A program made the position numbers and the translations under genes. A stretch of DNA of 64,000 nucleotides, from NCBI GenBank assembly GCA_002269645.1, contig NIVC01002215.1, forward strand, positions 1-64,000, given 5' to 3'. Shown here piece by piece: positions 1 to 64,000 of the stretch (positions are counted from its first letter, which is position 1; each line of letters opens with the position of its first letter). Under the pieces are notes generated by a model. That model was given only the letters and a program-made list of their open reading frames with translations. It was not told where the DNA came from and did not search any database. The DNA comes from Macrostomum lignano. Taxonomy: Eukaryota.

Positions 1-515
1 ACCAAGTCAGGTAGAGTAAAAAGTCAGCACAAGCAGTTATGACATAATCAATTTCTTAGGCAAGTCAGTACCAGGGTCTATGAAAGTTAACAATATGGTT
101 ACGTAATATAAATTCAGTACTGTGCTATGCTTTCACACTTAAAGCTGTGACGCAATTCAATTGAGTGTCAAATTCAGCCAGTAACAGACGATAAATAAAG
201 TATATTGTGATGCAATCTATTTCAGAATCAAATTCAATCAGTCAGTTTTTCTAGCATTCTTACAATGCATTTCAAGTCGAAAGAACTGCTTGACCTTTGC
301 AAGAAAGCATGTTTTTCGAATATTTAATCCCTTTAGCATTGAGCAATTTCTTAGCCAAGATACATGTACTGTCACGGGAAAATTTCTGATTGAACAGTGC
401 AAGTTTGAAGAAAATCGGTCAAGCCATTCGGGAGATAATTGATTTCGTACATACAAACATGAAGCATACAAGTGCTTTATTATAAGTGCTAAAAATTCAT
501 ATAAAATTTCAATGA

Positions 516-575
516 GAGCTAGCCTAGATGTAAACACACAGGACTGCTAATGCAGCAACCTGGGTTCGAATCTTA
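516..575 (+). pseudogene. Degenerate tRNA-derived sequence (tRNA-Ser(GCT)-like pseudogene or SINE head)
   Basis: A-box-like TAGCCTAGATG (520-530), anticodon-loop-like GGACTGCTAAT (541-551) and B-box GGTTCGAATC (563-572). The acceptor stem cannot be formed, so this is not a functional tRNA. Confidence 0.35.
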
Positions 576-677
576 TACACGTACATGTAGTAGTGTATAA
601 AATAATAAAAGTAGCATAAATTTTTTATTGAAAGCTTTTATTAAAAAAACTAATTAAAAGACCTGGATTATGGTGCT

Positions 678-2128
678 AGATAAACCAAGGATTACTGCAC
701 TTGATAAACTAAGGATTATTGCACTTGATAAAACAATGATTACTGCGCTTGATAAACCAAGAAATATTGCACTTAATAAGCCAAGGATTACTGCACTTGT
801 GTGAAAAACTAAAAATTATTGCACTTGATAAACCAAGGATTACTGCACTCGATAAACCAAGGATTACTGCTCTTGATAAACCAAGAATTATTGCTCTTAT
901 TAAACCAAGGATTATTGCACTTGATAAGCCAAGGATTATTGCTCTTAATAAGCTAAGGATTATTGCACTTGGCAAACCAAGGATTACTGCGCTTGATAAA
1001 CCAAGGATTATTGCTCTTTATAAGCTAAGGATTACTGCACTCAATAAACCAAGGATTATTGCTCTTAATAAGCAGCTAAGGATTACTGCACTCGATAAAC
1101 CAAGAATTATTGCTCTTAATAAACCAAGGATTATTGCACTTGATAAGCCAAGAATTATTGCTTTTAATAAGCTACGGATTATTGCGCTTGATAAACCAAG
1201 GATTATTGCACTTGGCAAACCAAGGAATACCACTTGATAAACCAAGAATTATTGCTCTTAATAAACCAAGAATTATTGCACTTGATAAGCCAAGAATTAT
1301 TGCTCTTAATAAACCAAGGATTACTGTGCTTGATAAACCAAGGATTATTGCTCTTGATAAGCCAAGGATTACTGCACTTGATAAACCAAGAATTATTGCT
1401 CTTAATAAACCAAGGATTATTGCGCTTGATAAGCCAAGTATTACTGCACTTGATAAACCAAGGATATTGCTCTTAATAAGCTAAGGATTACTGCACTTGA
1501 TAAACCAAGGATTATTGCTCTTAATAAGCCAAGGATTATTCCTCTTAATAAACCAAGGATTATTGCACTCGATAAGCCAAGAATTATTGCTCTTAATAGG
1601 CCAAGGATTATTGCACTTGGCAAACCAAGGATTACTGCACTTGATAAACCAAGGATTATTGCTCTTAATAGGCCAAGGATTATTGCACTTGGCAAACCAA
1701 GGATTACTGCACTTGATAAACCAAGGATTATTGCTCTTGATAACCCAAGGATTACTGCGCTTGATAAACCAAGGATTATTGCTCTTAATAAGCTAAGGAT
1801 TACTGCGCTTGATAAGCCAAGGATTATTGCACTCAATAAACCAAGGATTATTGCTCTTAATAGGCCAAGGATTATTGCGCTTGATAAGCCTAGGATTACT
1901 ACACTTGATAAACCAAGGACTATTTCTCTTAATAAGCCAAAGATTATTGCTCTTAATAGGCCAAGGAATATAGCACTTGGCAAACCAAGGATTACTGCAC
2001 TCGATAAACCAAGGATTATTGCACTTGATAAACCAAGGATTACTGCACTTGATAAACCAAGGATTACTGCACTTGATAAACCAAAGATTACTGCACTTGA
2101 TAAACCAAGGATTACTGCACTTGATAAG
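678..2128. repeat. Minisatellite, 24-bp unit GATAAACCAAGGATTA(C/T)TGC(A/T)CTT, about 60 copies
   Basis: Direct tandem repetition is visible. It explains the ALDKPRII / SAIILGLL repeat ORFs. Confidence 0.97.
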
Positions 2129-2160
2129 CTTGGCTACATGTGTGGGATTCTTTCTATCCA

Positions 2161-2495
2161 GGGATGCTTGCTATTTAGGGATTCTGGCTATCTGCAGGAT
2201 GCTTGCTATCTGGGTGGATGCTTCTACAATATCTGGGGGGTGCTTGCTATGTGCAGGATGCTTGCTATCTAGGTGGATTCTTGCTATCTGGGTGGATGCT
2301 TGCTATCTGGGTAGATGCTTGCTACCTAGGTGGATGCTTGCTATCTAGGTGGATGCTTGCTACCTGGGTGGATGCTTGCTATCTGGTGGATGCTTGCTAT
2401 CTGGGTGGATGCTTCTACAATATTTGGGAGATGCTTGCTATCTGCAGTTGTTTACTTTTGGAGGGGGGGTGCTTGCTATCTGGAGGGATGCTTGC
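2161..2495. repeat. Degenerate minisatellite, ~19-bp unit GGATGCTTGCTATCTGGGT
   Basis: Tandem copies of GATGCTTGCTA(T/C)CT(G/A)GGTG follow the 24-bp array directly. Confidence 0.9.
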
Positions 2496-5379
2496 TGTCT
2501 TGGGAATATTTTCTATTTAGGTGGAATGTCTGTTATCTTTATGAAAGCTATATTCTGTTGTCTGTTTGTTAATTTTAGAAAAAAAGATATTCATAGCAAA
2601 TATCATTGTCCATGACAATTTTACATTAATAAGGTGATTTTTTAAAGTGAAAAGGAATTGGTGTTTAAGAAAATGTGTTTTTTATTTTTTTCCATGAACT
2701 ATTTTTGCTCCTTGCTTATTGGGCGCCCCAAAGGGGGGCCGCACTAGATTGCTAGTTATCAACTAATATTTTGTCAACTAGATATATGGTAACTTAGCAA
2801 ATTGATTATAGTAGGGGTTCCGATGAGGTTTGTGAAATATGTCCCAAAACACGAAAAACGTGAAAATGTGTCCTACGTAGAATGAAGAAAAAAGGTACTA
2901 AATTACGAAATAAAGACAAACTGAAATATACAACAGAAACTAGACAAATTATACTTTCCAAAATGTGTTGAACCTTCTTATAGTATGACATAAGAAAAAA
3001 GTTATACGTGTCGAAAGTTACCACAAAAAGCGTCACAAATACGAAATGAAGCCAATCGTAAAAATGAGGGTTCATATGGCCAATTGAAATATCACCTTAA
3101 AGCGTGCTAGGAATAACAAATTAAATGAAAGGAATGAATAAAGGATATAGTAAAGCACAAATTTTGCAATAAAAAATGAAAAAAAATTTCTAAGGCCCTT
3201 TACTGTCAGTTGAAAATTTTCAACATGTTTTTCTTTGTGTCGTCATGAAAGGCCGCATTTTAAACAATTCAATTTGATATGCGGGTAACGTTTGCTCCAT
3301 TTTGCCAAAAAGAGGCATCTCGAATGACTTGCCACAAGGCAGCTAAGCCTCTGTTCCTTTATACATGTAAACTGCCATTAAGAAGACAATAAAGTTGATG
3401 TCTGTCTTCATAGATGCGGAGACGAGGAAATTAAACATGTTTAATATGCAGATTTCCATGCTGAATGACATGGTATAAGTCCCATTGCATAAAAGTTTGC
3501 CGCAAGGTCAATATTTAAGTTAACCTGCCAAAAAATGTACGTCTACTTGTAGTAGATAAATGGTAAATTTGCAGATTTGTTTCGTTTTTTTTATTTTGCT
3601 TTTTTCGATCAATATGATGTCTTTAATGAAACTGAATGCAAAGAGGGCATGTATAAGAAATATAAAAAATGCAAAAAATGACACCCAACATATTAAAATT
3701 GGATAAGGGACAAAAAAGTTATAAATAAAAGTATATGAAATATTGTACTTTTTGTGAAAAAAGGTCACAGGCCGTAATGCAAAAATGCCATAAGGAATTA
3801 CAAAATTTTTACAACTAAAAATGCTATAACTTTTTTATTCCTTGACAGAAATTAACAAGTGAGGCCATTTTGGATTTTGGTTGCAGAGATCTACTTAGCT
3901 GCCCAAAAATATCCAAGAATAAAAAATGTTTCAAAACCTCACTGGAACCCCTAATATAGCCATAGGCCTAGTTGCATAGCAAAAGTAGAAATTTAATATT
4001 AAATTCATTTAAAACATGTGACACATATTTCTTTGTCCTTAAAAATAATGTTTTCTATTTTTGGAAGTAATCTTACAATAATAGCCTTAATGCTAAGGCT
4101 AATGTCCATCTCTCCATTTAGGCCCTATTTCAATTTTAAAACTGCACATGTTTTAAATAATGTTATATAACACTTGTTAATATTAATAGCTAATAGGGCC
4201 TATATGGCCTATATATACTAAACAAATAATTTTCGCTTGAAGAAAATTCCAATTGACAAAATGCCAGTTGAAAAATGTCTGGTTAGGCCCTTAACAAGAT
4301 TAGGCCATGACTTAATTAAAATAAAGTTGCTTATTAGTTGTTACAAGAATAAATGTTAAGGCCTTTTGATTAAAAAAATAATGCTAAGATGCCAAATACT
4401 AGGGCCTACTAAAAAGGTTTTGATTTTGATACTGATGCTAATAAAAGAAGATGCTAGGCCTAATGACAATGTCTTAGGCTAGAATGCTAGCCTTCAGTTT
4501 TATTTAGGTTTAGCTTCAGCCTTTAGGCTGATGCTTTTTGCTTTAATATCCTTATCTTAGACTTAGGTTAGATAAGGTTGCAGCCTAATATTTGGGAAGC
4601 TAACAAATGAGTCATGAGTGAGAACTTGAGAAGCTAGGCTACCTAGGGCCTACCAGCCTATGTAAATCACTCATTGTAAAAATAAAGTTGATTCATGGTG
4701 GTAAATGCAAATTCATTATCTATGCTGAACTTTCCAAAGTAACTGCACACGAACAGCTACAGTTTAAATTGAGCTTGGAAGTTCATTGCAATTGAAGTTC
4801 ACTAGACTGAGAGTTCAACTACCAGAAAGTAAATTCTGCAGGAGCGAAATAGATAAATGACCACATGAGAGCTTAAAAATTACTTTGATGTCAATCGTCG
4901 AATAATAAAAGTATGGCAGTTCAGCTGAGTTAGTAACAGTCAATATGCCTAAGTCCAGGCTAGCTAAAACAGACAGGTGAAGAAAAAAAGAAAAGCCAGA
5001 TGAAAAGAAATAAAGAATTTCCGGATTTATACACGAATATCGTGAACGTAATATCAGGATGTTCTCTGACAATTCACGAAATGCACAATGAGTTAAGTAT
5101 TCACTGTTAAGTTTGTCTCTCACGACAGCCAAGGCCCACAGGCCCAACTCTCGCTATCGCCTTGCAATTCTGCAAAGTGGCAGCACTACCTACGTGCGCT
5201 ACTGAGAGCTACGAAAGAAATTAAGGCTTCCGAGAGAAGAGGCTCGAGACTTAATAAGGTTAAGCTTAAGTGCCTAAATCGGGAAGCAGAAAGCCATCTA
5301 ATTCACTTGTATCGAAGCTCTTCGCAGCTGTTCGTCCGCTAAGGACTTCCACACGAAATTACCATGGACAATTCGGACC

Positions 5380-6181
5380 TCAGTTTTTGTCGACTGAGTT
5401 CACAGACTTCCTCAGCTCGCTGATCGACATCAAGGTCGCCACTCCGTTCTACTGCCCACAGCAGAATGACGGAGTCGAGAGGTTTAACGAATTCATCAAG
5501 ACCTCATTAAATGTGCGCACTTCTCGCCTACGGCCTGCAGGGAAAATCTAAATATAAAGCTCGTTAGTTAATAAGGTTCTTATCTCGGCCCAAACCGGTG
5601 AAGCAGGTATGGTTCAGGAAGCTGCTTCTAGAGTATCGGTCATCCGAGCACACGCTGACCAAGAAGTTGCCGGCTGATGCTATGACGGAAGCTCCGCCTG
5701 CCTCTTGATTGTCTTTGACCAGCAAGCACCGAGTCAACGACGGACCAGGAGCTGCGGCGCAGCGTCCCAGAGCGACAGCAGCATAGAAGGCCAAGAGCCG
5801 TCGCCGGATGCGCCAGCATGCAGAACCAGCCGCTGATCAAGGACGCAGCGCTGACTGTCGGGAGCCGCGTCCGCATCCGCGCCCGTCGGCCGAGGCGTGG
5901 AAAGCTCAGCAGCGGCGTCTCCGAGCAACAAACAGTCGTCAGTCGTGAGGGCAACACAATCACTCTGACGGATGGCAGCCGCTGGCACATCAGCCGCTGC
6001 ATCCTGGATGACCACCGCGCGCGGCTGGGGTGACGGGGCCGATGACACAGCTAGAGGCTGGCCGCAACAGCTGGACGACGGGCAACTAGAGGCGGCGCCG
6101 CCAACGCCACTGAGTTGCACCGCTCTGAGACTTCGCGCACCGCCTCAGTGGTTTGGCAACGTTTGTGATCCCCATAATTGA
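5380..6181 (+). mobile_element. Decayed Ty3/gypsy LTR-retrotransposon integrase remnant
   Basis: TPFYCPQQNDGVERFNEFIK (about 5441-5500) matches the integrase motif TPxYHPQSNGxxERF. Downstream VGSRVRIR...GNTITLTDGSRWHISRC and the terminal R-x-PP-x-W segment resemble gypsy integrase C-termini. The frame is broken by stops and frameshifts. Confidence 0.7.
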
Positions 6182-7531
6182 CGACTGACCTGACTAAACT
6201 CACTGAGCCTTGGATCCTGGGCTCCATGGGCAAGGGGGCTTCTGAGGAGTGAGGAGGCCCAAAGTATGCAACTATAGCTCTCCCCTATCAGTATGGAGAA
6301 AGCTGAGACAAAAAGACTCTGAGATCAAAGCCTTACATTTTCGCCTTCCTCATTGTTGTGCATAAATAAATTGCCTACGATTGTACTTAAGATGCTTTAT
6401 CAAGGGTTTTGAAATCACGGAAGCCAAAAGTTAAGGCCTTTAAAGTATGAGTAAATATGTACATGACTGTGTATAAATACAGCTCATCATGCTAATGGGC
6501 AAGGCATTACATGCACTTTTGCAACATGCTTGCATGCTTATATTAAAATCTGGCTTCAAAAAAGCTTTGCAACAATCAGTGAAACCCAGCCATACCGCGC
6601 GGTACACGTACTTAAAGTTGGATATCAATTATTCCAAAAGTACCACACTAGATTCAGATGTCTTTAGTGTACATGTACACCAAAACTAAAGTACGTACAT
6701 TTTTCGCATAAGCCAGCAGCTTTCAAAATGCCCCAGAAGGTAGAAGTGCATATCCTGTCCTACATGTACACGATTCGCCTTTGTGTACTATAGTCATTGA
6801 GATACGAGAGTACGAGTATTACGAGTACACACAAATGTCCGCACCAATCATGATTGCCGCCCGGGGCTGGATTTTCACCGAAATCTCCTTATCCGTGTGC
6901 AACCATCGCACAGTAGGTTTGCATCGTGCAGGCGGAGGAATTAGCCTGCCACGGTGAGGATTCAGCATGTTCGACATACATGTCGCCGTCGAGGACAACC
7001 CCGATTGGCTGCATTACAGCCGTGTACAGAAAACTAACAAACACATTTACGTCGTAGAATCATAATTTTGTTTTTAACGGTTTGCTGCGGGCCTCAGAGA
7101 GATGTTGTTAGCAAAGGCCAGTCGCTCACTAGCAGTATTCGGTGTATTTATAATTTCGTCAATAATTAGCAAGACTTATTCACACGAAAATAACGCTAAA
7201 CGCCAGTAATTTGCAATTAATAAAAAAGTAAAAATTGGATAAAAGCGACAGAAACGAAAACGCAACAATTATTACGCGAATCAGTGCAATTGTCAACAGC
7301 GGACAGCCAACACGGGTGCTTTGCCTGCTGTCAATGCTGGCTAAGATAAAATAGTAGTGATGAAATTGTCACATATAACACAATGTTTTGTGCGGGACGC
7401 AACATACCACAGAAAGTTAATATATTAATAAATAGCTGACAATGCTAAATAGAAATTAGACACAAAAAACGCCACCTATTTACAGAAGAGTCTGCAGCCA
7501 GTACGAGTTTCGCAAGAGTGCTAAACAGCGC

Positions 7532-7963
<432 letters not shown>

Positions 7964-8803
7964 TTACGTCATCATGCATTCGATTTTCCAATAGTCAGTT
8001 CGCAATGGGTGGGAATGCATGCCAATGGGCTCCCAATAGTCTTACTGCACTGAGCAACGCAGGTGCACAAAATCAGGCTTAGCTGTCTTGAAATACTAGT
8101 ACTAGCACTGCAGCCCCCGTAACCCTAACCATGCTTCAGGAATTCTTATGAAATGTCAAATTAATCAAATATATCATAAACGAATTCCCAGCATTTCAAG
8201 CAGGTTACAAATGTTCGAGCCTGGTTAGTCCATGTCCTTCCAGTGTACCCTGCCCGCTGCTCTCCATTTAGTTTAAATTGCTGTGATAGTAAATACCGCC
8301 TTACTAAAATAAATTTTAATTAGCAAGCAGGTTTAAATGACAATAGACTTCATTTTGAAGGGACTGAGATAAAAGATGTATTTTTTCACACTGAACTAAT
8401 GTAAGTTCGATAAACAATGAAGGGATTATTTTGCTAAAGCAAGCCTTCCCGACAGTACAGTGGGGAGCTGTTAAAAAGATTTTTACGCGAAAAATGGTAA
8501 ACAGCGATGTTTTCTGAAAAATGAAAAAGCGGAACATCTGCTGAAATTGTAAGTTTAAACAGTCAGCTGCTTGCCCCAGAGCAGTAGCACTGCTGAACAA
8601 ACTGGGGGTGAGTACGGTAAGACTCAGAGATGAATTACAGGTGAGTACAGGTATGTTCAATTCTTTGGTTTTTTAATAGACAAAAACCGCGCTAAAATAC
8701 TAGATAGGGAGGCGCCCAGTGCAGGACGGTATTGCAAAATTTTAATAGGAGACAACAGAAACAGTCTGGGCCATGCCCGAGTCAGACATGATGGCCGGCT
8801 CCA

Positions 8804-8977
8804 TCACTTGCTGTCAGCCTGGGCGTCAGCGGCCTGCTTGGCGGCATCCTTCACCTGCTTGGCTGTAGCCTTGCTGGCCTTGGCATTCTTGGCAGGGGAG
8901 GCCTTCTTGGCGGCTCCCTTCTTGCCCTTCTTGGCCTTGCTCTTCCCTTTGCGAGCAGAAGCTCTAGACCGAGCCAT
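8804..8977 (-). CDS. Small Lys/Ala-rich basic protein, 57 aa (H1-tail/protamine-like); possibly the last exon of a longer gene
   Basis: MARSRASARKGKSKAKKGKKGAAKKASPAKNAKASKATAKQVKDAAKQAADAQADSK. 15 of 16 Lys codons are AAG and Ala is mostly GCC, as in the flanking true genes. Start context is GCAATGG and ATTAAA occurs downstream. Confidence 0.65.
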   Translation of the reverse strand: MARSRASARKGKSKAKKGKKGAAKKASPAKNAKASKATAKQVKDAAKQAADAQADSK

Positions 8978-10665
8978 TGCGTTCAGAGGATGCGCATGCA
9001 GAATAGGCAATGCAAATGCGACCTTAGATAAAGGTAATATTGGTCACAGAAAACTGAATTCTTTGTGTTCTACTTAAATTTAATTGCAAAACCAACCAAT
9101 TATTCTGGCAATACAAACAGTTTGCCATTGATTAAGAAAAAATAATTTGACAGCTCACTATTTATCATCATTACTTAATCTCCACATAAGCAGCCCTTGG
9201 TTTCAATAGGAGCTATAGCCTAGAGGCAAGTCGCAATATAAACTATGACATCTTAAGATATATCCTTAAGATTATCCTATCCACAACTGCTAGCCAACCT
9301 AGCTTATCTGACCCATACAGCATAAATTGTGGTAAGACAAAGGAAAATTGTAAAATATACAAGTTTTGAAATAATTTTTACATTCTTGACAAAATTTGAC
9401 AACAAATTAAATATTTTACTTGTGTTTTTGGGGTTTCCAGACCATACTTTCTGTGCTTATGCTTTTTGGTGCCCTTTACTTAATGAAAGCATTATAATTT
9501 TTTAACTGGTTTGCTTTTTCAATTTAGGAGAATTCTTTGATTAAACTGCATTAGCTGTATATAAGGCTGTAAAAAGCATGAATACTAAAAAAACTTAGTA
9601 GGTAAAGAATCTATCAAAAATGTTACATATATAGTTTCTATTACTTAAAATTATGAACATTAAGGAAAAGAAAGGATGGAGAAAGAGAAGGAAAAGATGA
9701 GAGAGAAAGAGAAAGAGAAGAAAAGAGAAAAAGGCAAGAAAAGTCATATACAAGGTGAAAATTAAGTTGCAATTGGGGGAACTAAGTTGCAATTGACATT
9801 ATCTAAGTCACAATTGGGAGGAACTAAGTTGCAATTGGGAGAAAGTAAGTTGTACCAGACAGGTGAAATTTTAAGGTTGGGCATATATATACATTATACA
9901 TATAATATTCAACAATCTAAATTTGTTGAAAATACAAAGTACCTAATTTTTACAAATGTCAAATATTTTTAATCCTTATTAATGAAAAAGATGGCACGTT
10001 TACCATATATGTGCACAACCTTGGGAATCACCTGGCTGTTGATCACCTTGGGATTTTCAAGTCTCAAAGTCAAAGATGCTATTATTTTTAAATTCTCATA
10101 TGCAATGAGGTTCTAGACAGCTTAGTATATGGTATACATAGAAGAGTAAGTAAAGTTTCTTAGTATATTCTATAAAATAACACAATTTTTTGGCATGCAA
10201 CTATTATTAGAGACAATGTATTATGCTACATACAATTTTTTTGGCCTTGAAACATGACATATCTTTAATTTTTAAAATCAGTATCTTATTGCCAGAATGA
10301 AGTTTTAATACATGTCTAATAGAATTATATTCTTTTTTATTATAAGCAAAATAATTTCTACTTATAATAACTTATAAAACTTGATTACTTTAGAACTCAA
10401 TAGATATATCAAAATAAGGTAAAATGGTAAAATAAGGTAAGGTAAATAATAAGGTAAAATTTCAAGTGTATCTTTGAAAAATGTTTATTTGCATTTTTTA
10501 TATATTGTCCTCCATTTTTTGGCTATCTTTCTCAACTTTTCAAAAATAAAATATGCAACTTATTCTGCAACTCATTTAATTGCAACATCTGTGTCATCTT
10601 TCATTCTGCTAAGGTTGGCAACTTTGTCAGTTGGTTGAAGTCACGTTCCCTGTGCTCTTCATGCT

Positions 10666-10930
10666 GTTGTTTATCAGTTCAACTGCTCTGATGATCAGAG
10701 CATCTCCTACATGAGGAAAACAAAAAAACACCTGCACACTAGAATCAGGGAACATTGGCTGAAACCGTTGGCTATCCAAAACCATCTGTTAGAGTGTAAT
10801 AGTTTCTCCAACTGTAAACCCAAAGAGTGCTTCAAAGTCATTGATCAATGCATGCTCATTTGACTCCAAACTCCAGATACTTGAAGCGCTGTACATTAAA
10901 GTGCATTCCCCCAACCTCAACACTCAACTC
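10666..10930 (+). mobile_element. Penelope-like element GIY-YIG endonuclease remnant
   Basis: Translates VVYQFNCSDDQSISYMRKTKKHLHTRIREH...IQNHLLEC...FKVIDQC, then after a frameshift LQILEALYIKVHSPNLNTQL. This is the typical Penelope GIY-YIG pattern (VVY..C...YIGKT.RHL.TRI.EH...LEAL.I....P.LN.Q). Confidence 0.75.
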
Positions 10931-13556
10931 CAACACAGTGGCGTAGGACATGAATTAAATTTGGGAAGAGGTCCCTATATATACTAAGTTACATAAAAAA
11001 TGGATATGTGATTGCCATATATGCCAAAATTAAAAAAGTTATACAACTTTACTTTTGTGCTATAACAATAAAGGACCTTTTTCTATTTTTATGATTGACA
11101 TTTATATTTAGATTATAACAAAATAAGTTTTGTGTCTATTTTACTTTTATAATAACTGCATACATAAAGTCCTAGTACTAAAATTATTTTAAAACACAAT
11201 TACATTCTATTAATATTATTTTTTATTTGTATTCCTATCATTTTTTAACCACAACCTTGAAATATTGATACCTTTTGTTACAGAAATTAACAATGCTTGC
11301 ATCTTTAAATAGCTTTTTTGTATGCCAAATGCATTTTTTAAGATTTGAGCATACCAAATGCACGCCAAATAAACTATGACGGGCTAATGCATGCTGGAAT
11401 TTTCAAGCAAAAAAGCTACCTTTCTGACTAGGCCTATGGATTAAAGCTTGGTAATATAATAGTAGGATTTCTATAGTAGGAAAGTAAGAAACAACCCTCA
11501 CATGTTCAAATGAATAACAAAATTGCATTATACCATTATGCCACTATAAAAATTACAAAAGATAATTCTGTATAATAGCAAAATTCATGTCTTGCCATAC
11601 TCAGGAAGGTGTACATTATGATGGAAAATTCCAGAGCACATCAACAAAAAATATGCACAAAATGGTGCACACGGCACACAACAAAGGCTTAGCAGAAGTT
11701 TTTAGTACATAGTGGCACATAGCATAAGCTGATCAGGAAAATTTAGCTTACAATGAGTCACTTAAATATATAATCTGCATATGCAGTGCATAAAATATGC
11801 TTTAACATTACATTTTTTCTAAGCATATCAATAAAAAATTGTTTCTTGGTAAGTAACATAAATAATAAAATTAAAAATGGGATTTTACCATGCATAAAGT
11901 TAAAGCTATTTCTTTTGACAATTTTCTACATGAGCTAAAATAAAGCAAAAGGAGTTGAAAAAAGCCTACATTAGATACAAAAATTTATCCATTTTTGAGT
12001 TTTGTTTTAATTGGACTTTTATACAAAATTTTTAGTACTGTAGTCTATAGCACATTAGTACTCTAGCTTGACTTACTTTGACTTAGCTGCAGGGGGCTCC
12101 ATGTGTCCGGATGCAGCAAAGAGGCGTTGCTACCTATTTTGCTAACCCCTGGCTAGTATTCTAGCTATGTATTTGTCAATAAATGAATGTAGACCTTGTC
12201 GCACAAATTCATATTTTAGCTTTGCGCATAGCGCAGACTCCATAAATACACTGAAATATATTCTCGCACACATGTGACACCTTCTTGAGTGTGGATGTCT
12301 TGAAGACCATCCTGATATATTACTTTTTAAATTAGAATTGAAGCATTATTTTACTTTTAAATTATAGAAATTATTAATTTTTATAGCCAAGGCCTAAGCC
12401 AAGTCCAAGGCTTCCATAGTGTAGATCATGTAGTGCACACAAGAATTTTCCTGCGTGCATTTTCAAAAATGGCATGCACCAGCGTGCAATTAGGTAAGTG
12501 GCATGCATAATGCACACTACATAAATACATTGGCATGCCTGGCATGCGCCGCGTGCCACGTGCCTGGCACCTGATGTGGCAAAGCTGCCAATGCAATAGT
12601 AAGCAGACATAAAATATATATTATTGTATTTAACTTTTGAAAAAAACTATTGTAAATAAACAGTGTATAAGACTGTTAAATAAATTAATGGATGTGAAAT
12701 ACACATTTTTAAAGATATATCACTTGTACATCGTTTGTTGCTTTGTTTTATACAATGCAATTCAAAATACATTTTTTGTCTTCAATTTGAATTTCAATTT
12801 ATTGTTGTCCTAATAGGCGTGGAATTTGTCCTAGTAGGCGTGCATCGGCGTGCATTCGCTTGTCGTCAGCGTGCTTTTGGGAATTAGCTTTGGGTCGTTT
12901 CTCGCGTGCACTTAGCATGATCCACACTATGGCAAGGCTTTCTAATATTAACAATATAAATATTATTTATATATATATATTATATATATTGTATTCAATG
13001 TAAAAATATTGAAAACAAAAACAAAATTAAATTTTATTTTTAAACAGAAATCTCATGTATTAATAATTTGTACACTGAAAATAGGTCACAAATTTTTGTT
13101 TTATGGCTCATTGCAAAGATTCAATACTGGCCTAATACTTAGGGCCTAGGCCTAATTAACATGCCTTGGCCTAGCCATCCTTGGCTTTTTCTTAATGGTT
13201 GCCCCTCTTGCCAGTCTAGGCTTAATAGGCAGGCCTAGCCAAATAAGTGGGACTTCTTTAAGTTTATGTTGATAAAATACTTCCGATTTTCCAATTTTTT
13301 CTGCAATAAGTGCATGGTGTGTAATAATTAGAAAATGATCAAACGGCTAGAAATAGAAATAGGCCTAGGAAATAGAGCTTAATAGGTTAGGCCTCCGCCT
13401 CCACCTCTAGCTCTAGCCTTGCTATCGTTTGAAAGGTTAGTCGGTAGGCCTAATTATTAATAAAAAATATAACTGTTAATTGGAACTGAGTACGAAATAT
13501 TGAAATAGAATTTGACAAAAATAAACGATCATGTTTAGTGCTACTTTTGTTAACGT

Positions 13557-13747
13557 CAGGCGCCGCGGAACGAGTTTTTGCCAGGGGGGGCAGGACCAAG
13601 TTTCCGAAACTCAAGCCCAGACCGTCTTGGACAGTGACCAAAAATTTGAGCAAAATTATGCTGTTGAACGGTATTTGAGGGGGGCAATACCCCCCAACTC
13701 AATGTCAGGGGGGGCAGCTGCCCCCCCCCCCTGTTCCGCGGCGCCTG
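13557..13747. mobile_element. hAT-type MITE, 191 bp
   Basis: Perfect 15-bp TIR CAGGCGCCGCGGAAC / GTTCCGCGGCGCCTG and perfect 8-bp TSD GTTAACGT (13549-13556, 13748-13755). Confidence 0.9.
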
Positions 13748-14093
13748 GTTAACGTATGTACAGACGCAAGCTCCATGGATGACACATAGAGCACAAAATT
13801 GCCCTAAGAAAAGCTATTGTTTTTTTACTTTAAAATAATCACTTTCAGTATGGTCAATTAAAGTTGATATGTCAGACACTAAAACAAAGTTTCTATTCTT
13901 TTTTTACAAAGAGCGGAACTGTTAACTGATAATCTGATAAAACTTACAAATAAAAACAATTGCAGATACATATTACTCAACTCTTTTTGTTGCACTATCA
14001 AGTGAAATGAATCATAGTAAACTAATGGATTGAAATTTTCAGTCGTAGCTTTATTATTTGGATGGGTCCGTTAGTTCGGTAACGTCTCCAGTG

Positions 14094-14354
14094 CAAGGAT
14101 GACTTAAGTAGAAGGACGGGAAACCTCGTTTCTTAGAAAATTTTAGAAGGCAAGTTTTCCCGAAAAAATACACTACGGAGTACGGAGATAGGAAGTTTTC
14201 ATTTTTCAGCACAAAAATTGTTATTGCTTTTGATTTTTGTGCTGGAAAAATGAAAACTTCCTATCTCCGTAGCGTATTTTTAAGGGAAAACCTGCCTTCT
14301 GAAATTTTCTAAGAAACGAGGTTTCCCGTCCTTCTACTACTTAAGTCGTCCTTG
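14094..14354. mobile_element. Palindromic MITE (hAT or P superfamily), 261 bp
   Basis: Nearly the whole element is an inverted repeat with CAAGG...CCTTG termini and perfect 8-bp TSD CTCCAGTG (14086-14093, 14355-14362). Related sequence occurs at about 29105-29190 and 42391-43000. Confidence 0.9.
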
Positions 14355-15684
14355 CTCCAGTGTAATGTGTAACTCTCAAGCGAGCTAGAGTTTTAATAAC
14401 TAAAAATGTATACTTGTATTTACATTCTAATCGTTAATGATGCGCACATTAAGTTTCAACTGGTGTACACACAGCAAAACTTCAAAAATATCAAATTTAT
14501 TAATGAATTCATTCAAATTCATTCTTAATGATGCAAAATTCAAGTTAGCTGAAAACTAATTACCTCATTTTTAGCTTTCTACAGGGCAACAGGGCATACG
14601 CCGCATACAGTGCATATATATATATATATATATGCGTTACGTTTCATTTGCCTTCGCTTCTAACGTCTCGAAATCAATTATTAAGACAGGGGAAAAGCGG
14701 ATCAAAATTAAAGGTCCTTGCACTGCGATTTTTCCTGGTGCTTTGCTCCTGTCTGTTTCCAAAGTTACTATTCCTCCTATATACAAATCCTATGTACAAA
14801 AATCAGCTCAAAGTTGATTTTGTTTGTTACAATTCTAAAACCGAAAACAAAAAGCATACTGAAACCAGACTTTCTCGCTGTGAGTTGATTTAACATCGCG
14901 GTAGATATTGTACACGGAACCGCATAGCAAATTTTATTTTTAATAAGTTTTATCAAAACGTTCGCAAATAGCATGCAGATTTCAGTTTGCTTTTAAATAA
15001 CCAAATCGCGTGGACTAAGTTGACTACATAAAGCTGATTGGCTACAATAGTTACAATAGTAGCAATAAGACTTGTTATAAACCGGATTACATCAGGGTGC
15101 ATTAAGCGTGGAAGTTCAATGCAGAAAAATACTGTAAAGAATAAAAAGAATCGCATTGCAAAGACGATAACTATGGGCAGAACAGAGCGAAGCGAATTGC
15201 GGTAGTCAGCAACACAAGCCTGGAGTTTCCAGTCTGCTGACATAGAAATATTCGAATTGTTCGAATAAATGTGAGATGAATACGGCTTTGCTAAGCGTTG
15301 AAACAAAATTTAAATGGCATTAAAATGGCAAACAGCAGAATAAAAACTGTAAAATAACAGCTGCATGAGAGCAAATCATACGCAGAAAATTAGTGAGTGC
15401 GCTACTCTCGGAAAACTCAAAAAGCTATGCAGATATAGAACAGATTGCGGCAAAGCAGATAGAAGGAAATTAGAAATTGCAGACAGTAAAATAAAACGGT
15501 GTTGCCGAAACGCTTAGGGCACTGCGATGCGCAAATACGGAGCCCGTGACTAGCCTGGCATTTTGTTCATCATGACGCTAAGCAGTCTCTCGAGCTGAAG
15601 CACCGGCCCCGCCCAATTCACTGCAGTTATTAGGAAACAGAAATCATCGCCTCCACTTCCGTGTCACATCAGCTGAGCCGCTGC

Positions 15685-18600
15685 TCACTTCTTCTTGGAC
15701 TTGCTGAGCGTGAAGCTCGTGCCGGACGCCAGGTTGTTCCGGTTGTCAGCCGCGGTCTTCCGGCGCTGGAATTCCGCAATCTCCTCGTCCAGGCCCTGCC
15801 GCTTCTCCTCCAGCTTGCGCTTCTCATCCGCGTGCTGCTTCTTGACTGCCTCGAACTTCGTCTGCAGGTCGCCCTCGGCTTTCTTCAGCTCCTGCTCCTT
15901 CTCCTTGACGCGCACTACGAACATCTGGCGCATCTCCTCCTCCTTGCGCTGCAGCTCCGCCTGCGGGATTGATGATGACCAGGTTAATTATTCAGGAATA
16001 AAGTGCACCAGACCAAACGGGCTGAATCATTGAATCTGTGGTGCAATCAGCTGACTGAACCATTGAATCTGTGGTGCAATCAGCTGACTGAACCATTGAA
16101 TCTGTGATGCAATCAGGTGACTGAACCATTGAATCTGTGATGCAATCAGCTGACTGAATCATTGAATCTGTGATGCAATCAGGTGACTGAACCATTGAAT
16201 CTGTGATGCAATCAGGTGACCGAATCATTGAATCTGTGATGCAATCAGCTGACTGAATCAGTCCTGAGGGAAATGATCAGCTGACTGAATCAGTCCTGAG
16301 CGAAATGATTAGCTGACTGAATCAGTCCTGAGGGAAATGATCAGCTGACTGAATCAGTCCTGAGGGAAATGATCAGCTGACTGAATCAGTCTTGAGGGAA
16401 ATGATCAGCTGACTGAATCAGTCCTGGGGGAAATGATCAGCTGACTGAATTAGTCCTGAGGGAAATGATCAGCTGACTGAATCAGTCCTGAGGGAAATGA
16501 TCAGCTGACTGAGTCACCCGGAGAGAAATGAGCAGTGGACTGAATCAGTCCTGAGGGAAATGACTCGTGGATCTTCATGCAAAGAGCTAACTTAAAGAGG
16601 AGAAACGGCACAAGAATAATATCCAATAAAAATATCCAGGTTGAGGTGAGCACCTGGTGGGTCTCCCGCCGTTTCTCGTACATCTCCTGCAGGCTGAGTT
16701 TATCCTCGTCGCTGAAGCCCATCTCGGCCAGGCGCTGCCTCCTGTAGTGCTCGTAGTGCATCGCGTGGGTTCGTTCGCGCAGGTCGTCCATGTTGACGCG
16801 GAGCATGGCCTCCCGCAGGCGGACGAAGTCGCAGTGGGCTTCGCTGTACACCAGGACGGCGCCCCACGGGTACTGGCGGGCGCGGCTCTTGCGCCCGTTC
16901 ACTGTGATCTCGTCTGAGCTGCCAACCACGGCGAAGGGCACCAGGTTCTGCGGGGGGGGGGAGGAGGTGATAATATAATCAACTAGCTTTGAGTCACAGT
17001 CACAGGCTTGTAAATCCTGTTGATAGGCCTGTTCACACGAGCTACTGTTTAAAGGAACGGCCTCGGATCAGCTGGGAGCAATCAGGGTTAGAGAATCAGG
17101 GTTTAGGTTAGGGGTGGGAGTTGGGGTTTAGGCCTAGGGTTTTAGGTTAGAGTAAGGAATTAGAGTTTCCTTACTGTGGGAATTAGAGAGGAATAGGTTA
17201 TGAGTATGGGAATTAGGGTTTAGGTGATTAGTGGCAGTCAAATTGCAGCAATTCAATTGTCGCAGACCCTGATCAGCTAGATTTATCCTTGAACAGGATT
17301 ACCGCTACTAGAAATTGGCTTCTGTCCCAATGAAAACTGAATGTCGAGAATTAAAAATCAACTTGATAATGGTTCAGCTAATTGACTTTTTTGCTAAGAA
17401 ATAAGAATCATATCTCTAAGGATGATCATTGATAATAAATCACATGCTCATAAAGCATGAACATTAGTAGTAGAATAGAAAATTAGCTCTCCAAGAGCTC
17501 CAAGAAACCCTATCTAAGGTCATAAGCGTAACTTCAAAGATTTCCCAATCGCTACAATTCCATACTGCTCAATTCCATAACTAATCTGCTTTGCATTCCG
17601 AGCCGGCCAGCCTGCGCCACTGTGCACATCTGGTGCAACTTCGCCGGCCCCACTCCGGGTATAAATAGGCACACCGACAGCCCCAGTGCCTGCTGGGATG
17701 ACCTTCGGTGGTCCGGGGTGCAGGCTTCAAACCTGTAGCCGACTAGCGTCGGAGTGGTTCGATTCCACCTTCTCAGCGGGGATTTTTGCTCAATAACCGT
17801 ATTATTTTATCCCATTTTGGCCGATCCTCACCTTCATAATTGAGTTCTGCTCGCTGACGGTCTCGTCATCGGTGGGGAACTGGTAGATGTGGATGTCGTT
17901 GTTGGCGATCTCATTCTGGATCTGGAAGAAATCGATCCAATTTTGGGATATTTGGCATCAAAAAAATAAAAAAATCGATTTTGGGAAGAAATTTGCATTT
18001 GAAAACCCGCAAGGTGAGCAAAGCCACCGAAAAACCGGTCAAGAGGAATAAAAATTTGCTTCACCACTACTGTTTACAGGTACAGTTGGAGTTTTATAGC
18101 TCAAGCTCGAGTAAAAACGGATAAAATATCTTTGCCGATATGTATCGAAAAGTAAGTTAGTAAAGCGGAAAAATACACTGTAGTAAAAAATTCGACCAAA
18201 AAGGAGAAATCGCGACTTACTCTTGTCTTGAAGCGCTGCAGCTCCGGCTTGGTAATTGTATCGGACTTGGCGATCACCGGAATGATGTTGACGCGACTGT
18301 CGAGCTTCTTCATTGTGACCATGTCGATCGACTTGAGTCTGAAAATGAAAATTAAGCCGTTTGCCAATTTATTGCAGATTCAGACCACAGATATAACTAG
18401 ATGGGCCACTCAGGCACATTTACTTAGTAAAACAGCTTTCTACTTTCAGTTCAGTAGCAAAGAAGAAAACATAAGCTATTTTATAAAAATAAAGGCAGCT
18501 GAAATGACTTTGATAAGTTTAGAAGCCCAAGCTTGCAGGCGTAAACAACTTGCTAATTGGTTCAGCAATAATGTACATTGGCCAGTTCACTGAAATGTAC

Positions 18601-19497
18601 ATGGCAGCTTTAGGCTGGAATTCCGAGAAAGGCAATAAAAATTGGGGTGGGGCGGGGGTAGTGTGGAAAGGCGCAGTTGGAGGGTTTAAGCTGGGGGTAA
18701 GAGCCAATAAATGAGCCTTGACTTTAAAAATACATTAAAATGCTTCCGTTTAACCTACTACTGAACTGAAAGTAGCTTACACGCAAATGTGCTGAGTGGC
18801 CCATCTATCTGTGATTCAGACTGGAACCAGAGTGAATTTAGAGATTTTAACTGGAAACTTCAAAATTTCGAAACACACAGAAAGAGTAGTAAAATATGTA
18901 TTACTAAAAACAGCTAAATATCATGAGTCAAAAACGAACGGACTTGGTTAGGCACTCACGAGTGACCCGTAGGCGCAATAAAGTACAGGCAGACGTGCAC
19001 TCTAGTGTCGTGGTAGGTGTGCAGCGATCGCTTGATCTTGAGCTCCTCCTGCAGGAAGTTCTCAAACTGCTGGTTGATGTAGTCAATGATCGGCTTGCTG
19101 CTGTCCTCCTTGTTCACCTGGTCGCCAAAGCCGCTGGTCTCAATGATGGTGAGCTTCAGCTTCACGCTGCCCTCTTTCAAGTCTGTTCGAAGCATTTAAA
19201 AATGTACTAATTAAAAAAATTCACTTTCATATTTTATATACACTAAGTAGCAGTCCAACACTGCTCACCGTAAGTATGCGGCTTCAGTTTAACCTGAGGC
19301 ACCTCGTGCGAGGAAGGCGTGAACTCGAAGCGCTGGTTGAACAGGGTCTCCATCAGGGTGCTCTTGCCCAGGCCCGTCTCGCCGATGCACATGATGTTAA
19401 AGCTGAAGCCCTGGGCAACATTCTTGTTCACCAGCTGGTCAGGGAGGCTGTCAAAGCCCACATGGCCATTCAGCTTGATGGTGCGCACATCCGGGCC
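15685..19497 (-). CDS. Septin, SEPT6/8/10/11 group (Drosophila Sep2-like); no ATG-bearing first exon found
   Basis: Exons 19497-19269, 19182-18960, 18338-18231, 17921-17832, 16947-16654 and 15960-15685, all GT-AG and frame-consistent. Motifs [14 protein letters not shown]-loop [43 protein letters not shown] and a C-terminal coiled coil ending SKSKKK*. Confidence 0.95.
16022..16258. repeat. Intronic minisatellite, 33-bp unit ATCATTGAATCTGTGATGCAATCAGCTGACTGA
   Basis: About 7 tandem copies in the last septin intron. It explains the [11 protein letters not shown] repeat ORF. Confidence 0.92.
16246..16562. repeat. Intronic minisatellite, 32-bp unit GATCAGCTGACTGAATCAGTCCTGAGGGAAAT
   Basis: About 9-10 tandem copies abutting the 33-bp array and sharing its ATCAGCTGACTGAATCA core. 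Confidence 0.92.
17086..17225 (+). repeat. Degenerate TTAGGG-like G-rich tract in septin intron
   Basis: Irregular GGGTTAG / GGGTTTAGG / TTAGGGG motifs, with no perfect array. Confidence 0.5.
17660..17667 (+). promoter_or_regulatory. TATA box of the tRNA-Sec gene
   Basis: TATAAATA begins 32 nt upstream of the tRNA 5' end. Metazoan tRNA-Sec genes are known to use an upstream TATA/PSE Pol III promoter. Confidence 0.8.
17692..17778 (+). tRNA. trnaU-TCA: tRNA-Sec (selenocysteine, anticodon TCA at 17727-17729)
   Basis: 87 nt: GCTGGGATGACCTTCGGTGGTCCGGGGTGCAGGCTTCAAACCTGTAGCCGACTAGCGTCGGAGTGGTTCGATTCCACCTTCTCAGCG. Folds in the eukaryotic 9/4 model: 9-bp acceptor, 6-bp D stem CTTCGG/CCGGGG, long variable arm CCGAC-TAGC-GTCGG, 4-bp T stem GTGG/CCAC. 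Differences from the vertebrate tRNA-Sec as recalled are largely compensatory. Confidence 0.96.
17783..17787 (+). terminator. Pol III terminator (T5) of tRNA-Sec
   Basis: TTTTT begins 5 nt after the discriminator base. Confidence 0.75.
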
Positions 19498-20142
19498 CTG
19501 AGATGGGAGATAAGCCAACTGAGATTAGAGCTAGAACAAAATGACAAAATAATCAAATACAAACCTCACTGTAAGACATAATTTATGCTAGGATTTTCTA
19601 ATATCATATACATTTAGTTTGGCACACATTATATGCATTTGGTTCTCACATATATTCAAGTGTACATTTAACATGATCTAGCATATGGATTACAAATAGT
19701 AAATACAACGAGATACTAAGCCTAACATTGATACTATGCAACTCTCCCCCTCTTCCTAAGTCCAAATATAGCTATTAGTATTAGACCTCTCCCCTAGCCC
19801 CTAATGCAATTGCAAAGGTGGATGAAGGGTTTCCAGTTCATTTGTCTACTGACAGTTGATCTGCTAAGTAAACAAAATGCCTTTTTCTTTTAGAACTGTT
19901 AGTCAATGGGGTGGGAATGAGGAGTAGGATAGGGAGCTACCTAACAATCTCCTCTCTATTCACATCATTAAAGTGCTGCAGGGGTCTTCTATCATTTTAA
20001 CATTTTATATTGTGTTTTATATCCCTTTCTCTAAAAATGTTCTTTCCTCAGCTTTCATGTTGCGGATGTTTTGTTAATTCATTGAATGTTTTGTTGTTTC
20101 ATGCACAGCCAATGGCAGAAGTGTGCAGCGCAGTGGTAACTA

Positions 20143-23100
20143 CCCGGTGGGAAAACTCGTAGCGGCCCTCTGGCGGCCCGTGCGAGATTTGACGCTATCG
20201 TGGCGACAAGAGGAGAAACATAAATCCGTGTAAAATTCGGAATAGAAAGGATTGTCTGAGTCTTTGTTAACTATTTATTTATGATTTTAGACGCGCAGAG
20301 TGTGAATTGGGATCAAATTTTTTTGAGCAGCATGCTAGCTACTCATCGCTTGGAGAATGGCGTACTGGCTACAGTTGTAGTAGTGCCGCTGTGGTAAAAT
20401 AAAACAAAATATGAATGAATAAATATGTTAATGAATCTCTACCTTTCATGATTACCCCTTCCCACCATCTCTCTCACATTATCAGTTGTGCATGTCTTTG
20501 GAGAAGTGATACACTTGATTTTTTCTTGCTTTTTAAATTATTTTCGGATATATTGGTCTGAGCAGTCACATATTCATTCATTTTCAAACCCATTTTTCCT
20601 CTCTGACACGATTCGATCCACCACCACCTACTTTTTGCGGCTCTATGCTTTCTATGTTTTTAGACAGTTTAAAGACAAGAAAAGTGAAATGGATAAGCAT
20701 GGTTTTTACTACTATTGTGATTGCCTCATTCCCAAAATTGCTATCTTATCGGTTGTTTGTAACATAAGTTAAGAAAGAAGTGTATTGTCCTGGTTAGTGG
20801 TTAGTGGTTCAGCTGTGTCTATGACTATGTGGTATATGGCCTGTTGTGAAGAATGAAGTTAGGCATAGAATAACCTATCTTAATGCTAGACTAGAGTACA
20901 TTAGCAAGCTAGGCCTATATACTACATAGGCTTGAAGATTGTCCTTTTATCTCTGAATGAGCAGTTAAATTTAGCTGTTTGACTTTGATAAATGAATTTG
21001 CCATTCACTAATGTGTAATGAGTAGACTATGATTGCCTTACACATCTCAATTGCTTGGACCTGTTTTTTGTTTAGTTGAGGGCCAGCCTAGTTAAGATCT
21101 GTCTAAACTAGCTATATTTGTGCCATTTGCTATCTTGGCCTATTTAAATGATATATATTTTTTGATGTGCTAAAATAGATTTTGTGGCTCAAATGGCTAC
21201 TGGCTTTGTGGCTATATTTTTGTTGCTAAGCTATGTCAAAAACTTCTGTCCAAACCTAGCTGCAGTGTTGCCACTATTGATATTCTTTATTATAAGCTTT
21301 GTCTAAGCCTAGGCCTTAGTCAGCCAAGTAAGTTATACTTTTCTATATTAGCCACTAGTTATATATACAATGCTAACCTGCTATTTTTCACTTTTTGTAA
21401 ATGACAGCAAGGGGTTGTAGTACAGTATAGGGTAATTTATCATCAACCAAATGAGGAATCTTCAAACCAAATGGATAGATTGCATATTTAACTTTCATTT
21501 ACCATTGAATAGCTTGACCAAATTCATTAAATTTGTATATTAAGACATTTTTGTATATGCTCATTGTAATTAATTTAAAATTGTGCAGAGATAAGCTATG
21601 GTATGCTCATATTCTCTATTAATTAATGTACTTGTCAAAGATGGTATATTTTTCTTTTTATTAAAATTTTATATTTTTCAATAAAGGGTTTACTTTTTAT
21701 ATGATATAAGTAAAATATCAAAATAAAGCTGTAAAAAATGCCATAGGGTAGGCCTATATGCATCATTTATACTGTTGTAGTTAATAATTTATTTATAATT
21801 TATACTATTTCTAATAGATCCTATTATCAAAATTAGAATTAAAATAAAAAAATTTGGAACATTGCTACTGATTGTCTAGTATAAACACTTGTTTTAAAGT
21901 ATTTTTCCTCTTCCTATAGCCATTTAATTTTCTTTAACAGTCTGCTTTGTCACTTGTCATTTACTATGCCTTTTTAGCACAGTAAACAGTTTATTGATAA
22001 TGTCCATAGTCTTTATTTCTATATATTTTTAGAGCTCACTGTTGTAAACTAACCAAATATTAATATGTTCTAAATGGAAACCTGTCAGCATTGTTTTAAG
22101 TAATATATGTTACAATTATTTTAACTATACTATATGTCAGTGTTGGCAATGAATAAAAATATCTACATTTTGTATCAATTGCAGCTCTCACTATGGCTTC
22201 ACAAAGCCAAGTGAACTGCCATAAGCGACGTCTGCTAGAAAGCATAGCTAATGAAAAAGTTGCAGCAAGTAGTGCGCAGCTACATGATGCTACTGAATCT
22301 GCTGAACAAGTTGAAGTTCAATTTTTTCAATTTGAGCGGGAGATTGAGCAAGCTATAGCGGCAGCTTTGAAGAACGCGGCTGACAGGATGGGTGGCAGAC
22401 AGCGCTGGATGAAAAGCAGGAACAATGAGCCGGAGTGAGCACTGCTTTTGTGACTTGTGAGTTGCAAGCAATTAACTAACAATGAGCAATCAGCCCACGT
22501 CCTCCTTCAGACAGGGGGGCTTCTTATCTCCTTATCTTCCTTCTCACCCACTTAGTCCTCTTTATCTTCATGATTCGATCCATTTATTCTCAATCCTCTG
22601 CTCCCACTGATACTCCTCTATCCCACCTCTTCATCTCTCTCCCCTCTTCCCCGCTTTCTCCTTATCCTCTTCTTTTTTCTCTTCTCTCGTCCTCTTTCTT
22701 TTTTGTCCTCTTGTCTTCATATTTGCTTTAATTTTGTCCTGCTCTGTATTTGTCTTTGCTTTTTGTCTTGCTTTTAATATTGAACCAAATATATACTGTA
22801 TATATATTGACTGTTGACTGTCACTGGTCAACAATCACAAACTTTTTATGTAGAAAATGCGACAAAATATACTTATACCTTATTCTATCATCCTATTAAC
22901 AAGCAAAGAACTTAATGAGCATGAAATAATAGCACACTCTTTTCTTAAAATCATTTTGCTCCGACGTTGCCATCTGATAAATGTTGCCGTTCCTGCGTAT
23001 TTTGCTGGTGGCAACCAGCAAGTGGCAACTATGCCTCTAGAGAATCAGCAGTACTGCTGGAAAAGTAGCGAGCATCTCACTGTAAATCAAGTAGTAGTAC

Positions 23101-23319
23101 TGTACTGCAGTAGTAGTAGCGCCAGCACTGCCGGTAAAGCGGCGGCAAAGTGGCGGCATGCCGCTGGCATATTAGCACTTCTGGCGGCAAAGCGGCAGCA
23201 TGCCGCTGGCAGGCCGCCACGGTGGGCCGCTAGCATTTCGTGGCGCATCCCGACTGCCGGGCCGCTGGTGATACCGATGGCGGCAGCACTGGCGGACTGC
23301 CAGCTTTTTTCCCACCGGG
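20143..23319. mobile_element. 3.18-kb non-autonomous DNA transposon, 13-bp TIR CCCGGTGGGAAAA, TA TSD
   Basis: TIRs at 20143-20155 and 23307-23319, TA on both sides (20141-20142, 23320-23321). An uninterrupted empty site (...CAGTGCTGAC-TA-TGTGGAG...) survives in the neighbouring repeat unit at about 23457-23475. Subterminal GGCGGC/GCCGCT repeats are present. No transposase was recognised. Confidence 0.85.
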
Positions 23320-23321
23320 TA

Positions 23322-23575
23322 TGTGGAGAAGCCTCAGGACAATGTTGATGATTAACTTTTGACTGTTCTTTCCTCAGCTTTCATGTTGTGGATGTTTTGT
23401 TGATTCGTTGAATGTTTTGTTGTTTCATGCACAGCCAATGGCAGAAGTGTGCAGCACAGTGCTGACTATGTGGAGAAGCCTCAGGACAATGTTGATGATT
23501 AACTTTTGACTGTTCTTTCCTCAGCTTTCATGTTGTGGATGTTTTGTTGATTCGTTGAATGTTTTGTTGTTTTGT
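23322..23575. repeat. 147-bp tandem repeat (about 1.7 units here plus a partial unit at ~20036-20142 split off by the transposon)
   Basis: TGTGGAGAAGCCTCAGG recurs at 23322 and 23469, and the TCTTTCCTCAGCTTTCATGTTG block recurs at about 20041, 23367 and 23514. Confidence 0.85.
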
Positions 23576-23658
23576 GCATCAGGTACAAAGCTTTGGTCTA
23601 TGGCAATTTGTAAAAGTAGCACAGGGGTGGGGCAGAAAAGTGCTCATATCTCAAGAAT

Positions 23659-23830
23659 CATACATGCGCAACCTTGGGAATCACCCGGCCGTTTCCATTG
23701 GCAACACACACATGTAAGTCGCTATTGGCTGAGAGCAGTCACGTGACCAATATTCTGTCCAATAGCGACTTACATGTGTGTGTCGCCAATAGAAACGGCC
23801 GGGTGAATCCCTAGTTTGCGCCCAAGCATG
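23659..23830. mobile_element. Palindromic ~170-bp MITE, copy 1
   Basis: Long internal inverted repeat (CACCCGGCCGTTTC...GAAACGGCCGGGTG), CAT...ATG termini and 8-bp TSD TCAAGAAT (23651-23658, 23831-23838). Confidence 0.8.
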
Positions 23831-25916
23831 TCAAGAATGCCAGCAGATACAGAAATAAACAGAAAGTCATTTTAATGGGCAGATAATTATCTTTTCAACT
23901 GCAACAGACTTAATATTTCTGATCAGTCAGAAAAGGCTGTAGTGAAGAAAGTGCACTGACTTTTAGGACACCCCTCATATTATACCTTCTGCAATACTAT
24001 ACTTTGGAAGGCAACATCTGGGACTTCCTAGCATACAACAAGGGTACTTGCCATTTTTTAAGAATATTTCAATGTATATCCCAGTCCATAATCCATTTTG
24101 TTACAGTTACACCAGAAATATTTGGCATAAAACTAAGTTGCAATCAAGAAGAACTAAGTCATAATTGAGAGGAACTAAGTTGCAAATCTGGACAAAACTA
24201 AGTTGCACTGGATGGGTGAACTTTTGAGGTTGGGCATATATGTTTGCAAACAGTAAAACAAAGTTTAAAATCTAGAAATTGTGCTGTAATGCATAAACTT
24301 TTACACTATTATCTTATTTATATTTATATGTTTATAAATTTTTAATTATACTATCCAAATGGAAACATTAAACTTTTTTGAAATGAAAAATCTTTATATA
24401 AATTGCCCACATCCCCCTTCTAGTCCAGGCATTATGCCTAGCATGCGGTGTATATAAGCCTAGCATAAGTCTGGCATAAATGATAAAATTTCATCAGTTT
24501 TCTTCTGGCATAACTCCAAGCATTGAAATGGACAATGGATCCCAGTATATATCACACAGTCAAAATTTGACATGACATAGACATAGTAAAAATTTGTTGG
24601 CTTATATTTATGACTATGGTATATCTGCATGCATGATAGGGTCAAATAAAGTAAACACACTACATGCAGCAACATCAACACAAAATATAAAGAAAAATTA
24701 AAAAAAACAATTATAGGCTTAAAAATTTATGCCAAAAAACTTTTTTTGCAATTTTTAACATAGAAAAAATATTCAAAATATTCTTTTATAACTGTCTTTT
24801 CTCAATACATGTTGAAAAAGTTCATAACTTTTAAGTTTATTATTCTGCATTAATAATCAATTCAAGAATGAAAAAAGTATACCATTTTGGCATATCTAAT
24901 TGAAAACATTTTTGGTCCTGGAATACAAATGTGGTCCTATACTTTTTTCCCATTAGACCTGGCATATACTAATATATGATTTGAACTATGGCTACAATAT
25001 GGTACCTAATGATAAAATAGATTTGATTTGACTTGTATATGTGTAATACTTGGCTAAGCTGGCTGATTTGGCAGGCTAATAAAGAGCCTTGTCAAGGTAA
25101 GTTGCAAAAATGCCCATCCCAAAAACATAGAATAGATATCGTAAGATATAGTACTAAGATGATAAGGTATTAAGCTCAAATAATATAGAATAGTTATAGT
25201 TACTCTTACTATTACCCTATAGTCCATTTTATTATAGTTATACTACAGACCAATGCAAATCTAGAAAAGTGTAGAAATTGATAGAAAAGTGGATTGGCAT
25301 AAAAACAACTTCAGATAATTTTTGGCACATTTCTCTGACTAGAAATAAATGTGACTGGGGTTTCACTGTCTATAACTTAAAATGGAGAATTTAAAAAACT
25401 ACATATTGTATTATTCATAAAAAGTAAAATGAAGTTTAAAATCAAGAAATTGTGCTGTTATTATATGTTTATAAAGTTTTAATTACAATACACAAATGGA
25501 AACCTATATTCCAGAAGGCCTACATCATGCCAGAAAAAAAACTGGCATGCATTTGGTTTAGCCTAAAAATTGCAGCATGCATTGGCATATATTTGGGTAT
25601 TGCACACCAAAAGTGGCATGTTGGCATGCTATGGCATAGAAGTAGCTCGTGTAAAATGTGGCCTAGTGTGATAGTGGGGCATGTTTTGTTGAGACAAAAG
25701 TTTGTGAAAAGACACTGTGTTGTAAAGACAAAAATTCATACTTATTTTTATTGCAAAATAACAAATAAATTTTTTTGTGCCAAAAAGTAACATTATATAT
25801 TTGCATGCTACAATAGTTTTTTAAAAATGTTGAAGCTTAGTTTTTTTAAATACATTTTAAACTTAAAATTGTGTTTTTTCATTAACATATTAGTTTGGTG
25901 TGCATTTGCTTGACAC

Positions 25917-26035
25917 TGGAGTGCATCTACTTTGCACTGGTGTGCATCTACTTTGCACTAGTGTGCATCTACTTTGCACTAGTATGCATCTACTTTGCAC
26001 TGGTGTCGTGGTGTGCATCTACTTGGCACTGGCGT
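25917..26035. repeat. 21-bp tandem repeat GTGTGCATCTACTTTGCACT(G/A), about 5 copies
   Basis: Direct tandem repetition. Confidence 0.85.
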
Positions 26036-26245
26036 GCATAGGTTCAAAGCATTCCAGCATGCACTCAACATGATCAGAAATATATATGAAAACATTAAAC
26101 TTTTTTAAATTGAAAAATGTTTGTACAAAAAAACTCCTCTACATCCCCTAGTCTAGGCATTTATATGCCTGGCATTTGGTGTATAGGCTGGTGAAAGTCT
26201 GGCATAAATGATGAAATTTCATCAGTTTTTCTCTGGCATAGCCAT

Positions 26246-26448
26246 CAGGGGCATAGCCAGGAATTTCCTATGGGGGGGATACACCAAGGTGAATTTTCTA
26301 TATTCTATAGGGGGGGGGATACACCAAGGTAAAAGTGCTATGACAGAATCACATGGTAGCATGTATAGCAACAAAGGGCAACAAAAAAGTTTTGGTCAGG
26401 CTCTTCAGGGGGGATATATCCCCCCTATCCCCCCTCCCTATGCCCCTG
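26246..26448. mobile_element. hAT-type MITE family A, copy 1
   Basis: CAGGGGCATAG...CTATGCCCCTG termini and perfect 8-bp TSD ATAGCCAT (26238-26245, 26449-26456). Confidence 0.9.
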
Positions 26449-26728
26449 ATAGCCATAACTCCAAGCATGAAATGGACTATAGTATTTACCCAAAATTATG
26501 TTCATTTTGCTAAGGTTTCTTTCATAGGTAAGTTGCATTTTGGTTAAAAAGTAAGTTGCATGGCTAGTGTAAATTAGGGGGTTGGGCATATATGTGCATA
26601 TGGCATTTAAGACAAAAAAGTTTGGCAATTTCCTAGATTTGCATGTTTAATTATTTTTTTGTGTTCTACTACCACACCTTTGTAACTCTATAGCCGTAGC
26701 CATACCAAATTTTATCATGCTTTCTCCA

Positions 26729-26898
26729 TATACATGCACAACCTTGGGAATCACTCGGCCGTTTCTATTGGCAACACACACATGTAAGTCACTATTGGCT
26801 GAGAGCAGTCACATGACTACTATTCTGTCCAATAGCGACTTACATGTGTGTTGCCAATAGAAACGGCCAGGTGAATCCCTAGGTTGCGCCCAAGCATG
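26729..26898. mobile_element. Palindromic ~170-bp MITE, copy 2
   Basis: Highly similar to 23659-23830. 8-bp TSD TTTCTCCA / TCTCTCCA (one mismatch). Confidence 0.8.
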
Positions 26899-26943
26899 TC
26901 TCTCCATAGCCACAATTTGTTATGTTTTAGATAGTCAAATCTC

Positions 26944-27136
26944 CAAGGGTGTAGCCAGGAATTTCCTACAAGGATACACCAAGGTGAATTTTCTACGAGG
27001 GGGGGGATAGACCAAGGTAAAAGTGCTATGACAGAGTTACATGGTAGCATGTATAGCAACAAAGGGCAACAAAAAAGTTTTGGTCAGGCTTTTTGGGGGG
27101 ATACATCCCCCCTATACCCCCCTCCCTATGCCCCTG
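26944..27136. mobile_element. hAT-type MITE family A, copy 2
   Basis: Same internal sequence as 26246-26448. Perfect 8-bp TSD CAAATCTC (26936-26943, 27137-27144). Confidence 0.9.
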
Positions 27137-28504
27137 CAAATCTCTGTATTCCAAATTTTCCCATAGCCATATTATATATAACAAGATTGTCACTAAATGA
27201 TATCTGCATAAAAAATATTGAATAAATATCATGCTGTACTACATTAAACTATTTATTTAACCAAAATTTTCCCATCCACACCAACTATTCAGATAAGCAT
27301 GGAATGCCTTGGTGAGGATTTTTTGTGATTTAGTGAAAATAATGATTGCTATTCTTATGCATATTTGAATTGAATGATTACCATAATTAGTTTGAAATAA
27401 ATTATGGAGAAAAGCAAAAGGAGAAAAGGACAAAAGGAGAAAAGCAAAAATGTAAAGCCAAAGTGCAACAACAAACGTGATAATGCAAAGACTTAAGTGC
27501 GACAACAATCAAGCCAAAAAGCAAAAAACAAAGACTCTCTTTTGAATTGAGTTGATTTGTTTAGTTTGGTACAACAAATATAAACACATTTTATATGTTA
27601 TGGGCCAATAGCCAATAATGTATCTACTTTAGGAAAGAATATAAAAGTTGATTGTGTAATGAATTACAAAAAAAATCTTTTTTTAATTAAAGTAGATTTA
27701 ATTATTTCCTATTTTAATTTTTATATTACATTATGAGAAATTTTGTATAGTGCTCCAAATTTCCATAATCCATAACTGTAGCTGCCAAATGGCAAGATCT
27801 CCGTAGCCACAAGCTGTAACCAAATTTTGCTTGAAAAACTACTGCCCCGAATTTTCCCACAACCATAGCTATAATTACGGTAGAACACTGTTATTTTCCA
27901 TTTGAAATTATGTGTTATATGGTGCAAAAACAAATGGGCAACAGAACAAGTTAAGAACTAGTAGTTAAACATCAATAAAAGTTTATAATGTTAATAGTTT
28001 GTTTCTTAAATGGTATTAAGGGGTATTAAATGTTGTAATAATGTTGCATCCAATAGTTGCAAGTGGTGTGGCACAATCGTTGTAGGTGCTAGAGGTCTAC
28101 TGGCCATGTTTTGAGTTTTGATATTTGCAGCTTTGATATTTGTAGCTAATCCCTTTCCTTTGCCATCGCCTTCACTCTTATCACCCTTAGACCTTTATTC
28201 CATAGATTATAGACTAGACTACGAGGACCATAGACTACATGCCATGTTACTTTAGCATGACAGTATAGGACCAAGACCACAACACACCAAGACTGCCACA
28301 CTTTGGGGAGCTAGGGAGGAGGACTTTGGCTTGACATGTTATTGGATGGTGCTGAGGAGGGGTGAGATGGGGAGAGCCAGCAAGACAAGGCCACAAGAGA
28401 GGAACTGGTGAGCGGGCCGGGTGGGTAAGTGAGCTAGGCTCCTCATTTTTTTCATTCAATTTGAATTATTAAAATTGGCCTGGTTGACTTGCAATTGTTT
28501 TGGG

Positions 28505-29298
28505 GGCTACAGGTCAAAAGGGCGACAGATCAAAAGGGCGACAGTTAAAAGGGCGACAGTCAAAAGGGCGACAGTCAAAAGGGCGACAGTTACAGTGTAT
28601 TTATATTGAAAATACGAGTTCCACGTACATTAAAAGTATTTGTTAAAAGCAGTAAACATGTATCATACTTGTATTTGTTAAAATGCGTTGTTAAAATTGT
28701 ACAAGCAGTTAAAATGGGGTTGCATAAAAGCTGGACACGTATTGGACACACTATTAAATGTTAAAATGTGGTTCAGTGAGGTCCATTTATTTCACTAACC
28801 GCCTTCAGTAGATCATCCGCCGAGCGGTTGCCAATCTTCCCATATAAGTTTCAACGCTGAGTTGCCACTATTCAAGGAGGAGTTGTCGAAATGACAGACA
28901 GACAGACAAACAACGCGTCAACTTTAGTATATGTAGAAGAGACAAACAACACGTGAACTTTAGTATATGTAGAGAGAGAGAGAGAGAGAAGAGATGGTGA
29001 TTTCAGTGAATGAAATAAATAAACCCCACTGATCTATGTTTCAATGTACAATGTATGAGCGTACATTAAATATTAGAACCCTATTCTAACATGCAAGTAC
29101 AAATTGTCAGCACAAAAATTGTTATTGCTAAGATTCTAAGATTTTCTAAGAAACGAGGTTTCCCGTCCTTCCACTTAAGTAGTTCTTGGTCTAATACCCT
29201 GTCGCCCTTTTGACTGTCGCCCTTTTAACTGTCGCCCTTTTAACTGTCGCCCTTTTAACTGTCGCCCTTTTCATCTGTCGCCCTTTTGATCGGTTGCC
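28505..29298. mobile_element. 794-bp non-autonomous DNA transposon with subterminal tandem repeats (Merlin/foldback-like)
   Basis: GGC...GCC termini, 5-6 copies of the ~16-bp GTCAAAAGGGCGACA motif at the left end with inverted copies at the right end, and perfect 8-bp TSD GTTTTGGG (28497-28504, 29299-29306). Confidence 0.85.
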
Positions 29299-29431
29299 GT
29301 TTTGGGCCACTTATTCATCTTATTAGTGACCAATCTTGGGACGCTTCCTCCTCATCTAACTCCACAACCTATCACAACCAATAGCAATGCTAGAAGATTG
29401 GTAGCTCCCCCTCAATTCTAGTGCCAGTAAG

Positions 29432-29616
29432 CAGTGGCGTAGGGAGGGGGGGATCAGGGGGGATGTATCCCCCCCCGAAGAGCCTGACCAAAACTTTTTT
29501 GTTGCACTTTTTCGCTATACATGCTACCATGTGAGCACTTTTACCTTGGTGTATCCCCCCGTAGGAAATTCACCTTGGTGTATCCCCCCCGTAGGAAATT
29601 CCTGGCTACGCCCCTG
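29432..29616. mobile_element. hAT-type MITE family A, copy 3 (opposite orientation)
   Basis: CAGTGGCGTAG...CTACGCCCCTG termini and perfect 8-bp TSD CCAGTAAG (29424-29431, 29617-29624). Confidence 0.9.
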
Positions 29617-30193
29617 CCAGTAAGAGCTGTGGCGGTCTTAGTATGTGGCAGTCTTGGTCATGCACCAGCATGACTGCGCCATGTAAATGCATGATTTCAA
29701 ATAGAAAATAATTAAATGTGCAAATCTAGGAAATTTCCAAAAGTTCTTGCATGCAAAAAGGCAGTGCTTATCCCTATGGTACTGTAGGAATAATTTCTGT
29801 CTTATTCCAATAGTACCATGGGAATAATTTTTTGCTTATCTGCACCAAACACTGACGAGATAGCAGCCCCATCTTCTACATATGCCATGGGAATAATTTT
29901 CTGCTTATCCACATGCAGGGTTTTTTTTTGTGCGCAGAGTGTGCATATGCACCCTAAATTTTAAAATCGCACCCTGAAATTAAAAAAGTAGGTGCGGTTT
30001 AGGTGCGGTCTTATAACCATTTTTCTTTAAAGGCTTAACCATGCTTAAGCTATTTTTTATGCACTGCCTTAAAATATGAAACAAAATAACTCTTTAAATC
30101 CTATTAAGTCATATAGGCGATATAGCCTATAGCTATAGCCTTATGTAAGATATTAAAATATACATTCCCAGTTGTCAGAAATGTGAGCAATAT

Positions 30194-32668
30194 GAGGGTT
30201 TCACGAGAGATATTCAGACAGGGGCTCCCTAAAACACGCCCCGCACCGGGCCCCAAACCGCTACACATTATAACATTTTTTGTCAATGCAGTATTTGATT
30301 GCAAGGAAAAGTTAAAATAGTAATGGAATAAACATCTTTATTTATTTTTTTAAATATTATTTTTTTTATATTCTCGTTTTCATTATTAATTTATAATATT
30401 ATTATTTTATTAATATTATTATTAATATCACTTATTGTTCACCAAATTTTATATTTCAAAGTAAAAAAACTAAATTTAATAAAAACTTGAAGCTTAACAG
30501 AAAACGCATTCTGAAGTGTCTTTAGTTATAGTCCAATTTGTTTTAATGTGTAGCGCTGCAGGGCGGTGCGGGGCGTGTTTTAGGGAGACCCATTCAGACA
30601 GACATTCAAAATGATTGTCTGTAACTTCAAACAAAATTGACCCGTTTCAACCATCTTTTTGGCAAATACTTACGCAAGTGTTGGGCGTCGAATAAGCTTT
30701 AATTTATTAACTGAAGTAAAAATCCTTCTGACATACATTGATTTAAAAATTGCTTAGCAACACTAGCTCTGATTAGAAATCGCTTTACTGTTGACTAAAA
30801 TTGTTTTGATCGTAGCAGCCTAAAAGCAGATACTGGATTTAAAAATTCTTCGATTTACTCTATACGCATGTCTCAGCTTTAAAATGACACCTCAGGCGTC
30901 GCAAAAGACAGCTTTGATGCTGAGATATTCAACACTAAACATGCATTGCTTTGCGCAAACTCACATTCAGAAATTTCACTGATTTTTTGTCGATATTTGT
31001 GCAGTTGCCGTGTCCTTGTTTTTCATCAGAATCTCGTCAAATTCTAGTCATGTCTATAAGCATGTCTCAGCTTTAAAATGACACCTCAGGCGTCGCAAAA
31101 GACAGCTTTGATGCTGAGATATTCGACACTAAACATTGCTTTGCTCAAACTCACATTCGGAAACTTCACTGATTTTTATTCAATATTTGTTCAGATGCTT
31201 GTCTACTTTTCCATTTATTAACCATCGTATGGAGCCTTGCTAATGTACAAGTGTATATAGTTACTGTAAATGGGGGGTTTTGTGACTCACTTAAACTTGT
31301 TTACGCATTCTGCAGCTATTTGCCGCCTTTCATTGGAGTGATTCATGGAGTCCAGTTGATAAATTTCCGCAAATTGGACTGCTTCTACGTCAGATCTCAA
31401 CATTTAGAACCATCCTTGAACTATTTCAGAGTTAAGTGAGCTAATGGCATCAAATGGAAGGCTAGTGCTCGTACTCGTAAGCAAAGCAGGTTCACAATTG
31501 AAATGGTTGTATTCATGGCCATGGGATCTAAACTGATCTGTTTTACTTTCACGATTGCTTCGGTCTCAGAAGGAGCAGCAGTTGATGGACTGAGGTGAGA
31601 AGAAGATGTGTCACGACTTGAGCTGTTTTTAGAAAATATCTTTATCCAATTAAATATTTTCATGCGGCTCCTTAGGTTGTTCCGAATTCCGAGTCTAGAA
31701 GTCAAGACAGAAAAAAAGTTAAGAACTGCTACGGTAGTCCGTAGGGATTGGAAAGCTTAGCAGTACATTAGAAATCGCCTGTTCAATCTAAAAAGTTTGA
31801 AGTACATATAGCTATTGGGTTGCAACAACAGTAGAAAAAATTCTTCCTTTTTATTTTATTCCCACCGCTTACCTCATTCCAATTTGGATAGCAGAATTGC
31901 CACGCAAAAAAAGTAAAAACATAACAATAAACTATTTGCTTCATATTAATTGCCACTGACTGTTAATAAACGCGACGTCAATTTCTCTCAATAACAATTG
32001 GAACATGTTTCTTGTACACTCATATATTTATTTGAATTGCAAAGCGGTGAAAAAGTCATGATTGGTCGCCATATGTACAAATGTACACTCACAGACTCAC
32101 TGACTCAGGTACAATCTATGCAATATAAAGGCAGGAATCATTAAAAATCAAATACTTAAGACAGTTTAAGAGAAGTCCAGGTTTAAACTGGACATGACTA
32201 GAATTTGACAAGTTTCTGATGAAAAACAAGGACATGGCAGCTGCACAAATATCGACAAAAAATCAGTGAAATTTCTGAATGTGAGTTTGCACAAAGCAAT
32301 TGTTTAGTGTCGAATATCTCAGCATCAAAGCTGTCTTTTGCGACGCCTGAGGTGTCATTTTAAAGCTGAGACATGCGTATAGAGTAAATCGAAGCATTTT
32401 TAAATCCAGTATCTGCTTTTAGGCTGCTACAATCAAAACAATTTTAGTCAACAGTAAAGCGATTTCTAATCAGAGCTAGTGTTGCTAAGCAATTTTTAAA
32501 TCAATTTATGTCAGAAGGATTTTTACTTCAGTTAATAAATTAAAGCTTATTCGACGCCCAACACTTGCGTAAGTATTTGCCAAAAAGATGGTTGAAGCGG
32601 GTCAATTTTGTTTAAAGTTACAGACGATCGTTTCGAATGTCTGTCTGAATATCTCTCGTGAAACCCTC
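30194..32668. mobile_element. Long-TIR DNA transposon, Sola-like (third layer)
   Basis: About 470-bp highly similar terminal inverted repeats (30194-30219 joined to 30600-31055, versus about 32190-32668). GAG...CTC termini and 4-bp flanks ATAT/ACAT. No intact transposase. Confidence 0.75.
30220..30591. mobile_element. MITE inserted into the left TIR of the Sola-like element (innermost layer)
   Basis: TIRs GGGGCTCCCTAAAACACGCCCCGCACCG / CGGTGCGGGGCGTGTTTTAGGGAGACCC flanked by duplicated ATTCAGAC (30212-30219, 30592-30599). It is absent from the right TIR. Confidence 0.85.
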
Positions 32669-35600
32669 ACATTCTAAACAAGACTCAAGAGAAATTGCAC
32701 TCTGAGCCTTAAAATCGCACCTTGAAATTTGGCACAAGGTGCGATTTCGCACCTTATCTCTGGCGAAAAAAAAAACCCAGTCCACATGGCACACTGACAA
32801 GATAGCTGCCATATCTTCTACAAAGTTATGTTGTTATACTGCACTCAAACTGTAAGTACTAAACTAAATTATTCCCATATGTATAAGATGGAGCAAGCTA
32901 TCTTGTCAGTGTGCCATGCGGATAAGCAGAAAATTATTCCCACAGTACCATTGAAATAAGACAGAAATTATTCCTACTACAGTACCATGGGGATAAACAC
33001 TGCGATGCAAAAATAGGCCTATAGTAAAAAATCTTGAAAAATGGAATAGGTTAGCTAGCTACTTTAATCTATTAAATGTCCAAGACTGTCTAAATATGGG
33101 CTTATTTACGCATGACAAGAGAAAAAATGTAACTAACTTGCACTTGCAGATGTCAAGTGTGCTTACCAAGCCTTTCATTACTTCAACAGTTGTCATTATT
33201 GCTGATTATATTATTAGAAGTATTTTTTCAATAAGATTAAAGTACGAAACAAGTTACTCTGGTAGAGCTGTCTGTTTGCCAAAAGATAATAGGGTATTCA
33301 AATAAATAGAGATAAATACATTAAATTCCAATTCCAGTAATCACTAACTCCCGTGACTGTTCAGTCAGATAATTTTAGTTCAAGTCTATGAATTAGTCAT
33401 CGTCAAAATGAATTATTTAGGAACTTGTCAATTAAAACAAAGAACAATGTTATATATTTTGTGATTCAAATTTTTGTATCAGATATATCATCATAATTGC
33501 GATTTTTAGTTATAACTTATTTTAATGAAATAAACTTTATTGTTAAAAGCGCTATAAATACAGCTGTTTTCTTTCTAATTCGTCACTTGTAGTAACGGTT
33601 ATTTCACTAGACTTGAGGACAGCCTAAAAAACTAATTCTGGCTGCACCAGATCTGTAAAAGTAATAAAACTATAGATTTCAATATCCTAAAGTGCCTGAA
33701 GCCTGCATTTGGTAGGCTCGTTTTGCTCGCTATGCTCGTTATGCTCGGCTACTGCTAGCACCCCATTATTGGTGCTGGCTCCACCTGATGGCGCCCCTGA
33801 TGGCGCCCCCTGCTGGCTCCCCTATGAGGGCCCACCGAGACGCCTCTAGTGGTATAAATGCAGGTTAAATTTCGTGAATTGGAGTATTTCAAGTCTTAAA
33901 TAATTCCACAATTACATGTATTTTAATAAATTAAGTTCAAGCTGTGATGAATTCACCTTGTGTTTTGTCCCTGAATTTGTTTTACACGCTGGTTTCATCC
34001 AACTTTAAAACTGCGCAGCTGAAGTGCATACGCAAATTTTTTTCGGACACGGCAGAAAAAAACAGTCTTGAAATTTGATAAAACTGGCGCTTGTTGTAAA
34101 CCTGCATGCTTCGTCATAGCATCGATCAATTGAAGCAAATTAATTGTGAGTAATCAGTTTTCCAGCCTCTCGATGAGCCACGCATATGCGTAATGAAAAT
34201 AGACTGCATCCGAGACGACAAGAAGCCACAGCAGTATTACCCGCATTCTGCAGTGCACCAGCAGATCCCGCTGAACCCGCAATGGCAATAAAATCGCACT
34301 CGCTCCACTCGGAAAAAGAACAGGGAGGATCAGCTGAAGGGTCGGGAATCGGGAGAGCCTCTCTGAGTGATGCAGCACGGGGAACAGGCAACTGCGTCGC
34401 ATCCCATGCAGAATACACCCTCCTGGTGCCGAAATGGCAAGGCTGGGTGGGAGTTACAAGATCGTGACAACGATCCCAGCGAGCCAACCCCTCCCCGCTC
34501 TCTGATTCCAAGTCTGTACGGTGGCAGCCGCAAGTCACGGCTCTTCCAGCAGCAGCATTCCGCCTTGGGCAGGGGAGAGTGCAGCAAAATCCGGGGCACC
34601 GGTGCCACGCGCTGGCAAGTCCCGAGCCGGGCAGAAGCGCATACAATACATGTAGAAGCAAGCGATCGCATTAGCAGAGGAATGCGCCCGCCAAAGTCTT
34701 CCTGCCCTACAATCCTTCCGCAAGCAACATCAGGATCGGCTCGATCAGAGACTGGAGTGTCGTCGCTGCCACCGGCTCCCACAAGGGAGAGAGCAGTTCG
34801 TCACGGTGTCAAGTTCAAACCGTGACGCAAGATGCTCGGCCGGGAGTGCCGGCATGGAACAGCTGGGAGGGCTCTGACCAGCGGGTCACTGCGTGCTGTC
34901 GCCAGGAATTTGGCACACTGGAGTGTCGGATTCCGCCTGCTGCTGGCGCAGGCAGCTGCCGGACTCTTAAGAATTCACCCCGGATCCATAAATCTGCACC
35001 TCAGAAAAATTCGCAGCTGGTTCTCCAGGAATTCCGTTCAAATTGTTGAATTTATCCGATTCAGCCGCGAACACGGATGCAGAAATCGCCAAGCCAAAAA
35101 AGCATTTGCTGCTTAGCTGGCCGGAATTCGCGCGACAAGTTTTTATTCAAAGCCGCAAATGCACAGCGCGGTTGTAAAAATGCGAGTTCGCTGCAAAAAG
35201 CGGCCCTCGATGCCCACTGAAGATGCTGCATCTTCTAGCGATGGAGCAAAGTAGTCAAATTGCTGAGTGCCAAAATAATTAATGGCACTGACCCATAGTC
35301 ATCAAAGAGGTCTTGTGCATTGCACTGGGGTGCATTTTAGGTCACATAGAAACGCCCAGATCGCGTTCTCTTGAAGTTGGGCCATGTGCCATGATTTAGT
35401 GCGGGATAAAAAGTTGCTTTTAGGGCGCAAACGGCAGCGTTCGGGTGTTTCATAGGAGATTTCAGGGTATGTTTTCAGGGTACAGACGCTTAAAATCAGG
35501 TGGGTTTTCCAGGGCAAAGACGAACAAAATCTTAGAAAAATGGAGCCACGTTCGAGCAATTTGTCTGAGCCCTATTACTCGCGGTAGTCGACGTCACTAC

Positions 35601-37002
35601 CAGATTAACTTTGCACTTTCATAGATTTGTGGCTGCGGTCCATCCTGATCACATTGCCGCGGTTCTCCAGGGCCGAAGGTCCAATCAATGGTTTCCGGGT
35701 TGCGGCGCGGGGACAACATCGGATTATTCCATTTCCAACATTTCCCTTCAGCCCGGGAAGAGCAGCAGCCCCAACAATCTCTTAATTGCAGGTTTAGTGC
35801 CAAGCTTAGCGCCTCGAAGCTGCCGCGGCAGTATCGATGAAGCTGGCAGGAGGCTGGACGCCCGTTCCGCCAGCCCTCCCAGCAGGACCGCCGGGCGGCA
35901 TGCGCCGGCCAAGATAAGACCCTGCACGCCAGAGCCTCATTTCCTCTCCTCTCTCCCCTGAGTAAGCCGACACAGGCCTACTTCATAGCGTTTTTTCAAT
36001 TCCCAGAAATCACCATCGCTGCGAGTCACCACCTTCTTATCTAATTGGTTCTGACATTTTCATTTGCAGCGCCTTCGAGCTGCTCGGTCTCCGGGCTGGC
36101 ATTGGATTGGCCCTGTCCTGACGCAAACCATGGCAAGCCCAGCCACCCATTGGCCGCCAGCCTGGTGCCACTTCCTCCCTGCTGGCCAGTCTGCCTGCCC
36201 TCCCACTGGGACGCCAGAGTGCGACATGGCGGTGCAGGCCTGCCAGGCGCACCCTGCGATAGGTGGGTGTAATTTAGCTTTAAGGGAAGCCCGGAACAGA
36301 AGGCTGCTGCACCTTCAACTCTTTCTTGAAGGAGTGGCCTCTCCGCCAATCTGGTTGAAGCGAAAACTTTATCGTTTTTTTACAGAAGCCGCAGAGATTC
36401 GACAACTCCCAGAAGGACAGCTGGCTGAGACGCAGGGCAGTTGAGAACTCCAAGGCGAGGCAAAAGAAGCAACAGGTAGCTCAGTTCCCTGAGCCGACAG
36501 CAGGCTCTCTCAGTGCGTCATTGACAAGTGAGTCCCCAGCAGGCAATAAAAACATTGCAGTACAACCGGAATTGAGCGCTTCAGAAAGGCGAAAAAATGA
36601 CCCACCGTCGACCTCCAGCTGGGAGTGAGGAGCTCTCCGGTTGTATAAACACGTGGGTCCCAGGACAGGGATGCACGATGACATGCTACCCCTTGCTTCC
36701 CCGTAGCAGCCCGCACGTCATTCCCAGGATTCCCTGGAAGCGGCTGCCCCAGGCTTCGAAGCGGCAGGAGATGCAATTCTAGCGGTGCACGCATGTAAAC
36801 AAGAGACTTGGGCGCTCGGTGCTGCTTCTGTCGGACTGCAAGGACAGATGGACATTGACAGACAGGCACTGGGCTGACAGGCAGGCTAGCAGGGCATGGC
36901 ATAGCACTCTCGATCACAATGGTTTTATACGCTCGTAAAATAGTAAAAGTAACCAAAGCGGGTAAAGTCATGTTCCGACTAATCCTCAAAAATCCGGCAG
37001 AT

Positions 37003-37594
37003 AGACACTGTCAGACACTGACAGACACTGACAGACACTGTCAGACACTGTCAGACACTGACAGACACTGACAGACACTGTCAGACACTGTCAGACACTG
37101 ACAGACACTGACAGACACTGACAGACACTGTCAGACACTGACAGACACTGACAGACACTGGCAGACACTGACAGACACTGAAAGACACTGACAGACACTG
37201 ACAGACACTGACAGGCACTGACAGACACTGACAGACACTGACAGACACTGACAGACACTGACAGACACTGACAGACACTGACAGACACTGACAGACACTG
37301 TCAGACACTGTCAGACACTGACAGACACTGACAGGCACTGACAGACACTGACAGACACTGACAGACACTGGCAGACACTGACAGACACTGTCAGACACTG
37401 ACAGACACTGTCAGACACTGACAGACACTGACAGACACTGGCAGACACTGACAGACACTGAAAGACACTGACAGACACTGACAGACACTGACAGGCACTG
37501 ACAGACACTGACAGACACTGACAGACACTGACAGACACTGACAGACACTGACAGACACTGACAGACACTGACAGATACTGACAGACACTGACAG
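37003..37594. repeat. Minisatellite, 10-bp unit (A/T)CAGACACTG, about 59 copies
   Basis: Direct tandem repetition. It explains the SVSVCQCL ORFs. Confidence 0.97.
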
Positions 37595-39060
37595 GCGGAC
37601 ACAGACTGGCGGACATGCAGCAGCTCATATCCTCCCATGCTCACTCACGCAACTGAGGATCTGGAGGCCACACCGCATCCCCAGGTAGCTCCTCGTATAT
37701 TACCAGTTCCAGAGAGAGAACTGTCCCCAGCAGACCGGTTCAGGCGAGACGCACAAGGGGATCCCCAGTTTCAAAAGATGCAATTTTCGTGCGCCGCCAG
37801 CCTTGAGTCACGTCTTGGGGCGGAAATGAATTTTTGGCGAACTCAAAAGTCTTGCTGCCCCGTCCGTCCCCACCCGGCCTGTTTGCTGGCCCCCACGGGC
37901 AACCGGAAATTTTACGGTCAAGTGGGATCTCTAAAAAATTGATCCCTTCAGCCTCCCGGCCCCGCGGCCTTCCCCGCTCCTCTTCGCTCCGATTCCCAGC
38001 CCGATTGTGTCACGCTTCCGCGAGCGCTCCGGGGCCCTGCGCGAATTCCCACACCCGAGCTGCGGCGGCGACCCCTTGGCCCCTCCGCTCCCAGTGGGTG
38101 GCCAGAAACTCCGAGGATCAATAATTCGCCCCTCGGTGGGAGTTCCTTCCTTAGACCCCCTTAAAATGGGTTTCCGGAATGTCCTGTGCAGATTGAAGTT
38201 CGAAGCTGCTCCACCGGTCATCCCTCTCACTCGCTCTGCTCCCCGCCCTCGCCGTCCGCTCTGTTTGCTCTGCCTCTTGTATCCGTTCTCTGATCCCCGC
38301 CCCCTCAGACAGCCTCAGCTGCTCGGCGCCATCACTCCGGCGCGGGCATTGTTGAATCAGCCCTGCCAGGCCGAAGTCCGCCAGACGGGCCGCCCCCCCC
38401 CCCACCCAGCCCAAGCGGGTGGCGGCGGAAAGTCCGAGATGGCAGCCGGGCTTTATGGGAATCGTGCGGCATGAATTCTGGCGCTGAAATGCCACATGCG
38501 GAGCCTTCATGCTGCTGGCATTCTTCTGGGGATAAAATAATTCTTCCGGGCAGGAACTGAGAGACCAAATACCCCAAGGATCCGGGAGGGGTGACAGCGG
38601 TGGAGAGGGACTGCGTCGCTACGTGATGAATGGCGGGCTGGCCTCGCATTGAAGCCGCCATCGGCGCATGACCCGCCAGCCGTGGCTGCCAAATTGACCA
38701 CCCCTTCCCCGAGCTTCATCGCAAGCTGCGGGATTGTCTGGCGGCTGCGTGCCACATTGCGGGACTCCCGCCGTTGCTGCTGATTGATGCAGCTGAGAGT
38801 CTGAACTTCAAACTTCTTCACTCCTCGCATTTGTTCATTAAAGTGCGCAACTCGCAAGTGTGTTTATGAGCGGCCATCTGCCTCCCCGTGTGCTGCAATC
38901 TCTCTCACGTGCACACAGGTGTTTGGCAACCCAGCCTATCATCATGGGGTGGAAATTGCCAATCTCTAATTTGTTAATTTTAATATGAGCAGGCATTGCT
39001 TACTAGCTTGGGATTTTTCGGCAGGGTTGTCCGACACTCTCGGACACGCAATTTAAGCTC

Positions 39061-39465
39061 ATGCTTCCAGAGCCAGTTGCTCGGGCCTTCCAGAGCCAGT
39101 TGCTCCCTTCCAGAGTCAGATGCTCCATTCCAGAGTTAGGTACGCCCTTCCAGAGCCAGGTGCTCCCTTCCAGAGTCAGATGCTCCCTTCCAGAGTCAGT
39201 TGCTCCCTTCCAGAGCCAGTTGCTCCCTTCCAGAGCCAGGTACGCCTTTCCAGAGTCAGGTGCTCCCTTCCAGAGTCAGATGCTCCCTTCCAGAGTCAGG
39301 TGCTCCCTTCCAGAGCCAGGTGCTCCCTTCCAGAGCCAGTTGTTCCCTTCCAAAGTCAGGTACTCCTTTTCGATTCAGGTACGCCCTTCCAGAGTCAGGT
39401 ACTCAGTTCCAGAGTCAGGTGTTCCCTTCCAAAGTCAGGTACTCCTTTTCGAGTCAGGTACTCCC
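39061..39465. repeat. Minisatellite, 20-bp unit TGCTCCCTTCCAGAG(C/T)CAGG, about 20 copies
   Basis: A 20-bp period is visible across consecutive lines. Confidence 0.95.
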
Positions 39466-40060
39466 TAATGGCGCTTATGTCTCTTAGTTGGATGAACGTC
39501 GTAGCGGCAAAAATCCAATTTAAACAACGGAAGCTGGATGATGCAGCCAGATTAGGATGAAGCAATGCAAAGTGACACGCGAAGCAACTGCAGGGAAAAA
39601 GATCCCGTCGCCAAGCAGCGTAGTGAGTTGGATTCCTGCTCACTGGGGAGAAGTCTATGACATTTTCCCGCTGCATTTTTTCCCAAAGCTCTTCGAACTC
39701 GAACTGAGTCACTTCTAGAAATTTTATTTCGTCTTTCTCTGCTCAACCGGCCCACGCGGAAATCTCTAAATCCCGGGATGGCGAGCAGCTGGAATGGGGA
39801 AGAAAATTGAAAGGGGAAAGCGCGATGGCGAAGCGCTGGTCGCAGTTCTCGGAGCAATCGGGAATAAAGAGGCTTTTGACCAAAGCGCGCGTACGCAAGC
39901 GTAAAAATCTATATAACTAAATATTTTACTAATGTTTCGAGTTGGCGCGGATCGCTAGGAAACTTTTCTCGAGCTTCAGAGGCGAAAATTTCATGATTGA
40001 GAAATCTGGAGTATGCGATGGCTGCATTTGGTTTATCGACGATAAACATTGGCTATAGCC

Positions 40061-40888
40061 TATGGGCATTTGGTTTATAGTCTATGTGCATTGGTTTATA
40101 GTTTATGTGCATTGGTTCATAGTCTATGGGCATTGGTTTATAGTTTATGTGCATTGGTTTATAGTCTATGGGCATTGGTTTATAGTTTATGTGCATTGGT
40201 TTATAGTCTATGTGCATTGGTTCATAGTTTATGTGCATTGGTTCATAGTTTATGTGCATTGGTTTATAGTTTATGTGCATTGGTTTATAGTCTATGTGCA
40301 TTGGTTCATAGTTTATGTGCATTGGTTCATAGTTTATGTGCATTGGTTTATAGTTTATGTGCATTGGTTTATAGTCTATGGGCATTGGTTTATGGTTTAT
40401 GTGCATTGGTTTATAGTCTATGTGCATTGGTTTATAGTTTATGTGCATTGGTTCATAGTTTATGTGCATTGGTTTATAGTCTATGGGCATTTGGTTTATA
40501 GTCTATGGGCATTGGTTTATAGTCTATGGGCATAGGTTTATAGTCTATGGGCATTGGTTTATAGTCTATGGGCATAGGTTTATAGTCTATGGGCATAGGT
40601 TTATAGTCTATGGGCATTGGTTTATAGTCTATGGGCATAGGTTTATAGTCTATGGGCATAGGTTTATAGTCTATGGGCATTGGTTTATAGTCTATGGGCA
40701 TTGGTTTATAGTCTATGGGCATAGGTTTATAGTCTATGGGCATAGGTTTATAGTCTATGGGCATTGGTTTATAGTCTATGTGCATTGGTTTATAGTCTAT
40801 GGGCATTGGTTTATAGTCTATGTGCATTGGTTTATAGTCTATGGGCATAGGTTTATAGTCTATGGGCATTGGTTTATAGTCTATGGGC
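40061..40888. repeat. Minisatellite, 21-bp unit GGTTTATAGT(C/T)TATG(T/G)GCATT, about 39 copies
   Basis: Direct tandem repetition. It explains the VYSLCAL / MPIDYKP ORFs and ends about 100 bp before the first PCBP acceptor. Confidence 0.97.
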
Positions 40889-40987
40889 AAATTGCTTTAG
40901 GGTGCTTTGAGCACATTGGTTTGGTAGTTTTGGTTTAAAGAAGGCTGCATTCGATTCCCTACACCCGGTGTGCTGCGCAACCCACAG

Positions 40988-50293
<9,306 letters not shown>

Positions 50294-52015
50294 TTGTCCG
50301 GGTGGGCTGGGGTCGGGGAGCCGCACTAACTCGCTACTCAAATTGCCTGGCCGCCTCTGACTCTGCTTTCCCGACCTGCATGAGACTCGATTCCCGGAAT
50401 GCCCCCCCCTACCCGTTTGTCAGCCTGCGGCAGTAGCGCAGCCTTCGCCTCCGCATTGCAGATGCCACCGACAGAAGAGCTCCGCCGTCGCTCGCGCCTC
50501 CCCTTGGCCGGCTCCTGCTCTGTAAATAGTCGCCCAGCCCCGGCTCCTGACGCTGATGCTGCCCCGCCCCCGCCCCCAGCCTCCGCTTTTTCTCTCGACT
50601 CACGGTATCACGTCATTGCTTCATCGCGCAGTTTTTTAATCCCCGATACTCGTAGCCGCCGCTGTACTCATCGCCTCATCCGCTCAGTTTTAGCGTCTCA
50701 GCGCCCCGCCGGCCCGTCCCTCCGGCCCCCGATCCCCGCGCTTCTTCATTTTTATAATACTGATTGATTGACAAGTCCGCCAGAAGCGGCCGGACCAGTT
50801 GCGCACAGCGGCGGCCCCAGCTCTTATGCATCGCACACTGTCCAACTCGCTTTAACTTCCCAAATGCTAAGCACATTTTTTGTCTGTCTGCCGCCGCCGC
50901 TTATCTGCAAAGAGTTTGCCGGATATTTTCTCCCATCTCCCATTTTTGGCTTGATATTTTAACCTCGGCGAGTCCTTCTCAAGACTGTCAATCTCTGATT
51001 TATTGCTTTAACTTTTTTCATACGCGTTCTAATATTACTAAATCGTAGCTGTTTTCTTCTTTCTTTCTTTGTTCTCAGCGCAGTTCATTTTTATAGTGGC
51101 GTGCCCGGCTCGTTTCGAGGCTTTTTTTTCTACGGCAAGCAAAAGTTGAACTACAGAAGAAGCGCTCTGCTAGCGAGATTTTCTGATCTTTGAAGATTTC
51201 TGCTCGGTCCCGGGCCGCCGGCTCGCGGATTTGAAATACACGCGAACAGCCGAGCTTTGCTAATCAACTCGCTGGCTTCCCGTCTTGTTGAGCTGGAGTT
51301 CAGGCTGGCGTCTTTGCATCACTATGGCTGGGTCAACAATTACTGGGATAGAATGGTTGGCTTATGGTTAGGTTGTGATTAATTAAGTCTAAAACTGTTG
51401 GGTCACAATAAAAATTGTTGTCATTGAAGTACTGGGTCATTAAATTATTGCTTCATAAAATGGTTGGGTCATAGAATATTTGGAAGGCTGCAGCGCCAGC
51501 AGCAGGTATTCTCAGTATGAATGGGTCCAGAGACTGATTCGTCGTTTCGAAGGTCCCGATCAGGTCCTTCAGACGGCGAGGAGGCCTGTTGTGGAGTCAG
51601 GACTAAAAACTTGAAAGTCTGTGTAAGAAGATACAATTTTAAACAAGCCTGAATTTCGCATAATACAAAACAGCCTCTAATAAAAATGCAAGTTTGTCAA
51701 TTCACATGTTGGTGTTCGTCTACTAATAAGTAAGAAGTATAGAGTGTGGCGCGAAAAGCTTGCATGGCGGAAAAACCAAATTCTCAATGCGAGAGCGCCC
51801 AGTTGAAGTTCTTTTCAGCCTACTAATAGCTGTGCTTTGACCCCATCCTTTGGCAGAAGAATCTGAAGAAGTCGGTCCTGGCGGCAGTATCGCACGGGTT
51901 CAAAAAGTTTGAAAATGTATTTTACCATTTCAAGCTCGACTTTGGCAATTTTAGCATGTTGCTGCAGTATCGAGAACGGCTGCAAAAGCATCCACAGGTT
52001 TGCCAATGAAGAGCT

Positions 52016-52261
52016 TTGAGGCAACAAGGAGGAGCCTTCAGGACAAAATTTACACCACCAATGCTGGATGCTGTGACTCGATTTTTTAAAAGAACACTAA
52101 TGGGGATGAAGGAGAAGCTCGAAGCCGAACTTCTTTGCGCACCTGGCGTGTCGTTGCAGGCAATCTGTCGTCGCCTGGACTGCACACTGTACATCACGCT
52201 AAAGGACGTTCGGCGAGTGCATGATCACTTTAAGATTTTTGTCAGCTTGCCATTCAAATGA
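52016..52261 (+). mobile_element. Possible IS630/Tc1-type transposase N-terminal remnant
   Basis: RTKFTPPMLDAV...GVSLQAICRRL....ITLKDVRRV resembles the winged-helix segment preceding DDE domains of IS630-Tc1-mariner transposases. No catalytic domain or TIRs were found. Confidence 0.3.
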
Positions 52262-52432
52262 ACATGTTGCCAAAATTCTATGCTTGAACTTTGCTTGCTT
52301 GCCGGTCTCTGGTAGCATTTCATGAAAAATTGCTTCATAAACTTTTGCTTGCACTTTAGAAAAGCACCTGTTTGCTTCATTTGGGGTTTAGAAGTCAAGA
52401 TATTGGAACTTTGACGCCAAAATGGATCTCAG

Positions 52433-52866
52433 TATCATCAGTACCATCAGTACTATCAGTACTATCAGTACTATCAGTATCATCCGTATCATCAGTATCA
52501 TCAGTATCATCACTATCATCAGTATCATCAGTACCATCAGTACTATCAGTACTATCAGTACTATCAGTACTATCAGTACTATCAGTACTATCAGTACTAT
52601 CAGTACTATCAGTACTATCAGTATCATCAGTATCATCAGTATCATCAGTATCATCAGTACTATCATCAGTATCATCAGTATCACCAGTATCATCAGTATC
52701 ATCAGTATCATCAGTATCATCAGTACTATCATCAGTATCATCAGTATCATCAGTATCACCAGTATCATCAGTATCATCAGTATCATCAGTACTATCATCA
52801 GTATCACCAGTATCATCAGTATCACCAGTATCATCAGTATCATCAGTATCATCACTATCATCAGTA
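52433..52866. repeat. 9-bp tandem repeat ATCAGTA(T/C)(C/T), about 45 copies
   Basis: Direct tandem repetition. It explains the SVSSVL / ISTISI ORFs. Confidence 0.97.
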
Positions 52867-53073
52867 TTCAGCTATTCTATGTTGCTCAGTGCTCATATTT
52901 ATCATGACTGAGCTGCTCTCAGAGCAGGAAGTATAAAAAATAAAAGTAAAGCGAATTAAGCAAAGTTTTGCTTCAGAGAAGCCAGCTCAACCATGCAAGC
53001 ACAAGCAGCCCGGATAATTGGCACTCTCTTTTATTGCACTCTACGGTGTACATGTACACCAGGTTCGAGTGAG

Positions 53074-53854
53074 TTACTCGAAGTTGGCTTTCAGGAAGCT
53101 CAGATTGTCGTACACGTTGCCGTAGATGGCCTGGTTGTTGCTGAAGTCGCCGCCGGACACGACACCGACCTGGCGGGGCTGGCCGCTCACGGTGATGAAC
53201 AGCGGGCCACCGCTGTCACCGTAGTACGGGCTGTTCGGGCTCATCGACTGGCAGACGGCGCCGATGAAGCGCCTGCAGCTCTCCACGGTGCTGGTCGCGT
53301 ACTTCAGCACGCCGGACCGCCTGTTCTCGTCCTGGCCGTAGCCAGCGATGGTGACGCTCTGGCCGACAGAGGTGGCGGCTTCGTGCAGAACGATCGGCTT
53401 GATCAAGTCGGTGAACTCGATATCAGCGGTGGTCTTCACAATGGCGATGTCGTCCCTGAGCAGTTTTGGGATTATTTTTGTGGCCTTTGAGTGCAGTAAT
53501 TGGTACTCTCTTGGAAGCTAGAATCTTAAACTGTACTCACTTGCCAACCGTGTTGCACTGCGTGTACTTCGGGTTGATGACCTGGCGGCTGGTGTCCAGG
53601 CTGTACCTCTTGGAGCCGGACTCGGGCCGGTTGCCCTGCACGGCGCCGAACAGAACAGAAGTCGGGCGAGTGCGGCACACGCAGTGGCCGGCGGTGAGGA
53701 CGGTGCGGCTGTCCAGGATGGAGGCTGAGCAGAAGCCGAGCCAGCCGGCGAACGGGAACTGGCCCTGTTCGGCGGTCTGGCCGTACAGGACGTACGGGTC
53801 GGGCATGGCCGAGGCTACGCCGAGGGCGCAGGCGACAATGATCAGCTTCAGCAT
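53074..53854 (-). CDS. Secreted S1 (chymotrypsin-fold) serine protease, cercarial-elastase-like, copy 1 (231 aa)
   Basis: Exons 53854-53541 and 53455-53074 (85-nt GT-AG intron, phase 2). Signal peptide MLKLIIVACALGVASA and catalytic triad LTAGHC / DDIAIV / GDSGGP. AATAAA at about 53036-53031 on the - strand. Confidence 0.95.
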
Positions 53855-54387
53855 GGCCTAAACGTGTGGTTTCAATGAATGGCTTCGATTTTTGGGCCGA
53901 ATATATAGTTAAGATCGGATGGGAGTTCAGCATGTGCTACCAGCTCTGGTCTGCTTATCGCTTCAGCTGTCCGTTGCAGAGCCCCTTGCCGTATGTGGAG
54001 TCGAGGCAAAGCACAGAGAACGTGACTCTGCGGACAAATGGAGCTAGGCGCTCATGCTGGCAGGCGTTGGAAGCGTGGCAGCGTGGGCGAAGCGATCGGA
54101 GTGGTGCTGGGACTTTGGCCCGCGTAGCGCAAGCTGACTGCAATGGTGGAAAGCTTTCAAAAGTCACGGACTGCTGGGTTACTGTCGACACTGTAGAGTC
54201 CACGCCAGTAGCAGCAGGGGAGTAACAGTTTCTTAACCCTATTAATATGTGATTATGCTGTATGCCACATTGAAACCATCAGTTCAAAACAGGAAAATAT
54301 TTGGATTTCTTCCCGATTTAGCGCGTTGATTGGCGGATCTTCTTGCATTGGGTTTCGCGTCGCAAAAATAGTGGTCTTTTGTGCGTC

Positions 54388-54830
54388 CATATGATGCTAG
54401 TGGTCCTTTGTTCGCTTCATATGATGCTAGTGGTCCTTTGTTCGCTTCATATGATGCTAGTGGTCCTTTGTTCGCTTCATATGATGCTAGTGGTCCTTTG
54501 TTCGCTTCATATGATGCTAGTGGTCCTTTGTTCGCTTCATATGATGCTAGTGGTCCTTTGTTCGCTTCATATGATGCTAGTGGTCCTTTGTTCGCTTCAT
54601 ATGATACTGGTGGTCCTTTGTTCGCTTCATATGATGCTAGTGGTCCTTTGTTCGCTTCATATGATACTGGTGGTCCTTTGTGCGTCCATATGATGCTAGT
54701 GGTCCTTTCATATAATACTACATCATTTCATATGGTCATGGGGTCATTTCATATCATACTGGTGGTCCTTTGTTCGCTTCTTTATGATACTGGTGGTCCT
54801 CTGTGCGCTCCATATGATACTTGTGGTCCT
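54388..54830. repeat. Minisatellite, 30-bp unit CATATGATGCTAGTGGTCCTTTGTTCGCTT, ~10 clean copies then degenerate
   Basis: Direct tandem repetition. It explains the ASYDASGPLF ORF. Confidence 0.95.
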
Positions 54831-55319
54831 TTGTACTCTCTCCACCGCTTGCATTGGCATCTGGATTCGCTGGCATTGCTACCAGTGATGCTGCTGCTGT
54901 TGCTGACAAGAAGAAAAAAGAAGCAAAGGCCGGTCGCATCCGTGCACAGGGCGCGAACGGGGTTGCATACCCAAACATATGAGTGCACATGGAGCACCCC
55001 CTATGCACGGTATCGAACGCTCCCGAGCTGAGTGCTCCCACCTGGAGAATGGCTGAAGAAGTTATTCCTCACCCCAGCAGCAGCGCATCAGTCTGTGACC
55101 AGCAGCCCCGTCACAGGTAGCAGGCATAGTCTCGGACGACGCCTTTTCGTGGTATTCCCGGATTCGCACGGAACCCGGCCCGTTGCGTACCAACGTGTCC
55201 TTATCTTTGACGTCTACCTCGCCCAGCACGCATGTTTTATCGTCGCTCTATATCTCCTGCTTCTGCTCCTGCCTACGTGCACCTCTACTCGTGCGCGTCT
55301 GCTCAACGATGGTGACATC

Positions 55320-57990
55320 AAACCGAAACAGGGTCCCTGTCGCTGCTGCTCTTTTGGATGCGGGATTCGCTCCGGTGCGCATCAACTCTTCTGCGCCGCC
55401 AACAACTGTAGTCAGCAGTGCCACCTGCAATTCAGACGCAACTGCAGCGGAGCCCCCCGCTACCGAGACGCACCTGGCTGGCTCGGCTCCCGCTATGCAC
55501 CCATCTGTCCGCCCACGGTAGCCGGTCGCCCGGTCTACTGCAGTAGCCACAGCGCTTCGACTACTGGCTTGAGAAACGCCTGCACGGGCTGCAACGTCTT
55601 GCCCGGCATATCCGCCGGTGTACTGCAGCTCCTGCAACTGCCGCTTTTACCAAAAATTTACCGCTCTGAGACAGTACGGCCTTCGACGCGCTATTGACTC
55701 TTCCTTCTGGTCCTGTCAGATCCAGAAGTGCTGCGCGACACCACTCGTAACTCAACCAACAAGCCGACTGATCATCCACGTGGCCTTCCACGCCCGCTCA
55801 CCCGTCTCTTCACTGCTGCTGATTGTCGTCTAGCCTTACCGAACTGCTCAACTGCATTGCATTTTCGCAGTTATCTATTATCAACATCTAAGAGAGCAAA
55901 CTCAAAGAGAACAACGCCATCCCTCACATCCCTGGCTAGTGGCTACTCTGTAGTCCGCCTTGATCGCCCATCTCAGGTCGGTTGCTGCGGGCTCGCCACC
56001 CTGGCACACGAACACCTTTCTGCTTCCTGGCCTTCCGGCACGTTGAACTCCCGCCGAGGACCTCGGCTGTCAGCTGTAAAATTATTTGCGTCCAAATCTT
56101 CATCGGCCCCAAAAATCTGTCACCGTTGACAAAATTTACCCCCCCTCCCTTGGCTCACGGCGCTGGCACTACCGTACCTCAAGACTGGAGCTCGCTCCTT
56201 GGCAACGCTGATTTTGGGCTGGGCGAATTTAATGCGCACGCTTCGCTCTAGGACCTCGCGGTGAGGCCCTGCTGGACTAGCGGGTCAGCTGCGATCAGGT
56301 CCTACTGAACAACAGCTCTTCCACCTGAGTTAACCGCAAGACAGGCGGTCTCAGATCCCCAGAGGTTAGCTGGTGCATCAGCGCCTGGCACTTTAGCGGA
56401 ATGGGCGGCGATCGCCTCCCCGCTGCGTCTTCGGACTGACATGCAGCGCCTGGCATGAGAAATGTGAATTGTTGACCTCAGATGACCTCGGCTTCGACCA
56501 CTACTAGATTATCATCCAAATCTCCTGTCCTGCTCAAAAAATCCACTAGCCGGCCCGCAAACACTCACGTGGAAAAATCTCAGCTAAACGCCCGACCGGC
56601 CCGTGGCTCATTCACAACGCTAGGGCGGCTGTCAAGCGCTACAAGCTGCTTCGTCGCCAGCTGCCGGCCAGCGTGCCGAGTGACTTCAGACCTGCATGGT
56701 CGCTGCGCTCGCGCTCCAGGGAGGCAAGAATCAACTTTGGAATGAGTTTCTGACGAACGCGGACCTCTGTTAGGACCCTCTAAAGCGTGACGAATCATAC
56801 GTTCCCTCAGCTGCTCCCTTGACAGCCAGTCCACCAACGAAGCTTTGATTCATCACCGGCCGGACTCTCTCCGACAATACGGGCATAAGTTCAATTCGGA
56901 GGCCTTCATCAAGGAATGCACGGCCGTCATTCCTACGACAAGGCGGAGAGAACCGACGTCAGAAAACCAAAAAGCTGCTTCGCTCCCCCAGTGTCGATGG
57001 TGAGAGTTGCTCTCCGATCTCCTTTGACGAGCTCAAGCAAGCCAATGGGGCCGAAGGTCTGGGTGATAGTTCGCTTCGCTTCCTGAAGGATACTCGTACC
57101 TTGGCACTCTCGGAGCTGCTCTTAATCTTCAATCTGTCTTTCTACAGTGGTAGCGTTGGTATCTGCGCCGCGCCATCATCCTTTCCCTGCTCAAACGCGA
57201 AAAACCTGCTAAAAACTCCTATCAGCCGGTAGTTTAGCCTCATGCATGGCTTAGCTCTTGGAACGGATTCTAGTGGCCCGCTTCAGCTACCTCTCAGAGT
57301 CCCCTGGAGGATCGCCCTCCAACAGGCAGGCTTCCGTACTCTCCGGTCGAGGACCACATTGTCGCATTCGTCCTGGGCATCAGTGATACATTCCAGCTCT
57401 CCGCCATGCAATAATCGGTCATGGCCATCCCTACTAGTCTAAGACCTACGACAAGGTCTGGCGTGAGCGCCTTTTCTGTACTATGATCTCCAAGAACGTT
57501 TCCATGTAGGTCGTTCGATGGCGCTACAGCTTTCTCCAGAATGAACGACAAGCCTGCGTCCGCCTTAAAGGCGCCTCCATCAGCTAAATTAAGGCTGCTG
57601 AACTGAGGCCTTCCTCAGGGTTCGGTGCTGACTCCTCCCAGCTGTTTCTGTTCTTCATTGATACTATTATCAAGTCGATCTTGATGGATCGGGCACTCAC
57701 GTGTATGCCGAAGACGTCGCAATTCTCAGCCAAGGAGAACAACCCAGAGCCGTGCGTAAGCGCCTGGGGCGGGGCCGTCTTCGCTGTTGCTACCTGGAGC
57801 AATGCCAATAAGAGGGTCCTCAGTCGAACGAGCCTTCGGTTGAGCGCCTTCTCCACTGCTACTGCCGAGGCCTGGTTCCAATCACGCATCAACATCAACA
57901 ATCAAGTTCTGTCGTGTAACGACTCGCCATGCTTCCTGGTAGTGCACCTGGAGCGCACCATAGCTTTCTCCGCCAAGTTATTGTAGTTGG
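55320..57990 (+). mobile_element. Decayed non-LTR retrotransposon (Cys-rich finger, APE endonuclease, RT)
   Basis: Cys/His-rich PHD-like stretch (about 55335-55450). APE motifs ESKLKEN...GYSVVRLDR...GLATL (55885-56010) and GEFNAH (about 56220-56240). RT motifs LIFNLS, QAGFR (about 57323), GLPQGSVL (about 57607) and YAED for YADD (about 57704). Many stops and frameshifts. Confidence 0.8.
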
Positions 57991-58764
57991 GTGTCGCTTG
58001 GCTCGCCGCCCGCTCATTTGGAAGTTTTTTTTATGAAAATCACAATCAACTCTTAGCCGACAAAAAGCAGAAATAACTGAAGAACAAACGTTTCAAATAC
58101 GAGAAATGACTAGTTGAGATCTTCACGCACTGCCACTGAAGTTACCATGAAGCTACTTGTTATGCCCTGAAAAATCGCTCCCCCACCGTTGCACGTTCTT
58201 TCAACGTTTGCCTTGATTTTTAACAGTTACACATATGATCTTACATGTAACTTCCAACCAACGTTACTAAAGACCTCAGCTTTCCTTTTCTTTCTTTAAG
58301 ACTCGCAATGCATATGCCAAATTAAATACGAATAGATCAAATAAATTATGACAATAAGGTTCATTCCACAGCACTACTTAAGCTACTTAGCTACAGCTCA
58401 CGCTCTGAGGTGAAGTCTAGCCGCGAAATACACGGGCACGCTTCTGTCAAACCCGCACCTCAGCAACGGCACTCTCAGGATCAACAGTTCCGGTTTTTCC
58501 AGTTCTTCCGGCTGGTCGTGCTTGCTTTCAATTGCTTCAAAGACACGTTCATTTGAATACCGAATGCAGCCCAGTTGCCCTTCATTTCAGGTCCTCATAC
58601 GGTCCGGCTTAGGAAAAAAACTTGAAACGAACCGGACTGAAGCCCGGGTGCAGTTTTATAAGCACTTCCCCGAAACTTCACAGAAGGTTAATTTCTAACA
58701 AAAGTTTTTACGAGCGTTGTACATGTGTACATTGACCCGCATGCAATCCGAGTGATATACTAAA

Positions 58765-58834
58765 CCTAACCCTAACCCTAACCCTAACCCTAACCCTAAC
58801 CCTAACCCTAACCCTAACCCTAACCCTAACCCTA
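58765..58834. repeat. Interstitial telomeric repeat (CCCTAA)n, ~11-12 perfect copies
   Basis: Perfect CCCTAA/TTAGGG hexamers embedded in non-telomeric DNA. Confidence 0.95.
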
Positions 58835-59131
58835 GTACATGTAGATGTATACACTCACCTACATATAATAATCCGATGACGTAAGTTAGTTCTTCAGCGC
58901 TAAAACGTTTTGGTCAACCGATTCTGTATTCGCACTACTATGGAATGCGTGGATAATCCAGCATATTTTTCAGCCTGTGACTTATGCGTTCTACTCACAA
59001 ATAAAACAAGGTGATGTAGGAAAATTCAAAAATATATGATCGCACCTGCAGCGTTTAAAGCTGCTTAGCATTGCAACTCGTACTCGTGTTTATTTATTAG
59101 AACACAGCATGCAGCACATTGCACCATAGGC

Positions 59132-59926
59132 TCAGCCCATGAGCCCGCGGATGAAGCTCAGATTGTCGTACACGTTGCCGTAGATGGCCTGGTTGTTGGT
59201 GAAGTCGCCGCCGGACACGACACCGACTTGGCGGGGCTGGCTGCTCACGGTGACGAACAGCGGGCCACCGCTGTCACCGTAGTACGGGCTGTTCGGGCTC
59301 ATCGACTGGCAGACGGCACCAGTGAAACGCCTGCAGGCAGCCACGGTGTTACTGGCGTACTTCAGTACGCCGGACCGCCTGTTCTCGTCCTGGCCGTAGC
59401 CAGCGATGGTGATGCTCTGGCCGACGGAGGTGGCGGATGTGTGCAAAGTGATTGCGCCGATGACAGAATTGAAGGAGATCGCCGTGGTGGTCTTCAGGAT
59501 GGCGATGTCGTCCCTGTGGGTCAGAGGTATTTTGCCAATGAGTTTTTATCTAGTGATAACACCTAAAGCGGCAGAACTAACCAGCAAAACAGCGTCTGTG
59601 TGGAGTACTCACTTGCCAATGGTGCCGCAGCTAGTGTAGCGTGGATGAATGACCTGCCGGCTGGTGTCCAGACTGTACCTCCGGGAGCCCGACTCCGGGT
59701 TGTTGCCCTGCACTGCGCCGAACAGAACGGAGGTCGGCTTGGAGCGGCACACGCAGTGACCGGCGGTGAGGACGGTGCGGCTGTCCAGGATGGAGGCGGA
59801 GCAGGAACCGAGCCACGCGGCGAACGGAAACTGGCCCTGACTGGCAGTCCTACCGTACAGGACGTACGGGTCAGGCATGGCCGACGCCAGGCCGAGGGCG
59901 CAGGCGACAATGAGCAGCTTCAGCAT
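59132..59926 (-). CDS. Secreted S1 serine protease, cercarial-elastase-like, copy 2 (231 aa)
   Basis: Exons 59926-59613 and 59513-59132 (99-nt GT-AG intron at the same position and phase as copy 1). Signal peptide and intact H/D/S triad. About 82% identical to copy 1 by manual alignment (42 differences in 231 aa). AATAAA at about 59098-59090 on the - strand. Confidence 0.95.
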
Positions 59927-61019
59927 GGTTTGTGCTGGTCTTCACTAAGGCTTGCTTTGTCTTCCTCAATGCTCACGAATTTATGCTGCCAAGGGCTCAA
60001 AGTCAAGCTGGATGGGAAGATCGGCATGTGTTGACAGCTTTGTTTGCATGCGAGATCGCTTTTGCTACGGTAAAATTGCTTTAATCGTGCTTTTCACGGT
60101 GTTTTTGGATCGGCTGCGACCGTGCAAGACACGCAGAAATCGGTGTTCTGAGATAATTCAGTACAGCTTACACTTCAACCAGTTCAAACCGCTTTTCGAT
60201 TAATGAATCGTGCGTTATTGGCGTTATAATTTAGCGAATTGTTATTTTTTTACTTTTTTTGCATGTTGCGCGTTGTGTCTCCAATTGCACGTACGAGTAT
60301 CTGTTTAAGAGGTTTCTTCCTATGCATTATGGATGGTCGTTTTTTGGAGTTGACGACGAGTCAATGGAAGTCGTCGGCTGATATCCTGACAGATTTGCTA
60401 TTTTTATCAGAGATCTGCTACGTGTTACCGGTTCATAAATTTGAAAGAAGCTGATGGGCGACTAATGTGCTTGATTGCGCATTCGCATCCGAACATGGAA
60501 AATTTGCATTGCTAATACAAGAATGCAAAATACGACGCAAGTCTGACACTGGGCTTCTGTTTATTGATAAGCGCAAGTGCATTTGAGTTGGCTCACACTC
60601 TGGGGTGAAGACAGGTTGCCTGGAATGCCTGCACGCTTAGGTCATGGTGCTCGGACACTCACACCTTCCGAACTCGTATCGACTGCACGATGCCTCCACT
60701 TCAGCTCACTCTGTATTGACGCAAAAGACCAAGGTGCTCTCTAGCAGGCAGCTATTAGCCATATAATATGATCTTAGATGTCTAGTACGAGCACATAGTG
60801 AACAGACATTTAGTCTCCTTGCTCAGCATTCAGCCCGTTATTCAGGGACACAGAGCTCACAGAATTTAGTTGGGAAAAACACGAAAAATCAGGACCTTTC
60901 CTACTATGCCAAGCCAGTTACTCCGCACTATATGGCTTCTGCTAACGGAGCGCTAGTCAAAAGCTGGTCTCGAAGAGCATGCTCAGGTGTGACCTACATG
61001 TAACGGACTTTTTTGGCGG

Positions 61020-61700
61020 ACTGCCCTCAGCCTCATCTGACTCTTAAGGGTAACGCATCGCGGAGACAAGCGCCGCCGCGCTGTCAACTGCCGCACCATC
61101 ACGCCGTTGGCTCTGCAGTCCCATCATCGACTCCTCGTCTGCAATTTTTGTCTTTGCGACTCTACGCTCGTACTACCTCACGCTTAGAGAAGCCGACATT
61201 CACAGTCGTTTTGCCAGCGCTTTCACCACTGCGCTCTGCGGTAACCGTGAAGGTGCTCGAGTACGTGGACGTGTGAGCTCCCCGAGAACGACCCCGCATT
61301 TCGGCAAGCGAAGGAAAAGCTTGAGGGGCTCCGTTTGACCAGGCGACCAACCCACGGGGGACAGGAACCCATGGCAGCTGTTTATCTGCAGCGCCAGCCG
61401 GCTGTTTTTGACTACGTCATTCGGACCATTTCTGCCGCTGAACCCGATGCCAGAGGTCGCGTGGCCTGGTCAGCTATCAACGCTCTAACGGAGTGAAAGA
61501 GGCGTCTTCCACTAAACCTGCATGGCAGGCGACTCTGCAGACGAGCGCAGGAGCTGCGTGAGTTTCTCCTCGCCTCGCCGCCATTCCCACTGTCAGACAA
61601 TCCGACGCTACCGGCGGAGACGCCTTTCCCGGAAGAGGAGAGTTTTAGCGTTGTACCAGTCAGAAGAGCCGACGTTGTGAGGCGTCCAACAGTCACTGGT
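61020..61700 (+). mobile_element. Decayed LINE ORF2 fragment (end of APE domain plus linker)
   Basis: SHHRLLVCNF (SDHRL-like APE end, about 61118-61145) followed by linker-like RVAWSAINAL...ELREFL...PTLPAETPFPEEESFSVVPV. Stops and frameshifts are present. Confidence 0.5.
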
Positions 61701-61811
61701 CGGGCAAGCGCTGGGTCCGGACGAGGTGCCATTGCGCATAGCGCATACAGCATTGCGCATACATTGTGTGGCCAGTGACTTATAAAATAAAGACCCTGAC
61801 TGTGTATTTTG

Positions 61812-61851
61812 TCGTTGTTGTTGTTGTTTTTGCTGCTGCTGCTGCTTCGTG

Positions 61852-61897
<46 letters not shown>

Positions 61898-62146
61898 GAC
61901 TGCGGACCGAGCTTGAAATAACCGGACCAGGTGCCAAACCCCTACCGCTGACAGAGCCAGCGACAAAGGCTAAGCACAGAGGGCCGGACCGAGCCACACT
62001 CACCGCCCCTGAGCCAGGAGCGGTGACCGATTCCCGGCGCTCTTCGCCGCCCGAAGAAAGGGCGTTGCCTCCCCCCCGCGACAAAGACGCGGCGCCGGAT
62101 AGGGCCTGCTGGTTACCCAGCAGGCTGGGAGTAAATCCCAGGGGGT
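61812..62146 (-). mobile_element. Short non-autonomous retroelement (SINE/SIDE-like): ~250-nt GC-rich structured body plus (CAA)n tail
   Basis: Body 62146-61899 with several strong hairpins, and a (CAA/CAG)n tail at 61898-61812. No ORF. A (CAA)n run also lies immediately 5' of it. Confidence 0.7.
62034..62146 (-). ncRNA. HDV-like self-cleaving ribozyme (predicted)
   Basis: On the - strand: P1 ACCCCCU (62146-62140) with GGGGGGG (62077-62071); P2 CCGGCGCC (62098-62091) with G[A]GCGCCGG (62042-62034); P3 GCG/CGC closing L3 UCUUUGU; P1.1 C-G and U-A; J1.1/4 GCAAC; P4 CGCCC/GGGCG; J4/2 G-C-G-A-A with putative catalytic C at 62046; GUAA-capped 8-bp hairpin in J1/2. Confidence 0.7.
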
Positions 62147-62440
62147 GTTGTTGTTGTTGTTGCTGTTGTTGTTGCTGCAGCTGCTGTTGTGTGTGTTGCG
62201 TGTGTGCCTAGCAATTCCGAGAAGCTACTAGTGACTTCCATTCAAGCGGATCATCCTCCAGAAATTAAACACGTTCTCAGGTCTCCTGCAAAAATCTCGC
62301 ATCTCATGCAGGTCCAGCTTCTCCTGAAGGCTGCGCGTGGCGGGGCACTCCATGACATGCTCCAACGTCTCGGCACCATCCCTCCTCTTGCCTACCAATG
62401 CGCTTCCTGAACTCCGCCAGATTAAAAGGGTGGCCACTCC
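62147..62440 (-). mobile_element. 5'-truncated LINE 3' end with (CAA)n tail
   Basis: GHPFNLAEFRKRIGRQEEGWCR, then a frameshift, then ETLEHVMECPA...PENVFNFWR*. This is the CCHC-knuckle C-terminus typical of I/R1-group ORF2, followed by a CAA/CAG-rich tail (about 62190-62146). Confidence 0.65.
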
Positions 62441-62494
62441 TGCTGTTGCTGTTGTTGATGCTTTTTGTTAGTCTAGGAAAACTGAGTCAAGTCA

Positions 62495-62757
62495 TGTTTG
62501 CAAGCGAAGGAGAATACAATTGAAAGATCTCTACCGAAGTGACGAAAGTATTTATTTGACTACATAACACGAAACCACGTACATTAGTAGACAAACGCCA
62601 TCCGATTGGCTGGGGGTTAAAACCATGCACACTGGCGAGCACAAATGTACACAGGTAGGGGTAAAACGATAGCGCGCAAGAATTATCAGTCACGGGAGAG
62701 AGAGAGAGAGAGAGAGACAAGTGAAACAACATGAAAAACCAAAGTACAACCCCAACA
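62495..62757 (-). mobile_element. 3' LTR of gypsy element (263 bp)
   Basis: Starts TGTTG directly after the polypurine tract GGGGGAAGCAG (62768-62758), contains AATAAA (about 62556-62551) and a (TC)n run, and ends ...AAACA. Confidence 0.75.
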
Positions 62758-62810
62758 CTGCTTCCCCCAAAAGCAGCAAAACAAAAAACAAAAGAAACCA
62801 AGACCTGTCC

Positions 62811-64000
62811 TTAGACCTTATAACAAACAGGTTTACGAGGCCGCAAATCATACGAGCTTTGGGGCTGGAGAGTCTCATCTCCAGAACTCAGCGGGGAGTC
62901 ACAGTCAGTCACCTCAGGTTCACGCAGCTCCGAGTCAGAGCCAGCCTTGGCACCCTGAATCGATAGCCCAGCCTGATCCTCGGATCCAGCCGCCTCGGTC
63001 AGCCGCCGATCGGCCTCCGCCTCCGGGCGGCAGCTCCATTGGTTTGCGTGCGCCATCCGCAGTCCACCGTCTGGTAGGTCAGCTGAGGTCACCAGAGCTG
63101 TGTTCCGGCCGTGCTGCACGATGAACTTGGCCGGAACCGGAGCCGTGCCAGGCCGTGCCGGCGTCCCCACATGAGAATGTCCGGCGAGCTGGAACGATTC
63201 CCGCTAGGCCTGCTGGTGCGAATGGTTAGGAGCAATTTCTGCAGGAACTGGTCAAATGGGACCACTTTCGTCCACGTCTTCAGCCCGCCTTTGAGACTCC
63301 TCGCCAACCGCTCAGCCTGCCCGTTCGATGCCGGATGGTACGGTGGGGTGTGCATCTCCTGGCAGCCGACACTGTTCAGCCACTGCGAGACTCTTTCCGA
63401 CCTGAACTCGGGCGCATTATCCGACACTAGCGTCCGAGGCACTCCATTTCTGGCGAACACCGCTCTCAGCACTCTCAGCACACTGCCCGCAGACCTGTCT
63501 GGGACCTGGACAGCTTCTGGCCAACCCGAGTATGCATCAGACAGCAACAGTAGCAAGCCCACTCCTGGCACCTCACAGTGGTCCATGTGGACCCGGGACC
63601 ACGGCTCGCTCTCGGATGGCCAGATGTCAATTTTCCGCTGAACCACCGGCCGTCTTTCAGCGCACAGCTGACACCGCTCAACAAACTGACGGACATCGCG
63701 ATCCAGTCCAGGCCACCAGAACTCCTTAGACACATGGGCCTTCGTATTTTCCGCGCTCGGGTGCACCTCATCATGCGCGGTCTCCACAATGCGCCGCCGG
63801 AGAATGGTCGGAGGCACCACCCTGGTACCGTGGATGACCAGCCCGTTCTCCACAGACAACGCTTCCCGACACGCTTTGTACGGCCGCTCCAGCTGAGAGA
63901 CCTGACCCCACCGGCCTGTCCTGATTCTCTGCTGGAGTCTTTGAAGCAGTGAACACCGGGAAGTACTTTCTCTCAGCTCCTCCACGGTAACCAAGCCTCC
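62811..64000 (-). mobile_element. Ty3/gypsy pol 3' part (integrase); runs off the window end
   Basis: HHCC finger (AHDEVHP...CQLC), D-D-E core (VHMDH, LVSDNAPEF, SNGQAER) and FWWPGL motif. A frameshift after LMWGRR leads to the C-terminal tail ending YDLRPRKPVCYKV* at 62811. Confidence 0.93.

What the first reader, a model, noticed from the sequence alone, without database searches (positions are those of the whole stretch)
53074..59926. Tandem pair of proteases carrying the schistosome cercarial-elastase signature
Seen in both copies: FPF..(W/F)L...C...LTAGHCVC (extra Cys two residues after the catalytic His-Cys), P-x-Y-x-x-C before the catalytic Asp, GYG-x-D-x-N, G-x-LK followed by CR, P-x-x-GDSGGPL with no Cys191 (so no 191-220 disulfide), only six Cys in the mature enzyme, and a non-tryptic activation site (DPY|VLYG). 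From my recollection of Schistosoma mansoni cercarial elastase (FPFIAFL, LTAGHCVC, PGYMPSC, GYGRDDN, GGILKK, MECR, PAPGDSGGPL, activation WL|IRSG), these features are shared and are atypical of ordinary trypsins and chymotrypsins. Cercarial elastase is the skin-invasion enzyme generally treated as a schistosome specialisation. If this genome is a free-living flatworm, the pair could represent the ancestral family from which it was recruited.
Basis: partly seen in the sequence, partly recalled or inferred. Interest (0 to 1): 0.8.

Follow-up and report, generated by a model that had tools for sequence, protein, structure and literature searches.

The report
Flatworm proteases sharing cercarial-elastase cysteine signature
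Two neighbouring genes of the free-living flatworm Macrostomum lignano encode small secreted chymotrypsin-type proteases with the same rare cysteine and motif signature as the schistosome skin-invasion enzyme cercarial elastase, which suggests (but does not prove) that this enzyme lineage is older than parasitism.

Summary
Two intact two-exon genes lie in tandem on the minus strand (53074-53854 and 59132-59926). Each encodes a 231-aa secreted S1A serine-protease precursor, and the two are 83% identical. They match GenBank PAA59894.1 and PAA59895.1, both "hypothetical protein", Macrostomum lignano.

The signature has seven states: His-Cys-x-Cys, a Cys before Asp102, no Cys191, G-Y/F-G, GYGxD, and Gly and Lys of G-x-L-K. 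It is rare. Of 422 other S1 domains, 273 have none of these states. Only a small, mostly environmental family reaches 5 or more.

The Macrostomum genes belong firmly to that family. CE joins the same clade when outgroups are identified animal and fungal S1s (bootstrap 89%, ML placement 0.999). Support collapses when a few unidentified long-branch metagenomic sequences are added. Overall similarity, intron positions and S1-pocket residues give no extra support.

The idea is partly anticipated. Horn et al. 2014 described SmSP5 as a "missing link" with this disulfide pattern, and I could not fetch that sequence. A moth protein also has the pattern.

Verdict: partly supported. These are new free-living members of a known, rare S1 subfamily, not cercarial elastases.

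The parts
53074..53854 (-). Copy 1 gene (= GenBank PAA59894.1, BOX15_Mlig032521g2): ATG to stop, 231-aa S1A protease precursor
   Evidence: Searches give the gene model. 100% identical to P0001 (accession). Pfam Trypsin E 2.6e-27. AlphaFold2 pLDDT 91.2.
53541..53854 (-). Copy 1 exon 1. Encodes signal peptide (residues 1-16), putative propeptide MPDPY (17-21), Val22 as the new N-terminus, Cys42, His57, Cys58, Cys60 and Cys100
   Evidence: Ends in GGCAA|GTGAGT.
53456..53540 (-). Copy 1 intron: 85 nt, GTGAGT...CAG, phase 2, just before the catalytic-Asp motif DDIAIV
   Evidence: The relative on locus L002 has an intron at the same position. The SmCE gene on L001 does not.
53074..53455 (-). Copy 1 exon 2. 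Encodes Asp107 (chymotrypsin Asp102), GYGQDEN, GVLK, Cys166, Cys173, Ser180 (position 189), GDSGGP with Ser186 (Ser195), and the stop codon
53030..53035 (-). AATAAA polyadenylation signal, about 40 nt after the copy 1 stop codon
59132..59926 (-). Copy 2 gene (= GenBank PAA59895.1, BOX15_Mlig024526g2): 231-aa paralogue, 83% aa identity to copy 1
   Evidence: Pfam Trypsin E 2.9e-26. dN/dS against copy 1 is 0.42.
59613..59926 (-). Copy 2 exon 1
59514..59612 (-). Copy 2 intron: 99 nt, GTGAGT...CAG, same position and phase as in copy 1
   Evidence: Intron identity to copy 1 is only about 52%, against 84% for the CDS.
59132..59513 (-). Copy 2 exon 2, including the stop codon
59089..59098 (-). Overlapping AATAAA signals after the copy 2 stop codon

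Best explanation
These are two tandemly duplicated, intact and expressed-looking genes of Macrostomum lignano. Each encodes a small secreted zymogen of a chymotrypsin-fold (S1A) serine endopeptidase.

Inferred working:
- A 16-residue signal peptide (ending ...VASA) is removed.
- A 5-residue propeptide (MPDPY) is cut after Tyr21, a chymotryptic and possibly autocatalytic site.
- Val22 becomes the new N-terminus and pairs with the Asp next to the catalytic Ser.
- His57, Asp107 and Ser186 (chymotrypsin 57/102/195) carry out catalysis.
- The S1 pocket is Ser189/Gly216/Ala226. This predicts a preference for medium to large hydrophobic P1 residues.
- Three disulfides are predicted: 42-58, 168-182, and an unusual one from the Cys three residues after the catalytic His to a Cys in the loop before Asp102. 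The latter replaces the usual 191-220 bond.

The pair belongs to a rare 'His-Cys-x-Cys' S1 subfamily. Its other members here are about a dozen environmental eukaryotic cDNAs or contigs of unknown taxon, a moth 'ovochymase-like' protein and, most probably, the schistosomatid cercarial elastases. According to the literature, the SmSP5 'missing link' cluster belongs there too.

The pair is therefore a free-living-flatworm representative of the lineage that produced cercarial elastase. It is not itself a cercarial elastase. The most likely role is an extracellular digestive or gland-secreted protease, but the tissue is unknown.
For: Shown here:
- Gene models have canonical splice sites and polyA signals.
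- Both copies hit Pfam Trypsin at E about 1e-27.
- The AlphaFold2 model has pLDDT 91.2 and pTM 0.86. Its best PDB matches are enteropeptidase light chain, chymotrypsin and crayfish trypsin, with TM about 0.8.
- dN/dS between the copies is 0.42. The CDS is 84% identical while the intron and flanks are close to random.
- Both proteins are exact matches to M. lignano GenBank entries on one 119,807-bp contig.

Subfamily membership:
- All the best single-domain relatives in an exhaustive search of 1.84 billion representatives carry Cys60 plus the pre-Asp Cys and lack Cys191.
- The flatworm proteins score 209 bits on an HMM of that family built without them, against 166 on an outgroup HMM.
- ML placement of the flatworm clade inside the family has weight 0.90-1.0.

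Link to CE:
- The seven-state signature is shared: 7/7 against 6-7/7, and 0-1 in 358 of 422 other domains (motif frequencies).
- Cys60 goes with absence of Cys191 in 31 of 33 domains, against 20 of 402 without Cys60.
- SmCE's best named non-schistosomatid hit is the Macrostomum protein.
- With 54 named animal and 4 fungal S1s as outgroups, a clade holding CE, Macrostomum and only Cys60-type sequences has NJ bootstrap 89%. CE placement weight on that clade is 0.999, or 0.94 with all Cys columns removed. The pre-Asp Cys column was not in this matrix at all.
- Horn et al. 2014 describe the same disulfide pattern as uniting SmSP5 and CE (PMC3967958).
Against: - The CE link depends on sampling. With unidentified long-branch metagenomic or bacterial sequences included (P0116, P0142, P0019, P0140), bootstrap falls to 12% and ML placement puts CE on the P0116 edge with weight 0.84.
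- CE scores no better on the Cys60-family HMM (about 118 bits) than on a general outgroup HMM (about 120 bits).
- In the forward search, more than 285 representatives outscore CE.
- The intron sits in a different place. SmCE has introns after about aa 76 and aa 184 and none before Asp102.
- S1-pocket residues differ: Ser189/Ala226 here, against Leu or Ile at 189 and Leu226 in SmCE (PMC3317910).
- The phylogenetics used my own NJ and ML-placement code, with a rate matrix derived from Gonnet 1992 and a fixed NJ backbone. It is not a full ML or Bayesian search.
- The activation site, disulfide pairing, specificity and site of expression are inferred, not observed.
Confidence: 0.7

Rival explanations
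1. These are ordinary invertebrate chymotrypsin-like (digestive) proteases. Their resemblance to cercarial elastase is convergent, or is the retention of an old state, and there is no specific common ancestry with CE.
For: - CE shows no excess whole-sequence similarity to the Cys60 family over generic S1s.
- CE ranks about 60th or lower among per-domain hits of the flatworm protein.
- Bootstrap is 12% and ML placement goes to P0116 when unidentified long-branch sequences are included.
- Intron positions differ.
- A moth protein has the same Cys pattern, so it can occur outside flatworms.
Against: - Seven independent minority character states co-occur only in CE and this family among 438 domains.
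- Grouping persists at 71-76% bootstrap and 0.94 placement weight after all Cys-rich columns are removed.
- SmCE's best named hit outside schistosomatids is the Macrostomum protein.
Confidence: 0.2
2. The pair are co-orthologues of the trematode SmSP5 'missing-link' protease specifically. Cercarial elastase would then be a later, fast-evolving offshoot of an SP5-like gene within trematodes or schistosomatids, so the right name would be 'SP5-like' rather than 'CE-like'.
For: - Horn et al. 2014 report that SmSP5 has six Cys with the same three predicted disulfides, a non-Asp residue at 189, a very short N-terminal extension and a less divergent sequence than CE. They also report orthologues in S. 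japonicum and Clonorchis (PMC3967958).
- The flatworm proteins are likewise short and far less divergent than CE.
Against: - Not tested. The SmSP5 sequence could not be obtained with the tools.
- SmSP5 did not appear among the 120 best hits of the family profile.
- SmSP5 is reported to lack a signal peptide, whereas the flatworm proteins have a clear one.
Confidence: 0.35
3. One or both copies are decaying duplicates (pseudogenes) without function.
For: None found. dN/dS of 0.42 is only moderately low.
Against: - Both reading frames are intact.
- All catalytic residues and all six Cys are kept.
- Splice sites are canonical GT..AG and polyA signals are present.
- The CDS is 84% identical while the intron and flanks have diverged to near-random.
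- Near-identical copies are kept on other contigs of the assembly.
Confidence: 0.03

Closest known systems
Schistosoma mansoni cercarial elastase (CERC_SCHMA / SmCE; schistosomatid CE family, MEROPS S1)
   Same: - S1A fold.
- Six Cys in the same arrangement: 42-58, 168-182, and His+3 Cys to a pre-Asp102 Cys. No 191-220 or 136-201 bond.
- LTAGHCVC, FPF, P-x-Y...C, GYGxD, G-x-LK...CR and PGDSGGPL-type motifs without Cys191.
- Hydrophobic residue at the activation site (Leu in CE, Tyr here).
- Tandem or inverted gene duplicates.

   Different: - Only about 31% identity.
- CE has insertions of about 10 residues in the 99 loop and about 6 after GYGRD.
- The CE pocket is Leu or Ile at 189 and Leu226; here it is Ser189 and Ala226 (PMC3317910).
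- The CE gene has 3 exons with introns elsewhere.
- CE is expressed in the cercarial acetabular glands of a parasite, a life stage Macrostomum does not have.
SmSP5 and its trematode orthologues ('trematode SP clade 5', Horn et al. 2014, PMC3967958)
   Same: As described in the paper: six Cys with the CE-type disulfide pattern, loss of 136-201 and 191-220, a non-tryptic residue at 189, a very short N-terminal extension, and an intermediate position between CE and ordinary invertebrate chymotrypsins.
   Different: [quoted passage not shown]
Unnamed environmental 'His-Cys-x-Cys' S1 family (P0005, P0006, P0007, P0170, P0174, P0177, P0188 and others; polyadenylated metatranscriptome cDNAs and metagenome contigs, including the two-exon homologue on L002)
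   Same: - 34-40% identity (47-61% for L002).
- Same length (220-265 aa) and the same signature (5-7 of 7 states).
- L002 has its intron at the same position.

   Different: - Most have a tryptic Arg at the activation site.
- Several lack the 168-182 pair.
- The source organisms are unknown.
Invertebrate chymotrypsin, brachyurin and collagenase-type S1A proteases (fire-ant chymotrypsin 1EQ9, crayfish trypsin 2F91, Schistocerca brachyurin-like)
   Same: - Best solved-structure sequence matches (E 1.7e-10) and best named non-flatworm hits.
- Small single-domain secreted enzymes with six Cys.
   Different: - They keep Cys191-Cys220 and lack Cys60 and the pre-Asp Cys.
- They have GWG rather than GYG.
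- They score 0-2 on the seven-state signature.
Plodia interpunctella 'ovochymase-like' XP_064292667.1 (P0197)
   Same: Both of its S1 domains have His-Cys-x-Cys, a Cys before Asp102, no Cys191 and GYG. It groups with the Cys60 clade.
   Different: It is a two-domain insect protein and lacks the GYGxD and G-x-LK states (signature strings CVYTKKG and CEYTNRA).

Membership tests
Peptidase family S1A (chymotrypsin fold) | Significant match to the trypsin domain model over its full length | tested here: met
   PF00089 E 2.6e-27 and 2.9e-26, profile positions 4-211/213 of 220.
Peptidase family S1A (chymotrypsin fold) | Catalytic triad His57, Asp102, Ser195 in order, with the TAxHC, D-I-A and GDSGGP motifs (oxyanion Gly193, Asp194) | tested here: met
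   LTAGHC, DDIAI and GDSGGP are present in both copies. These columns are invariant in an 84-sequence alignment.
Peptidase family S1A (chymotrypsin fold) | Two-beta-barrel fold | tested here: met
   AlphaFold2 pLDDT 91.2, pTM 0.86. Foldseek TM about 0.8 to enteropeptidase, chymotrypsin and crayfish trypsin.
Peptidase family S1A (chymotrypsin fold) | Zymogen activation that exposes an Ile/Val N-terminus | tested here: inconclusive
   Alignment puts Val22 (VLYG) at the position of Ile16, after Tyr21. No protein data.
Cercarial elastase (schistosomatid CE clade) | Six-Cys pattern: 42-58, 168-182, His+3 Cys to a pre-Asp102 Cys; no 191-220 or 136-201 | tested here: met
   The pattern is described for CE in PMC3967958. 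Actual disulfide bonding was not tested.
Cercarial elastase (schistosomatid CE clade) | Sequence falls inside the tight CE cluster (members are 49-100% identical to SmCE) | tested here: not met
   31% identity to SmCE. The CE clade is monophyletic in 100% of bootstraps without the flatworm genes.
Cercarial elastase (schistosomatid CE clade) | Hydrophobic S1 pocket (Leu/Ile at 189, Gly216, Leu226) | tested here: not met
   Ser189, Gly216 and Ala226 by alignment. CE residues and PMC3317910.
Cercarial elastase (schistosomatid CE clade) | CE-specific loop insertions (99 loop; after GYGRD) | tested here: not met
   Absent in alignment A1.
Cercarial elastase (schistosomatid CE clade) | Gene structure of SmCE (three exons; introns after about aa 76 and about aa 184) | tested here: not met
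   The flatworm genes have one intron, before Asp102.
Cercarial elastase (schistosomatid CE clade) | Expression in cercarial acetabular glands and elastin/skin-matrix degradation | not testable with these tools
   No expression or enzymatic data. Macrostomum has no cercaria.
CE + SP5 lineage ('trematode SP clade 5', Horn et al. 2014) in the broad sense | Shared disulfide pattern and a non-tryptic residue at 189 | tested here: met
   Definition from PMC3967958.
CE + SP5 lineage ('trematode SP clade 5', Horn et al. 2014) in the broad sense | Phylogenetic grouping with CE to the exclusion of other S1 proteases | tested here: inconclusive
   With identified animal and fungal outgroups: 89% NJ bootstrap and 0.999 ML placement weight. 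With unidentified long-branch sequences: 12%, and placement on P0116.
CE + SP5 lineage ('trematode SP clade 5', Horn et al. 2014) in the broad sense | Grouping with SmSP5 and its orthologues | not tested
   The SmSP5 sequence (KF939306) could not be retrieved. Protein searches were exhausted and the supplements hold images only.
Environmental 'His-Cys-x-Cys' S1 family (unnamed) | Higher score on the family profile than on a general S1 profile, and phylogenetic placement inside the family | tested here: met
   209 against 166 bits. Placement weight 0.95, 0.90 and 1.0.

The most novel reading that the evidence does not exclude
The Macrostomum pair (with its environmental relatives) is the free-living pro-orthologue of the whole CE/SP5 lineage. 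The schistosome skin-invasion protease would then descend from a secreted chymotrypsin-like enzyme with the unusual 60-to-99-loop disulfide. That enzyme would already have existed at the base of rhabditophoran flatworms, and possibly of protostomes. It would have been lost in planarians and cestodes and later recruited and accelerated in Neodermata. This would contradict the published statement that the CE clade lacks free-living representatives.
Probability: 0.45. Interest if true: 0.55.

Novelty: new member of a known kind. Interest (0 to 1): 0.4.

Why it matters
Cercarial elastase is the enzyme that lets Schistosoma mansoni larvae penetrate human skin. Its origin has been unclear because it is so divergent.

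Published work bridges it only to a trematode 'missing link', SmSP5 (PMC3967958). Other papers report no counterpart in the free-living flatworms examined, namely Schmidtea and Bothrioplana (PMC4976874, PMC9860727).

If the Macrostomum genes are true relatives, the enzyme lineage predates parasitism. That would also give it a tractable, free-living, transgenic model in which its ancestral tissue, substrates and unusual disulfide could be studied.

If the resemblance is convergent, it is still a clean example of a rare alternative disulfide architecture in the chymotrypsin fold.

Tried and rejected
- **Shared intron positions.** These were tried as independent evidence. The SmCE gene (L001) has introns after about aa 76 and aa 184, and the flatworm intron before Asp102 is not shared. 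Only the L002 homologue shares it. This gives no support and is not decisive against.
- **Profile-level similarity.** CE scores the same on the Cys60-family HMM as on an outgroup HMM, so overall similarity carries no signal.
- **NJ bootstrap and ML placement on the first 95-sequence set.** This set included unidentified metagenomic and bacterial long branches. CE was unstable and was attracted to P0116, P0142 and P0019. Correcting the pre-Asp Cys column did not change this.
- **P0116.** It carries CE-like motifs but lies on a dense-gene metagenome scaffold of unknown origin. I treated it as unresolved, not as a CE relative.
- **Obtaining SmSP5.** It was not among the listed hits of the family-profile search, no paper prints it, and the supplements are images and primers.
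- **Taxon of the environmental relatives.** They are only anonymous JGI, ENA, TARA or Logan contigs.
- **Literature on the gene identifiers.** Nothing was found for them or for Macrostomum serine proteases.
- **Pseudogene reading.** Rejected.
- **A third copy in the window.** None.


Full report
**What is in the sequence**

The interval holds two genes on the minus strand.

| | Exon 1 | Intron | Exon 2 (with stop) |
|---|---|---|---|
| Copy 1 | 53854-53541 | 53540-53456, 85 nt, GTGAGT..CAG, phase 2 | 53455-53074 |
| Copy 2 | 59926-59613 | 59612-59514, 99 nt, same position and phase | 59513-59132 |

- Each gene encodes 231 residues and is followed by AATAAA within about 40 nt of the stop.
- The proteins are 83% identical. 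No third copy is present in the window.
- Between the copies the CDS is 84% identical, while the intron and flanks are near random. dN/dS is 0.42. Both copies are therefore maintained by selection.
- Copy 1 is identical to PAA59894.1 (BOX15_Mlig032521g2) and copy 2 to PAA59895.1 (BOX15_Mlig024526g2). These are adjacent 'hypothetical proteins' on one 119,807-bp contig of Macrostomum lignano.
The genes are already in GenBank, but only as uncharacterised S1-domain proteins.

**Check of the observation**

I wrote SmCE from memory as a search query.

There are two corrections. The P-x-Y...C spacing is one residue longer in SmCE. The activation site DPY|VLYG is an inference from alignment.

**What the proteins are**

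- Both match Pfam Trypsin at E about 1e-27 over the whole domain.
- The AlphaFold2 model of copy 1 is confident (pLDDT 91.2, pTM 0.86). It superposes on enteropeptidase light chain, chymotrypsin and crayfish trypsin at TM about 0.8.
- The triad (His57, Asp107, Ser186 in precursor numbering) and GDSGGP are intact.
- By alignment the specificity pocket is Ser189/Gly216/Ala226. That is chymotrypsin-like, not tryptic.
- The signal peptide ends in VASA. Five residues (MPDPY) precede Val22, which aligns with the activating N-terminus of the relatives: R|V or R|I in the environmental homologues, L|I in CE.
- The inferred mechanism is a secreted zymogen, activated by a chymotryptic and possibly autocatalytic cut after Tyr21. 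The mature enzyme would carry three disulfides, one of them unusual. These steps are inferred, not shown.

**Is the signature rare?**

Yes.

Of those 33, 31 lack Cys191. Only 20 of the 402 domains without Cys60 lack Cys191. Fisher p is 1.5e-31, though the sequences are not independent.
- On the 95-sequence alignment, G-Y/F-G occurs in all CE, Macrostomum and family members but in 24% of others. The Asp of GYGxD occurs in 100% of CE and Macrostomum and 75% of the environmental members, against 9% of others. The Gly and Lys of G-x-L-K occur in 100% of CE and Macrostomum sequences, against 17% and 12% of others.
- A seven-state score over 438 domains aligned to one HMM gives the following:

| Group | Score out of 7 |
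|---|---|
| Macrostomum | 7 |
| CE | 6 (7 in alignment A1, where the CE loop insertion is accommodated) |
| 273 of 422 other domains | 0 |
| 85 of 422 other domains | 1 |
| 15 of 422 other domains | 5 or more |

- Of the 15 that reach 5 or more, all but P0284 carry Cys60 and belong to one small family.
- The pattern is not flatworm-exclusive, however. Both domains of a Plodia interpunctella 'ovochymase-like' protein have it.

**Nearest relatives**

An exhaustive HMMER search of 1.84 billion representatives gave 7519 hits. Re-scored per domain, the best were single-domain proteins of 220-265 aa at 34-40% identity. They are P0005, P0006, P0170, P0174, P0177, P0183, P0188 and P0007. All carry the signature.

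- All come from anonymous metatranscriptome or metagenome contigs. Two that I read are polyadenylated cDNAs.
- One metagenome contig (L002) carries a two-exon homologue with the intron at the same site. Its two exons are 47% and 61% identical to copy 1.
- The flatworm proteins score 209 bits on an HMM of this family built without them, against 166 on an outgroup HMM.
- ML placement puts them inside the family with weight 0.90-1.0.
- Membership of this unnamed family is solid.

**Relation to cercarial elastase**

Evidence for a link:
- The shared signature described above.
- In the search started from SmCE, after the schistosomatid CEs came two unnamed sequences. The next hits were the two Macrostomum proteins, at E 8.5e-9 and 31% identity over 86% of the query. 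The CE group included Schistosoma, Heterobilharzia and Trichobilharzia.
- P0003 is the top non-CE hit of SmCE1a and SmCE2b among about 350 S1s.
- With outgroups restricted to 54 named animal and 4 fungal S1s plus bovine trypsin and chymotrypsin, a clade containing CE, Macrostomum and only Cys60-type sequences has 89% NJ bootstrap, or 71% without Cys-rich columns.
- In the same data set my ML placement puts CE on Cys60-clade edges with weight 0.999, or 0.94 without Cys-rich columns. It used a Gonnet-derived rate matrix, four gamma categories and an NJ backbone with ML branch lengths.
- The pre-Asp Cys column had been trimmed out of that matrix.

Evidence against a link:
- In the first data set, which included unidentified long-branch sequences, support was 12%. 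CE was drawn to P0116, P0142 and P0019, with placement weight 0.84 on P0116.
- CE scores equally on the family HMM and the outgroup HMM.
- CE ranks far down the forward search.
- The SmCE gene has three exons with introns elsewhere.
- The CE pocket is Leu or Ile at 189 and Leu226 (PMC3317910).

On balance common ancestry is the better explanation of the seven-state signature, but it is not proven.

**Comparison with what is published**

- Horn et al. 2014 (PMC3967958) described SmSP5 and its S. japonicum and Clonorchis orthologues as a 'missing link' to CE. SmSP5 has six Cys, the same extra disulfide, loss of 136-201 and 191-220, and Gly189. In their tree CE+SP5 sits next to invertebrate chymotrypsins.
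- Caña-Bozada et al. 2023 (PMC9860727) found CE-clade S1s in monogeneans and Fasciola. They found none in cestodes or in the two free-living species they sampled.
- Goupil et al. 2016 (PMC4976874) found no SmCE homologue in Schmidtea.
- I found no paper linking Macrostomum to this lineage.
- The concept is therefore known. What is new is a free-living macrostomorph member, together with an environmental family around it.
- I could not obtain SmSP5. This leaves open whether the pair is closer to SP5 than to CE.

**Verdict**

These are not cercarial elastases. They fail the CE tests on sequence cluster, pocket residues, loop insertions and gene structure. They are new members of the rare S1 subfamily to which CE most probably belongs.

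Interest is moderate. The finding bears on the pre-parasitic origin of an important invasion enzyme and offers a tractable model. It extends an existing idea, and its key phylogenetic step still needs a proper analysis that includes SmSP5.

Noticed in passing
window 58760-58834: A perfect-looking interstitial telomere-type repeat, (CTAACC)12.5 (the reverse complement of TTAGGG units), about 300 bp downstream of the copy 2 stop codon and between the two protease genes.
   Followed up: no
window 52429-52867 and 54369-54834: Two minisatellites flank copy 1: a 9-bp unit (TCAGTATCA) x48 just 3' of the gene, and a 30-bp unit x15.5 about 500 bp 5' of it. They account for the long repetitive ORFs listed there.
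   Followed up: no
window 63089-63994 (-): A 301-aa ORF with retroviral-type integrase domains (Integrase_H2C2 E 2.8e-17, rve E 6.1e-13). It is probably part of an LTR retrotransposon at the window edge.
   Followed up: no
window 1-34000 versus 34000-64000: Marked compositional heterogeneity: about 30-43% GC for most of the first half, against 45-59% in the second half, where the protease genes lie. The protease CDSs have GC3 of 0.85-0.91.
   Followed up: no
L001 (S. mansoni NW_017386107.1) 3001-4356 (+) and 7354-5739 (-): Two cercarial elastase genes lie head to head about 1.4 kb apart, each with three exons. CE genes are thus also locally duplicated, but in inverted orientation.
   Followed up: partly
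P0135, P0310, P0311 (Trichobilharzia szidati), P0313 (T. regenti), P0309 (Heterobilharzia americana): Clear CE-family proteins are annotated in avian schistosome genomes. Ingram et al. 2012 state that avian-specific schistosomes use another class of protease for invasion (PMC3317910).
   Followed up: no
P0197 = XP_064292667.1, Plodia interpunctella 'ovochymase-like': A two-domain moth S1 protein in which both domains have His-Cys-x-Cys, a Cys before Asp102 and no Cys191. It groups with the Cys60 clade.
   Followed up: partly
L007 351-1499 (P0116, metagenome scaffold WANG22-1_SAMN08714533): A 382-aa protein with a Cys-rich tail and several CE-like strings (SLIRDPTPV against WLIRSGEPV, PGYNPS against PGYMPS, NGILNK against GGILKK, LTAGHCVC). 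It keeps Cys191 and sits on a gene-dense scaffold of unknown origin. It attracts CE in trees.
   Followed up: partly
P0395 (UniRef A0A1I8GDB5, M. lignano, 954 aa): A 954-aa M. lignano S1 gene model sits in the same 90% cluster as copy 1. It is probably a fused model of several tandem protease genes from an earlier annotation.
   Followed up: no
P0013 / P0314 (TARA ocean metagenome, L006): Members of the Cys60 family in which the first Gly of the catalytic motif GDSGG is replaced, giving SDSGG. The catalytic Ser is kept, so they may or may not be active.
   Followed up: no

What the first reader, a model, noticed from the sequence alone, without database searches (positions are those of the whole stretch)
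62034..62146. HDV-like self-cleaving ribozyme forming the 5' end of a short (CAA)n-tailed retroelement
Seen on the - strand: ACCCCCU-GGGAUUUACUCCCAG-CCUGCUGG-GUAA-CCAGCAGG-CCCUAU-CCGGCGCC-GCG-UCUUUGU-CGC-GGGGGGG-AG-GCAAC-GCCC-UUUCUUC-GGGC-GG-CGAA-GAGCGCCGG. All elements of the nested double pseudoknot occur in the right order: P1, P2, a 3-bp P3, a 7-nt L3 with the U...G pair, P1.1, GCAAC, P4 and GCGAA with the catalytic C (62046). P1.1 has U-A in place of the usual C-G, which looks like a compensatory change. The predicted cut site coincides with the 5' boundary of the element. Known: HDV-like ribozymes process the 5' ends of R2, RTE and other non-LTR elements and of their short derivatives. 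Inference: this is a ribozyme-headed, ORF-less SINE/SIDE family that needs no Pol III promoter. Deviations are an A-G pair at the cleavage site (usually G-U or G-C) and a bulged A in P2, so this copy may be slow or dead.
Basis: partly seen in the sequence, partly recalled or inferred. Interest (0 to 1): 0.85.

Follow-up and report, generated by a model that had tools for sequence, protein, structure and literature searches.

The report
HDV-like ribozyme heading a short (CAA)n-flanked unit
A 113-base stretch has every sequence and pairing feature of a hepatitis-delta-type self-cutting RNA and heads a 250-base non-coding unit bracketed by CAA repeats; this is a new example of a known way retrotransposons trim their own RNA, but only one copy could be found.

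Summary
It fits the HDV-like nested double pseudoknot. The only Rfam match is an HDV family model, RF02682 (30.2 bits, below its gathering score of 44; E 2.7e-4 for the 141 nt tested, 0.12 window-wide). A strict descriptor built from published dimensions hits once in the window, twice in 1000 window shuffles, and never in 20000 local shuffles.

The third, an A-G pair at the cut site, disappears if P1 slides by one base on the G7 strand. That gives a C62145-G62071 pair, as in the active L1Tc ribozyme.

The ribozyme starts where a (CAA)n tract ends. It is followed by 136 nt of strongly structured, ORF-less RNA and a perfect (CAA)15. The flanks are collinear, like a target-site duplication.

No second copy was found in the window or in any searchable collection. 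Covariation, family status and mobility are therefore untested. The neighbouring "LINE tail" ORF has no database support.

Verdict: a convincing in-silico HDV-like ribozyme and a new member of a known kind. The SINE/SIDE reading is plausible but unproven.

The parts
62140..62146 (-). P1 5' strand. Register c uses C62145..U62140 (6 pairs, C62145-G62071 at the cut site, cut between A62146 and C62145).
   Evidence: duplex with G7 -12.3 kcal/mol, against -4.2 for the alternative CCUAUCC chosen by the Rfam model
62099..62139 (-). J1/2 insert of 41 nt: hairpin GGGA-UUUAC-UCCC (62139-62127), hairpin CCUGCUGG-GUAA-CCAGCAGG (62124-62105), and linker CCCUAU (62104-62099).
   Evidence: -5.1 and -16.4 kcal/mol. 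Structured J1/2 domains are known to activate large HDV-like ribozymes (PMC4908430).
62091..62098 (-). P2 5' strand: CCGGCGC, 7 Watson-Crick pairs with 62040-62034. C62091 is optional.
   Evidence: -15.1 kcal/mol
62078..62090 (-). P3 (GCG/CGC) enclosing L3 UCUUUGU. U62087 and G62082 are the conserved U...G. C62086 and U62085 form P1.1.
   Evidence: L3 matches the RF02682 consensus UCUaCGU and the R2 UCCUCGU quoted in PMC5035012 at 5 of 7 positions each.
62071..62077 (-). P1 3' strand (P1'), a run of seven G
62064..62070 (-). P1.1 3' strand AG (62070-62069), then J1.1/4 GCAAC
   Evidence: identical to the RF02682 consensus AGGCAAC
62049..62063 (-). P4 hairpin GCCC-UUUCUUC-GGGC
   Evidence: -6.9 kcal/mol
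62041..62048 (-). J4/2 GGCGAAGA, with the putative catalytic C at 62046
   Evidence: The RF02682 consensus is GGCUAAGA, so the GA is part of J4/2, not a bulge.
62034..62040 (-). P2 3' strand GCGCCGG
61898..62033 (-). 136-nt ORF-less body of the unit. It is strongly structured: a 12-bp hairpin 62026-62000 and a long hairpin around 61975-61935.
   Evidence: MFE -67.6, z -4.4; no meaningful ORF
61853..61897 (-). Perfect (CAA)15 tail-like tract
62147..62206 (-). Upstream CA-rich complex microsatellite ending (CAA)4C. Positions 62192-62151 are collinear with 61852-61809.
61809..61852 (-). Downstream complex CAG/CAA tract, 38 of 44 collinear with 62192-62151. It is either a TSD-like duplicate or a shared tail module.
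   Evidence: score 54; 4-15 of 2000 triplet-block shuffles reach it
62228..62437 (-). 69-aa ORF remnant ending ...ETLEHVMECP...GSH*, 81 nt upstream of the ribozyme. It is possibly the C-terminus of an APE-type LINE ORF (context; identity unproven).
   Evidence: no homologue found

Best explanation
The stretch 62146/62145 to 62034 on the - strand encodes an HDV-like self-cleaving ribozyme. It has a 6-7 bp P1, a structured 41-nt J1/2 insert, a 7-bp P2, a 3-bp P3 with L3 UCUUUGU, a 2-bp P1.1, GCAAC, P4, and GGCGAAGA carrying the catalytic C62046.

When the locus is transcribed from any upstream promoter, the ribozyme folds as it is made. P1, the J1/2 hairpins and P3 form before the 3' half appears. 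It then cuts at the first base of P1, just after the upstream (CAA)n tract. This releases a roughly 250-nt structured, non-coding RNA with a 5'-OH that ends in (CAA)n.

The most likely origin is a non-autonomous or internally deleted derivative (SIDE/NARTc-like) of a (CAA)n-tailed non-LTR retrotransposon. It would have been inserted by target-primed reverse transcription into a CAA/CAG microsatellite.

Shown: the sequence, the pairings, the statistics and the position. Inferred: catalysis, retrotransposition and the existence of a family.
For: Sequence and pairings:
- The sequence is exact.
- The only Rfam match at the site is an HDV family, RF02682: 30.2 bits, E 2.7e-4 for the prespecified 141 nt. 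It shares L3 U-C-U-x-x-G-U, AG, GCAAC and GGC-x-AAGA.
- Features the model does not score are also present: P2 with 7 Watson-Crick pairs, P1.1 in register, and a P1 of -12.3 kcal/mol.

Statistics:
- The strict descriptor gives 1 hit in the window, 2 in 1000 window shuffles, and 0 in 20000 local shuffles.

Literature precedents:
- The dimensions match published ranges for retrotransposon ribozymes: P1 6-7 bp, P2 at least 5 bp, and P1-to-P1' separations of 23 to over 700 nt (PMC3774820).
- Structured J1/2 domains activate large HDV-like ribozymes (PMC4908430).
- L1TcRz has an experimentally mapped C1 at the cleavage site, and its paper places G37 in the G-C-rich P1 helix (PMC3185411).

The unit:
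- The cut site falls at the (CAA)n/unique boundary.
- The body is structured (z -4.4) and ORF-less, with no RT/APE domain for 2 kb downstream and no tRNA-like head.
- A perfect (CAA)15 follows.
- The flanks are collinear, 38 of 44.

Known analogues:
- Ribozyme-headed short derivatives exist: R2 SIDEs (PMC3414825) and NARTc (PMC3185411).
- A microsatellite-targeting LINE, Dong, has an active 5' HDV-like ribozyme (PMC3774820).
Against: - The Rfam score is below the gathering threshold (30.2 against 44). No other HDV-like model (RF00094, drz-Agam, CPEB3) matches at this site with E up to 10.
- P1' is a homopolymer, so pairing with any pyrimidine run is cheap and the cut site is uncertain by 1-2 nt.
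- A nested non-ribozyme fold that sequesters L3, P1' and J4/2 is about 9 kcal/mol more stable by nearest-neighbour energies (-66.4 against about -57).
- Only one copy was found, so there is no covariation and no evidence of a family or of mobility.
- The last 60 nt before the tail do not resemble the 3' UTR of the adjacent ORF remnant.
- That remnant has no detectable homologue.
- The flank collinearity involves low-complexity DNA.
Confidence: 0.6

Rival explanations
1. The ribozyme is real but this is a one-off remnant, not a mobile short family. One route is that the 5' end of a full-length (CAA)n-tailed LINE lost its body by genomic deletion. Another is that reverse transcription primed on an internal CAA tract of the 5' UTR.
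For: Only a single copy was found anywhere searched. The 3' end of the unit is not shared with the neighbouring LINE-like 3' UTR. A 10-mer, GCUCGGUCCG, recurs at 61994 and 61912 and could mark a microhomology-mediated rearrangement.
Against: The perfect (CAA)15 with collinear flanks looks like a complete insertion with its own tail. The whole 136-nt body is tightly structured, as expected of a selected RNA rather than a random deletion product. The source genome itself could not be searched, so failing to find copies is weak evidence.
Confidence: 0.25
2. Tail-to-head processing. The element family inserts into its own (CAA)n tails. One ribozyme then defines both the 5' end of the downstream unit and a 3' end of the upstream unit that stops exactly in the (CAA)n tail. 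This reading does not exclude the best explanation.
For: The ribozyme starts directly after a (CAA)n tract that follows an ORF remnant and a short 3' UTR. HDV-type ribozymes need no specific upstream sequence, and the cut is at the first base of P1 (PMC4908430).
Against: This is a single junction only. The upstream ORF is not demonstrably a LINE. A 2',3'-cyclic phosphate end has no known role in priming reverse transcription.
Confidence: 0.1
3. It is not a ribozyme. It is a GC-rich cluster of hairpins (the nested minimum-free-energy fold) that mimics the HDV layout by chance.
For: The nested fold is more stable (-66.4 kcal/mol, z -4.45). The Rfam score is below threshold. The loose descriptor hits 0.33 times per shuffled window. 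The strict descriptor was written after seeing the candidate.
Against: The strict descriptor gives 0 hits in 20000 local shuffles. The core strands AG-GCAAC and GGC-N-AAGA match an HDV family consensus, and the L3 U...G and P1.1 are in exact register. The position at a repeat/unique boundary is unexplained by chance.
Confidence: 0.07
4. It is a host-domesticated ribozyme (CPEB3-like) acting on a cellular transcript, for example upstream of the trypsin-like gene whose ATG lies at 59926 on the same strand.
For: It is on the same strand and about 2 kb upstream of a protease gene.
Against: It is embedded in repeats and next to an LTR element. Nothing indicates conservation.
Confidence: 0.03

Closest known systems
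R2 SIDEs (short internally deleted elements) of Drosophila (PMC3414825)
   Same: A 5' HDV-like ribozyme is joined directly to a short 3' end. The element has no ORF and would depend on an autonomous partner and on read-through transcription.
   Different: SIDEs sit in 28S rDNA and demonstrably share the R2 or R1 3' UTR. Here the flanks are CAA microsatellites, no partner is identified, and only one copy is seen.
L1Tc / NARTc with the L1TcRz ribozyme, Trypanosoma cruzi (PMC3185411, PMC4035085)
   Same: An HDV-like ribozyme occupies the first nucleotides of both an autonomous LINE and its short non-autonomous derivative. The L1TcRz cut was mapped to C1, as in register c here.
   Different: L1TcRz is a compact 77-nt ribozyme that doubles as a promoter (Pr77). 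Those elements are poly(A)-tailed. Here there is a 41-nt structured J1/2 insert and a (CAA)n tail.
Dong and R4 ribozymes (R4 clade; PMC3774820)
   Same: An active HDV-like ribozyme cuts at the element's 5' end (PMC3774820). From my own knowledge, not from that paper, Dong lives in a trinucleotide microsatellite, (TAA)n.
   Different: Dong is an autonomous element with a restriction-like endonuclease. The neighbouring ORF remnant here has its ET..H....C motif about 45 aa from the stop, which suggests an APE-type LINE. The clade was not determined.
drz-Agam-2 ribozymes with a structured J1/2 (P1.2) domain (PMC4908430)
   Same: A large HDV-like ribozyme whose P1 and P2 are bridged by stable helices.
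   Different: Agam-2 has a 12-bp P2 and one P1.2 helix. Here P2 is 7-8 bp, J1/2 carries two hairpins, and a 6-nt linker leads to P2, an arrangement that was slower in the Agam-2 constructs.
Rfam RF02682 (HDV-like ribozyme of Faecalibacterium prausnitzii)
   Same: It is the best covariance-model match. It shares L3 UCU..GU, the P1.1 AG, GCAAC, and GGC-N-AAGA.
   Different: It is a bacterial, compact ribozyme. The score of 30.2 is below its gathering score of 44, and the P1 5' strand is not where the model expects it.
Perere-3 with 5' twister-variant ribozymes, Schistosoma mansoni (PMC8501958)
   Same: A LINE with a 5' self-cleaving ribozyme, short-repeat 3' tails, (GTAA)n, and TSDs abutting the cut site.
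   Different: A different ribozyme class. The TSD supplies the P1 strand there, whereas here P1 (CCCCCU) is element sequence.

Membership tests
HDV-like self-cleaving ribozyme | Nested double pseudoknot with P1, P2, P3, P1.1 and P4 in the canonical order (PMC4908430) | tested here: met
   all helices are present in order. It is the only such core on either strand of the window.
HDV-like self-cleaving ribozyme | P1 of 6-7 bp whose first base is the cut site; P2 of about 7 bp (at least 5); P3 of 3 bp (PMC4908430, PMC3774820) | tested here: met
   P1 has 5 C-G pairs plus U-G (6 contiguous), P2 has 7 Watson-Crick pairs, and P3 is GCG/CGC. The P1 register is ambiguous over 3 positions because P1' is G7.
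HDV-like self-cleaving ribozyme | L3 with the conserved U and G (reverse wobble), and a 2-bp P1.1 to the bases following P1' | tested here: met
   L3 is UCUUUGU. C62086-G62069 and U62085-A62070 pair in exact register. The RF02682 consensus has the same U-A.
HDV-like self-cleaving ribozyme | Catalytic C in J4/2 | tested here: met
   C62046 lies in GGCGAAGA and aligns to the C of the consensus GGCUAAGA. Its catalytic role was not tested.
HDV-like self-cleaving ribozyme | Score at or above the curated Rfam gathering threshold of an HDV-like model | tested here: not met
   RF02682 scores 30.2 bits against 44. No other HDV-like model matches at this site with E up to 10. The shortfall is at least partly explained by the unmodelled 41-nt J1/2 insert and by pseudoknot pairs the model ignores.
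HDV-like self-cleaving ribozyme | Covariation supporting the helices among homologues | not testable with these tools
   No homologue was retrieved. The source genome is not in the searchable collections.
HDV-like self-cleaving ribozyme | Mg2+-dependent self-scission giving 5'-OH and 2',3'-cyclic phosphate ends | not testable with these tools
   This needs an experiment.
Ribozyme-headed non-autonomous non-LTR element (SIDE / NARTc type) | Ribozyme at the exact 5' junction, and no ORF | tested here: met
   the cut site is at the (CAA)n/unique boundary. There is no ORF or RT/APE domain in the unit or in the 2 kb downstream.
Ribozyme-headed non-autonomous non-LTR element (SIDE / NARTc type) | 3' end shared with an autonomous partner LINE | tested here: inconclusive
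   there is no similarity between the unit's last 60 nt and the 3' UTR of the adjacent ORF remnant. Only the CAA/CAG tail module is shared. The remnant itself has no database homologue.
Ribozyme-headed non-autonomous non-LTR element (SIDE / NARTc type) | Multiple dispersed copies with insertion hallmarks (TSDs, variable 5' junctions) | tested here: inconclusive
   There is one copy in 64 kb and none in the metagenome, prokaryote-genome, viral or protein collections. The host genome was not searchable. The flanks are collinear, 38 of 44, p about 0.002-0.008 against triplet shuffles.
Pol III SINE | tRNA-, 7SL- or 5S-derived head with an internal promoter | tested here: not met
   no tRNA, 7SL or 5S match in or near the unit.

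The most novel reading that the evidence does not exclude
The unit belongs to a family that targets its own (CAA)n tails and builds tail-to-head arrays. In such arrays a single HDV-like ribozyme per junction delimits both neighbours on a read-through transcript. It creates the 5' end of the downstream unit and also a 3' end of the upstream unit that stops exactly in the (CAA)n tract used to prime reverse transcription. The family would then need neither its own promoter nor its own terminator.
Probability: 0.1. Interest if true: 0.6.

Novelty: new member of a known kind. Interest (0 to 1): 0.35.

Why it matters
HDV-like ribozymes are already known to process the 5' ends of R2, R4/Dong, RTE, Baggins and L1Tc elements and of their short derivatives. 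A further example does not change the picture. It would add a lineage with a microsatellite (CAA)n tail and a two-hairpin J1/2 domain, in a genome that may be a flatworm or another lophotrochozoan. That guess rests only on an identical H3.3-like protein. If a family exists, its copies would give a natural covariation set for a large HDV-like ribozyme. They would also allow a test of how microsatellite-tailed LINEs mobilise promoter-less passengers.

Tried and rejected
1. Rfam at gathering thresholds found no HDV hit. The evidence comes only from E-value mode.
2. My first, loose descriptor turned out to be uninformative, with 0.33 chance hits per window. I replaced it with a strict one.
3. The alternative P1 strands have internal mismatches or weak energy (-4.2 and -7.7 against -12.3 kcal/mol) and were rejected. 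These were CCUAUCC, the Rfam model's choice, and UACUCCC in the first hairpin loop.
4. Searching for other copies found nothing:
   - Repeat finder, pattern search and blastn within the window.
   - Protein search with a translation of the unit.
   - A core DNA pattern in metagenome, prokaryote-genome and viral collections. The hits were only chance matches inside bacterial contigs, in numbers expected for 18-20 specified bases.
   - Exact-ORF look-ups.
5. Identifying the neighbouring ORF as a LINE tail found no real homologue. I tried the word-indexed search, full HMMER on 1.84 billion representatives (only repetitive spurious hits), Pfam and PDB.
6. Reaching the source genome through the integrase and the H3.3-like gene failed. 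The best integrase identity was 59-77% on short contigs. H3 DNA was only 73-78% identical to flatworm genomes. The fetched loci hold no copy.
7. A full-length LINE body downstream of the (CAA)15 was looked for and not found.
8. The literature searches run here turned up no (CAA)n-tailed ribozyme element.

Full report
**Observation**

All its segment coordinates are right, including the proposed catalytic C at 62046 (sequence).

The pairings exist:
- P2 has seven Watson-Crick pairs, 62098-62092 with 62040-62034.
- P3 is GCG/CGC around the 7-nt loop UCUUUGU.
- P4 is GCCC/GGGC.
- The run of seven G (62077-62071) pairs with CCCCCU (62145-62140).
- The two bases after the G run (A62070, G62069) pair with U62085 and C62086. 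Those are L3 positions 3 and 2, the canonical register of P1.1.
- Between P1 and P2 lie two stable hairpins, -5.1 and -16.4 kcal/mol.

**Is it more than chance?**

Rfam at gathering thresholds reports only a tRNA-Sec elsewhere in the window. In E-value mode, the one ribozyme family that matches the locus is RF02682, the HDV-like ribozyme of F. prausnitzii. It scores 30.2 bits against a gathering score of 44. The E-value is 2.7e-4 for the 141 nt in question, 1.3e-3 for 701 nt, and 0.12 for the whole window against all 4227 families.

The model aligns P3, L3, P3', P1', AG, GCAAC, P4 and GGC-N-AAGA with high posterior probability. It puts the P1 5' strand on CCUAUCC, because it cannot model a 41-nt J1/2 insert. 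That alternative is weak, -4.2 kcal/mol against -12.3 for CCCCCU.

A loose topology descriptor of my own was uninformative, with 0.33 hits per dinucleotide-shuffled window. A strict one used dimensions from the literature: P1 of at least 6 contiguous pairs, P2 of 7 Watson-Crick pairs, P3 of 3, L3 U...G, P1.1 in register, CNRA, and a P4. It hit once in the window, twice in 1000 window shuffles, and never in 20000 shuffles of the GC-rich 249-nt unit. The strict descriptor was written after seeing the candidate, so it is supporting evidence and not a blind test. The Rfam hit at a prespecified place is the independent evidence.

1. P1' is a homopolymer, so three P1 registers are possible.
   - Sliding by one base (CCCCCUG) gives a C62145-G62071 pair at the cut site and moves the mismatch to the far end of P1.
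   - About a quarter of R2 ribozymes have mismatches at the top of P1 (PMC3774820).
   - The cleavage product of the active L1Tc ribozyme starts at C1, and its paper places G37 in the G-C-rich P1 helix (PMC3185411).
   - In this register the cut falls between A62146 and C62145, leaving ...(CAA)4CA entirely upstream.
2. The 'U-A instead of C-G' in P1.1 is also in the RF02682 consensus, which has L3 UCUaCGU followed by AG.
3. The 'bulged A in P2' is unnecessary. The RF02682 J4/2 consensus is GGCUAAGA. GGCGAAGA here is therefore J4/2, and P2 is a clean 7-bp helix.
4. L3 matches the UCCUCGU of R2Dm and zebra-finch R2 at 5 of 7 positions (PMC5035012).

Structured J1/2 domains are a known feature of large HDV-like ribozymes and can accelerate them (PMC4908430). 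R2 ribozymes have P1-to-P1' separations from 23 to over 700 nt (PMC3774820).

**A caveat on folding**

The nested minimum-free-energy fold (-66.4 kcal/mol, z -4.45) pairs L3, P3' and P1' with the 3' half of P4 and J4/2. By nearest-neighbour sums it is about 9 kcal/mol more stable than the ribozyme helices together, which come to about -57. Co-transcriptional folding should favour the ribozyme, because P1, P3 and P4 are local or form first. Even so, this copy could misfold, and activity has to be measured.

**Surroundings, reading the - strand 5' to 3'**

- 63994-63089: a Ty3/gypsy-type integrase ORF (Pfam Integrase_H2C2 and rve).
- About 62830-62468: the probable 3' LTR of that element.
- 62467-62438: a short A-rich and CAA/CAG tract.
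- 62437-62228: a 69-aa ORF remnant, ...GAETLEHVMECPATRSLQEKL...GSH*.
- 62227-62207: 21 nt of unique sequence.
- 62206-62147: a CA-rich complex microsatellite ending (CAA)4C.
- 62146-62034: the ribozyme.
- 62033-61898: 136 nt of strongly structured RNA (-67.6 kcal/mol, z -4.4).
- 61897-61853: a perfect (CAA)15.
- 61852-61809: a second complex CAG/CAA tract, followed by unique sequence.

The 249-nt unit has no meaningful ORF. The 2 kb downstream has no long ORF and no RT/APE domain. There is no tRNA-like, 7SL or 5S head.

The tract upstream of the ribozyme (62192-62151) and the tract after the perfect tail (61852-61809) are collinear at 38 of 44 positions. Only 4-15 of 2000 triplet-block shuffles reach that score. 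This could be a long, somewhat decayed target-site duplication around [unit + (CAA)15]. It could also be a tail module shared with the upstream remnant. Low-complexity DNA makes either reading tentative.

**The neighbouring ORF**

Its ET..H....CP motif lies about 45 residues before the stop, and the residues after it look to me like the C-terminus of APE-type LINE ORFs. That is recollection, not a test. The tests I could run found nothing:
- no word-sharing candidate among 5.8 billion proteins;
- only repetitive spurious hits in a full HMMER scan of 1.84 billion representatives;
- no Pfam family;
- no PDB relative.

The unit's last 60 nt do not resemble this remnant's 3' UTR.

**Search for relatives**

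- No second copy is in the window.
- A translation of the unit finds nothing.
- A 20-base core pattern finds one metagenome contig. It is a bacterial CRISPR contig, and the match overlaps the end of a coding region, so it is a chance match.
- An 18-base version finds 8 bacterial contigs and no viral ones. By my rough estimate that is about what 18 specified bases would give by chance in 596 Gb, and none of the hits has the rest of the motif.
- Exact-ORF look-ups fail.
- The window's H3.3-like protein is identical to that of Schistosoma and Hymenolepis, going by my recollection of what the returned accessions are. The DNA is only 73-78% identical.
- The best integrase relatives are 59-77% identical and sit on short contigs. 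The loci fetched through them hold no copy.

Covariation, copy number and insertion polymorphism could not be tested.

**Mechanism proposed**

1. Read-through transcription from any upstream promoter produces an RNA in which the ribozyme folds co-transcriptionally.
2. The ribozyme cuts at the first base of P1, immediately after the upstream (CAA)n.
3. The released RNA has a 5'-OH. It consists of the ribozyme, a structured 136-nt body and a (CAA)n tail.
4. A LINE reverse transcriptase could use that RNA to prime on a nicked (TTG)n/(CAA)n target.

This is the scheme shown experimentally for R2 and its SIDEs, for L1Tc/NARTc, and for R4 and Dong (PMC3774820, PMC3414825, PMC3185411). Perere-3 follows it with a different ribozyme (PMC8501958). 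Here the fold, the position and the tail are shown. Catalysis, mobilisation and family status are inferred.

**Verdict**

The ribozyme assignment is well supported in silico, at about 0.85. The reading as the head of a short non-autonomous (CAA)n-tailed retroelement is the best available but rests on one copy, giving about 0.6 for the whole statement.

The main rival is a one-off deletion or internal-priming remnant of a full-length element. The thing is a new member of a known kind and of moderate interest. Interest would rise if a family exists, or if the tail-to-head junction turns out to process both neighbours.

Noticed in passing
window 17692-17777 (+): A selenocysteine tRNA gene. Rfam RF01852 scores 78.4 bits, well above its gathering score.
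   Followed up: no
window 7532-7942 (-): An intronless H3.3-like histone gene. Its protein is identical to that of Schistosoma and Hymenolepis genomes (going by my recollection of the accessions), but the DNA is only 73-78% identical. This hints that the window comes from a flatworm or another lophotrochozoan that is absent from the collections.
   Followed up: partly
window 62468-64000 (-): The 3' part of a Ty3/gypsy-type LTR retrotransposon. The integrase ORF is at 63089-63994 (Integrase_H2C2 and rve). The probable 3' LTR, TG...CA, lies at about 62830-62468 and abuts the CAA/CAG tract. The ORF remnant at 62228-62437 could have been truncated by this insertion rather than by 5' truncation.
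   Followed up: partly
window 53095-53933 and 59132-59926 (-): Two copies of a trypsin-like (S1) serine protease gene about 6 kb apart. The DNA repeats are 83-92% identical, and the ORFs carry a signal peptide, the AGHC and GDSGGP motifs.
   Followed up: no
window 14103-14338, 23666-23821, 26736-26889: Short inverted-repeat (MITE-like) hairpins. They give sub-threshold hits to miRNA precursor models (MIR2599, MIR851, mir-249). They are most likely transposon hairpins rather than miRNA genes.
   Followed up: no
window 30585-32657: A large inverted repeat with 357-nt arms, 97% complementary and 1.36 kb apart, plus further nested arms. It could be a foldback element or a DNA transposon.
   Followed up: no
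window 665-2000, 36873-37750, 39907-40900, 47854-48600, 52389-52900, 54298-54840: An unusually dense set of minisatellite arrays with periods of 24, 10, 21, 9/22, 9 and 30 nt.
   Followed up: no
window 62034-62098 (-): A competing nested fold pairs L3, P3' and P1' with the 3' half of P4 and J4/2 (10 + 9 bp). It is about 9 kcal/mol more stable than the summed ribozyme helices and could be an inactive conformer or a switch.
   Followed up: partly
window 62086-62078 and 61968-61960; 61994-61985 and 61912-61903 (-): There are short internal repeats inside the unit. CUUUGUCGC occurs in L3/P3' and again in the downstream long hairpin. GCUCGGUCCG occurs twice. Their significance is unknown, and the 9-mer could be chance.
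   Followed up: no
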